Below are positions 1-64,000 of a stretch of DNA of 64,000 bases, in pieces. The notes under the pieces are model-generated. The model saw only the letters and a program-made list of their open reading frames with translations. It was not told the origin of the DNA and did no database searches. The stretch's first letter is position 1. Each line of letters opens with the position of its first letter. Position numbers and translations under genes: made by a program. The stretch comes from Octopus sinensis (taxonomy: Eukaryota): contig NC_043023.1 in the NCBI RefSeq assembly GCF_006345805.1, forward strand, positions 10,292,001 to 10,356,000. The letters run 5' to 3'.

Positions 1-571
1 CAAAACTGACCTTGCCTGTGATTTTAAGTGTAAAATGTACTCAATACACTCTGTAGTATGGTTGGTGTTAGGAAGAGCATCCAGCTGTAAAAGCTGAGCC
101 AAAACAGACACACAAGTCTGGGGCAGTCTTCTGACTGACCACCTCCTACCAAACCATCCAGCAGATACTGGTATTGAAGGCAGACATTAAATGAAGGGGA
201 TCAGGAAACGAGAATCCTGGCAGTTTGCTGTGTTTGAAAAGACACATCAAGCTAAGTAAAAGCATGGTTGCCCTTGCATACAAGCTTGTCCCTTGCAACC
301 CCCTCCAGCTGAGCATCCCTAATCCTGCAGGCTCATGGGTGCTGATACCACGTAAAAAGCACCCAGTGGTACTGCGTAATATCACCCAGTACATTCTGTA
401 AAGGGTTTGTGTTAGAAAGGGCATCCAGCCATAGAAACTATTTTAAGATAGAGATGGGGCCTGATCAGCCCTTCAGCTGCTTAGCTCCTTTCAAATCATC
501 CAACCCATGCCAGTGTGTAAAATGGAATTTAAATGATGATGAAGTAATAATTTTAAATTTATATATACACC

Positions 572-862
572 TTATAGTATACCATTGCCTTTCTGAGCGA
601 ACAATTTGCCACAGATAACACAGTGATATGGCTTCTCACCTGTATGGACGCGTCTGTGCCTAGTCAAGCCTTGATTTCGAGAGAATGATCTACCACAGGT
701 ATCACAATGATATGGCTTCTCTCCTGTATGAATACGTCGGTGAGTGAGTAGGTTAGTTTTTCGAGAGAATAATTTACCACAGGTATCACAATCATATGAT
801 GTCTTGCCCTCTTCATTCTTTACATCATCAGATAAATCAATTATTTTAGATAGCCTTCCCAC
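572..862 (-). pseudogene. Truncated C2H2 zinc-finger gene fragment (2 complete fingers plus half a finger)
   Basis: ORF reads [14 protein letters not shown]...[17 protein letters not shown]...[24 protein letters not shown]. It has TGEKP linkers, a stop inside finger 3, and no ATG start (GTG). Confidence 0.8.
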
Positions 863-1999
863 TGTATTTGGCTATCTGATGTCATCTACAGTATGGATAT
901 AAATGACACTGGATTTATTTGAGGAATTCCTTCTTGTCAGTAGAGTTTAAAAAATGAGAGAAAGAGAAAGAAAATAGAATTTCCAAGACTAGTATTCACT
1001 ATGATTGTTTCAACCCATCGTGCATCTGTGCCTCGCAGGTGAGATTCTGTACGAACAGTTGTGGGGCATCCTTTGATGCAGACATGTCCCATCAGGTGAC
1101 TTATCAAATGGTTCCTCATATTTAAATTTCTGTTTTGCTTATTTCGATAAGAATTCATTTTGGTACTTGGGACATGTCAAGCTTCTTTCAGTTTCCATCA
1201 ACCATATCTTTGATTGGCCACTCTGGGACTGAACCCAGGACCGTGTGGTTGGGAAGCCAACTTCTTACCACACAACCATCCCTGCACTTCTACAGCCATG
1301 TCTATATAAAAATGTAGTAAAACTTTCACTGCTTTAATCTCTCTAATTCCTAATTATCTTGTATGTTTTACACTGTTGTTTCTCTTTCGTTTCAGATTAT
1401 CAGATGACATCTGCTTCACAGGATTTTTACATAAGCAACGTCATTAGAATGGAAAGTCTTTTGAAGACTGAGCAAAGATGTTATACAAAACACGTATAAC
1501 CCTGTTTCTATGAATATTTACTGAATTACTGCAAAATATATCTGGGGAACTCTGACATATATGTAGCAAAATTTCTCTTCTTTATTGTCTGGAATACACA
1601 GAAAATTATATTTGCATATTAATTAATCATTTAGCATTTAAACTAGCACAAATATTCTGACCCTGCCGTGTCAGTTTAAACATAAACAATCAAATCACTG
1701 AAGTCTCAAAGCTATGAGATAATCCATGATTAATTCAAAACAATATGAATAAATAAGCATTACATTTCACAAAGGAATCTCAATGCTAAACGGTTAAACT
1801 GGCCATATTTTTGTGTGTTTTATATTCATACTAGCCAGATCCCACCCCTCACACCCACCCTACAAGGTCATTCTAAAAATAAACAATCACAACATTGAAA
1901 TCTGAACATGATAACATAATGAATGATTAATTCAGAAGAATTTCAATAAACGTTATATTTGACTGATTAATCTGAATGTTAATGAGTTAAAGCAATTAA

Positions 2000-3251
<1,252 letters not shown>

Positions 3252-3884
3252 GGAATAGATTCATTTCCCAAGTTACAGACATTGTTTATGAGTTTTATTT
3301 TTCAAGCACAACATCCAAATTTTGAAAGTTTCTACTACCATAACAAATGCATCTGTGTCTTACCAAGAAGTTTATAAAAAGCAAAGGAATGCTTCTCAGT
3401 AAACAACTCTAGACTTGTTTCTTGTGAATCAGTGGTCACGTCTACAAATGATGGTGTCCCTGAGTCTTTTCAAAGTGATTCAGAAAACAATTATAATAAT
3501 AATATTTTATCTATTCTAAATGATCTTGACATTGTTTTTGACTTTACATAAAATATTCTTTACATTTTACTGTTGTTTTATTGTCATTTATTTACAAGTA
3601 TTATAAATTTTATTGGTAAAATATTTTTCTAGAAATGAATTACAATTTATAACATTGCTTCTATGGAAAATTATTGCTTTGCTTTATGAGTTTTCCCTTT
3701 AGGAGCAATCTCCAGTAAGAAATTAACTCATATATCAAGGCATTATTGTATCTGACATTATTTTAGCACAAGGCCAGCAATTTCAGGGGAAGGAGTAAGT
3801 TGAATAACCACATGGATCAGCATGTGTGCTTTTTACATGAACTAGCACAAATGCTTCTTACAGGGAGTGGCATTGCACGATATA

Positions 3885-4285
3885 TCTATATATATAAAGC
3901 TGAAGTTGTCTGTGTGTGTGGCTGGTTTGGTAGCCCTCAACTAACACTATCTCCTCCGAGACTCTGCGGTGCAAGTTGACCAAAATTGAGAGGATGATTG
4001 TTGAAGGATTGCTCTTCCTTCCACAGAAGAAAAAAATTCAAATCGCACCATGTCAACAACAAAAATTATTTAGATCAGAAAGGTGCTTTTTTTTCTATGA
4101 AAATCCCAAATTTTTACGATTCTTTGACTGCTGTGACGCCATTTTTCAGTGTATTTCAACCAGAAAACTGTTCACTTTAAGAGAATAACAAGCTACATAA
4201 TGCAAGATTTTTACTTTTCAAAAATTCCAATTCTAAAGGGTCAAAAAGAAAACAAATGCGAGCAACACTGGGCGATTCTTGTAGG
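3885..4285 (+). mobile_element. Helitron-like non-autonomous element (degenerate 3' end)
   Basis: A|TC...ataaagctgaag start, and an end resembling gagcaacgccgggcgatactgCTAG|T. Homologous to 6801-7200 and, reverse-complemented, 58306-58697. Confidence 0.6.
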
Positions 4286-5162
4286 ATATATATATTTATA
4301 TATATTTATATGAAGTTATTATGTTACTTCTCATATATATTTGAAGGCGCATGGCTCTCTAATTCCTAATTATCTTGTATGTTTTACACTGTTGTTTCTC
4401 TTTCGTTTCAGATTATCAGATGACATCTGCTTCACAGAATTTTTACATAAGCAAAGTCATTAGAATGGAAAGGCTTTTGAAGACTGAGCAAAGATGTTAT
4501 ACAAAACACGTATAACCCTGTTTCTATAAATATTTACTGAATTACTGCAAAATATATCTTCTGAACTCTGACATATATGTAGCAAAATTTCTCTTCTTTA
4601 TTGTCTGGAATACACAGAAAATTATATTTGCATATTAATTAATCATTTAGCATTTAAACTAGCACAAATATTCTGACCTCTCACACTCACCCTGCCGTGT
4701 CAGTTTAAACATAAACAATCAAATCACTGAAGTCTCAAAGCTATGAGATAATCCATGATTAATTCAAAACAATATGAATAAATAAGCATTACATTTCACA
4801 AAGGAATCTCAATGCTAAACGGTTAAACTGGCCATATTTTTGTGTGTTTTATATTCATACTAGCCAGATCCCACCCCTCACACCCACCCTACAAGGTCAT
4901 TCTAAAAGTAAACAATCACAACATTGAAATCTGAACATGATAACATAATGAATGATTAATTCAGAAGAATTTCAATAAACATTATATTTGACTGATTAAT
5001 CTGAATGTTAATGAGTTAAAGCAATTAAGAAGGCAGTTTGCAGCATCTTCAGATATTAACAAAGATCACTTTTGATGAGATATATCAGTAGAAATATTTG
5101 TTCAGAGCAATATACGAGAAGAAGGAAAACCTTTGTGAACTGTGACAAGAGAAAGGAACATT

Positions 5163-6183
<1,021 letters not shown>

Positions 6184-6800
6184 GGAATAGATTCATTTCC
6201 CAAGTTACAGACATTGTTTATGAGTTTTATTTTTCACGCACAACATCCAAATTTTGAAAGTTTCTACTACCATAACAAATGCATCTGTGTCTTACCAAGA
6301 AGTTTATAAAAAGCAAAGGAATGCTTCTCAGTAAACAACTCTAGACTTGTTTCTTGTGAATCAGTGGTCACGTCTACAAATGATGGTGTCCCTGAGTCTT
6401 TTCAAAGTGATTCAGAAAACAATTATAATGATCATATTTTATCTATTCTAAATGATCTTGACATTGTTTTTGACTTTACATAAAATATTCTTTACATTCT
6501 ACTGTTGTTTTATTGTCATTTATTTACAAGTATTATTAATTTTATTGGTAAAATAATTTTCTAGGAATGAATTACAATTTATAACATTGCTTCTATGGGA
6601 AATTATTGCTTTGCTTTATGAGTTTTCACTTTAGGAGCAATCTCCAGAAGAAATTAACTCACATATCAAGGCATTATTTTGGCGCAAGGCCAGCAATTTC
6701 AGGGGAAGGAGTAAGTTGAATAACCACATGGATCAGCATGTGTGCTTTTTACATGAACTAGCACAAATGCTTCTTACAGGGAGTGGCATTGCATGATATA

Positions 6801-7677
6801 TCTGTATAAAATAAAGCTGAAGTTGTTTGTGTGTGTGTGTGTGGCAGGTTTTGTAGCCTTCAACTAACACCATCTCCTAAGAGACCCTGCTGTGCAAGTT
6901 GATCAAGTTTGAGAGTATCATAGATAAAGGCTTGCTCTTCCTTACGTAGAAGAAAAAATTCAAATCGGCCCATGTTAACCCCAAAAATTATTTACATCGA
7001 AAAGGTGCTTTTTTACTATGAAAATCCCTATTTCTTTACGAATTTTTGACTTCTGTGCTGCCACTTTTCTGTGTATTTCAACCAGAAGAATCTTCACTTA
7101 AAGAGAATAACAAGCTACATAATGCAAAATTATTACTTTTCAAACATTCCAATTCTAAAGGGTCGAAACAAACTCAAGCAACGCCGGGCGATATTGCTAG
7201 TAATCTCTCTATATATAAAATTGAGATCTTTCCGGTTTGAACGGCAGTTTTTAAAAATAATTTCCACCTAACTAAACACTTTCAAACTTCGTATACTGGT
7301 AGAATATGTTTATAAAATGTCTTTTTCTCTTGGCTTTATTGAGAAAATTCTATGGTTTGTAAAATATTTGTTGTTTTTTTTCTGCAATTTCAACCAATCA
7401 ATGACGTCTATTGGGGTAAAAAAAAACACATTCTGTGCCGTATGAATATGTCCCTCGTTTAAGAAACAGATTGGGTTTATTTACATTTCTGAAGAAAAAA
7501 AGATACCCTAACCCTAAAACAGATTGAAATGCAATAGATCGATACAAGGGTCATAATTATGGGTGACTTTTTCATATAACACCGCCAGAAAAACTGCCGT
7601 TCAAACCGAAAAGATCCCACAATTCTAATTCTAAATGATCGAAACAAACCCGAGCAACGCCGGGCGATACTGCTAGT
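6801..7677 (+). mobile_element. Two head-to-tail Helitron-like non-autonomous elements (6801-7200; 7204-7676)
   Basis: Each starts A|TC and ends GC-rich palindrome (cgccgggcg) plus CTAG|T, which are canonical Helitron termini. Confidence 0.7.
7225..7616. mobile_element. MITE nested in the second Helitron-like element
   Basis: TIRs gatctttccggtttgaacggcagtttt and aaaactgccgttcaaaccgaaaagatc. An inverted second copy lies at 63030-63447. Confidence 0.8.
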
Positions 7678-7807
7678 AAGCATATAAAGCTATAAAAAAA
7701 TCGAAAGGGTTTTTATTTTTACTGGACTTCGGTTTATGTACTTGCTTATCTCCCTTTACTCGTCTAATTAGCCTATTGTTTTCCCACTGTTGTAATAAGC
7801 AACACGT

Positions 7808-8191
7808 ACTTCTGTCCGATCTAATTACTTCTTCTCATTAATGTTGTAATTATTGTGGTAACAACGTTCCTTCGTATATCACATACTTTTGTCCGATCTA
7901 ATTACTTCTTTTAATTAATGTTGTAATTATTGTGGTAACAACGTTCCTTCGTATATCACATACTTCTGTCCGATCTAATTACTTCTCATTAATGTTGTAA
8001 TTATTGTGGTAACAACGTTCCTTCGTATATCACATACTTTTATCCGATCTAATTACTTCTCATTAATGTTGTAATTATTGTGGTAACAACGTTCCTTCGT
8101 ATATCACATACTTTTGTCCGATCTAATTACTTCTGTTAATTAATGTTATAATTATTGTGGTAACAACGTTCCTTCGTATATCACATACTTC
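7808..8191. repeat. Minisatellite, ~73-78-bp unit, ~5 copies (degraded copy at ~17880-18275)
   Basis: Repeated tacttYtgtccgatctaattacttc...attaatgttgtaattattgtggtaacaacgttccttcgtatatcaca. Confidence 0.95.
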
Positions 8192-8671
8192 TGATGGCTG
8201 ATACCCCTTACGTTGTCGAGCGGTTACTGTTTATATCTCGTTCAGAGATTTATTATTGTTTTCAGACAGTTTTTCTACATCAGTGACAGTGGTTACTGTG
8301 AAAAACATTATATATTACTTGCGAGGGGACTCCTTCATCGAAGACCAGTGCTTACCATGCGTTGACGAGAGGCAATTACCTTGAAACTATAGTCCGTATG
8401 TAGTACTCGGGTCTTCGAGGGAGGATGACCTCCCTTTGCAAGTAACACAAGGACACTGATATAGTGTCTAAAGTCCTTTTGGTGACGTTGATCGCCTGGG
8501 GCTAAAATCATCAGTAACACCCCACCCCAGTGGCTAGCCACGTTCAGATGGCTGATACCCCTTACTTTCAATATAGTAACCCTCACAACAAATCACAGCA
8601 CATAGCCAAGGCACACAGAGCTGCGCTCGGTAGTGAAGTGAAAGCACTCTATAAAAACAAAACTACTGAAT

Positions 8672-8704
<33 letters not shown>

Positions 8705-8706
<2 letters not shown>

Positions 8707-8889
8707 GGCGCAGGAGTGACTGTGTGGTAAGTAGCTTGTTTACCAGCTGCATCGTTCTGGGTTCAGTCCCAATGCGTGGCACCTTGGGCAAGTGTCTTAT
8801 ACTATAGCCTTGGGCCGACCAGAGCCTTGTGAGTGGATTTAGTAGACGGAAACTGAAAGAAGCACGTCGAATATATATGTATATATATT

Positions 8890-8958
<69 letters not shown>

Positions 8959-9160
8959 TGTGTGTCTGTGTTTGTCCCCCTAGCATTGCTTGACAACTGA
9001 TGCTGGTGTGTTTATGTCCCCGTAACCTAACGGTTCGGCAAAAGTCACCGATAGAATAAGTACCAGGCTTACAAAGAATAAGTCCTGGTGTCGAGTTGCT
9101 CGATTAAAGGCGGTGCTCCAGCATGGCCGCAGTCAAATGACTGAAATAACTAAAAAAAGA
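8705..9160 (+). mobile_element. Composite CORE-like SINE family A (tRNA-like head + microsatellite + 3' module). Other copies at about 20820-21200 (+), 21520-21725 (-), 22440-22672 (-), 24340-24800 (-), 29294-29670 (+), 31685-32125 (-), 32290-32685 (-), 55820-56235 (-), 57838-58245 (+), 61777-62115 (+), 62280-62525 (-)
   Basis: ggcgcaggagtggctgtgtggtaag head, A/B-box-like motifs, CORE-type ccttgggcaagt, internal (TA)n/(TG)n, and conserved tail ...gctccagcatggccgcagtcaaatgactgaaacaagtaaaagag. Confidence 0.85.
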
Positions 9161-10552
9161 AAAAGAGAAAAAAACGCAAAGTAAATAAATTTTTAAACTA
9201 AGTAATCTTTTACTTGTTTCGGTCATTTGACTGCGGCCATGCTGGAGCACCGCCTTTAATCGAGCAACTCGACCCCGGGACTTATTCTTTGTAAGCTCAG
9301 TACTTATTCTATCGGTCGCTATTTCCGAACCGCTAAGTGATGGGGACATAAACACACCAGCATCGGTTGTCAAGCAATGTAATTTAATTGTTCATTTTGA
9401 ATTGATAAAAATGTGTTTTTTTTCTAATTTTTTAGATATATATATATTATATTGTGAAATTTGATTTAGTATTCCTAAATTGAATTTTTTTCCTTGTGAG
9501 TTTGGATTTATATTCCCTCAAATAATTATTATATGTATGTATATATATATATCACGGTGATCTATGTAAAGGGCATCTATACTGCTTTGCATAAAAAACA
9601 CCCATACATGTACCCTGTGAGAAGATCTCAACACATTCTCTAAATTTGGATGATTGTAATTGTCGTAAGCCACGGTGTATCAGTTTTTTATGTGTGTATG
9701 TGCGTATATAAAGATATAATTAAAACAAAACGTATACACCCACATATACATATATATATGTACATAAATATATATACTAATTATATACGTTTTTATTATT
9801 ACTTTTTTGACTTTTTATTGTTATTTTAATTTTAATATATCTATTATATGTAATTTTCTAGATGGTGTAATTTAATTGTTCATTTTCAATTAATAAAAGG
9901 TGGTGTTTTTTTCTGTATATTTATTATATTGTGTGAAATTTGATTTAGTAATTCTAAATTGAATTGTTTTCCTTGTAAGTTTTCTCTACAAAACTACTTT
10001 AAAACGTTTTCCAATGGCTGAATGACGAAACGTATTAATCTGGTTTCTGCCCTTAATATTCTGCTAAAGTAAGGATGCATCTTGTACACCAGCGAATACT
10101 CAGTGAAGTGCAAGTAAATCAGTTGACCAAAAGATTGACTCCTCTTTGTGAAACGACGGAGATCCACCACCGTTATAAGCCTATGAAGCCATCTAAAGAT
10201 CGAATGCTTCTTTTTCCCGTAATTAGGCTCATGCCCTTGCTTATCTCCCTTTACTCACTAATTTTCCTTATCGTCTTTCAATGAATTAATACCAACACAA
10301 ATTTCTCTCAGATCTAATCCCTTCCTCTAATCAATGCTGGCATTTTTTTTTGGAATATTATATGGAGCTGCTTTCTTTTCATTTCGTTTTCTACGCACTT
10401 TATGTAGGTACTACTAGCGAACAGTGGTCCCGGTGCGCTCACACGCACATGGGTCTTTTTAGCAAGCACAGCAAACGTTCGCATTTTCTAAAGGTGACAT
10501 ATTACTAATTGGTCATTCATTCGTGGAAGTTGCTTTTGATATAATAGTTTCT

Positions 10553-10940
10553 TAAGGCGGCGAGCTGGCAGAATCGTTAGCACGCCGGGCGAAATTCCTG
10601 GCCGTATTTCGTCTGTTTTTTATGTTCTGAGTTCAAATTCCGCCCAGTTCCATTTTGCCTTTCATCCTTGCGGGATCGAGTAAATAACCACTGCTTCGAT
10701 ATAATCGACTTAATCCGTTTGTCTGTCCTTGTTTGTTCCCTCTGTGTTTAGCCCATTCTGGGCAATAAAGAAATAGGTATTTCGTCTGTCTTAACGTTCT
10801 GAGTTCAAATTCCACCGAGCTAGACTTTGCCTTTCATCCTTTCGGGGTCGATAAATTAAGTACCAGTTGCGTACTGTGGTCGATCTAATCGACTGCCCCT
10901 CTCACCCTAAATTTCTTGCCTTGTGCCTAGAGTAGAAAAG
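10553..10940 (+). mobile_element. tRNA-derived SINE family B (head + 2 bodies). Other loci at about 23802-24145 (+), 27305-27718 (-), 30424-30620 (-), 30911-31512 (-), 59085-59310 (-), 59480-59893 (-), 63968-64000 (-)
   Basis: Head ggcggcgagctggcagaatcgttagc, B-box gagttcaaattcc, core gactttgcctttcatcctttcggggtcgataaattaagtacc. Confidence 0.9.
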
Positions 10941-12361
10941 GATACAATTGTTACCTCAGTTACCTGCTAGAAGCAAAGTTGTTATTAATAGACTTAATAT
11001 TGGGGGTGTGGGGGAGATTAGTATCAACCTCTCTTTTCGATGGATCTTTATTTTGATTCCGAAGCAATGAAAGGTAAAATTGACATCGGCGGGATTTGAG
11101 ATCAGAACATAAAAAACCACAAGAAATACTGCATGGTGTAAATAGTTGCTGTTAAATTTGGTACCACGCTACGAATTCGTTTCGGTATTTCAAGCAAACC
11201 ATTACATGTTTTATATATTCCCCGTTTACGCAATTTTTGTAACGGTTCTTTTTAGGGTCAGATATTCTTTGATCTCGTCTAAAATTATCGACTTTTCTCG
11301 ATGAATTTCTACTTTTGTATCAAAACTGCTGGGGGGAAAGACTCTACGGAGGATAAGGAGTGATATTAAATGGTGAGTAAAGTAATAATTTCATTTTGTT
11401 TTTATATTAGACTGATGAAATGAGTTCCAGGCATCAAAAACAAGTAAGTTCTGGGGTCGATCCAGTCTCACTACAGATTCTTCAAGGCGATGCCCCAGCA
11501 TGATGGCAGTCTAATGACAGAAATAAGTAAAAGATAGTAATAATAAGAAGCAGAATTATAATTATATATATATATATACACACACACAGTTGCAAAATGC
11601 CCCTCCTCCCCGTCCAAGGACGGTGATGAGTTGTCAAACATTTAAACCAAATTTTCTCAAGGCAACTTCTCCGACCGCTCCATAGGCCTCCCCTTTGAGA
11701 AACACTGATTTAACCTAAATTAGGGAAACCAGCAAAAGAAGAAATAAAGATAGACTTTTTTTCTATTCCAAAGAAAAACGATTTTATTCACAAAAATATG
11801 CAACCGAAGAGTTTAAAGTACCAGTAATCATAAGGCTGTTGACTGGGAGAACACAAACATGGTTTAAACAGTTCTTTTCATTAAAAAATAATTAAGCATG
11901 CCTATATTTCAATAAAACTTTTGGTTTTGTTAAACAAAGTTAAGGCAAAGAAGAAAAAACTTCTTGAGAAACGAAATAGTCTTTCCTTCCTTCATGCCAA
12001 GTTTGAAGAAAATATCTCTTTTGCATCTTACTTTTTTGGTCTCTTAGATATACTGCATTTTGTGGCATTATTTCATGCCAGCCAGCACAAACTGCATGTG
12101 CATTTTTCTTGCGTACGTGTAGTATCGATCACAACAGATGATGTACTTGCGCATACAAAAGCACGTTCCCATGGCTTTATCGATCGTATTCTCACCTGGA
12201 ATCGATTTTTGTAATATTTTCAAGACTTATACACGTCCTGATACCTTCGGCATCTACATATCGAATTAGGCTGCAATCAGATTGAGGATGCCCAAGATCC
12301 TAGAGGACACACAGACAGACAGAACAGATTTTATATTATAAATATATATATATATATATAT

Positions 12362-12637
12362 ATTAGAAAAAACACCAGTTTTTATCAATTCAAAATGAAC
12401 AATTAAATTACACCATCTAGAAAATTACATATAATAGAAATATTTAAATTAAAATAACAATAAAATATCAATGACGTGTCGTTATTCTACCAATTATATA
12501 AGTTTTTATTTTTTTTGCAATTTACTTAATGATGGATATTTTATTGTTATTTTAATTTTAATAATTCTATTATATGTAATTTTCTAGATGGTGTAATTTA
12601 ATTGTTCCTTTTGAATTGATAAAAGGTAGTTTTTTTC

Positions 12638-12642
<5 letters not shown>
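12362..12642. repeat. Palindromic AT-rich element (~105-bp inverted arms) inside (TA)n
   Basis: attagaaaaaacaccag...caccatctagaaaattacatataatagaa is mirrored by ttctattatatgtaattttctagatggtg...tttttcctaat. Single arms occur at ~9380-9430 and ~9820-9910. Confidence 0.8.
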
Positions 12643-12674
<32 letters not shown>

Positions 12675-13700
12675 AGGTGTTATTTTCTTGAAATTTATTA
12701 TATATATGATTGATTGATTGATTCTAGTTTCAGCTTATGAGCTGTGGCCACGCTGGGGCACCGCCATTATATATTATATTGTGAAATTTGATTCAGTATT
12801 TCTAAATTGAATTTTTTTCGTCGTGAGTTTGGATTTATATTCCCTCAAATAATTATTATATGTATGTATATATATATATATATATATATCATGGTGATCT
12901 ATGTAAAGGGCATCTATACTGCTTTGCATAAAAAACCCCCATACATGTACCATATGAGAAGATCTCGATACAGGCTCTAAAGTGGTTGGCGTTAAGAAGA
13001 GTGTCCAGCTGTAGAAAACAATCTAAATCAGGCAGGAACTGGGGGCAGCACCCCTGTTTGCCAGCACAGGTCAAACCAACCAACCCAGGGAAGCATGGTA
13101 AATGGACATTAAATGTAAAAAGCTGTGCCAAAACTGACCTTGCCTGTGATCTTGCCACTTAAAATGTACTCAATACACTCTGTAGTATGGTTGGTGTTAG
13201 GAAGAGCATCTAGCTGTAGAAGCTGAGCCAAAACAGACACACAAGTGTGGGGCAGTCTTCTGACTGACCACCTCCTACCAAACCATCCAACAGATACTGG
13301 TATTGAAGGTGGACATTATATGACGGGGATCAGGAAACGAGAGTCCTGGCAGTTTGCTGTGTTTGAAAAGACACAGCAAGCTAAGTAAAAGCATGGGTGC
13401 CCTTGCATACAAGCTTGTCCCTTGCGACCCCCTCCAGCTGAGCATCCCTAATCCTGCAGGCTCATGGGTGCTGATACCACGTAAAAAGCACCCAGTGGTA
13501 CTGCGTAATATCACCCAGTACATTCTGTAAAGGGTTTGTGTTAGAAAGGGCATCCAGACATAGAAACTATTTTAAGATAGAGATGGGGCCTGATCAGCCC
13601 TTCAGCTGGTTAGCTCCTTTCAAACCATTCAACCCATGCCAGCTTGTAAAATGGAATTTAAATGATGATGAAGTAATAATTTTAAATTTATATATACACC

Positions 13701-13991
13701 TTATAGTATATCATTGCCTTTCTGAGCGAACGATTTGCCACAGATATCACAGTGATATGGCTTCTCACCTGTATGGACGCGTCTGTGCCTAGACAAGCCT
13801 TGATTTTCAGAGAATGATCTACCACAGGTATCACAATGATATGGCTTCTCTCCTGTATGAATACGTCGGTGAGTGAGTAAGTTAGTTTTCCGAGAGAATA
13901 ATTTACCACAGGTATCACAATCATATGATGTTTTGCCCTCTTCATTCTCTACATCATCAGATAAATCAATTATTTTAGATAGCCTTCTCAC
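13701..13991 (-). pseudogene. Truncated C2H2 fragment, paralogue of 572-862
   Basis: Near-identical ORF ending [16 protein letters not shown]. Confidence 0.8.
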
Positions 13992-15254
13992 TATATTTGG
14001 CTATCTGATGTCATCTACAGTATGGATATAAATGACACTGGATTTATTTGAGGAATTCCTTCATGTCAGTAGAGTTTAAAAAATGAGAGAAAGAGAAAGA
14101 AAATAGAATTTCCAAGACTAGTATTCACTATGATTGTTTCAACCCATCGTGCATCTGTGCCTCGCAGGTGAGAGTCTGTACGAACAGTTGTGGGGCATCC
14201 TTTGATGCAGATATGTCCCATCAGGTGACTTATCAAATGGTTCCTCGTATTTAAATTTCTGTTTTGCTTATTTCGATTAGAATTCATTTTGGTATTTGGG
14301 ACATGTCAAGCTTCTTTCAGTTTCCATCAACATGTCTTTTATTGGCCACTCTGGGACTGAACCCAGGACCATGTGGTTGGGAAGCCAACTTCTTACCACA
14401 CAACCATCCCTGCACTTCTACAGCCATGTCTATATAAAAATGTAGTAAAACTTTCACTGCTTTAATCTCTCTAATTCCTAATTATCTTGTATGTTTTTAC
14501 ACTGTTGTTTCTCTTTCGTTTCAGATTATCAGATGACATCTGCTTCACAGGATTTTTACATAAGCAACGTCATTAGAATGGAAAGTCTTTGAAGACTGAG
14601 CAAAGATGTTATACAAAACACGTATAACCCTGTTTCTATGAATATTTACTGAATTACTGCAAAATATATCTGGGGAACTCTGACATATATGTAGCAAAAT
14701 TTCTCTTCTTTATTGTCTGGAATACACAGAAATTATATTTGCATATTAATTAATCATTTAGCATTTAAACTAGCACAAATATTCTGACCCTGCCGTGTCA
14801 GTTTAAAAAACAATCAAACACTGAAGTCTCAAAGCTATGAGATAATCCATGATTAATTCAAAACAATATGAATAAATAAGCATTACATTTCACAAAGGAA
14901 TCTCAATGCTAAACGGTTTAAACTGGCCATATTTTTGTGTGTTTTATATTCATACTAGCCAGATCCCACCCCTCACACCCACCCTACAAGGTCATTCTAA
15001 AAGTAAACAATCACAACATTGAAATCTGAACATGATAACATAATGAATGATTAATTCAGAAGAATTTCAATAAACATTATATTTGACTGATTAATCTGAA
15101 TGTTAATGAGTTAAAGCAATTAAGAAGGCAGTTTGCAGCATCTTCAGATATTAACAAAGATCATTTTTGATGAGATATATCAGTAGAAATATTGTTCAGA
15201 GCAATACGAGAAGAAGGAAAACCTTTGTGAACTGTGACAAGAGAAAGGAACATT

Positions 15255-16271
<1,017 letters not shown>

Positions 16272-18336
16272 GGAATAATATTCATTTCCCAAGTTACAGA
16301 CTTGTTTTATGAGTTTTATTTTTCAAGCACAACATCCAAATTTGAAAGTTTCTACTACCATAACAAATGCATCTGTTCTTACCCCAGAATTTGATAAAAA
16401 AAGCAAAGAACATGCTTCTCAGTAAACAACTCTAGACTTGTTCTTGTGAATCAGTGGTCCGTCTACAAATGATGGTGTCCTGAGTCCTTTCCAAGTGGAT
16501 TCAGAAACATTATAATGATCATATTTTATCTATTCTAAATGATCTTGACATTGTTTTTGACTTTACATAAAATATTCTTTACATTCTACTGTTGTTTGGT
16601 TGTCATTTATTTACAAGTATTATAATTTAATGGTAAAATAATTTTCTAGGATGAATTAACATTTATAACGTTGCTTCTATGGGAAATTATTGCTTTGCTT
16701 TATGAGTTTTCACTGTAGGAGCATCATCCAGAAGAAATTAACTCAAAACTCATATCAAGTGCATTATTTTGGCGCAGGCCCGCATTTCAGGGCAGGAGTA
16801 AGTTGAATACCACATGGATCAGCATGTGTGCTTTTTACATGAACTAGCACAAATGCCTTCTTACAGGAGTGCATTGCATGATATATCTGTATAAATAAAG
16901 CTGAAGGTTGTCTGTGTGTGTGTGTGTGGCAGGTTTTTAGCCTTCAACTAAACACATCTCCTAAGAGACCCTGCTGTGCAAGTTGATCAAGTTTGAGAGT
17001 ATCATAGAAAAGGCTTGCTCTTCCTTACGTAGAAGAAAAATTCAATCGGCCCATGTTAACCCCAAAAATTATTTACTTTACATCGAAAAGGTTCTTTTTT
17101 TACTATGAAAATCCTATTTTTTTACGAATTTTTGACTTCTGTGTTGCACTTTTCTGTGTATTTCAACCAGAAGAATCTTCACTTAAAGAGAATAACAAGC
17201 TACATAATGCAAAATTATTACTTTTCAAACATTCCAATTCTAAAGTGTCGACAAACTCAATCAAAGCCGGCGATATGCTAGTAAATCTCTCTTATATAAA
17301 ATTGAGATCTTTCCGGTTTGAACGGCAGTTTTTAAAAATAATTTCCACCTAACTAACACTTTCAAACTTCGTATACTGGTAATATGTTTATAAAAATTGT
17401 CTTTTCTCTTGCTTTATTGAAAAATTCTATGGTTTGTAAATATTTGTTTGTTTTTGTTTCTTCAATTTCCTGCAATTTCAACCAATCAATGACTCTATTG
17501 GGTAAAAAAAAAAAAACATTCTGTGCCGTATGAATAGGTCCCTCGTTTAAGAAACAGATTGGGTTTTTTTTACATTTCTGAAGAAAAAAGATACCCTAAC
17601 CCAAAACAGATTGAAATGCAATAGATCGATACAAGGGTCATGAATTATGGGTGACTTTTTCATATAACACTGCCGTTCATACCGAAAAGATCTCAAATTC
17701 TAATTCTAAAGATCAAACAAACCCGAGCAACGCCGGGCGATACTGCTAGTAGCATATAAAGCTAAAAAAAATCGAAAGGGTTTTTTTATTTTTACTGGAC
17801 GTCGGTTTATGTACTTGCTTATCTCCCTTACTCGTCTAATTAGCCTATTGTTTTCTTCCCACTGTTGTAAATCAGCAACGTACTTCGTCCGATCTAATTA
17901 CTACTTCTCATTAATGTTGTGTAATTATTGTGTGGTAACACGTTGCCTTCCGTATATAATACTTTGTCCGATCTAATTACTTCTCAGTAATGTTGTAATT
18001 TTGTGGAACAACGTTCCTTCGTATATCACATACTTCTGTCCGATCTAATTACTTCTTCTCATTCAATGTCCGATGGTAATTATTGTGGGTAACAACGTTC
18101 CTTCGTAATATCACATACTTTTTGTCGATCTAATTACTCCTCAGGAAGGTTGTAGATGTATGGTGGTACAACGTTCCTTCGTATAATCACATACTTTTTC
18201 CGAATCTAATTACTTCTGTTAATTAATGTTATAATGTATTGTGGTAAACAAACGTTCCTCGTATATCACATACATCTGATGGTCTGATACACCCTTACGT
18301 TGTCGAGGCGGTTACTGTTTATATCTCGTTCAGAAT

Positions 18337-18436
18337 NNNNNNNNNNNNNNNNNNNNNNNNNNNNNNNNNNNNNNNNNNNNNNNNNNNNNNNNNNNNNNNN
18401 NNNNNNNNNNNNNNNNNNNNNNNNNNNNNNNNNNNN
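18337..18436. other. Assembly gap (100 N)
   Basis: Run of exactly 100 n. Confidence 1.
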
Positions 18437-18619
18437 TGCTTTATTATGATTATATATGTACGTATCGTTGAATGTGTGTGTGTGTGCGTCTTTTGTCTGT
18501 GTGTGTGTTGTGTACGTATATGTGTATCTATATGGTTTTCGTGTTTATATAGATGTAATGGTTTTATTGACGTCAGAGTTGTTCCAAGCTCTTGTTTGGG
18601 AGATGATAGCCTTGAAAAT

Positions 18620-19910
18620 TAACCAAGGGGAGATCACAATCTGTTATTCGGCTGGTGGATTAAATGTTCTGGTTGAACAAAATCCGAGAACGAAGGTTCA
18701 AAACCCTTCATCAGAACTCCAAACATCCCACACAACTGTTTTTTGGACACTGTAAAAAAAGAAATTGGAAAATTCCAGAAAACGAGTGAGTACGTATATG
18801 TGCCAACTGAACGAGATTTCAAACAACAGACGCGCCTCGAAATGTGCTCTTTATTGCTTTCTAGACTGGAAAAGACCATTTTTGCATCAAATCATTATTT
18901 GTAATGAGAGAGGATATTCTTTGACAACGGCATGAGAACAGGACGTGATTAAATGCAGGAGAATCATCTAAACACTCCCCAAACCCACCATGTTGGTGGT
19001 CACTGTATGGAGGTCTGCGAAGGGAGTTATTCATTATTCACTTTTGCAGTAAGGAAAAACGGTAACAGCAGCATCGTATGGTCAGGAAATTGATTATATG
19101 CATGAGAATTTGAAAAAGAAAAAACCCAGCCCAGTGAATAGAGATGGCCCATTTTGCACGTCCTCACACTCCATAACCTACAGTCCAGTGGAGGCGCAAT
19201 GGCCCAGTGGTTGGGCAGCGGACTCGCGGTCATGGATCGCGGTTTCGATTCTCAGACCGGGCGTTGTGAGTGTTTATTGAGCGAAAACACCTAAAAGCTC
19301 CACGAGGCTCTGGCAGGGGATGGTGGTGATCCTGCTGTACTCTTTCACCACAACTTTTCTCTCACTCTTACTTCCTGTTTCTGTTGTACCTGTATTTCAA
19401 GGGGCGGCCTTGTCACTCTCTGTGTCACGCTGAATATCCCCGAGAACTACGTTACGGGTGCACGTGTCTGTGGAGTGCTCAGCCACTTACACGTTAATTT
19501 CACGAGCAGGCTGTTCCATTGATTCGGATCAACCGGAACCCTCATCGTCGTAACCGACGGAGTGCTTCTTCTAACCTACAGTCGAAAAGTTGAAAAGCCT
19601 GAATTATGAGATTTTGCAAGATCCGCCCCATTCCCCTGATATCTCTCCAACCGATCAGCATTTATTTAAGCATTTCGAGCTCTACATAAGCAATAAAACA
19701 TTCTTAATAGAGAAGAGTAATTGAAGCAGTCGAACAGTTTATCACAGCAAAAGATGAATTATTTTAACGATGGAATGTATGACATAATGAAACTTTGGTT
19801 AAACGTCATAATGGCATGGATCATATTTTGATTAAATAAATCAGTTCTCTAACACTTCTGAAACATTTTATTGTTATTTCAAATTCACCATTCATGTGAA
19901 GCACCTAATA
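18620..19910 (+). mobile_element. Degenerate mariner (Tc1/mariner) transposon relic interrupted by a SINE
   Basis: Fragments translate as EKLKSLNYEILQDPPHSPDISPTDQHLFKH (mariner PPYSPDL motif). Possible right TIR ...gaagcacctaaTA next to a (TA)n run; left end not seen. Confidence 0.75.
19186..19571 (+). mobile_element. tRNA-derived SINE family C, full length with 12-bp TSD. Other copies at about 43175-43925 (-, three partial tandem), 44110-44175 (+, head), 44440-44798 (-)
   Basis: Head gtggaggcgcaatggcccagtgg. TSD TAACCTACAGTC at 19174-19185 and 19572-19583. Confidence 0.92.
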
Positions 19911-19955
19911 TATATATATATATATATATGTGGTGTGTGTGTGTGTGGTGTATAT

Positions 19956-20033
<78 letters not shown>

Positions 20034-20129
20034 CATATATATATATATAATACATATATATATATATATCCATATATACATATATGTACATATTATATAT
20101 ATATATACATATATATATATATACATATA

Positions 20130-20206
<77 letters not shown>

Positions 20207-20244
20207 TATATATATAATATACATATATATATATATATACATAT

Positions 20245-20278
<34 letters not shown>

Positions 20279-20322
20279 CTATATATATACATATATATAT
20301 ATATACATATATACATATATAC

Positions 20323-20392
<70 letters not shown>
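19907..20392. repeat. Compound (TA)n/(TG)n microsatellite. Similar runs at 8875-8955, 38690-38783, 41525-41750; (ATATC)n at 38985-39060
   Basis: Direct inspection. Confidence 0.98.
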
Positions 20393-20397
<5 letters not shown>

Positions 20398-20986
20398 GAG
20401 TTTACGAAAAAAACAAAAGAAGAAGAAAGGTGTTGTACAAAACAAGCAGATGTATTAGTTTAACGCTCAGGAATAGAAAATTCTTTTACGTTTCGGGCCT
20501 ACGCTCTTCGACAGAAAGGGACACAGAAAAAACAAGGAGAGAAAAAAAATGTGTGTAGTGGCTAACGATCTAAAATGAATGGCTTTATTTGTTGAGAATA
20601 TTTACGTCATGATTGACATAGATAATAGTTACGTAAACAAAGACCAGACATTTCAATCTTATAGAAGAAAGCAAAATTGCATGTGACAAGTCTAAAAGAT
20701 ATAGCCTGCTGATTAGTCCCTAGTTTTAAGGTAAGGCGGAAACAGTTTGTTCTTAATTCTTGTACTGGGAACCGATTCAAATGTAGCTCTGGGAATAGAG
20801 TAGTTTTACTATGTTAAACGCACACACAGGCTGTGGCTGTGTGGGTAAGTAGCTTGCTAACCAACCACATGGTTCCGGGTTCAGTCCCACTGCGTGGCAT
20901 CTTGGGCAAGTGTCTTCTGCTATAGCCCCGGGCCGACCAATGCCTTGTGAATGGATTTGGTAGACGGAAACTGAAAGAAGCCTGTC

Positions 20987-21023
<37 letters not shown>

Positions 21024-22728
21024 TGTGTTTCCCCCTAGCATTGCTTGACAACCGATGCTAGTGTGTTTACGTCCCCGTCACTTAGCGGTTCGGCAAAAAA
21101 GACCAATAGAATAAGTACTGGGCTTACAAAGAATAAGTCCCGGGGTCGATTTGCTCCAGTATGGCCGCAGTCAAATGACTGAAACAAGTAAAAGAGAGTA
21201 AGAGTATACACATACACACGCGCATATATATATCATTTGTGTGTGCGTGCGTATCTGTGTGTTTTGTGTGTGCGTGTTGATATAAATATGCATCAATAAA
21301 TTCATGGCTCTAGTTGTAGTGTTCCCGCCTAACTTATGTATGATCCACGGATCCATAGATCAAGATATGTCTGCATCTTGCCATGGTGTGATCCATAGAT
21401 AATTGCTGAAATATATATGTCTCAACTTAGCTAATCAGCAGGCTGCACATTCCAATTTGCAGGATTTCTTTGTAACCTATTTGAGTATAATAAGCGGAGT
21501 AACACTCTTTCTCTTTTACTCTTTTACTCTTTTACTTGTTTCAGTCATTTGACTGCGGCCATGCTGCAGCACCGCCTTTGGTCGAGCAAATTGACCCTGG
21601 GACTTATTCTTTGTAAACCTAGTACTTATTCTATCAGTCTCTTTTGCCGAAACCCTACGTTAGGAGAAGAGAAATACATCAAGATCGGCTGTCAAGCGAT
21701 GCTGGGGAGTACAAACACAGACACAAAGACAAACACAAATATATACATACATATAAACACATACACACATATATACACACTTATATAATATATGTTATAT
21801 ATATGGCACTACTTCATAAGCCAGCCCCAACTCAACTCGTCCTGTCGAAAGACCCTTGTCCTACGTCCTGGTTTTGTTTTGTTTTTTATCTTTACCGTTA
21901 TTGTTTTTACGTTTTTGTATTCTTATTCGTGCTTTCCTTATTGTTGTCACGTATTCTGTATTTTTGTTCGTGTACTTCGTTCGTTTTCCGTCCTCGTGTA
22001 GTATACATTCGAAGCTTTCTTCCAAGGGATCTAATGCGCTTGGCTTAGATTTTCCTTTGGGGGCTGCCCAGATCGGAGCAATCTCAAGATTAATCAGCCG
22101 AAATTGCGAAGATGATCTGGTTCTTGACTGATGACTGAGGGCTTCGAATGTCCCGTCCTGTGGTTCTTGTGTCGTCTCTTTGGTGTTTCATGTTCTTGTC
22201 CATGTCTGTATTTATTTTTTACTGTTTACATATATATATATATATATATAATTGATATAGGATAATTTTTTTTTTCGAGAAAAAAATGTTATCAATGGCC
22301 AGCATATCAAAACATGCCTTTAAAGGTAAAATTTATACATAATTTACAAGATAAAGGCAAAAGAAAAATTCTATGCCAGATATATATATGTTATATATAC
22401 ATACATATACATATATGTATATACATATAAGCACACACAAGCAATGCTAGAGGGACAAACACAGACACACAAACATATACACATATATATATACATACAT
22501 ATATACGACAGGCTTCTTTCAGTTTCCGTCTACCAAACACACTCACAAGGTTTTGGTCGGCCCAAAGCTATAGCAGAAGACACTTGCCCAGGATGCCACG
22601 CAGTGGGACTGAACCCGGAACCATGCACTTGGTAAACAAGCTACTTACCACACACCCACTCCTGCGCCTATGTAGCATCTAATCTAGAGAAAGAACGACT
22701 GCTCCGTTTATTAGCATCAGGAAGAACA

Positions 22729-23100
22729 TCTCTATATATAAACGGCAGTTTGTCTGTGTGCGTGTCTGTGTGTCTGTTAGGTTGTACCCTCACCCTGACC
22801 ACGGCTTTCAACCGATTCTGATGAAACTTGACACACACATAGCCCAATGTCATAATTCAAAACTAACGCAGCGAAAATTTTGAAAAGTTCCCCCAGTTCT
22901 GAAAAAAATCGATAAATTCGACATGGGGTCGAGAATCAGAAACACGAACCACAAACTGTCTAGGGGACGCAACTCCACCTTTTTTAAATCTCAAAAAAAA
23001 ATTTACCATCATTTTTTCCCATTTTTTGGCTATAACTCTCTAAAAATGCTTTATAGTTATTTCCCTTACAAACCTGAGCAACGCCGGGCGATACTGCTAG
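22729..23100 (+). mobile_element. Helitron-like non-autonomous element
   Basis: A|TCtctatatataaacgg ... gagcaacgccgggcgatactgCTAG|T. The 3' end is shared with the 7-kb copies but the interior differs. Confidence 0.75.
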
Positions 23101-23163
23101 TTCAGCTATAAATAATACTTAGAAAAACTGAACTTTTCATTGCTTATTTAATGTGAGGTCTTT

Positions 23164-23279
23164 GAATCATTGTCTTCACCTGAGCCCTATATGAATCATT
23201 GTCTTCACCTGAGCCCTATATGAATCATTGTCTTCACCTGAGCCCTATATGAATCCTTGTCTTCACCTGAGCCCTAAAT
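23164..23279. repeat. 29-bp tandem repeat x4
   Basis: gaatcattgtcttcacctgagccctatat at 23164, 23193, 23222 and 23251. Confidence 0.97.
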
Positions 23280-23328
23280 GCAAATTATGTTTCCTTCATT
23301 CCTTTTCAGCACCTTTCAATAAAACAGG

Positions 23329-23412
23329 ATGGCAACTGATTTGATTACGCAGAAAATTATGCAAATGAATCCTGACTATGTTAGCGAATTTTTAAAAAAG
23401 AATCCAAATAAA
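23329..23412 (+). CDS. Predicted first coding exon of the ankyrin-repeat gene (MATDLITQKIMQMNPDYVSEFLKKNPNK)
   Basis: Acceptor ttttcag ends 23309, ATG at 23329, phase-0 donor AAA|gtaagc at 23413. It joins in frame to the phase-0 acceptor at 24908. Confidence 0.7.
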
Positions 23413-24148
23413 GTAAGCTACTCTCCATATCGTGTTTTCAAGCTTTATTATATGCAGTTATTTTATTTTTATCCTCAGGATTCAGGACTCCTGACTAATC
23501 ACATAAATTTGTCCTTGACATTTCATTTCTTCCTTCACCTCCTTCCTCTTATCTTCATCATCATTACATTTTATAGATACTAAATTAAACCGCAAGGCGC
23601 GCCAGAGTTGATGGAATGTGAGTGTGAGAGAATCGTGGAATACTGGAATGCAGTATTGTGACAGGAAATATTCGATCCAAGAGATGAGAAACGGAAGGAG
23701 TCAATAGATGGGTGATAAATTTGTCAAGACGTTCTCAAGTTGAAGAGATTTACAGATGTCATGGTCAACACTGTGTCTTCTACAAAAGCTATCAAACATG
23801 AAGGCGTCGAGCTGGCAAAATCGTTAGCAGCTCGGGCGAAATGCTGAGAGCGATTCCGTCAGCCGTTACGTTCTGAGTTCAAATTCCGGCGAGGTCGACT
23901 TTGCCTTTCATCCTTTCGGGGTCGATTAAATAAGTACCAGTTACGCACTGGAGTCGATATAATCGACTTAATCCGTTTGTCTGTCCTTGTTTGTCCCCTC
24001 TGTATTTAGCCCCTTGTGAGTAGTAAAGAAATAGGTATTTCGTCTGCTGCTATGTTCTGAGTTTTAATTCCGCTGAGGTCGACTTTGCCTTTCATTTTTC
24101 GGGGTCGATTAAATAAGTACCAGTTACGCTCTGGGGTCGATATGTATG

Positions 24149-24206
<58 letters not shown>

Positions 24207-24552
24207 TGCACACATACACGTGCGCGCACTATTTGTAGATATATATGCATATATATGTAGGTGCCCCTTTTTAAGCATAATTACAATATAAGCCTCACCT
24301 TTTTTACCATTTCTCCCGCACCATCATTACTCCTACTCTTTTTCTCTTTTACTCTTTTACTTGTTTCAGTCGTTTGACTGCGGCCATGCTGGAGCACCGC
24401 CTTTAATCGAGCAACTCGACCCCGGGACTTATTCTTTGTAAGCCCAGTACTTATTCTATCGGTCTTTTTTGCCGAACCGCTAAGCAACGGGGACATAAAC
24501 ACAGCAGCATCGGTTGTCAAGCAATGCTAGGGGGACAAACACAGACACACAA

Positions 24553-24583
<31 letters not shown>

Positions 24584-24907
24584 CATATATACGAAGAGCT
24601 TCTTTCAGTTGGTAAACAAGCTACTTACCACACAGCCACTCCTTTGCCTATATACGACAGGCTTCTTTCAGTTTCCGTCTACCAAATCCACTCACAAGGC
24701 TTTGGTCGGCCTGAGGCTATAGTAGAAGACACTTGCCCATGGTGCCACGCAGTGGGACTGAACCCGGAACCATGTGGTTGGTAAACAAGCTACTTACCAC
24801 ACAGCCACACTTTTTCTTTTCACTTTGATTCACTTTTTCTCTTTCTGTTTTGTTTTTCTATTCTTGTACCGAGGCATTATTTGTAATATGTCTTCTTTCT
24901 TTTTCAG

Positions 24908-27178
24908 ATCACTGTACCTGACAAATACGGTAACACACCCCTGCATGTGGCCTGTAGTGTTGGGCACACAAGCCTGGTGAAGAAGATGTTAATGCTTACA
25001 CCTGACATTAATGTGGCAGATAAAGATCGTAACACTCCTCTCCATGTGGCCTGTCGGTGGGGACGCATCAGTGTTATTGAGCATCTCCTGGTAACTAAAC
25101 CTGATGTCACTGCAGTGAATAGTTACGGGAACACACCTCTACATCTGGCCTGTATCAATGACCACAAAGACGCTGCTAAAATACTACTACAGTCCAATCC
25201 TAGAGTTCGTGTGGTGAAAACTAAAAGGAAAAGAACTTTAGATTTGCTGAATGGTGACGAAAGCATAGACATTGGTGAAAAACAATTACAATCCAAATCT
25301 AAAGATCCCAAGTTGAAAGAAAGTTGGAAAATATCTCGGAATCTGTTCTACAGGGATAAAAATACTGGAGATGATGAAGAGCCAACAGAGCCTCATGTCG
25401 ACTTGGTGAATAAATACAAACACACACCTCTACATTTGGCGTGTATTAATGGAAGTACAGGCCTAATTAAACAGCTACTACTTTTTAAACCTGATATAAA
25501 TATGGAGGATAAATATGGCTACACACCCCTGCACTGGCTTTGCTCTGGTGGACACACGGGTGTTGAAGTACTATTAATGTCTAAACCTGATGTAAATGTG
25601 GCAGATAAAGATGGTAATATACCTCTCCACCTGGCCTGTCGTGGTGGGTACACAGACACGGTGAAACAGCTACTGCACTCTGGTTCTGATATAAACCTAG
25701 TGAATAATGGTGGTAACTCACCTTTGCATCTGGCGTGTGGTCGAGGACACACAGACACGGTGAAGCAGCTACTGTTATCTAAACCCAATATAAACCTAAT
25801 GAATAATGAAAGTAATACAGCTCTACATTTGGCCTGTGTTCGGGGACACACAGACATGGTGAAGCAGTTACTGTTATCTAAACCTAATATAAATTTAGGG
25901 AATAGTGATGGTAACACGCCTCTACATCTGGCCTGTGTTCGTGGACACACAGACATGGTGAAGCAGCTCCTACTGCTTGAGCCTGATGTAAATGTACTGA
26001 ATAATGATGATAACACACCGCTACACCTGGCTTGTCCTGATGGACACACAGACATACTGAAACAGCTATTACTGTTTGAACTTGATGTAAATGTGGTGAA
26101 TAAAGATGGTAACACACCGCTGCATCTGGCCTGTGGTCATGGACACACAAACATGGCTAAGCTCCTACTGTTCTCTAAGTCTGATGTTAATGTGGAAGAT
26201 AAAGACGGCAACACGCCTCTACATCTGGCTTGTCGTGGTGGACACACAGACATGCTGAAACACCTACTACTGTTTGATCCTGATATGAATGTAGTGAATA
26301 AAGATGGTGACACGCCCCTACTTCTGCTCTGTGTTCACGGACAAATAGACATGGTAAAACAGTTTCTGCTGTTTAAACCAGATGTAAATGTAGCGAATAA
26401 AAATGGCAACACAACTCTACATCTGGCTTGTGGTCATGGACACGCAGATATCATGAAGCAGCTCCTACAATCCAAAGCTACTGTCAATGTGAAGAATAAC
26501 GATGGTAACACACCACTTCTTCTAGCGTGCCGTGGGGGACATATAGACATGGTGAAACAGCTATTCTTGTTTGAATCTGATGTAAATATCGCGAATAAAG
26601 ATGGTAACACACCGCTACATCTTGCATGTGATCGTGGACACACGGATATCTTGAAGGAGCTCCTACTAAATAAAGCTGCTGTCAATATCGCGAATAAAGA
26701 TGGTAACACACCGCTACATCTTGCATGTGATCGTGGACACACGGATATCTTGAAGGAGCTCCTACTAAATAAAGCTGCTGTCAATATGGCAAATAAAGAT
26801 GGTAACACACCACTTCATTTGGCCTGTGTTCATGGACTTACAGACATGGTGAAGCAACTACTAACCTCTAAAGCTGATGTAAGTGTTGTGGATAAAGAAG
26901 GTAACACACCTTTACATCTGGCCTGTCTTGGTGGACACACAGACATGGTGAAGCAGTTAATGCTCTCTGAATCTGATGTAAGTGCAAGGGATAAAGATGG
27001 TAACACGCCCTTACATCTAGCCTGTGCTCAGGGACACACGGACATGGTGAAGCAGCTACTGCACTCTAACGCTGATACAGATGCGGTGAATAAAGATGGT
27101 AAGACACCGCTATATCTGGCTAATAGTAACGGAGACATAGATGTGGTGAAGCAGCTCCTGCTATACAAACGGAAGTAA
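24908..27178 (+). CDS. Ankyrin-repeat protein main exon (21 repeats; ~784 aa with exon 1)
   Basis: Acceptor ttttcag|ATC at 24907/8 gives ITVPDKYGNTPLH, in frame with the 743-aa ORF. 21 G-x-TPLHLAC-x-x-GH units counted by hand. Confidence 0.93.
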   Translation: MTVPDKYGNTPLHVACSVGHTSLVKKMLMLTPDINVADKDRNTPLHVACRWGRISVIEHLLVTKPDVTAVNSYGNTPLHLACINDHKDAAKILLQSNPRVRVVKTKRKRTLDLLNGDESIDIGEKQLQSKSKDPKLKESWKISRNLFYRDKNTGDDEEPTEPHVDLVNKYKHTPLHLACINGSTGLIKQLLLFKPDINMEDKYGYTPLHWLCSGGHTGVEVLLMSKPDVNVADKDGNIPLHLACRGGYTDTVKQLLHSGSDINLVNNGGNSPLHLACGRGHTDTVKQLLLSKPNINLMNNESNTALHLACVRGHTDMVKQLLLSKPNINLGNSDGNTPLHLACVRGHTDMVKQLLLLEPDVNVLNNDDNTPLHLACPDGHTDILKQLLLFELDVNVVNKDGNTPLHLACGHGHTNMAKLLLFSKSDVNVEDKDGNTPLHLACRGGHTDMLKHLLLFDPDMNVVNKDGDTPLLLLCVHGQIDMVKQFLLFKPDVNVANKNGNTTLHLACGHGHADIMKQLLQSKATVNVKNNDGNTPLLLACRGGHIDMVKQLFLFESDVNIANKDGNTPLHLACDRGHTDILKELLLNKAAVNIANKDGNTPLHLACDRGHTDILKELLLNKAAVNMANKDGNTPLHLACVHGLTDMVKQLLTSKADVSVVDKEGNTPLHLACLGGHTDMVKQLMLSESDVSARDKDGNTPLHLACAQGHTDMVKQLLHSNADTDAVNKDGKTPLYLANSNGDIDVVKQLLLYKRK

Positions 27179-27821
27179 ACGTGGCGAATAAAGATTGTGT
27201 CACACAAATATATATATCCGGCATGAGTTGAGAAGGCACAGACGGTGTGAAAGTGCTCTTGTTGTCTAAAGCTGGAGTCAATGTCGTGGATAACAATATT
27301 TGTTTCTTTCTTTACTACCCACAAGAACTAAACACAGAGGGGACAAACAAGGACAGACAAACGGATTAAGTCGATTACATCGACCCCCAGTGCGTAACTG
27401 GTATGTAATTTATCGACCCCGAAAGGATGAAAGGCAAAGTCGACCTTGGCGGAATTTGAACTCAGAATGTAACGGCATACAAAATACCTATTTCTTTATT
27501 ACCCACAAGGGGCTAAATACAGAGGGGACAAACAAGGACAGACAAACGGATTAAGTCAATTACATCGACCTCAGTGCGTAACTGGTACTTAATTTATCGA
27601 CGCCGAAAGGATGAAAGGCAAAGTCGACCTCGGCGGAATTTGAACTCAGAACGTAACGGTAGACGAAATACGGCTACGCATTTCGCCCGTCGTGCCAACG
27701 ATTCTGCCAGCTCGCCGTGGATAACAATGTTACCACATCTCTGCATTTCCTATTCTACTGTAATTCAGCAATAATCTAAAATATCCAAATCATTTTCATT
27801 CATCTTTTCAATGGGGTTTTA

Positions 27822-28072
27822 TTGAGCCTGATGTAAATGTACTGAATAATGATGATAACACACCGCTACACCTCGCTTGTCCTGATGGACACACAGACAT
27901 ACTGAAACAGCTATTACTGTTTGAACTTGATGTGAATGTGGTGAATAAAGATGGTAACACACTGCTGCATCTGGCCTGTGGTCATGGACACACAAACATG
28001 GCTAAGCACCTACTGTTCTCTAAGTCTGATGTTAATGTGGAAGATAAAGACGGCAACACGCCTCTACATCTG
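27822..28072 (+). pseudogene. 251-bp duplicate of ankyrin coding sequence 25977-26227
   Basis: Near-identical from ttgagcctgatgtaaatg to acgcctctacatctg, with a few substitutions. Confidence 0.92.
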
Positions 28073-28173
28073 CACAATCCCACCATGGGTTGTTTTGAGA
28101 CTTTCTTTTACAGCATGTTGTTGTCATTTGAGTAGATTTTTTACTTCATCTCACCCATTACCTCAATATTATG

Positions 28174-28483
28174 TGGAGGCACATGGCCTAGTGGTTAGAG
28201 CAGTGGACTCGCGGTCGAGGGATCGCAGGTTCGAAACTCAGACCGGGCGATGTGTGTGTTTATGAGCGAAACACCTAAGCTCCACGCGGCACCGACAGAA
28301 GGTAATGGCGAAACTTCTGCTGACTCTTCCGCCACAACTTTCTCTCGCTCTTTCCTCCTGCATCTTGCAGCTCACCTGCGACGGACCGGCATCTCGTCCA
28401 GGTGGGGAACCTATACGCCAAGGAAACCGGGAAACCGGCCCTTATGAGCCAGGCATGGCTCGAAAAGGAACAAACAAAAACAA
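28174..28483 (+). mobile_element. tRNA-derived SINE family D with 17-bp TSD
   Basis: Head tggaggcacatggcctagtggttagagc. TSD ATTACCTCAATATTATG at 28157-28173 and 28484-28500. Confidence 0.92.
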
Positions 28484-31400
28484 ATTACCTCAATATTATG
28501 GGTTCGAATTCTTTCCCTTCATTCAGTTCATGTAAAACACTACATTTCGCGTAAAATACCCCTTTCTTTGATCCTTGTAGTAAATACAGAATGATTACGA
28601 TACGATTTTTAGTTTTGTCTCTTTATGTTGCAAGTTCAAATCCTACCAGAATCTATTGTTACTCTGGGATCAGTAAGATGTGCACTAGTAATGTCCCAGG
28701 ACCAATGTTGTCTGTCATAGCCTCGGATTAACCCAAAACATTTAAAGTGAAATTGTGGAGAAGCATATTAGATGGATTGCACTCGAAAGGGACAGATTCG
28801 TCACATATTGCATCAGGATATAGATGTCTGTGGAATACTCAACCATTAAAATTGATTAAGGAACCATTACATCAAATTAATTAATTATGTACATGTACAA
28901 ATTAATTAATTAATTATGTACATGTAAACATTTATTGTTTACAAATATAGTTTTTATATGAAAATGTTAGTTATTGATTTATGGACGAGTTCATTTCTGT
29001 AGATATTACTGAACACTTTTGATAATTAATGAGTTGTTAATTAAAGGATTAATGAGATAATAAAATGTGAATCTAACCATGATAAATATTCTGAAATGTT
29101 GACATTTAAAAAATTTACTGTAGATACAGTGAGATATATTTGAATATCTTAGACAGAAATCTATATTTAAGAGGAAAAATGGTTCACAACATATATGTGT
29201 AAGTTAATACATGATCACACACACATTTCTATTTAAACCATTTTAACCATTTCGTAACATTTTTTTACTAGTTTTAAAAAATACCTCTGTATGTAGGAGT
29301 GGCTGTGTGGTAAGTAGCTTGCTTACCAACCACATGGTTCCGGGTTCAGTCCCATTGTGTGGCATCTTGGGCAAGAGTCTTCTGCTATAGCCTCGGGCCG
29401 ACCAATGCCTTGTGAGTGGATTTGGTAGACGGAAACTGAAAGAAGCCCGTCGTATATATGTATATATATGTATGTGTATGTTTGTCCCCCTAGCATTGCT
29501 TGAGAACCGATGCTGGTGTGTTTACATCCCCATCATTTAGCGGTTCGGCAAAAGAGACCGATAGAATAAGTACTGGGCTTACAAAGAATAAGTCCTGGGG
29601 TCGATTTGCTCGACTAAAGGCGGTGCTCCAGCATGGCTGCAGTCAAATTACTGAAACAAGTAAAAGAGAGAGAGTATGTTAAATAATTTTGCAAGTAATT
29701 AAGAATTTGGAGTGATTTAGTAAAATGACTTTACAAAGGGTTCTTACATCTAATTAAGATGGAAACTTCAAATTTAAATTTGAATTAAAATAATTAAAAA
29801 CAGATTACATAAGATAGAACAAAATACATAGTGACGTATATTTGCCATTTAAACATGGCTAACCCCTAAGGGTTGATGCTACTGTAGTTTGTAGCCCCAG
29901 GAGGACACCTCCTCCAGCTGGCTATAGACACACCTTCTGTGCCCTATCAGTAATTCCCGTCTTCAACTTATGATATACATGGACTTGAGTTTCTGAGTAT
30001 TGATTCGTCATCGGCATGTGACAATCACAGTTGTCGATGAAAAGTAGGTTCCCTTCACAAATACCTATCCTTTTTCCAGTATTGTACAGACACTGATATC
30101 GAAAAAGTGTAAACAAGCAATAATAAATCTCAGAGCGAGTTATAAACAGTAGCTACAACACATCGTGATGTATATTCGCCATTTAAATATGGCTAACCCC
30201 TAAGGGTGGCTGCTACTGTAGTTTGTAGCCCCAGGAGGACACCTCCTCCGGCTGGCTATAGACAGTCTTCAATAAATTTGGTAGAGAAAGCATTGTTGAA
30301 TTCTTTTCTAGATAATATTTCTCAACTGTAATTATCTTGTGAGTTTTCTGTTTCTGATATCTTTAATAAAATGTACAGACATAGAATTCTATATTTACCA
30401 TTTCAGGTGGGCCCCAAGTTAATACCTATTTCTTTACTACCCACAAGGGGCTAAACACAGAGAGGACAGACACACAGATTAAGTCGATTATATCGACCCC
30501 GGTGCGGAACTGGTACTTATTTAATCGACCCCGAAAGGATGAAAGGCAAAGTCGACCTCGGCGGAATTTGAACTCAGAACGTAACGGCTGACGGAATCTC
30601 TCTCAGCATTTCGCCCGGAAAAAACAGTCGGCAGAGAATAAGAAAAATGTGGATAATGTTGAGAAAAGGTTAGGTAGGGTGGGGAAAAGTCAAAGCTACT
30701 TGAACTTCTCAAAGGATAACCATTGATTGTTAATTACTATATCTGGTTGTTGCACTGTCTTCCCCAATCAAGATTCAGGGCCTGAATGACCCTCTTCCAG
30801 CATCTCTAGCATAGAACATTCATGGGTAGGATGGTGGTCTACTTAACATCTGGTACACCTTTTATTATCAATATCCATATTCAGCAAGACTGGAGAATGA
30901 AGATGAGTTATACCTATTTCTTTACTACCCACAAGGGGTTAAACACAGAGGGGACAAACAAGGACAGACAAACGGATTAAGTCGATTACATCGACCCCAG
31001 TGAGTAACTGGTACTTATTTAATTGACTCCGAAAGGATGAAAGGCAAAGTCGACCTCGGCGGAATTTGAACTCAGAACATAGCAGCAGACGAAATACCTA
31101 TTTCTTTACTGCCCACAAGAGCCTAAACACAGAGGGGACAAACAAGGACAGACAAACGGATTAAGTCGATTACATCGACCCCAGTGCGTAACTGGTACTT
31201 AATTTATCGACCCTGAAGGGATGAAAGGCAAAGTCGACCTCGGCGGAATTTGAACTCGGAACGTAACGACAGACGAAATACTTATTTCTTTACTACCCAC
31301 AAGGGGCTAAACACAGAGGGGACAAACAAGGACAGACAAACGGATTAAGTCGATTATATCGACCCCAGTGCGTAAATGGTACTTATTTAATCGACCCCGA

Positions 31401-33029
31401 AAGCACAAAAGGCAAAGTCGACCTCGCCGGAATTTGAACTCAGAACGTAGTGGCTGATGAAATACTGCTAAGCATTTCGCCAGGCGTGCTAACGTTTCTG
31501 CGAGTTCGCCGACTTAGGTGAAGATGACTTCAACAGAATTTGAACTCAGAAAATGAAGACAGACGAAAAGCCACGAAGCATTTAGTCCAACTTGCTAACG
31601 ATTCTGCCAGCTCACCCCAAGTTAATACCATAGATTCATCTCTGGTGTCCAAGTACCAGCAGCTCAAAGAACAACCACATACTCTCTCTTTTACTCTTTT
31701 ACTTGTTTCAGTCATTTGACTGCGGCCATGCTGGAGCACCGCCTTTAGTCGAGCGAATCGACCCCGGGACTTATTCTTTGTAAGCCCGGTACTTATTCTA
31801 TCGGTCTCTTTTGCCGAACCGCTAAGTGACGGGGACGTAAACACACCAGCATCGGTTGTCAAGCGATGTTGCGGGGACAAACACAGACACACATATATAT
31901 ATATATTTTATTTATTTTATAGAAGGAGCTTCTACAGGACTAGAACTGTTTCATTCAAAAGAAATCATCATATATATATACGACAGGCTTCTTTCAGTTT
32001 CTGTCTACCAAATCCACTCACAAGGCATTGGTCGGCCCGGGGCTATAGCAGAAGACACTTGCCCAAGATGCCACGCAGTGGGACTGAATTCGGAACAATG
32101 TGGTTGGTTAGCAAGCTCACACAGCCACATGGAATTACATTGAAACATCGTGCTTGAATGTAGCAATACCACTTGTAAAGAATGTGGAGAACAACTTCAG
32201 CAGTGATCAGCCATTAACTCCTATATTCTGACTTCGGAGTTAATGTCTTTCGGCTTTATCTCTCACGTTCAACCTGAGCACTACCCCTCTCTTTTCTCTT
32301 TCACTTGTTTCAGTCATTTGACTGCGGCCATGCTGGAGCACCGCCTTTAATCGAGCAACTCAACCCCGGGACTTATTCTTTGTAAGCCTAGTACTTATTC
32401 TATCGGTCTCTTTTGCCGAACCGCTAAGTGATGGCGACGTAAACACACCAGCATCAGTTGTCAAGCAATGCTAGGGGGACAAACACAGACACACAAACAC
32501 ACACACGCATATATACAAATATACGATGGGCTTCTTTCCGTTTCCATCTACCAAATCCACTCACAAGGCATTGGTCATCCTGGGGCTATAGTAGAAGACA
32601 CTTACCCAAGGTGCCACGCAGTGAGACTGAACCCAGAACCATGTGGTTGGTAAACAAGCTACTTACCACACAGCCACTCCTACACCTGATTTGATGACAT
32701 TCTTTCCACTTTTGTAGTTGCATTTACTTAAAATGTTATTTAAAACTGTTTTCAAAGTTATACAAAGCTCCTTACACGGAGCTTGATATAACTTGATATA
32801 GGTACCTGATTCCAGGTCCAGGGTCACAGCAAGGAAATCTACCATTTTCAGGCCTTCTCTTTCTTTAATCTTCCTACTTTCCCTCCTCGTTTATCTCCTT
32901 GTACCTTGTCTATGTTCTTTTGATTTCCTCTTTCTTCCCCTAATTCTTTTATCCCTCCGCCCCTTATCTCTCTCCTCTCCTTTCACATAACCAGTGTTTG
33001 TCCAAGCATGAACTTTCTTACATTTACTT

Positions 33030-33470
33030 TTGTGGCTGTGGGACCACTGGTCACTCTATGACTGGACATTAACCTAATGTTGGGAGGCCCCTGGGAGCCC
33101 CACTATGTTGATTGCCTTCTTGTTTTAGCTGAATAAATAATGGCATGAGAAAAGAAATTTCAGGTATGGAAGCAAGAACTGCAATTTGTGGAACTTATAT
33201 TTCATGGAACAAAGACTATAGTCTTAATAAGTTTGAAAGCAAACAAATCCTTTCAGGGAAATGGCCCTGCTTGACATGTGGAAAAGGCAAAAGTAGAAAC
33301 TCCATCAGGTGTACCTCATGCAAGCTATGTACACATAAGAGGTGCTGCAATGTTAGAGGAATGTCAACATGGAAAATAGTCTTTGTGTGTGGTAGATGTA
33401 CACGTGCAATAAACACAAGAAATGTACAGAAAATAGATGATGTGAAATGCATTTTACTTAGAAAGTGATG
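33030..33470 (+). mobile_element. RTE-type LINE ORF2 relic with Cys-rich (PHD-like) module; second relic at ~36607-36990
   Basis: Degenerate GCPWELLYADDL-like RT motif followed by GKWPCLTCGKG..RNSIRCTSCKLCTHKRC...IVFVCGRC. Confidence 0.7.
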
Positions 33471-33807
33471 AGAACAGAATTCAGGAATCTGAGGCACACA
33501 GACTCTAGATTCAGTAAATTTTGGGCAATCGTTTTAGACAAATATTTCACAAGAATATCATTTCTCTGCTGCGTGAATGTATCTATGAGAGGTCAAACTG
33601 CCTTGAGAAAAAAATGATTTACACAGATATATCACAGGGATATGGATTGTCTCTTGTATGAGTGGCTTCATGCTGAGATAATTTCCTTTTATGAGAGAAT
33701 GCCATACCACAGATATTACATTGATATTGCTTCTCTCTTGTATGAATGGATTTGTGAGAGGTTAAAGAACTTAGCTGAGAGAATGATTTACCACAAATAC
33801 CACACTG

Positions 33808-35616
33808 TTATGGCTTCTCATTAATATGTGTAAGTTCATGAGTAATTAAATGACCTCTTCTTACAAAGGATTTATCACAAATATCACAATGATATGGTTT
33901 ATCTCCTGTATGAATGGATTTGTGTCTAGTAAGGTTAGATTTTTTAGAGAATGATTTACCACATATACCACACTGATATGGCCCCTCATTAGTATGGGTA
34001 ACTTCATGAGAAGTTAAATCACTTCTTCCTACAAAGGATTTATCACAAATATTGCAGTGATATGGTTTATCTCCTGTATGAATTGATTTGTGATAAGTAA
34101 GAATACTCTTACGAGAGAATGATTTACCACAAATATCACAATGATATGGTTTCTCTCCTGTATGAATGGATTTGTGTCTAGTAAGGTTAGATTTTTTAGA
34201 GAATGATTTACCACAAATATCACACTGATATGGCCTCTCATTAGTATGGGTAACTTCATGAGAAGTTAAGTCACTTCTTCCTACAAAGGATTTATCACAG
34301 ATATTACAGTGATATGGCTTATCTCCTGTATGAATTGATTTGTGATAAGTAAGAATACTCTTACGAGAGAATGATTTACCACAAATATCACAAGAATATG
34401 GTTTCTCTCCTGTATGAGTGTATTTGTGAGTGGTAAGGTTACCTTTTAGAGAGAATGATTTACCACATATATCGCACTGATATGGCCTCTTGTTAGTATG
34501 TGTAAGTTTATGAGCAGTTAAATTACTTCTTACTACGAAGGATTTATCACAGATATCACATTGATATGGTTTCTCTCCTGTATGAATGGATTTGTGTCTA
34601 GTAAGGTTAGATTTTTTAGAGAATGATTTACCACAAATATCACACTGATATGGCCTCTCATTAGTATGGGTAACTTCATGAGAAGTTAAGTCACTTCTTC
34701 CTACAAAGGATTTATCACAGATATTACAGTGATATGGTTTCTCTCCTGTATGAGTGTATTTATGGTCAGTAAGGCTACTCCTATGAGAGAATGATTTACC
34801 ACAAATATCACAAGAATATGGTTTCTCTCCTGTATGAGTGTATTTGTGAGTGGTAAGGTTACCTTTTAGAGAGAATGATTTACCACATATATCGCACTGA
34901 TATGGCCTCTCATTAGTATGTGTAAGTTTATGAGCAGTTAAATTACTTCTTACTGCGAAGGATTTATCACAGATATCACACTGATATGGTTTCTCTCCTG
35001 TATGAATGGATTTGTGATGAGTAAGGTGACTTTTTTGAGAGAATGATTTACCACAAATATCACAAGAATATGGTTTATCTCCTGTATGAATGGATTTGTG
35101 ATAAGTAAGGCCACGCCTCTGAGAGAATGTTTTACCACAAATATCACACTGATATGGCCTCTCATTAGTATGTGTAAGTTTATGAGAAGTTAAGTCACTT
35201 CTTCCTACAAAGGATTTATCACAGATATTACAGTGATATGGTTTATCTCCTGTATGAATTGATTTGTGATAAGTAAGGCTATTCTTATGAGAGAATGATT
35301 TACCACAAATATCACAAGAATATGGTTTCTCTCCAGTATGAATGTATTTGTGATAACTTAAGCCACTCCTATGAGAGAATGATTTACCACAGATATCACA
35401 ATGATATGGTTTCTCTCCTGTATGAGTGTATTTGTGAGAAGTAAGACTACTTTTCTGCATAAAAGACTTTCCACATATCTCACAGCGATATTTCTTTCCT
35501 CCTGCATGGATACGTTTGTGAGCAGCGAGATTTCCCTTACTAGATAAAGACTTTTTACAGATATCACATTGGTGTGATAATTTTTCTCTTTCTTTTGGCA
35601 TCTCTTCAGGATTCAT
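33808..35616 (-). CDS. C2H2 zinc-finger protein, 602 aa, 21 tandem fingers, no recognisable effector domain
   Basis: Uninterrupted ORF from ATG at 35616 ([20 protein letters not shown]...). 21 CxxC...HxxxH units with TGEKP-type linkers; acceptor tttcag| at 35997/35996. Confidence 0.95.
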
Positions 35617-37689
35617 TATTGTTCTCCAGTACACAAGCACAAAATGTATTTTTTTGTTTCTTCTTTATATATTTCTTGGTTGATTCAAAAAGTTCTACAG
35701 CTATAATTACAGCTGATCTGATCTTTGTGAATATCTGAAGCTAATACAAACACATTTGCAGATTTTTCCAAGTTCAAGCAGAAGGTCCGATACTTTTGTA
35801 AATATTCCTGGCAATGGAATAAAGCAAATGTTGCTATTAATTCAGAAGAAATATTTTCAGTTATTTACCAGAGATTTGTTATAGAAACAGGGTTATATAT
35901 ATTATTTATAATATCTTCCATTAGTCTTCAAGTGATGATCAATATTCATGATGGATCTGATGTAAAAACTCCTTTATACCACAAACATTTCATATTCTGA
36001 AATGACACAGAAACAGTAGAAGATATAGGAAAGACTTAAAAAGCAGAGATTCAACAATAGAAAATATAACTATATTTTCATAATCATAAACTGTGGATAT
36101 AAACTTTTACCCCAATAATTAGTCTTTAAAATTTATTTTGTTATTAAAATTATATGATACAACCTTGTGTAATGTCCACATATGCACAGCCTTCAGCTCG
36201 TCCACCTTCAAGTATTATGTAAAATGCTAAACTACAAAATACTGGCCAATAACATTCTACTGTCTTAGGAAACATAAGTCACTGTTGTTTAGCCCTAGGT
36301 CACACCCGACTGAGCAGATCTATTTAGGAAATTAGTGTTCATGAGTGTCATGACCTTTAGAACAGATCAAACATAAACATCACTATAATTTAGTCACTAA
36401 CTCACCACACACACACACATCTTATATACACACGCTGACATAGAACCAACATTGAACCATTTATTCGCAATATTACCGAATCTGGAACTTAACTATGGTC
36501 TGTCTATAGCACTTATTCAGCATTACCTGACACCTTTGGGTCTCAATAACACCATTATCTTTTATAACCTCAACTTCTCGCTATATATATATATATATAT
36601 ATATACTGGGCTGCCCCTGTGAGACCCTCTATGCTGTTCATCTTACAGCTGAATCAATACCAGCAAGAGAAAAGAAATTTCAGGTGTGTAAACAGGGTCT
36701 GCAATTAGTGGGCCTTAGAGTTAATTTAGCAGAGACCAAAGTCTTAATTAGTTAGTAAGCAGACAAATCCTACAGGGAAATGGCCCTGCTTGAAATATGG
36801 AAAAGGAATATGAAGAAACTCGATAAGGTGTATCCAGTGCAAGATATGGATACATAAGATATGCAGCAATATTAGAGGAACGTCAACACGAAAAATAGTA
36901 GATGTACATGTGCAATAAATACAAGAAAATAGATGCTGTCAAATGTGGAGTGGAGAGCGAGTGCTAACTTAGAAATAGTTGGTAGAATGTAACAAGTTAG
37001 GGAGCAAAAGACTTGCTTAAGTGGGGTTTTGTCTCTGAAGACCTTATTTTGAGAATTTCCTACCATTGTTATATTTTAACATTTTCTCAGTGACTAGGAA
37101 ATATATTTTCCACACATTCACTCTCACATGGTTACCATCTACTCAATGGCTCCATCGCATATTCACTAGATAACCACCATCATTAGCATTTAATGAACAA
37201 ACTTATCCCTTCGTTTATCTCTCATCACTGTATCTTAGCATCTAACACCAAGTATTTTCTATATTAAATAATATCAACAAATTATATAACTTCAAAACAA
37301 ACATTTATTGTAGATCAGTTTGGAGAAATGTGTAACTTTTATCATACATTGATCGAGTGTGAATTCTATGCTGTATCAGCAATTGTATAGGCTCATAAGG
37401 GACACGTTTGGATAGGGTTGCCAGATTAGAAAACCATATATACGGGACACTTTTAAAATATATATAAATATAAATTTATAAATGCCTACACACCCAATAT
37501 ATTATATAAAAGCAGAGAGATAAGTTAAAAACATAAAGCAAGTATTTTAATGGGTTCTGAGGTCAAAATTATTTAATACAAGCTAAAAAAAAATTGGTGC
37601 AGCATCATTCATTTTTCTCAAGCAGAGATAAATAAATACCTGGCCAGGTACAGGTGTAGATAGTCTGAACGAATACCCGGCTATTAAAA

Positions 37690-37952
37690 ATCGCCTTAAA
37701 TGTTCCATGTTTTTTGTGTGTATGTGTGCATGTATGCTGTCAACAAAGTTTTCTTTGTGGTTTATCATGTAATGCCGAGAACCCAATGTTTGTATATCTT
37801 TCTAAGCCGTCCAAGAATCACTGTACATAACTGAGCCAGGTTTGATGTATTTTTCAATTGGTGGAAGCAATGTCGCTTTGTCACGCTTCTGACCAGTCAC
37901 AGGAACAACAAAGCAACGTTTTCTAATCCACTCAATTCCAGCGAACAACCAA
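37690..37952 (-). mobile_element. Merlin/IS1595(ISXO2)-type DDE transposase relic
   Basis: Manual translation: WLFAGIEWIRKRCFVVPVTGQKRDKATLLPPIEKYIKPGSVMYSDSWTA*KDIQTLGSRHYMINHKENFVDSIHAHIHTKNMEHL. It matches the family pattern PGS-x-x-x-SDxW...H..VNH..NFVD...HT..IE; one stop. Confidence 0.8.
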
Positions 37953-38125
37953 ACATATGGGACACTTTAATTAGAATATACAATCTATAAATGGAATTAA
38001 TTGATTATATGTATGAGAGCAATCAAGACGATTGCAACGGGAAAAAAGAAAGAAAAACGCGGGAAACGAGATGGAGAAGTGTATATATATATATATATAT
38101 ATATATAGCAACGATTTGCCTCACC

Positions 38126-38264
38126 ACATATATATGTATATATACACATGCATACATTGGTACAGGACATAAAAAAAAACGTTGAACACAATGAAAAACG
38201 AAAACAAAAACATAGAAACGAGACATACAACATAAAGAATATTCCCCTTCTTTAGTGGTCCCTG

Positions 38265-38308
<44 letters not shown>

Positions 38309-38688
38309 ATATAGGGTGAAATTAATTAATTTGAAATAATCATTAATTTCACCAAGTAGATTTCGGCATGTAAAAGCCCCATTCAAGGAAGGTTTAAGTA
38401 ATACTAAGTAATTAAGGGTTTAGCAACGATTTGCCTCACCACACACCGAATTTAGAAATAGCAGTCAAAAGAGTTTTGGCTATTCTTTCTACTTAAAAGG
38501 GAGATCCCAGTAAAACCACAGCAAAACTCTTTTGACTGCTATTTCTAAATTCGGTGTGTGGTGAGGCAAATCGTTGCTAAACCCTTAATTACTTAGTATT
38601 ACTTAAACCTTCCTTGAATGGGGCTTTTACATGCCGAAATCTACTTGGTGAAATTAATGATTATTTCAAATTAATTAATTTCACCCTA

Positions 38689-38783
<95 letters not shown>

Positions 38784-38928
38784 GAAACAGGGACCACTAA
38801 AGAAGGGGAATATTCTTTATGTTGTATGTCTCGTTTCTATGTTTTTGTTTTCGTTTTTCATTGTGTTCAACGTTTTTTTTTTTATGTCCTGTACCAATGT
38901 ATGCATGTGTATATATACATATATATGT
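38126..38928. repeat. Near-perfect long inverted repeat (arms 38126-38478 and 38522-38928, 43-nt loop)
   Basis: The arms are reverse complements apart from (TA)n length and a few bases. Confidence 0.97.
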
Positions 38929-39065
38929 AGGTATGTATATATAGGTATGTATATATCCATATATTTATATTATAATATATATATATATATCATATCATAT
39001 ACCATATCATATATCATATCATATACCATATCATATACCATATCATATATCATATCATATCTTAC

Positions 39066-39560
39066 CTGTTATTGCAATTATAAAGGAATCTTTTCAATTA
39101 AAAATCATTAATTGCGCCAAATTCATTTCCCGACAACGGAAACGGAAGCAAAACCTGAATTTCCCTCTCCAACAAATAAAACCACAAAACTCAGTAGCGG
39201 TTGCTATGGTGATCGTGGTCGCGGTGGATGAAAATCTTAAACCCGTTTAACAACTTAAAAGAAAATTCCTCAATAAATGACGTCAAATGTATTTACTTAT
39301 TCGTTTCGCTTCCAAGGGACACCCGTGCCTAGTTTTGTATCTTCCCCGGATTGTTTTGGTTTCGTCAGAAATCCAGCTCGATTTTCTCCCTCTTACGGTT
39401 TCATTTGTAGTGATGCTACTGTGTAGGGTTCGGCGCGCATGCGCAGAATGGGACTACTTCCGGGTGGCCACCGGAAGTCTTCCCCATGCGCATGTGCGGG
39501 AAAACATCTCTCGAGCCCGCGAACCTCAAATCTCTCTCTTCGGCTCAAGACGGCACTGCG
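39066..39560 (-). promoter_or_regulatory. CpG-rich promoter and predicted non-coding first exon of the 21-finger gene
   Basis: Minus-strand donor CAG|GTAAG at 39066/39065. TGACGTCA at 39278-39285, GCGCATGCGC at 39435-39444, inverted ETS-type ACTTCCGG/CCGGAAGT at 39456-39478, TGCGCATGTGC at 39487-39497. Confidence 0.7.
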
Positions 39561-39871
39561 ATCGGTCACGGTTTTCCTGGCTCTGACAGCCACACACCAG
39601 CTTCAACCAACTCCAACCAACCTCAACGACCAACACCACCAATATATCAGAGGCTGTCTATTCCCCCATCAGACAACGTACAACCATGAATCAATAAACC
39701 AAGTTGTCTGTTCACCTTTAACCTGAGTTTCGTCTGTTTGTTTTCTACAAGAATTTTTGTATGTGACTAGAAAGGATCTCGACACCCTGCCAGTGCTTCG
39801 ATGATAGATCCTTTCACGTTACACATTCATTCGTTACAGAACTGCGATCTACTGGCATTCCGTCGGTCATA

Positions 39872-40440
39872 ATAATAATAATAATGATAATGAAATTATT
39901 GTATACAGTGCTCAGGTGCACCACAACTTGTCAAACGTGCGTATAAAGCATATGCAGTAATGTACAAATGTCTGGGAAGCGAACAATGTATGAGTCAGAT
40001 ACATGCTTACGTGTGTGTATGGAGGGGAGAAAATTATTAACCATCTTACAAACAATAACTCTGAGCACCTTTTCAAACTCCACCCGTCTAACACCCGTGA
40101 ACATGTTTACAAAGTCAGAAAACAGAACAGCTCCTTCCATGACTTTCGGAAACATTTTTTTCACGCTGAGAGTTGCTGAAGCATGGAACAAACTGCCAGC
40201 ATCAGTTGTTAGTTGTCGGAGCACTGCATCCTTCAAAACTTCCATCCTTTCTGAGATTCGCCAACACTACACCTGATCTTTCTCCCCTCCATACACACAC
40301 AAGCATGTATCTGACTCATACATTGTTCGCTTCCCAGACATTTGTACATTACTGCTTATGCTTTATACACACTTTTAACAAATTGTGGTGCACCTGAGAC
40401 CGTATGCAATAATTTCATTATTATTATTATTATTATTATT
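39872..40440 (+). mobile_element. CR1/L2-like LINE 3' end with an inverted copy of its 3' UTR and tail on the left
   Basis: ...FFTLRVAEAWNKLPASVVSCRSTASFKTSIL...* then UTR and (ATT)n at 40420-40440. 39872-40032 is the reverse complement of 40280-40440. Confidence 0.8.
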
Positions 40441-40629
40441 ACTTGGGAAATATTCCGTTTGCTGTATAGAAACGGGCAAGTGTCTTGTTCCAGTGAAAGC
40501 TATTGATATCTCTTCATGACAGACAGACAGACAAATGTGTGTGAAAAAGCCACTAATGGTAATAAGATATTTGAAACAGAAGGGCAGCTGTTTTCCATGC
40601 TAGCATGGCAAACTATATGTATGTATATA

Positions 40630-41092
40630 TCATCATCATCATCATCATCATTTAGCGTCCGCTTTCCATGCTAGCATGGGTTGGACGGTTCAGCTGGGGT
40701 CTGTGAAGCCAGAAGGCTGCATCAGGCCCAGTCTGATCTGGCAGTGTTTCTACGGCTGGATGCCTTTCCTAACGCCAACCACTCCGTGAGTGTAGTGGGT
40801 GCTTTTTACGTGCCAGACGGAGCTGGAAAACGGCGACGGACAGATGGTGCTTTTTATGTGCCACTGGCATGGGGACCAGGCGAGGCTGGCAACGGCCACA
40901 AACGGATAGTGCTACGTGCCACCGGCATGGGGGCCAGGCGAAGCTGGCAACGGCCATCAACGGATGGTGCATTTTACGTTCCCCCGGCAAGGAGGCCAGT
41001 CGGGGCGGCGCTGGCAACGGCCACAATCGGATGGTTCGCTTACTTGTCACCGGCACTGGTATCACAGCTGCAATTTCCATTGATGTTGATTA
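40630..41092 (-). mobile_element. SINE-like family E with RTE-like tail ending in (GAT)n. Copies at ~42135-42490 (+), 62578-62872 (-); degraded at ~40-540, 12980-13670, 58740-58970
   Basis: Shared ...ggcgttaggaagggcatccagccgtagaaac...cccatgctagcatggaaagcggacg...(gat)n. Confidence 0.75.
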
Positions 41093-41142
41093 TATATATA
41101 TAATAATAATATTAGGGAGTAAATCCAAACTTACAGGGAAAA

Positions 41143-41596
41143 ATTAGATTTAGGATTAAATCTAATTTTATAGTATAAATATATATATATAATAAATTAG
41201 AGATAAAATCACTATTAGGCAAATCAAACAGTGAAAATCATAAACCAATACATGAAAATTTATAAGTATAAATTATTAATTTAAATATTTTTAAAAATTT
41301 TACTTTAAATTTAAATAATTTGAATTTTGAATTTCATATTTAATATATTTTTTATTAATTAAATTTATTTCTATGTTTTGGTTTATGATTTTCACTGTTT
41401 GATTTGCCTAATTGTGGTTTTATCTCTAATTTAATATATATATATATATATATATATATGGAATTTAACATAAAATATAAATTACTAAGTAGACAAGAAC
41501 ACAAGGAGACGACACAAAAAAAGTATATATATATGTATATATATACATATATATATATATGTGTGTGTGTATATATATATATATGTATATATATAC

Positions 41597-41627
<31 letters not shown>

Positions 41628-41635
41628 CATATACA

Positions 41636-41709
<74 letters not shown>

Positions 41710-42670
41710 TATATGTGTGTGTGTGTGTATATATACATACATACTAGCAAACGCACCCGTCCTTTGCATGGTTTAAGTTGCTTTTGTGGTATTTTTTTCA
41801 CCAAATAATTGAACTACCGAGAAGATTTATGTGTAGCATGGTAATCTGTTTCCGATTAACCTAGGAACGGATTAAGTATTAAGCATTTTATTGTTATCGC
41901 CCCTTCATCATATTTCGAAAAGTCCCCTTGAATCGATAAAAAATCACTCTTTTTGCCATAGCGACCACATCTGTATAGCTTGCGAATTTTAACCATCGCG
42001 GGTCACATCCTCACCATGCATTTAGTATCCCTGCCAATTTTCAGCTCGATCCTAGCCTCAGTTTGGCCGCCATTAAACGTCAAAGCAAAATGTGCATACA
42101 ATTTTCGTCCAAGGACCGTTTTATAGATATAGAAAAATTATATATACACATCGATCAACATCAATAGAAATTGCAGCTGTGATACCAGTGCCCGGTGGCA
42201 CATAAGAGAACCATCCGAACGTGGCCGTTGCCAGCTCCGCCCCAATTGGCCTCGTGCCGGTGGCACGTAAAAAGCACCATCCGATCATGGCCGTTGCTAG
42301 CCTCGCCTGGCACGTAAAAAGCACCCACTACACTCACAGAGTGGTTGGCGTTAGGAAGGGCATCCAGCCGTAGAAACATTGCCAGATCAGACTGGGCCTG
42401 GTGCAGCCTTCTGGCTTCCCAGACCCCTGTTGAACCGTCCAACCCATGCTAGCATGGAAAGTGGACGCTAAACAATGATGATGATGATGATACACACACA
42501 GTAAGCAAGGAGGGATAGTCAATTCAGGTGTTTGCCACAAGAAACACTCAATGGTCAGTGGCTATTTGACATAAACCTTCTCGATAGTTCAATTATTTGG
42601 TGAAAAAAATACCACAAAAGCAACTTAAACCGTGCAAAGGACAGGTGCATTTGCTAGTATGTATATATAT

Positions 42671-42706
<36 letters not shown>

Positions 42707-42728
42707 CATCATCATCATCATCATCATC

Positions 42729-42764
<36 letters not shown>

Positions 42765-43050
42765 GATAAAGCCACTATTAGGCAAATCAAACAGTGAAAA
42801 TCATAAATCAATACATAGAAATAAAATTAATTAATACAAAATATATAAAATATAAAATTCAAAATTCAAATTATTTAAATTTAAAGTAAAATTTTTTTTA
42901 ATATTTAAATTAATAGTTTATACTTATAAATTTCTATGTTTTGGTTTATGTTTTTCACTGTTTGATTTGCCTAATAGTGGTTTTATCTCTAATTTAATAT
43001 ATATATATTTATACTATAAAATTAGATTTAATCCTAAATCTAATAAAGAA
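41143..43050. repeat. Large composite inverted repeat (41143-41823 versus 42578-43050) containing two palindromic AT-rich elements
   Basis: Three modules are mirrored in reverse order: attagatttaggattaaatc, the palindrome attagagataaa...ttatctctaat, and a Helitron-like CTAG end. Confidence 0.8.
41753..42132 (-). mobile_element. Helitron-like non-autonomous element
   Basis: actagcaaacgcacccgtcc at one end and ttttatagatataga at the other, i.e. TC...CTAG on the minus strand. Confidence 0.55.
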
Positions 43051-44856
43051 TCTCGTGGAAACTCGGGTTTCAAACAAACAGAAAATCTGTAAAACTTTCT
43101 ACCATTTGTAGAGTATAAGTGAATGGAAAATAGAATAAAACATTGCCTTGGAGAAGAGTTGAATACTGGACTGGAAGCATTCCGTCGGTTACGACGAGGG
43201 TTCCGGTTGATCCGAATCAACGGAACAGCCTGCTCGTGAAATTAACGTGCAAGTGGCTGAGCACTCCACAGACACGTGTACCCTTAACGTAGTTCTCAGG
43301 GATATTCAGCGTGACACAGAGAGTGACAAGGCCGGCCCCTTGAAATGGATGGAAGCACTCCATCGGTTACGACGACGAGGGTTCCGGTTGATCCGAATCA
43401 ACGGAACAGCCTGCTCGTGAAATTGACGTGCAAGTGGCTGAGCACTCCACAGACACGTGTACCCTTAACATAGTTCTCGGGGATATTCAGCGTGACACAG
43501 AGAGTGACAAGGCCAGCCCTTTGAAATACAGGTACAACAGAAACAGGAAATAAGAGTGAGAGAAAGTTGTGGTGAAAGAGTACAGCAGGGATCACCACCA
43601 TCCCCTGCCGGAGCCTCGGGTGGAAGCACTCAGTCGGTTACGACGATGAGGGTTCCGGTTGATCCGAATCAACGGAACAGCCTGCTCGTGAAATTAACGT
43701 GCAAGTGGCTGAGCACTCCACAGACACGTGTACCTTTAACATAGTTCTCGGGGATATTCAGCGTGACAAAGACAGTGACAAGGCCGGCCCTTTGAAATAC
43801 AGGTACAACAGAAACAGGAAGTAAGAGTGAGAGAAAATTGTGGTGAAAGAGTACAGCAGTGATCACCACCATCCCCTACCGGAGCCTCGTGGAGCTTTAG
43901 GTGTTTTTGCTCAATAAACACTCACTTACAATTATACTCATTTAGTATCATCAATATCATCAGTTGGCTTCCATGTTCCATGCTAGCATGGATTGGATAG
44001 TTTGACAGGATCCAATGGGCCCAAAGACTGCGTGTCACTCCAGGGTCTACTTTGCCTTTGTTTCTGTACATCGTTGCTCTCCCTAATGTTAACAACTCTA
44101 CACAGTGTGCAGTGGAGGCGCAATGGCCCAGTGGTTAGGGCAGCGGACTCGCGGTCATAGGATCGCGGTTTCGATACCATTTGTAGAGTATAAATGAATG
44201 AAAAATGGAATAAAACATTGCCTTGGAGAAGAGTTGAATACTATCAACATGCTAGGCCATCATAAGACTGGTTTTATCGAAAACGATAAACACATTGAGT
44301 GCAGTTTGTATGCTAACAAAGAAGATATGCTTATACAGATAGACAGATGAGGCTACACTTATTTATAGATGCTCACACACGTCTAATGATGCATATGCAT
44401 AGACACACAATCCTCAAACACTCACCTGATACATAAATGGATGGAAGCATTCCGTCGGTTCCGACGACGAGGGTTCCGGTTGATCCGAATCAACGGAACA
44501 GCCTGCTCATGAAATTAACGTGTAAGTGGCTGAGCACTCCACAGACACGTGTACCCTTAACGTAGTTCTCGGGGATATTCAGCGTGACACAGAGAGTGAC
44601 AAGGCCGGCCCCTTTGAAATACAGGTACAACAGAAACAGGAAGAAAGAGTGAGAGAAAGTTGTGGTGAAAGAGTACAGCAGGGATCACCACCATCCCCTG
44701 CCGGAGCCTCGTGGAGCCTTAGGTGTTTTCGCTCAATAAACACTCACAACGAAACCGCGAGTCTGCTGCCCTAACCACTGGGCCATTGCGCCTCCACTAT
44801 GCATGAATATACTCATACACACATACATACACATAGATATATAAACATACTTTTCA

Positions 44857-47800
44857 AGGCGGTGATCTGGCAGAAGCGTTAGCACGCCGGGCGAAATGCT
44901 CAGTGGTATTTCGTCTGCCTTTACGTTCGGAGTTCAAATTCCACCGAGGTCGACTTTGCCTTTCATCCTTTCGGGGTCGATTAAATAACCACTGGTTCGA
45001 TATAATCGACTTAATCCGTGTGTCTGTCCTTGTTTGTCCCCTCCGTATTTAGCCCCTTGTGGGTAGTAAAGAAATAGGTATTTCGTCTGCTGTTACGTTC
45101 TGAGTTCAAATTCCGCTCAGGTCGACTTTGCCTTTCATCCTTTCGGGGTCGATAAATTAAGTACCGGTTACGCACTGGGATCGATATAATCGACTTAATC
45201 CGTGTGTCTGTCCTTGTTTGTCCCCTCTATGTTTAGCCCCTTGTGGGTAGTAAAGAAATAGGTATTTCGTCTGCCTTTACGTTCGGAGTTCAAATTCCAC
45301 CGAGGTCGACTTTGCCTTTCATCCTTTCGGGGTCGATAAATTAAGTACCGGTTACGCACTGGGATCGATATAATCGACTTAATCCCTTTGTCTGTCCTTG
45401 TTTGTCCCCTCTGTGTTTAGCCCCTTGTGGGTAGTAAAGAAATAGGTATTTCGTCTGCCTTTACGTTCGGAGTTCAAATTCCACCGAGGTCGACTTTGCC
45501 TTTCATCCTTTCGGGGTCGATAAATTAAGTACCGGTTACGCACTGGGATCGATATAATCGACTTAATCCCTTTGTCTGTCCTTGTTTGTCCCCTCTGTGT
45601 TTAGCCCCTTGTGGGTAGTAAAGAAATAGGTATTTCGTCTGCCTTTAAGTTCGGAGTTCAAATTCCACCGAGGTCGACTTTGCCTTTCATCCTTTCGGGG
45701 TCGATAAATTAAGTACCGGTTACGCACTGGGATCGATATAATCGACTTAATCCCTTTGTCTGTCCTTGTTTGTCCCCTCTGTGTTTAGCCCCTTGTGGGT
45801 AGTAAAGAAATAGGTATTTCGTCTGCTGTTACGTTCTGAGTTCAAATTCCGCTGAGGTCGACTTTGCCTTTCATCCTTTCGGGGTCGATTAAATAACCAC
45901 TGGTTCGATATAATCGACTTAATCCGTGTGTCTGTCCTTGTTTGTCCCCTCTGTGTTTAGCCCCTTGTGGGTAGTAAAGAAATAGGTATTTCGTCTGCTG
46001 TTACGTTCGGAGTTTAAATTCCGCCGAGGTCAACTTTGCCTTTCATCCATTCAGGGTCGATAAATTAAGTACCGATTACGCACTGGAGTCGATGTAATCG
46101 ACTTAATCCGTTTGTCTATCCTTGTTTGTCCCCTCTATGTTTAGCCCCTTGTGGGTAGTAAAGAAATAGGTATTTCGTCTGTTGTTACGTTCTGAGTTCA
46201 AATTCCGCTGAGGTCGACTTTGCCTTTCATCCTTTCGGGGTCGATAAATTAAGTACCGGTTACGCACTGGGATCGATATAATCGACTTAATCCGTGTGTC
46301 TGTCCTTGTTTGTCCCCTCTATGTTTAGCCCCTTGTGGGTAGTAAAGAAATAGGTATTTCGTCTGCCTTTACGTTCGGAGTTCAAATTCCACCGAGGTCG
46401 ACTTTGCCTTTCATCCTTTCGGGGTCGATAAATTAAGTACCGGTTACGCACTGGGATCGATATAATCGACTTAATCCCTTTGTCTGTCCTTGTTTGTCCC
46501 CTCTGTGTTTAGCCCCTTGTGGGTAGTAAAGAAATAGGTATTTCGTCTGCCTTTACGTTCGGAGTTCAAATTCCACCGAGGTCGACTTTGCCTTTCATCC
46601 TTTCGGGGTCGATAAATTAAGTACCGGTTACGCACTGGGATCGATATAATCGACTTAATCCCTTTGTCTGTCCTTGTTTGTCCCCTCTGTGTTTAGCCCC
46701 TTGTGGGTAGTAAAGAAATAGGTATTTCGTCTGCCTTTACGTTCGGAGTTCAAATTCCACCGAGGTCGACTTTGCCTTTCATCCTTTCGGGGTCGATAAA
46801 TTAAGTACCGGTTACGCACTGGGATCGATATAATCGACTTAATCCGTGTGTCTGTCCTTGTTTGTCCCCTCTGTGTTTAGCACCTTGTGGGTAGTAAAGA
46901 AATAGGTATTTCGTCTGCTGTTACGTTCTGAGTTCAAATTCCGCTGAGGTCGACGTTGTCTTTCATCCTTTCGGGGTCGATTAAATAACCACTGGTTCGA
47001 TATAATCGACTTAATCCGTGTGTCTGTCCTTGTTTGTCCCCTCTGTGTTTAGCCCCTTGTGGGTAGTAAAGAAATAGGTATTTCGTCTGCTGTTACGTTC
47101 TGAGTTCAAATTCCACCGAGGTCGACTTTGCCTTTCATCCTTTCGGGGTCGATAAATAAAGTACCAGTTTCCCACTGGAGTCGATGTAATCGACTTAATT
47201 CCTTTGTCTGCCCTTGTTTGTCCCCTCTACGTTTAGCCCCTTGTGGGCAGTAAAGAAATAGGTATTTCGTCTGTCGTTACGTTCTGAGTTCAAATTCCGC
47301 TCAGGTCGACTTTGCCTTTCATCCTTTCGGGGTCGATTAAATAACCACTGGTTCGATATAATCGACTTAATCCGTGTGTCTGTCCTTGTTTGTCCCCTCT
47401 GTGTTTAGCCCCTTGTGGGTAGTAAAGAAATAGGTATTTCGTCTGCTGTTACGTTCTGAGTTCAAATTCCACCGAGGTCGACTTTGCCTTTCATCCTTTC
47501 GGGGTCGATAAATTAAGTACCGGTTACGCACTGGGATCGATATAATCGACTTAATCCGTGTGTCTGTCCTTGTTTGTCCCCTCTGTGTTTAGCCCCTTGT
47601 GGGTAGTAAAGAAATAGGTATTTCGTCTGCTGTTACGTTCTGAGTTCAAATTCCGCCGAGGTCGACTTTGCCTTTCATCCTTTCGGGGTCGATTAAATAA
47701 CCACTGGTTCGATATAATCGACTTAATCCGTGTGTCTGTCCTTGTTTGTCCCCTCCGTATTTAGCCCCTTGTGGGTAGTAAAGAAATAGGTATTTCGTCT

Positions 47801-50800
47801 GCTGTTACGTTCTGAGTTCAAATTCCGCCGAGGTCGACTTTGCCTTTCATCCTTTCGGGGTCGATAAATTAAGTACCGGTTACGCACTGGGATCGATATA
47901 ATCGACTTAATCCGTTTATCTGTCCTTGTTTGTCCCCTCTGTGTTTAGCACCTTGTGGGTAGTAAAGAAATAGGTATTTCGTCTGCTGTTACGTTCTGAG
48001 TTCAAATTCCGCTCAGGTCGACTTTGCCTTTCATCCTTTCGGGGTCGATTAAATAACCACTGGTTCGATATAATCGACTTAATCCGTGTGTCTGTCCTTG
48101 TTTGTCCCCTCTGTGTTTAGCCCCTTGTGGGTAGTAAAGAAATAGGTATTTCGTCTGCTGTTACGTTCTGAGTTCAAATTCCGCTGAGGTCGACTTTGCC
48201 TTTCATCCTTTCGGGGTCGATTAAATAACCACTGGTTCGATATAATCGACTTAATCCGTGTGTCTGTCCTTGTTTGTCCCCTCTGTGTTTAGCCCCTTGT
48301 GGGTAGTAAAGAAATAGGTATTTCGTCTGTTGTTACGTTCTGAGTTCAAATTCCGCCGAGGTCGACTTTGCCTTTCATCCTTTCGGGGTCGATAAATTAA
48401 GTACCGGTTACGCACTGCGATCGATATAATCGACTTAATCCGTTTATCTGTCCTTGTTTGTCCCCTCTGTGTTTAGCACCTTGTGGGTAGTAAAGAAATA
48501 GGTATTTCGTCTGCTGTTACGTTCTGAGTTCAAATTCCGCTGAGGTCGACTTTGCCTTTCATCCTTTCGGGGTCGATTAAATAACCACTGGTTCGATATA
48601 ATCGACTTAATCCGTGTGTCTGTCCTTGTTTGTCCCCTCTGTGTTTAGCCCCTTGTGGGTAGTAAAGAAATAGGTATTTCGTCTGTTGTTACGTTCTGAG
48701 TTCAAATTCCGCCGAGGTCGACTTTGCCTTTCATCCTTTCGGGGTCGATAAATTAAGTACCGGTTACGCACTGGGATCGATATAATCGACTTAATCCCTT
48801 TGTCTGTCCTTGTTTGTCCCCTCTGTGTTTAGCCCCTTGTGGGTAGTAAAGAAATAGGTATTTCGTCTGCTGTTACGTTCTGAGTTCAAATTCCGCTGAG
48901 GTCGACGTTGCCTTTCATCCTTTCGGGGTCGATTAAATAACCACTGGTTCGATATAATCGACTTAATCCGTGTGTCTGTCCTTGTTTGTCCCCTCTGTGT
49001 TTAGCCCCTTGTGGGTAGTAAAGAAATAGGTATTTCGTCTGCTGTTACGTTCTGAGTTCAAATTCCACCGAGGTCGACTTTGCCTTTCATCCTTTCGGGG
49101 TCGATAAATAAAGTACCAGTTTCCCACTGGAGTCGATGTAATCGACTTAATTCCTTTGTCTGCCCTTGTTTGTCCCCTCTACGTTTAGCCCCTTGTGGGC
49201 AGTAACGAAATAGGTATTTCGTCTGTCGTTACGTTCTGAGTTCAAATTCCGCTCAGGTCGACTTTGCCTTTCATCCTTTCGGGGTCGATTAAATAACCAC
49301 TGGTTCGATATAATCGACTTAATCCGTGTGTCTGTCCTTGTTTGTCCCCTCTGTGTTTAGCCCCTTGTGGGTAGTAAAGAAATAGGTATTTCGTCTGCTG
49401 TTACGTTCTGAGTTCAAATTCCACCGAGGTCGACTTTGCCTTTCATCCTTTCGGGGTCGATAAATTAAGTACCGGTTACGCACTGCGATCGATATAATCG
49501 ACTTAATCCGTGTGTCTGTCCTTGTTTGTCCCCTCTGTGTTTAGCCCCTTGTGGGTAGTAAAGAAATAGGTATTTCGTCTGCTGTTACGTTCTGAGTTCA
49601 AATTCCGCCGAGGTCGACTTTGCCTTTCATCCTTTCGGGGTCGATTAAATAACCACTGGTTCGATATAATCGACTTAATCCGTGTGTCTGTCCTTGTTTG
49701 TCCCCTCCGTATTTAGCCCCTTGTGGGTAGTAAAGAAATAGGTATTTCGTCTGCTGTTACGTTCTGAGTTCAAATTCCGCCGAGGTCGACTTTGCCTTTC
49801 ATCCTTTCGGGGTCGATAAATTAAGTACCGGTTACGCACTGGGATCGATATAATCGACTTAATCCGTTTATCTGTCCTTGTTTGTCCCCTCTGTGTTTAG
49901 CACCTTGTGGGTAGTAAAGAAATAGGTATTTCGTCTGCTGTTACGTTCTGAGTTCAAATTCCGCTGAGGTCGACTTTGCCTTTCATCCTTTCGGGGTCGA
50001 TTAAATAACCACTGGTTCGATATAATCGACTTAATCCGTGTGTCTGTCCTTGTTTGTCCCCTCTGTGTTTAGCCCCTTGTGGGTAGTAAAGAAATAGGTA
50101 TTTCGTCTGCTGTTACGTTCTGAGTTCAAATTCCGCTGAGGTCGACTTTGCCTTTCATCCTTTCGGGGTCGATTAAATAACCACTGGTTCGATATAATCG
50201 ACTTAATCCGTGTGTCTGTCCTTGTTTGTCCCCTCTGTGTTTAGCCCCTTGTGGGTAGTAAAGAAATAGGTATTTCGTCTGTCGTTACGTTCTGAGTTCA
50301 AATTCCGCTCAGGTCGACTTTGCCTTTCATCCTTTCGGGGTCGATTAAATAACCACTGGTTCGATATAATCGACTTAATCCGTGTGTCTGTCCTTGTTTG
50401 TCCCCTCTGTGTTTAGCCCCTTGTGGGTAGTAAAGAAATAGGTATTTCGTCTGCTGTTACGTTCTGAGTTCAAATTCCACCGAGGTCGACTTTGCCTTTC
50501 ATCCTTTCGGGGTCGATAAATTAAGTACCGGTTACGCACTGGGATCGATATAATCGACTTAATCCGTGTGTCTGTCCTTGTTTGTCCCCTCTGTGTTTAG
50601 CCCCTTGTGGGTAGTAAAGAAATAGGTATTTCGTCTGCTGTTACGTTCTGAGTTCAAATTCCGCCGAGGTCGACTTTGCCTTTCATCCTTTCGGGGTCGA
50701 TTAAATAACCACTGGTTCGATATAATCGACTTAATCCGTGTGTCTGTCCTTGTTTGTCCCCTCCGTATTTAGCCCCTTGTGGGTAGTAAAGAAATAGGTA

Positions 50801-53800
50801 TTTCGTCTGCTGTTACGTTCTGAGTTCAAATTCCGCCGAGGTCGACTTTGCCTTTCATCCTTTCGGGGTCGATAAATTAAGTACCGGTTACGCACTGGGA
50901 TCGATATAATCGACTTAATCCGTTTATCTGTCCTTGTTTGTCCCCTCTGTGTTTAGCACCTTGTGGGTAGTAAAGAAATAGGTATTTCGTCTGCTGTTAC
51001 GTTCTGAGTTCAAATTCCGCTGAGGTCGACTTTGCCTTTCATCCTTTCGGGGTCGATTAAATAACCACTGGTTCGATATAATCGACTTAATCCGTGTGTC
51101 TGTCCTTGTTTGTCCCCTCTGTGTTTAGCCCCTTGTGGGTAGTAAAGAAATAGGTATTTCGTCTGCTGTTACGTTCTGAGTTCAAATTCCGCTGAGGTCG
51201 ACTTTGCCTTTCATCCTTTCGGGGTCGATTAAATAACCACTGGTTCGATATAATCGACTTAATCCGTGTGTCTGTCCTTGTTTGTCCCCTCTGTGTTTAG
51301 CCCCTTGTGGGTAGTAAAGAAATAGGTATTTCGTCTGTTGTTACGTTCTGAGTTCAAATTCCGCCGAGGTCGACTTTGCCTTTCATCCTTTCGGGGTCGA
51401 TAAATTAAGTACCGGTTACGCACTGCGATCGATATAATCGACTTAATCCGTTTATCTGTCCTTGTTTGTCCCCTCTGTGTTTAGCACCTTGTGGGTAGTA
51501 AAGAAATAGGTATTTCGTCTGCTGTTACGTTCTGAGTTCAAATTCCGCTGAGGTCGACTTTGCCTTTCATCCTTTCGGGGTCGATTAAATAACCACTGGT
51601 TCGATATAATCGACTTAATCCGTGTGTCTGTCCTTGTTTGTCCCCTCTGTGTTTAGCCCCTTGTGGGTAGTAAAGAAATAGGTATTTCGTCTGTTGTTAC
51701 GTTCTGAGTTCAAATTCCGCCGAGGTCGACTTTGCCTTTCATCCTTTCGGGGTCGATAAATTAAGTACCGGTTACGCACTGGGATCGATATAATCGACTT
51801 AATCCCTTTGTCTGTCCTTGTTTGTCCCCTCTGTGTTTAGCCCCTTGTGGGTAGTAAAGAAATAGGTATTTCGTCTGCTGTTACGTTCTGAGTTCAAATT
51901 CCGCTGAGGTCGACGTTGCCTTTCATCCTTTCGGGGTCGATTAAATAACCACTGGTTCGATATAATCGACTTAATCCGTGTGTCTGTCCTTGTTTGTCCC
52001 CTCTGTGTTTAGCCCCTTGTGGGTAGTAAAGAAATAGGTATTTCGTCTGCTGTTACGTTCTGAGTTCAAATTCCACCGAGGTCGACTTTGCCTTTCATCC
52101 TTTCGGGGTCGATAAATAAAGTACCAGTTTCCCACTGGAGTCGATGTAATCGACTTAATTCCTTTGTCTGCCCTTGTTTGTCCCCTCTACGTTTAGCCCC
52201 TTGTGGGCAGTAACGAAATAGGTATTTCGTCTGTCGTTACGTTCTGAGTTCAAATTCCGCTCAGGTCGACTTTGCCTTTCATCCTTTCGGGGTCGATTAA
52301 ATAACCACTGGTTCGATATAATCGACTTAATCCGTGTGTCTGTCCTTGTTTGTCCCCTCTGTGTTTAGCCCCTTGTGGGTAGTAAAGAAATAGGTATTTC
52401 GTCTGCTGTTACGTTCTGAGTTCAAATTCCACCGAGGTCGACTTTGCCTTTCATCCTTTCGGGGTCGATAAATTAAGTACCGGTTACGCACTGCGATCGA
52501 TATAATCGACTTAATCCGTGTGTCTGTCCTTGTTTGTCCCCTCTGTGTTTAGCCCCTTGTGGGTAGTAAAGAAATAGGTATTTCGTCTGCTGTTACGTTC
52601 TGAGTTCAAATTCCGCCGAGGTCGACTTTGCCTTTCATCCTTTCGGGGTCGATTAAATAACCACTGGTTCGATATAATCGACTTAATCCGTGTGTCTGTC
52701 CTTGTTTGTCCCCTCCGTATTTAGCCCCTTGTGGGTAGTAAAGAAATAGGTATTTCGTCTGCTGTTACGTTCTGAGTTCAAATTCCGCCGAGGTCGACTT
52801 TGCCTTTCATCCTTTCGGGGTCGATAAATTAAGTACCGGTTACGCACTGGGATCGATATAATCGACTTAATCCGTTTATCTGTCCTTGTTTGTCCCCTCT
52901 GTGTTTAGCACCTTGTGGGTAGTAAAGAAATAGGTATTTCGTCTGCTGTTACGTTCTGAGTTCAAATTCCGCTGAGGTCGACTTTGCCTTTCATCCTTTC
53001 GGGGTCGATTAAATAACCACTGGTTCGATATAATCGACTTAATCCGTGTGTCTGTCCTTGTTTGTCCCCTCTGTGTTTAGCCCCTTGTGGGTAGTAAAGA
53101 AATAGGTATTTCGTCTGCTGTTACGTTCTGAGTTCAAATTCCGCTGAGGTCGACTTTGCCTTTCATCCTTTCGGGGTCGATTAATAACCACTGGTTCGAT
53201 ATAATCGACTTAATCCGTGTGTCTGTCCTTGTTTGTCCCCTCTGTGTTTAGCCCCTTGTGGGTAGTAAAGAAATAGGTATTTCGTCTGTTGTTACGTTCT
53301 GAGTTCAAATTCCGCCGAGGTCGACTTTGCCTTTCATCCTTTCGGGGTCGATAAATTAAGTACCGGTTACGCACTGGGATCGATATAATCGACTTAATCC
53401 GTTTATCTGTCCTTGTTTGTCCCCTCTGTGTTTAGCACCTTGTGGGTAGTAAAGAAATAGGTATTTCGTCTGCTGTTACGTTCTGAGTTCAAATTCCGCT
53501 GAGGTCGACTTTGCCTTTCATCCTTTCGGGGTCGATTAAATAACCACTGGTTCGATATAATCGACTTAATCCGTGTGTCTGTCCTTGTTTGTCCCCTCTG
53601 TGTTTAGCCCCTTGTGGGTAGTAAAGAAATAGGTATTTCGTCTGCTGTTACGTTCTGAGTTCAAATTCCGCCGAGGTCAACTTTGCCTTTCATCCATTCA
53701 GGGTCGATAAATTAAGTACCGATTACGCACTGGAGTCGATGTAATCGACTTAATCCGTTTGTCTATCCTTGTTTGTCCCCTCTATGTTTAGCCCCTTGTG

Positions 53801-54718
53801 GGTAGTAAAGAAATAGGTATTTCGTCTGTTGTTACGTTCTGAGTTCAAATTCCGCCGAGGTCGACTTTGCCTTTCATCCTTTCGGGGTCGATAAATTAAG
53901 TACCGGTTACGCACTGGGATCGATATAATCGACTTAATCCGTGTGTCTGTCCTTGTTTGTCCCCTCTGTGTTTAGCACCTTGTGGGTAGTAAAGAAATAG
54001 GTATTTCGTCTGCTGTTACGTTCTGAGTTCAAATTCCACCAAGGTCGACTTTGCCTTTCATCCTTTCGGGGTCGATTAAATAACCACTGGTTCGATATAA
54101 TCGACTTAATCCGTGTGTCTGTCCTTGTTTGTCCCCTCTGTGTTTAGCCCCTTGTGGGTAGTAAAGAAATAGGTATTTCGTCTGCTGTTACGTTCTGAGT
54201 TCAAATTCCACCGAGGTCGACTTTGCCTTTCATCCTTTCGGGGTCGATAAATTAAGTACCGGTTATGCACTGGAGTCGATGTAATCGACTTAATCCGTTT
54301 GTCTATCCTTGTTTGTCCCCTCTATGTTTAGCCCCTTGTGGGTAGTAAAGAAAGAGGTATTTCGTCTGCTGTTACGTTCTGAGTTCAAATTCCACCGAGG
54401 TCGACTTTGCCTTTCATCCTTTCGGGGTCGATAAATTAAGTACTGGTTACGCACTGGAGTCGATGTAATTGACTTAATCCGTTTGTCTATCCTTGTTTGT
54501 CCCCTCTATGTTTAGCCCCTTGTGGGTAGTAAAGAAATAGGTATTTCGTCTGCTGTTACGTTCTGAGTTCAAATTCTGCCGAGGTCGACTTTGCCCTTCA
54601 TCCTTTCGGGGTCGATAAATTAAGTACCGGTTATGCACTGGGATCGATAAAATCAACTTAATCCGTTTGTCTGTCCTTGTTTGTCCCCTCTGTGTTTAGC
54701 CCCTTGTGGGTAGTAGAG
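44857..54718 (+). repeat. SINE-B-derived satellite: 1 head + 55 headless bodies (172-bp and 184-bp types) with higher-order structure
   Basis: ggtatttcg unit starts counted at 44905, 45077, 45261 ... 54540. The tRNA-like head appears only at 44857-44904. Confidence 0.97.
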
Positions 54719-54920
54719 AAATATATACTTTTCAGTTAAATAAATATATATACATATATAGGTGTGTGTGTGTAGTATAAGATATGGGATTATCACATAA
54801 ATCTCCTTTAACAGATCTCACAGTAATCCAAAACGAAGAAGTGTAATGCAGAGTGTCTATGCATAAGATATCCAGAGGATCTATTTGATGAAATTATTTC
54901 ATGAGGTGTATAAAAACCAT

Positions 54921-55531
54921 GTGGAGGCACATGGCCTAGTGGTTAGAGCAGCGGATTCGCGGTCGAGGGATCTGGGGTTCGAATCTCAGACCGGGTGATG
55001 AGTGTGTTTATGAGCGAAACACATAAGCTCCATGCGGCTCCGACAGAAGGTAATGGTGAACTTCTGCTGACTCTTTCGCCACAACTTTCTCTCGCTCTTT
55101 CCTCCGCCATCTTGCAGCTCACCTGTGACGGAGCAGCATCCCGTCCAGGTGGGGAACCTATATGCCAAGGAAACCGGGAAACCGGCCCTTATGAGCTAGG
55201 CATGGCTCGAGAAGGAACCTCCTACTCATAGATTATTTGTGGAGGCACATGGCCTAGTAGTTAAAGCAGCGGACTCATGGTCGAGGGATAGAAGGTTCTA
55301 ATCTCAGACCGGACGATGTGTGTTTATGAGTGAAACACCTAAGCTCCAAGTGGCTCCGGCAGAAGGTAATGGTGAACTTCTGCTGACTCTTTTGCCACAA
55401 CTTTCTCTCACTCTTTCCTCCTCCATCTTGCAGCTCACCTGTGACGGAGCAGCATCCCGTCCAGGTGGGGAACCTATATGCCAAGGAAACCGGCCTTTCT
55501 GAGCCAAGCATGGCTCGAGAAGGAACAAACA
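54921..55531 (+). mobile_element. Head-to-tail dimer of SINE family D inside one 11-bp TSD
   Basis: Heads at ~54921 and ~55238. ATAAAAACCAT at 54910-54920 and 55532-55542. Confidence 0.85.
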
Positions 55532-56608
55532 ATAAAAACCATAGAAAGTCATGAGGAAGGAGAGGTGAATGTATTTATTTAACCACTTGACATCCTTACG
55601 ATGGATTACACTTGTTTCATAGCCTTTTTCATGTAGTAATAATTTCAGTCTGGAATAAAGTACATTTTACATATTTGCATAAATATGCATTACACAATTG
55701 TATGTACATATAAGAATGCATCATCTATGTACCACCAAAATCAAATACAGCTTGGACCAAAAGTCGTGCACCAAGGTTGAAAATTCACATTATATACTTT
55801 TTTACTTTACATTTTTTGTTACTTTTTTTACTTGTTTCAGTCATTTGACTGCGGCCAAGCTGGAGCACTGCCTTTTAGTAGAGCAAATCGACCCCAGGTC
55901 TTATTCTTTGTAAGTCTATTACTTATTCTATCGGTCTCTTTTGCTGAACCGCTAAGTAACGGGGGCGTAAACACACCAGTATCAGTTGTCAAGCGATGCT
56001 GGGAGGACAAACACAGACACACAAACATACATGCACACATATATACACATATATATATATATATATATATACGACAGGCTTCTTTCAGTTTCCATCTACC
56101 AAATCCACTCACAAGGCTTTGGTCGGTCCAAGGCTATAGTAGAAGACACCTTCCCAAGGTGCCACGCAGTGGGACTGAACTCAGAACTGTGTGGTTGGTA
56201 AGCAGGCTACTTACCACACAGCCACTCCTGCGCCTATGTATGTATATATATATATTATACATTTCAAAAACAACACTTTATAAAGAGACTCGCGGAAACT
56301 CAGGTTTCAAGTAAACAGAAAATCTGTAAAGCTTACTTCCGTTCATAGAGTATAAATGAAAAGTGGAATAAAATATTACCTTAGAGAACAGTTGAATACT
56401 ATCAACATGCTAATTAAAAATTACTTTATACTTAATTTTTAAATGTCATATGTTCTGGTGCATGACTTTTGGCCCACCCTGTAATATCAGTAGTACCTTT
56501 TTTTTTAACTGGTAATAGCTGAGATGGAAATAATATTCTGAAGGAATGGCTTTTTTTTTTTTTTCCATTAAAACAAAACCCAGAATAGTAAGCAATGTCG
56601 CCAAAGTA

Positions 56609-57799
56609 TTGGGTTGGCAACTAAATTCCCACCATTTTTTTAAATTTTGGAATTTATTGTTTTTAAATTCTGGAATCTATTTTTTGCAAGAATTCTATTT
56701 TTGAATCATTTTGGAATCTATTTTGCTTTCTTTCCCAGATTAATCTTAGTTAATTTTAGTTAATTTCAGATCATTAAAATGGAAAGTCAAGTTAAGAAAA
56801 ACAAGCATTTTCGACACCTCCTTGTTTTTGCTTTTAATCAAGGTTCTAAGGCCACGAAAGCTGCTCACGACATTTTTGCTGTGTATGGAGAGGGTGCCAT
56901 GGCTGAAAGAACCGCTCGTGATTGGTATGCCAAGTTCAAAAATGGAAATTTTGACCTCAAAGATGCACCTCGTTCTGGCCGTCCAGTTGGGTTCAACGAA
57001 GAGCAATTAAACCAACTTTTACATGAAAATTCTCATCAAATGACAAGGGAATTGGCAGAGAAAATGGAATGCTCCCATACTGCTATAGAGAAGCATCTTC
57101 ACTCGATGGGAAAGGTTCAGAAGTATGGAGCATGGTTTCTGCATGCTTTAAGTGACAACAACAAAAATCAACAAACCACAATCTTCGCTTGTTTGCTTAC
57201 TCGTCACCACTCAACTCATGGACACAAGCAATGATTTCTTTACCGAATATAGTTACTAGCGACAAAAAATGGTACCTGTACATCAATATGAAGCAGCGTA
57301 AGGAATGGCTTAGCCCCGGTAAACAGGCGACACTGCTCGTAAAACAAGATCTTCATCCGCATGAAACGATGTTGTGCATATGGCGGGACTAGGAAGGGAT
57401 TATCCATTACAAATTGCTTGAACGGAACCAAACGGTTAACACGGAACTCTATGTTCAACAGATGAAACGACCAAGGAAGCCATTCAAACACATGGTTGGA
57501 AAGTGCTGCCACACCCAACGTTCTCCTGATTTGGCACCAACGAATTTCCACCTCTTTCAAATGCTATGCACAGAGTTTCATTCAATTCTGATGCAGAATT
57601 GAGAGCTTGGTTGGATCAATTTTTCGAGTCGAAATCAGGTGATTTCTACCAACGAGGTATTGAAAATTTTGTTGAACGTTGGGAAGAAGTTGTAAATAAC
57701 AAGGGTGTATACATTATTGATTAATTAGTTGTTATTTTTTATTAAACTTTTAAAAAAATTAAATTTAAAAACACTGTGGGAACTTAGTTGCCAACCCAA
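56609..57799 (+). mobile_element. Mariner element with both TIRs and TA TSD; transposase pseudogene
   Basis: TA|ttgggttggcaactaa ... ttagttgccaacccaa|TA. MESQVKKNKHFRHLL...RSGRP..., then IVTSDKKW, MLCIW and SPDLAPTNFHLF motifs. Stop at 57232-57234, further stops, and loss of the HDNA segment. Confidence 0.93.
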
Positions 57800-58305
57800 T
57801 AGATAATGATGTAGTTAGATAATTTATGTTAGCAAGTTAGGCGCAGGAGTGGCTGTGTGGTAAGTAGCTTGCTAACCAACCACATGGTTCCGGGTTCAGT
57901 CCCACTGCGTGGCATCTTGGGCAAGTGTCTTCTGCTATAGCCCCGGGCCGACCAATGCCTTGTGAGTGGATTTGGTAGACGGAAACTGAAAGAAGCCCGT
58001 CGTATATATGTGTGTATGTGTATGTGTTTGTGTGTGTGTGTTTGTACCCCTAGCATTGCTTGACAACCGATGCTGGTGTGTTTACGTCCCCGTCACTTAG
58101 CGGTTCGGCAAAACAGACCGATAGAATAAGTACTAGGCTTACAAAGAATAAGTCCCGGGGTCGATTTGCTCGCTTAAAGGCGGTGCTCCAGCATGGCCGC
58201 AGTCAAATGACTGAAACAAGTAAAAGAGTAAAAGAGAGTAAGAGTAAGTTGTCATTACACACTGTTATGTCTTTTTTTCCCCTCTGTGGAAGCATTTAAT
58301 TTTAT

Positions 58306-58697
58306 ACTAGCAGTATCGCCTGGCGTTGCTCAGGTTTGTTTCGACCCTTTAGAATTGGAATTTTTGAAAAGTAAATATTTTGCATTATGTAGATTGTTAT
58401 TCTCTTTAAGTGAACATTTTTCTGGTTGAAATACACCGAAAAATGATGACACAACAGTAAAAAAAGCGTAAAAAAAAGGGATTTTCATAGAAAAAAAGCA
58501 CCTTTTTGATGTAAATAATTTTTGGTGTTAACATGGTCCGATTAAAATTTTTTCTTCTACGGAATGAAAAGCAAGCCTTCTTCTATCATACTCTCAATTT
58601 TGGTCAACTTGCACCGCAGGGTCTCGGAGGAGATAGTGTTAGTTGAAGGCTACCAAACCTGCTATACACAGACAACTTCAGCTTTATATGTAGAGAT
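58306..58697 (-). mobile_element. Helitron-like non-autonomous element (family of the 3885 and 6801 copies)
   Basis: actagcagtatcgcctggcgttgctc ... cagctttatatgtagagat. Confidence 0.75.
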
Positions 58698-59950
58698 AAG
58701 ACATTTCTTTCAAAAAATTACTTTCAATATTGATACAATCAATCATCATCATTTAACATCCGCCTCCATTGCTGGCATGGGTTGGACAGTTTGACAGGAG
58801 CTGGCCAGGAGGAAGACTGCACCTGACTACTGTGTCTGTTTTGGCATGGTTTTTACACCTGGATGCCCTTCTGTAAAAACCATGCCTAAACTGACCTCAC
58901 CTGTGCCGGTACTACATAAAAAAACACTCAGGGTGGGCTTAGGAAGGGCATCCAACTATAAAAACCATGGCAAAACAAACACACAGGTGTGGTACAGTCT
59001 TCTGCCTGGTTTCATCACAATGATATGGTTTCTCACCTGTATGAATATTTACATGTCACTCTTCTGTATAATTATGTATGTGGATATATCTCTTTACTGC
59101 CCACAAGGGGCTAAACATAGAGGGGACAAACAAAGACAGACAAAGGGATTAAGTCGATTACATCGATCCCAGTAAGAAACTGGTACTTTATTTATCGACC
59201 CTGAAAGGATGAAAGACAAAGTCGACCTCGGCGGAATTTGAACTCAGAACGTAGCGACAGGCGAAATACCACTGAGCATCTCGCCCGGTGCGCTAATGTT
59301 TCTGCCAACTCACTGCCCTGCTTATTCTTTATTCTACAATATTCAATGCATGCATCAGTCTAGCGAGCTTGCAGAAACCGTTAGTACGCTGGTTCAAGTG
59401 CTTAGTGGATTTTGTCTGTCTTCACGTTCTAATTCCGCGGAGGTCGACTTTGCCTTATATAATTATGCATGTGGATTATATCTCTTTACTGCCCACAAGG
59501 GGCTAAACATAGAGGGGACAAACAAGGACAGACAAACGGATTAAGTCGATTACATCGACCCCAGTGCGTAACTGGTACTTGATTTATCGACCCCGAAAGG
59601 ATGAAAGGCAAAGTCGACCTCGGCGGAATTTGAACTCAAAACATAAAGGTAGACGAAATACCTATCTCTTTACTGCCCACAAGGGGCTAAACATAGAGGG
59701 GACAAACAAGGACAGACAAAGGGATTAAGTCGATTACATCGACCCCAGAGCGTAACTGGTACTTGATTTATCGACCCCGAAAGGATGAAAGGCAAAGTCG
59801 ACCTCGGCGAAATTTGAACTCAGAACGTAGCGACAGGCGAAATACCGCTGAGCATTACGCCCGGTGTGCTAACGTTTCTGCCAGCTCGCCGCCAATTATG
59901 TATTGTGGATAGTAGGTTGTTGCTTTTGAGAGGATAATATACCACAGTTA

Positions 59951-61319
59951 TCAGTCACAAGGTTTATCCTCTGTATGAATGAGTCTGTGTTTCGTTAAGA
60001 GACCTATTTGAGGGAATGACTCACCACAGGTACCACAGTGATGTGGTTTCTCTCCTGTATGAATGAGTTTGTGAGTAGCTAGGTGATCGACTTGGGAGAA
60101 TGACTTATCACAGATATCACAGTGATGTGGTCTCTCTTCTGTATGAATGCGTTTGTGTCTAGTCAGCCCACTGCTTCCAGAGAAAGATTTACCACAGATA
60201 TCACAGTGATATGGTTTATCTCCTGTATAAAGACGTTTATGCATAGTTAAGTTGTCCGTACGAGAGAAGGATTTATCATTCACATCACAGTGATATGGTT
60301 TCTCTTCTGTATGAATATAAACATGTATAGTCAGATTATCATTCTCAGGGAATGGTTGCTCAGAGGTATCACACTGATGTGGTTTCTCTCCCGAATGAAT
60401 ACGTTTATGCGTAGTTAAGTTACCCTTATGAGAGAAATATTTACCACAGATCTCACAACGATAAGGTTTTTCTCCTGTATGAATGCGTTTGTGTGTAGTT
60501 AAGATACCATTCTGAGAAAATGATTTCCCACAGACATCACAATGAAATGGTTTCTCCCCTGTATGAATGGATTTGTGTCTAATTAAGTGGCTTCCGACAG
60601 AGAATGATTTCCCACAGATATTGCAATCATATGGTTTTTCCCCTGTATGAATGTGTTTGTGTTCAGTCAGGCTGTTCCTTTGAGAGAATGATTTACCACA
60701 GATATCACAGAGAAACGGCTTCTCTCCAGTATGAATATGCTTGTGAATTATTAAGCTTTCTTTCTGGGAGAAAGACTTACCACAGATATCACAAGGGTAC
60801 GGTCTCTCTCCTGTATGAATACGTTTGTGTATAGCTAAGTTGCCGTGGCCTGAAAACGATTTATCACAGATGTCACAGTGATACGGTTTGTCTCCTGTAT
60901 GAATTCGTTTATGTATTGTTAAGCCACCTGTCTCTGAGAATGATTTATCACAGATATCACAGCGATATGGTTTCTCTCCTGTATGAATGCGTTTGTGTAT
61001 AGTCAAGCTGCCTTTCTGAGAAAACGATTTACCACAGACATCACAGTGATATGGTTTCTCTCCTGTATGAATATATTTGTGAATATTGAAGTTACCCTTT
61101 TGAGAAAACGATTTTCCACAGATATCACAGTGATATGGCTTCTGTCCTGTATGAATGTATTTGTGTGTATTCAGGTTACCTTTTTGAGAAAATGACTTTC
61201 CACAGATATCACAAACAGTACAGCGGTTTTCCTATATCTTTTGGTATTTCATCAAGAGACTCATTGCCGTCAAACTGTGATTCACACTTAATATTGTCAA
61301 CACACAATTTGTTTTCCAT
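59951..61319 (-). CDS. C2H2 zinc-finger gene, 15 fingers (2 degenerate), with one +1 frameshift before finger 1
   Basis: ATG at 61319 gives [35 protein letters not shown], then an extra base in the run at 61213-61215. The finger frame is open to 59951; acceptor tttcag| at 61634/61633. Confidence 0.75.
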
Positions 61320-63029
61320 AATTTTTCTGATATTTTTCTTCCTTATGTTCATAAACTTTATTCCTAACAAATATTTGCTTTATTATATCTCCATCAATTG
61401 TGAACAAAGTCAGCATCTGAAAATGCTGCAAACCTCTTTGTAATCCAAGTTTATATATCCCAGGCATTGAAGTAACAACATTTTGTTAATAATCTCAGCC
61501 AGAGAAAGCAGTTCACAGTAGTCTCTCTCACAGAGATTTATAGAAACAGGATTATATCCATTTCTTTAATCTTGGTAAATGATGGCAAATCCATGGTTAA
61601 AACACTCTGTAAATTCTGATGACATTTGGTATTCTGAAATAAGAGAGAAACAATAATAAACTAAAGAATAGAGAAAAACATAGAAAAGATAAACAATAGA
61701 TATAAACCTTTGCTTGAAAACCTAAAATTTACTTTTTAGTTTGTAAATAAAATTACATCATATAATCTTTATCTGTAGGTGCAGGAGTGGCTGTGTGGTT
61801 AGTAGCTTGCTTACCGACCACATGGTTCTGGGTTCAGTCCCACTGTGTGGCACCTTGGGCAAGTGTCTTTTGCTATAACCTTGTGAGTGGATATGGCAGA
61901 CGAAAACTGAAAGAAGCCTGTCGTATGTGTGTTTGTCCCCCCCCCCCAACATAGCTTGACAACCGATGTTGGTGTGCTTACATCCCTGTAACTTAGTGGT
62001 TCGAACAAAGGGACAAATAGAATAAGTACTAGGCTTACAAAGAATAAGTCAATTTGTTCAACTAAAGGTGGTGCTCCAGCATGGCCTCAGTCAAATGACT
62101 GAAACAAATAAAAGTACATATATATATATATACATACACATACATATATATGTGTATATATATATATATATATAAATAGAGTAACTGGTAACATTATCTA
62201 TTTTTTCCCCGTTAATTGTAAACAAGGGAAAAATACAAATATCTATTTATATATCGGGACCACTCTTCTTAAATAGAACCCTGGTTCTTATTCTATCAGT
62301 CCCTTTTAGTCGGCCACTAACTTAAGGGATGTAAGCAAGACAACACCCGTTGTCCAGCAAGACAGGAGAACAAAGACACACACAAACATATAAATGATGG
62401 ACTTGCACGGTTTCTGTCTACCAAATTCACTCACAAGTGAGCTATGGCAGATGACACTTGGCCAAAGTGCCATGCGCCGGGATTGAACATGAAGCAACAT
62501 GGTTGCAAAGCCAGCTTCTTAACCACACAGACAGGCCAGTCAAACTTTTAAAGCTAGCACTTCATTTATTGAATATCATCATCATCGTTTAACGTCCGCT
62601 TTCCATGCTAGCATGGGTTGGACGGTTCAACTGGGGTCTGGGAAGCCCGAAGGCTGCACCAGGCCAGTCAGATCTGGCAATGTTTCTACAGCTGGATGCC
62701 CTTCCTAACGCCAACCACTCCGTGAGTGTAGTGGGTGCTTTTTATGTGCCACCGACACAGGTGCCTGACGAGGCTGGCGAACAGCCACACTCGGATGGTG
62801 TTTGTTACGTGCCACCAGCACGGAGGCCAGTCGATGCAGTACTGGCGACGGCCACGTTCGGATGGTTTTCTTATGTACTTAAAATTCAATTTAGACGTTT
62901 AAAAGAATAAAATAAAATCGACAGGAAATAACCTGTGATATCCCATAATTTCTTAAAGCGACCAGATGAGATCCCTTAATTTTATTAATAGATCTCCCTC
63001 ATTATGTTGCATCCACAGATACCTACTTG

Positions 63030-63447
63030 GGATCTTTTCGGTTTGAACGGCTGTTTTTTCTAGCAGTGTCATATGAAACTGTCACCCATAATTATGACCC
63101 TAGTATCGATCCATTGCATTTCAATCTGTTTTAGGGTTAGGGTTAGGGGTGGGGGAAGGATATCTTTTTTCTTCACAAATGTAAATAAACCCAATCTGTT
63201 TCTTAAACGAGGGACATATTCGTACGGCACAGAATGTTTTCACCTCAATAGACGTCATTGATTGGTTGAAATTGCAGAAATTGAAGAAAAAACAACAACA
63301 AATATCTTACAAACATATAGAATTTTCTCAATAAAGCCCGAGAGAAAAAGATGTTTTATAAACACATTCTACCAGTATACGAAGTTTAAAAGTGTTTAGT
63401 TACGTGGAAATTATTTTAAAAAACTGCCGGTCAAACCGAAAAGATCC
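63030..63447. mobile_element. MITE (same family as 7225-7616) plus a partial 3' duplicate at 63448-63595
   Basis: TIRs ggatcttttcggtttgaacgg and ccggtcaaaccgaaaagatcc. Confidence 0.85.
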
Positions 63448-64000
63448 AAATATCTTACAAACTATAGAATTTTCTAAATAAAGCCAAGAGAAAAAGATGT
63501 TTTATAAACATATTCTACCAGTATACGAAGTTTAAAAGTGTTTAGTTACGTGGAAATTATTTTAAAAAACTGCCGGTCAAACCGAAAAGGTCCAAAATAT
63601 AAAATAAAATCAACAGGAAATAACGACAGTGATATCCCATAATTTCTCAAAGCGACCTGGTGAGATCCTTTAATTTTATTAATAGATCTCCCTCATTATG
63701 TTGTATCCACAGATACCTACTTGTAGCAGTATAGTACATTCTAGTGATAACTTATTTCAGAAATAGCTGTAACAGGATGAGAGTTCAGGAACCCTGGAGG
63801 GGTGTCCGATCTCTCATCATGTTACAATTGGTACCGTGTGACATAGCTAAGCCTCGCGGTCGCATCCCTAACGGAATAGGATAAGCCATAATACAATTTA
63901 TACAAAACAGAATATAAATGAATGACGAACAAGCCGTACCAGTGTTTTGTATAAATTGTATTATGTATTTCTTTACTGCCCACAAGGGGCTAAACATAGA

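Follow-up and report, generated by a model that had tools for sequence, protein, structure and literature searches.

The Octopus sinensis DNA analysed here, a stretch of 64,000 nucleotides referred to below as the window, raises the question of how a short retroposon came to carry a satellite-like array of 55 tandem bodies. The limits of the element responsible were indicated by its target-site duplication (TSD). The 10-bp sequence ATACTTTTCA was present at two sites only in the 64-kb window, 44847–44856 and 54725–54734 on the plus strand, which exactly flanked and abutted the element, the 3′ one containing a T4 run at 54729. The region in between (44857–54724) was a single element that began with a head of 48 bp, which carried a Pol III A box, and continued with 55 head-less units. 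An earlier reading made from the sequence only had given the same start but an end at 54718, short of the limit found here; a complete SINE tail closes the array at 54723, and head and array are enclosed by one TSD. The sole head of the element (44857–44904, plus strand) included the A-box-like sequence TGGCAGAAGCG at 44868–44878 and contributed the 5′ arm to a conserved hairpin. In agreement with the claim of a single head before the array, the A-box pattern TRGYNNANNNG matched the element once, at 44868. Identity between this head and the heads of seven dispersed copies of the same SINE was 81–93%, and its divergence from the family consensus was 12%, as for other old copies. As judged from the single head, the 55 head-less bodies and a flanking TSD unique in the window, the array derives from a single SINE insertion.

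Division of the array (44905–54723, plus strand) at the anchor GGTATTTCGTCTG gave 55 units with starts that ranged from 44905 to 54540. These units, in the order SLLLLSLLLLLSLSLSLSSLSLSLSLSLSSSLSLSSLSLSLSLSLSSLSLLSLLL, comprised 25 of S type (172 bp, with one of 171 bp) and 30 of L type (184 bp); a total of 55 and the two lengths had been claimed, apart from the single 171-bp unit. TRF reported one array at 44990–54723, with a score of 15548 and 54.5 copies at period 184, and with 356 as a second period. Each unit was made up of a 119-bp core, the site of the B-box-like GTTCAAATTCC, and a 65-bp tail, and 28 distinct unit sequences were noted. The possibility that the S and L forms and the rare variants were purely in-array mutations was rejected, as S and L states also occurred in dispersed bodies at other loci and represent family-level body subtypes.

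Both rare variants described in the sequence-only reading were located where it had placed them. The variant aaataaagtaccagtttccc was confined to units with starts at 47077, 49029 and 52037 (47077–47260, 49029–49212 and 52037–52220, plus strand), designated H type, while the strings gtcaactttg and ccattcaggg were confined to those with starts at 45985 and 53632, near the two ends of the array. The latter pair, unit 7 (45985–46168, plus strand) and its twin, unit 50 (53632–53815), were 98.9% identical to each other and further from the family consensus than central units. Distances from this consensus were 9–14 substitutions for edge and H-type units as opposed to 5–7 for central L units. A derived CCAG>CCGG change was present in all L units of the array except those of H type and absent from every dispersed copy, which argues for descent in situ from one L founder. 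H-type units, in addition to lacking this change, had approximately eight states in common with dispersed copies G and F (see below). Since they were closer to other dispersed copies than to their neighbours, their presence would require a founder with several, heterogeneous bodies or else ectopic gene conversion. Unit variants in general were enriched at CpG positions, in keeping with ordinary decay.

Dispersed copies of the same SINE

The family consensus (233 bp) comprised a head of 49 bp, in which a Pol III-type A box is located, and a 184-bp body (119-bp core and 65-bp tail), and bodies of dispersed copies were 88–93% identical to the array units. Seven dispersed copies were found in 54 kb of the window and seven in 36 kb of O. 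sinensis DNA. Those in the window carried their own TSDs of at least 12 bp, and the same SINE was present at loci of O. sinensis and O. bimaculoides with TSDs of 15–20 bp (e.g., TTATTTGCACACACAT in O. sinensis). As expected of a SINE, the element was short (less than 500 bp), dispersed and multi-copy, with TSDs of variable sequence. A sister SINE, type 1, shared the initial 119 bp, B-box-like motif included, had a different tail, and was the commoner form in O. bimaculoides; type-1 and type-2 tails had in common the terminal ...CTTGTG..TAG.GTA.AAA.GAA.TA. No match was returned by a literature search with strings of the SINE sequence, and a 23-mer of the core, scanned through metagenome and viral collections, identified one unrelated contig (L001) that had only a 33-bp motif in common.

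Copies with several bodies in register are normal for this family: among 15 elements, eight had two or more, with one body in seven elements, two in six, three in one and 55 in one. Approximately 102 kb of sampled Octopus DNA held copies with one to three bodies only. Within the window, copy A (10554–10944, plus strand) began with a head and an S-type body, to which a further core bearing the other, type-1 tail was joined, an architecture that was also noted at a second O. sinensis locus (L003, 29494–29882). Copy B (23801–24143, plus strand) had a head and 1.6 bodies, interrupted by a (TA)n microsatellite. The copies on the minus strand were C (27307–27717; head and two bodies, TSD ATTGTTATCCAC), D (30915–31515; head and three bodies of alternating subtype), F (59479–59893; head and two bodies) and G (59087–59320; head and one body). 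In all multi-body elements the body junction was identical, with AAAGAAATA followed directly by GGTATTTCG, its position coinciding with the loop of the conserved 13-bp hairpin. The end of some dispersed copies, ...AAATAGGTAT, showed overlap with GGTATTTCG, the start of a unit. Immediately upstream of the array, a second SINE family was represented by three tandem 5′-truncated copies, all of which reached the same 3′ end.

Descent in the reverse direction, in which a SINE acquired its body from a 172/184-bp satellite that already existed and the locus is an array of this satellite abutting a head, would have a precedent in the capture and spread of tandem repeats by transposable elements (PMC11121367) and would fit with the repetition of the body at most loci. 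It is nevertheless extremely improbable, given that the TSD encloses head and array as one unit, that the first 119 bp are common to the type-1 sister SINE with its different tail, that elements with one body and TSDs form the most frequent class, and that the derived substitution of the array L units is absent from all dispersed copies.

An alternative source of tandem bodies is retroposition itself, if reverse transcriptase, on reaching the start of a body in one SINE RNA, switched to the 3′ end of another, by GGTAT microhomology or at the hairpin loop; in an extreme version, all 55 bodies arrived at the locus in this way. The identical junction in independent copies of two or three bodies, each with its own TSD, is consistent with such jumping, as is its position at the conserved hairpin loop. 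The overlap between copies ending in ...AAATAGGTAT and GGTATTTCG, the occurrence, at two loci unrelated to each other (10554–10944 in the window and 29494–29882 in L003), of a type-2 body joined to type-1 core and tail and the tandem copies of the neighbouring upstream family point in the same direction. Multi-body master genes that retrotransposed as such would, however, explain the dispersed dimers equally well, and further evidence against this alternative came from the internal structure of the array.

Block duplications within the array

When unit types were clustered at no more than one difference, the array read ABCCCDEFCCG [DHIJKLDDLDM][DHIJKLDD][IJKLDDLDM][DHIJKLDDLD] NOPQRS. Units 12–22 (46905–48856, plus strand) formed an 11-unit block of 1,952 bp with the claimed pattern S-L-S-L-S-L-S-S-L-S-L, and the claimed recurrence of this block at units 23–30, 31–39 and 40–49 was reproduced exactly by unit typing. 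The 11-unit pattern of the proposed higher-order repeat (HOR) is real, but its four copies are better read as nested duplications. The oldest recognisable block duplication (45077–47076, plus strand; six units, period 1,092 bp) was located at the left edge of the array, where units 2–6 and 8–12 were 99.12% identical (8 differences in 908 bp), with an uninterrupted match of 529 bp at offset 1092. Units 12–19 and 23–30 differed at 4 positions in 1,412 bp (99.72% identity). The youngest event was a 17-unit tandem duplication (47261–53275, plus strand), the copies of which, units 14–30 (47261–50268) and 31–47 (50269–53275), were 99.93% identical, with 2 differences in 3,008 bp, one of them a substitution, and an uninterrupted match of 2,162 bp at offset 3008. 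The array has undergone three nested block duplications, of 6, then 11, then 17 units, each younger than the one before. The 11-unit pattern is most simply explained by two 11-unit copies and the later 17-unit duplication, with the older 6-unit duplication at the left edge.

The four-gamete test failed for 55 of 190 pairs of site patterns, indicating that units are mosaic, which points to unequal exchange and gene conversion. Growth by out-of-register exchange, as proposed in the sequence-only reading, was supported by the nested duplications, the mosaic units and the greater divergence of edge units. Since the head had diverged by 12% while the blocks were nearly identical, amplification appears to be much younger than insertion. 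The description of the locus as a young satellite that arose from a retroposon was supported with respect to retroposon origin (from the head, TSD and dispersed copies).

Jumping of reverse transcriptase cannot yield recurring multi-unit blocks of 1–3 kb with identities graded from 99.1 to 99.93%, and a Pol III/SINE cDNA of 9.9 kb is implausible. As an account of the multi-body structure it is possible but doubtful; in light of the block hierarchy and cDNA size, it is credible for the first two or three bodies of the founder alone, where it is compatible with in-place expansion. The near identity of units 14–30 and 31–47, with differences at two positions only and the 2,162-bp exact run, might also suggest an assembly artefact, in which the copy number of a real SINE with few tandem bodies was inflated or its units mis-ordered, and assemblers tend to fail on arrays of this kind. 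Such an artefact is unlikely, as the 28 distinct unit sequences can be ordered into a coherent hierarchy of duplications graded by identity, the TSD and the unique sequence on either side are preserved, and a substitution separates the young 17-unit copies, as real paralogous copies would show.

The preferred explanation, to which we assign a probability of about 0.8, is that a single octopus SINE insertion expanded in place by successive block duplications into a neutral proto-satellite. One SINE copy would have retroposed into the site ATACTTTTCA. Since extra bodies are often joined in register at the junction of AAAGAAATA and GGTATTTCG, this founder probably already had at least two bodies, one of S type and one of L type. 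Misalignment of the direct repeats in recombination or replication, presumably with unequal exchange between sister chromatids or homologues and gene conversion, would have led to block duplications of 6, then 11, then 17 units and so to the 55-unit array, with edges that kept their greater divergence. Crossing-over, whether meiotic or mitotic, and replication template switching look alike in array sequence of this kind. Beyond its established SINE origin, nested duplications and mosaicism, the array can most probably be regarded as an unstable, neutral proto-satellite and not as a functional device, neutrality being assumed, and its copy number is probably polymorphic.

Pol III motifs and CpG content

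The head had been described as tRNA-like, a description that found no support. Thus, ARAGORN identified no tRNA in the head at default or 90% thresholds and made inconsistent calls at thresholds of 70–80%, while searches of Rfam gave no tRNA match at E≤10 for the head region or at E≤1 for the window. No relevant family was found in the window at Rfam gathering and E-value thresholds, and sub-threshold matches to miRNA families were dismissed as artefacts of AT microsatellites or hairpins. The space between the A box and the B-box-like motif, which were 64 bp apart from start to start, was filled by the 13-bp hairpin. Of the approximately 55 B boxes claimed, GTTCAAATTCC was present exactly in 53 of the 55 units; the B-box-like GAGTTCAAATTCC had one base more than GGTTCGANNCC and did not conform to GWTCRANNC. 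Local alignment of the SINE with an approximate mammalian MIR/CORE consensus gave a score of 20, compared with a mean of 21 for shuffled sequence, and matched at the B box alone, so that affiliation with CORE-SINEs was provisionally set aside. The octopus SINE OR2 has been listed as a CORE-SINE (PMC4758252).

No run of four or more T was present on the plus strand within the array (9.87 kb), the first such run being at 54729, 6 bp beyond it. The ratio of observed to expected CpG was 1.18 for the array, 0.68 for the rest of the window and 1.22 for dispersed copies of the same SINE. The dense CpG claimed for the array was evident from the first two values, but the third identifies it as a trait of the family. 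High CpG and absence of T4 runs, considered as special features of the array, were both rejected as such, since every family copy has them.

These motifs bear on a functional alternative, in which the B-box-like sites would recruit TFIIIC as a putative chromatin boundary or the array would be transcribed into putative small RNAs. The 53 exact copies of GTTCAAATTCC and one A box, the lack of a T4 run for 9.87 kb, the CpG ratio of 1.18 and the C2H2 zinc-finger ORFs at 33808–35640 and 59951–61006 are consistent with such a role. This alternative was considered highly unlikely because of the extra base in the B-box-like motif, which fails the generic B-box pattern, the presence of high CpG without T4 runs in every family copy, which points away from selection in the array, the ordinary decay of units with variants enriched at CpG positions, and the very recent block duplications and truncations, which fit drift and not constraint. 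A more far-reaching proposal, also improbable, is that the in-register addition of bodies is built into the SINE family, through jumping of reverse transcriptase at the hairpin loop or GGTAT. The family would then act as a genome-wide generator of proto-satellites, and the array, free of terminators and with B-box-like sites at intervals of ~178 bp, would be a putative TFIIIC or chromatin boundary or a long Pol III unit in a zinc-finger cluster.

Related arrays and genomic setting

The array illustrates known mechanisms and reveals no new one; it is a clean example and not an unprecedented one. Its units were homologous to part of a dispersed SINE and its terminal unit reached the SINE terminus within one TSD, as is characteristic of SINE-derived arrays. 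In the SINE-derived satellites of squamates (sSats), the terminal unit likewise continues as far as the end of the SINE (Vassetzky, Kosushkin & Ryskov 2023, PMC10702118). Tandem repetition of part of a SINE described as tRNA-related and a longer terminal unit (in the octopus, the one with the 5′ head) are common to both, as are units of 150–180 bp, alternating di- or trimeric patterns and coexisting short and long loci. The octopus array differs in that its host is a cephalopod, its SINE family is unrelated, one long locus was seen, and the unit is the whole SINE minus the 48-bp head, with the TSD still visible. In another mollusc, the blood clam Scapharca broughtonii, arrays of the form TSD1-(SINE)n-TSD1 contain 4–15 units from SINEs of the V, Meta and Core superfamilies (PMC11481361); these also place tandem SINE sequence inside one TSD pair, in contrast with the 55 units and three tiers of multi-unit block duplication of the octopus array. 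PcH-sat of the limpet Patella caerulea, also a mollusc, is derived from a Nin-SINE and is a true satellite, pericentromeric and amounting to approximately 10% of the genome (PMC11121367). Although similar in its monomer, which is of roughly 179 bp and clearly homologous to a section of a SINE, PcH-sat is without A and B boxes, head and TSD, whereas the octopus array retains its head and a B-box-like motif in each unit and is a single, euchromatic-looking locus near genes. The octopus SINEs OK, OR1 and OR2 (Ohshima & Okada 1994), compared by description only, are from the same host genus and are tRNA-type Pol III retroposons.

Comparison with HORs of the alpha-satellite type revealed similarities in the nucleosome-sized monomers, the multi-monomer blocks of more than 99% identity and the divergent edge monomers. 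In the octopus array, however, the blocks are present in only 2–4 partly truncated copies, for which three discrete duplications suffice, and there is neither a homogenised HOR array nor a centromeric context, the length being 9.9 kb and not megabases. A classical HOR satellite has long homogenised arrays in heterochromatin with many HOR copies. The array at this locus departs from this in its length and in the number of its blocks, and it lies ~5–9 kb from ORFs.

Cephalopod genomes are SINE-rich. A literature search, with most subscription journals outside its coverage, gave no report of cephalopod satellites or SINE-derived arrays, and the present findings extend the SINE-derived satellites of squamates, the blood clam and limpets to cephalopods. 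The locus provides an unusually legible snapshot of a retroposon turning satellite-like, in which the founder head and TSD were kept, the last three steps of amplification can be read as graded blocks, and the seeding structure, in the form of in-register multi-body copies, is visible at other loci. If common or polymorphic in octopus, such arrays would be useful markers and also a source of structural instability near expanded clusters of zinc-finger genes.

Protein searches with a zinc-finger ORF and an ankyrin ORF of the window gave generic matches from animals of all kinds, repetitive proteins making poor queries, and look-ups of the exact products of window ORFs gave no match. An octopus source was supported decisively by the occurrence of the same SINE at loci of O. 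sinensis and O. bimaculoides. Mariners spread horizontally, so that a mariner fragment in the window was no more than supportive in this respect; it was 89% identical to sequence from O. vulgaris, 84% to that from O. bimaculoides and 80% to that from O. sinensis.

Anatomy of the array and its known counterparts

Tandem Repeats Finder reported 44990-54723 as a single tandem array (period 184, 54.5 copies, 91% matches, score 15548), with a period of 356 also reported for the same region. Cutting at the anchor GGTATTTCGTCTG, by which unit boundaries were set, gave 55 units, the first starting at 44905 and the last at 54540, each 172 or 184 bp in length except for a single unit of 171 bp. These comprised 25 short (S) and 30 long (L) units and included 28 distinct sequences. 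A head of 48 bp (44857-44904) lay 5' of the first unit and occurred only once in the element, as did a match to the A-box pattern TRGYNNANNNG, at 44868. Thus, the description of one head followed by 55 bodies of two lengths, made in a sequence-only reading of this DNA, was borne out. The S/L difference was likewise exactly as claimed, as were the two variants: a rare one in three units of L length, starting at 47077, 49029 and 52037 (H-type units), and one near the array edges, in the units that start at 45985 and 53632. The tandem array is confirmed as an observation and is far beyond chance.

The array was flanked by ATACTTTTCA at 44847-44856 and 54725-54734, a 10-mer absent elsewhere in the 64 kb. 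Enclosure of the head and all 55 bodies within one target-site duplication (TSD) indicates that the element retroposed once and was then amplified where it stood. Comparable TSD1-(SINE)n-TSD1 arrays of the blood clam S. broughtonii contain 4-15 units, of which the first copy has the full head, the following repeats are head-truncated and the last copy has the full tail (PMC11481361); the octopus array is the same kind of thing, although larger and with a multi-unit block structure. SINE-derived satellites of squamates have 150-180-bp units, di- or trimeric alternation and a terminal unit that reaches the SINE end (PMC10702118), and the limpet satellite PcH-sat is a Nin-SINE derivative (PMC11121367). 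Literature searches, largely outside subscription journals, found nothing published on satellites or SINE-derived arrays of cephalopods. The array represents a genuine and well-preserved case, in an octopus, of a SINE turning into a tandem array, and is of an already known kind.

Dispersed copies and the source of the unit subtypes

Seven further copies of the same SINE were found in the window by BLAST of both strands with head and unit: copy A at 10554-10944 (+), with the order head-S-L'; copy B at 23801-24143; copy C at 27307-27717; copy D at 30915-31515 (-), in which three bodies of two subtypes alternate; copy E at 30427-30597 (-); copy F at 59479-59893 (-); and copy G at 59087-59320 (-). 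Several had clear TSDs of their own, for example ATTGTTATCCAC at copy C. The consensus of the dispersed copies was 233 bp, made up of a 49-bp head and a 184-bp body, the latter comprising a 119-bp core with GAGTTCAAATTCC and a 65-bp tail. The same SINE was present in Octopus genomic loci reached through mariner protein matches. Elements carrying this 65-bp tail (type 2) numbered seven at an O. sinensis locus (L003), at 82-93% identity and with TSDs of 15-20 bp, whereas O. bimaculoides loci held mostly type 1, in which head and core are the same and the tail is different. Together with the mariner matches, this makes an octopus in or close to the vulgaris/sinensis group the very probable source of the window. 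The type-2 tail was present in 7 copies in 54 kb of the window and 7 in 36 kb of L003 as opposed to a single occurrence over 66 kb from O. bimaculoides (L002, L004 and L005), where the type-1 tail was dominant, a contrast that suggests a lineage-specific burst. An unrelated metagenome contig, Ga0209339_1041834 (L001 1791-1830), has the SINE-core motif GACTTTGCCTTTCATCCTTTCGGGGT..ATAAAT.AGTA, which may point to a central SINE domain conserved in other animals. Local alignment to an approximate MIR consensus, as a test for a CORE domain, gave no similarity beyond the B box.

Multi-body copies are normal for this SINE family. Among type-2-tail elements of the window and L003, seven had one body, six had two, one had three and one had 55, and the junction, AAAGAAATA followed directly by GGTATTTCG, was identical in all multi-body elements. 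In one O. sinensis dimer (L003 30532-30948), a perfect 16-bp TSD, TTATTTGCACACACAT, surrounded the head and two bodies. The states GATTAAATAA and GATATAATCG were common to S units and dispersed bodies B1, D1, D3, E1 and A1 (copy letter and body number), the 12-bp deletion of S was also present in A1, and GATAAATTAAG was common to L units and bodies C1, C2, D2 and A2. An origin of S and L as types within the array was ruled out by the presence of these states in dispersed bodies. The order of bodies in copy A resembled that of array units 1 and 2.

The H-type unit had approximately eight states in common with copies G and F and did not carry the CCAG>CCGG change found in every other L unit of the array. 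Either the founder, then, was probably a multi-body element of mixed subtypes from the start, or ectopic conversions reached the array later; the remaining L units descend from one founder body.

Between the A box and a B-box-like motif, a hairpin of 12-13 bp, CGGGCGAAATGC-NNNN-GCGGTATTTCGTCTG, was predicted in 13 of 14 copies (at 44888-44919 in the array and at the equivalent site elsewhere), one pair being kept by a compensatory double change in copy C and the L003 copy at 8961. The tandem-unit boundary coincided with the 3' side of the hairpin loop, internal array junctions retained a small palindrome, GAAATAGGTATTTC, and some copies terminated in AAATAGGTAT, which overlaps the unit start. 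Composite elements at two unrelated loci, window 10554-10944 (+) and L003 29494-29882 (+), consisted of a head, a type-2 body and, after the standard junction, a second core with a type-1 tail. Just upstream of the array, a second, unrelated SINE (43167-43925, -) was present as three tandem 5'-truncated copies covering consensus positions 54-362, 90-366 and 181-363, all reaching the same 3' end, a hallmark of template jumping or of repeated insertion. The boundary at the loop of a conserved hairpin, the overlapping copy ends, the composites and this adjacent SINE are all as expected if the first extra bodies were produced by reverse-transcriptase template jumping; dimeric master genes would explain dimers equally well, and template jumping, plausible for the seed only, is considered doubtful. 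The second-SINE complex, of approximately 1 kb, lay between 26-bp direct repeats, CATTCAYTTATACTCTACAAATGGTA, at 43100-43126 and 44175-44200.

Growth of the array

With unit types assigned by clustering at no more than 1 difference, the array read ABCCCDEFCCG [DHIJKLDDLDM][DHIJKLDD][IJKLDDLDM][DHIJKLDDLD] NOPQRS. The 11-unit block of units 12-22 (46905-48856, 1,952 bp) recurred, in truncated form, at units 23-30, 31-39 and 40-49, as the sequence-only reading had proposed. Base-level comparison of unit blocks refined the accompanying description of an 11-unit higher-order repeat (HOR). Units 2-6 and 8-12 (period 1,092 bp, 6 units) had 8 differences in 908 bp (99.12% identity), units 12-19 and 23-30 (period 1,952 bp, 11 units) had 4 in 1,412 bp (99.72%), and units 14-30 (47261-50268) and 31-47 (50269-53275; period 3,008 bp, 17 units) had 2 in 3,008 bp (99.93%), this youngest pair including an exact run of 2,162 bp. 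Removal of one 17-unit copy left two adjacent 11-unit copies, so that the four HOR copies are most simply explained by a duplication of 11 units and a later, out-of-register duplication of 17 units. Derived variants common to HOR copies 2 and 4, and likewise to 1 and 3, fit this history.

Four gametes were present in 55 of 190 site-pattern pairs, which indicates that units are mosaics resulting from exchange or conversion. Edge units (7, 50 and 53-55) and the H-type were 9-14 substitutions from the family consensus compared with 5-7 for central L units, and units 7-8 and 50-51 were 98.6% identical across 43 units. In agreement with the earlier suggestion, this is the pattern expected of unequal exchange, in which a homogenised centre is flanked by older variants. 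The head was 12% diverged from consensus, as in other old copies, which indicates that amplification is much younger than insertion. We place the probability of this model of array origin and growth at roughly 0.8; that the copy number is an artefact seems unlikely.

Functional hints and neighbouring features

The tRNA-like nature proposed for the head was not confirmed, as ARAGORN predicted no tRNA at default or 90% thresholds, with inconsistent calls at 70-80%, and an Rfam tRNA match was absent even at E<=10. The claim of about 55 Pol III B-boxes stood in so far as GTTCAAATTCC was present in 53 units, but this motif is one base longer than GGTTCGANNCC and the generic B-box pattern was not matched. 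The dense CpG noted earlier was evident from observed/expected ratios of 1.18 for the array and 0.68 for the remaining window but is a family trait, the ratio for dispersed copies being 1.22. CpG sites made up 13% of positions but held 15 of 50 variant states, a 2.3-fold excess that amounts to ordinary decay. Runs of four or more T were absent from the + strand over 9.87 kb, the first appearing at 54729 in the 3' TSD; the consensus unit is without T4, so that this absence has an effective sample of a single unit. The sequence offers no argument that the array is under selection, and functional readings of it are speculation.

Copies F and G (59087-59893, -) had subfamily variants in common and similar 3' flanks (ATCCACATGCATAATT and ATCCACATACATAATT), enclose an inverted SINE fragment (59426-59456) and look like a local duplication directly adjoining one end of a zinc-finger ORF (59951-61006). 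An older copy at 30427-31640 (-), comprising a head (31577-31616) and body E (30427-30597) with a possible TSD, TAACTTGGGG, appears to have been interrupted, through nested insertions, by copy D with its three bodies and approximately 320 bp of other sequence. Copies B and C lay on either side of an uninterrupted 743-aa ankyrin-repeat ORF of about 20 repeats (24947-27178, +), for which a protein search found no close homologue, the best identity being approximately 30-40%; a protein search with a zinc-finger ORF was likewise uninformative. A long near-perfect hairpin at 9057-9305, with arms of about 100 bp, scored 100 bits against the plant MIR841 model, under the gathering score, and is most likely a MITE-like inverted repeat rather than a miRNA. 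An N-terminal fragment of a Mos1/mariner transposase (HTH_48) at 56779-57234 (+) had its best matches in proteins of Octopus vulgaris (89%), O. bimaculoides (84%) and O. sinensis (80%) but also matched a mite and a bee (79-85% identity), as is typical of mariners, which spread horizontally.
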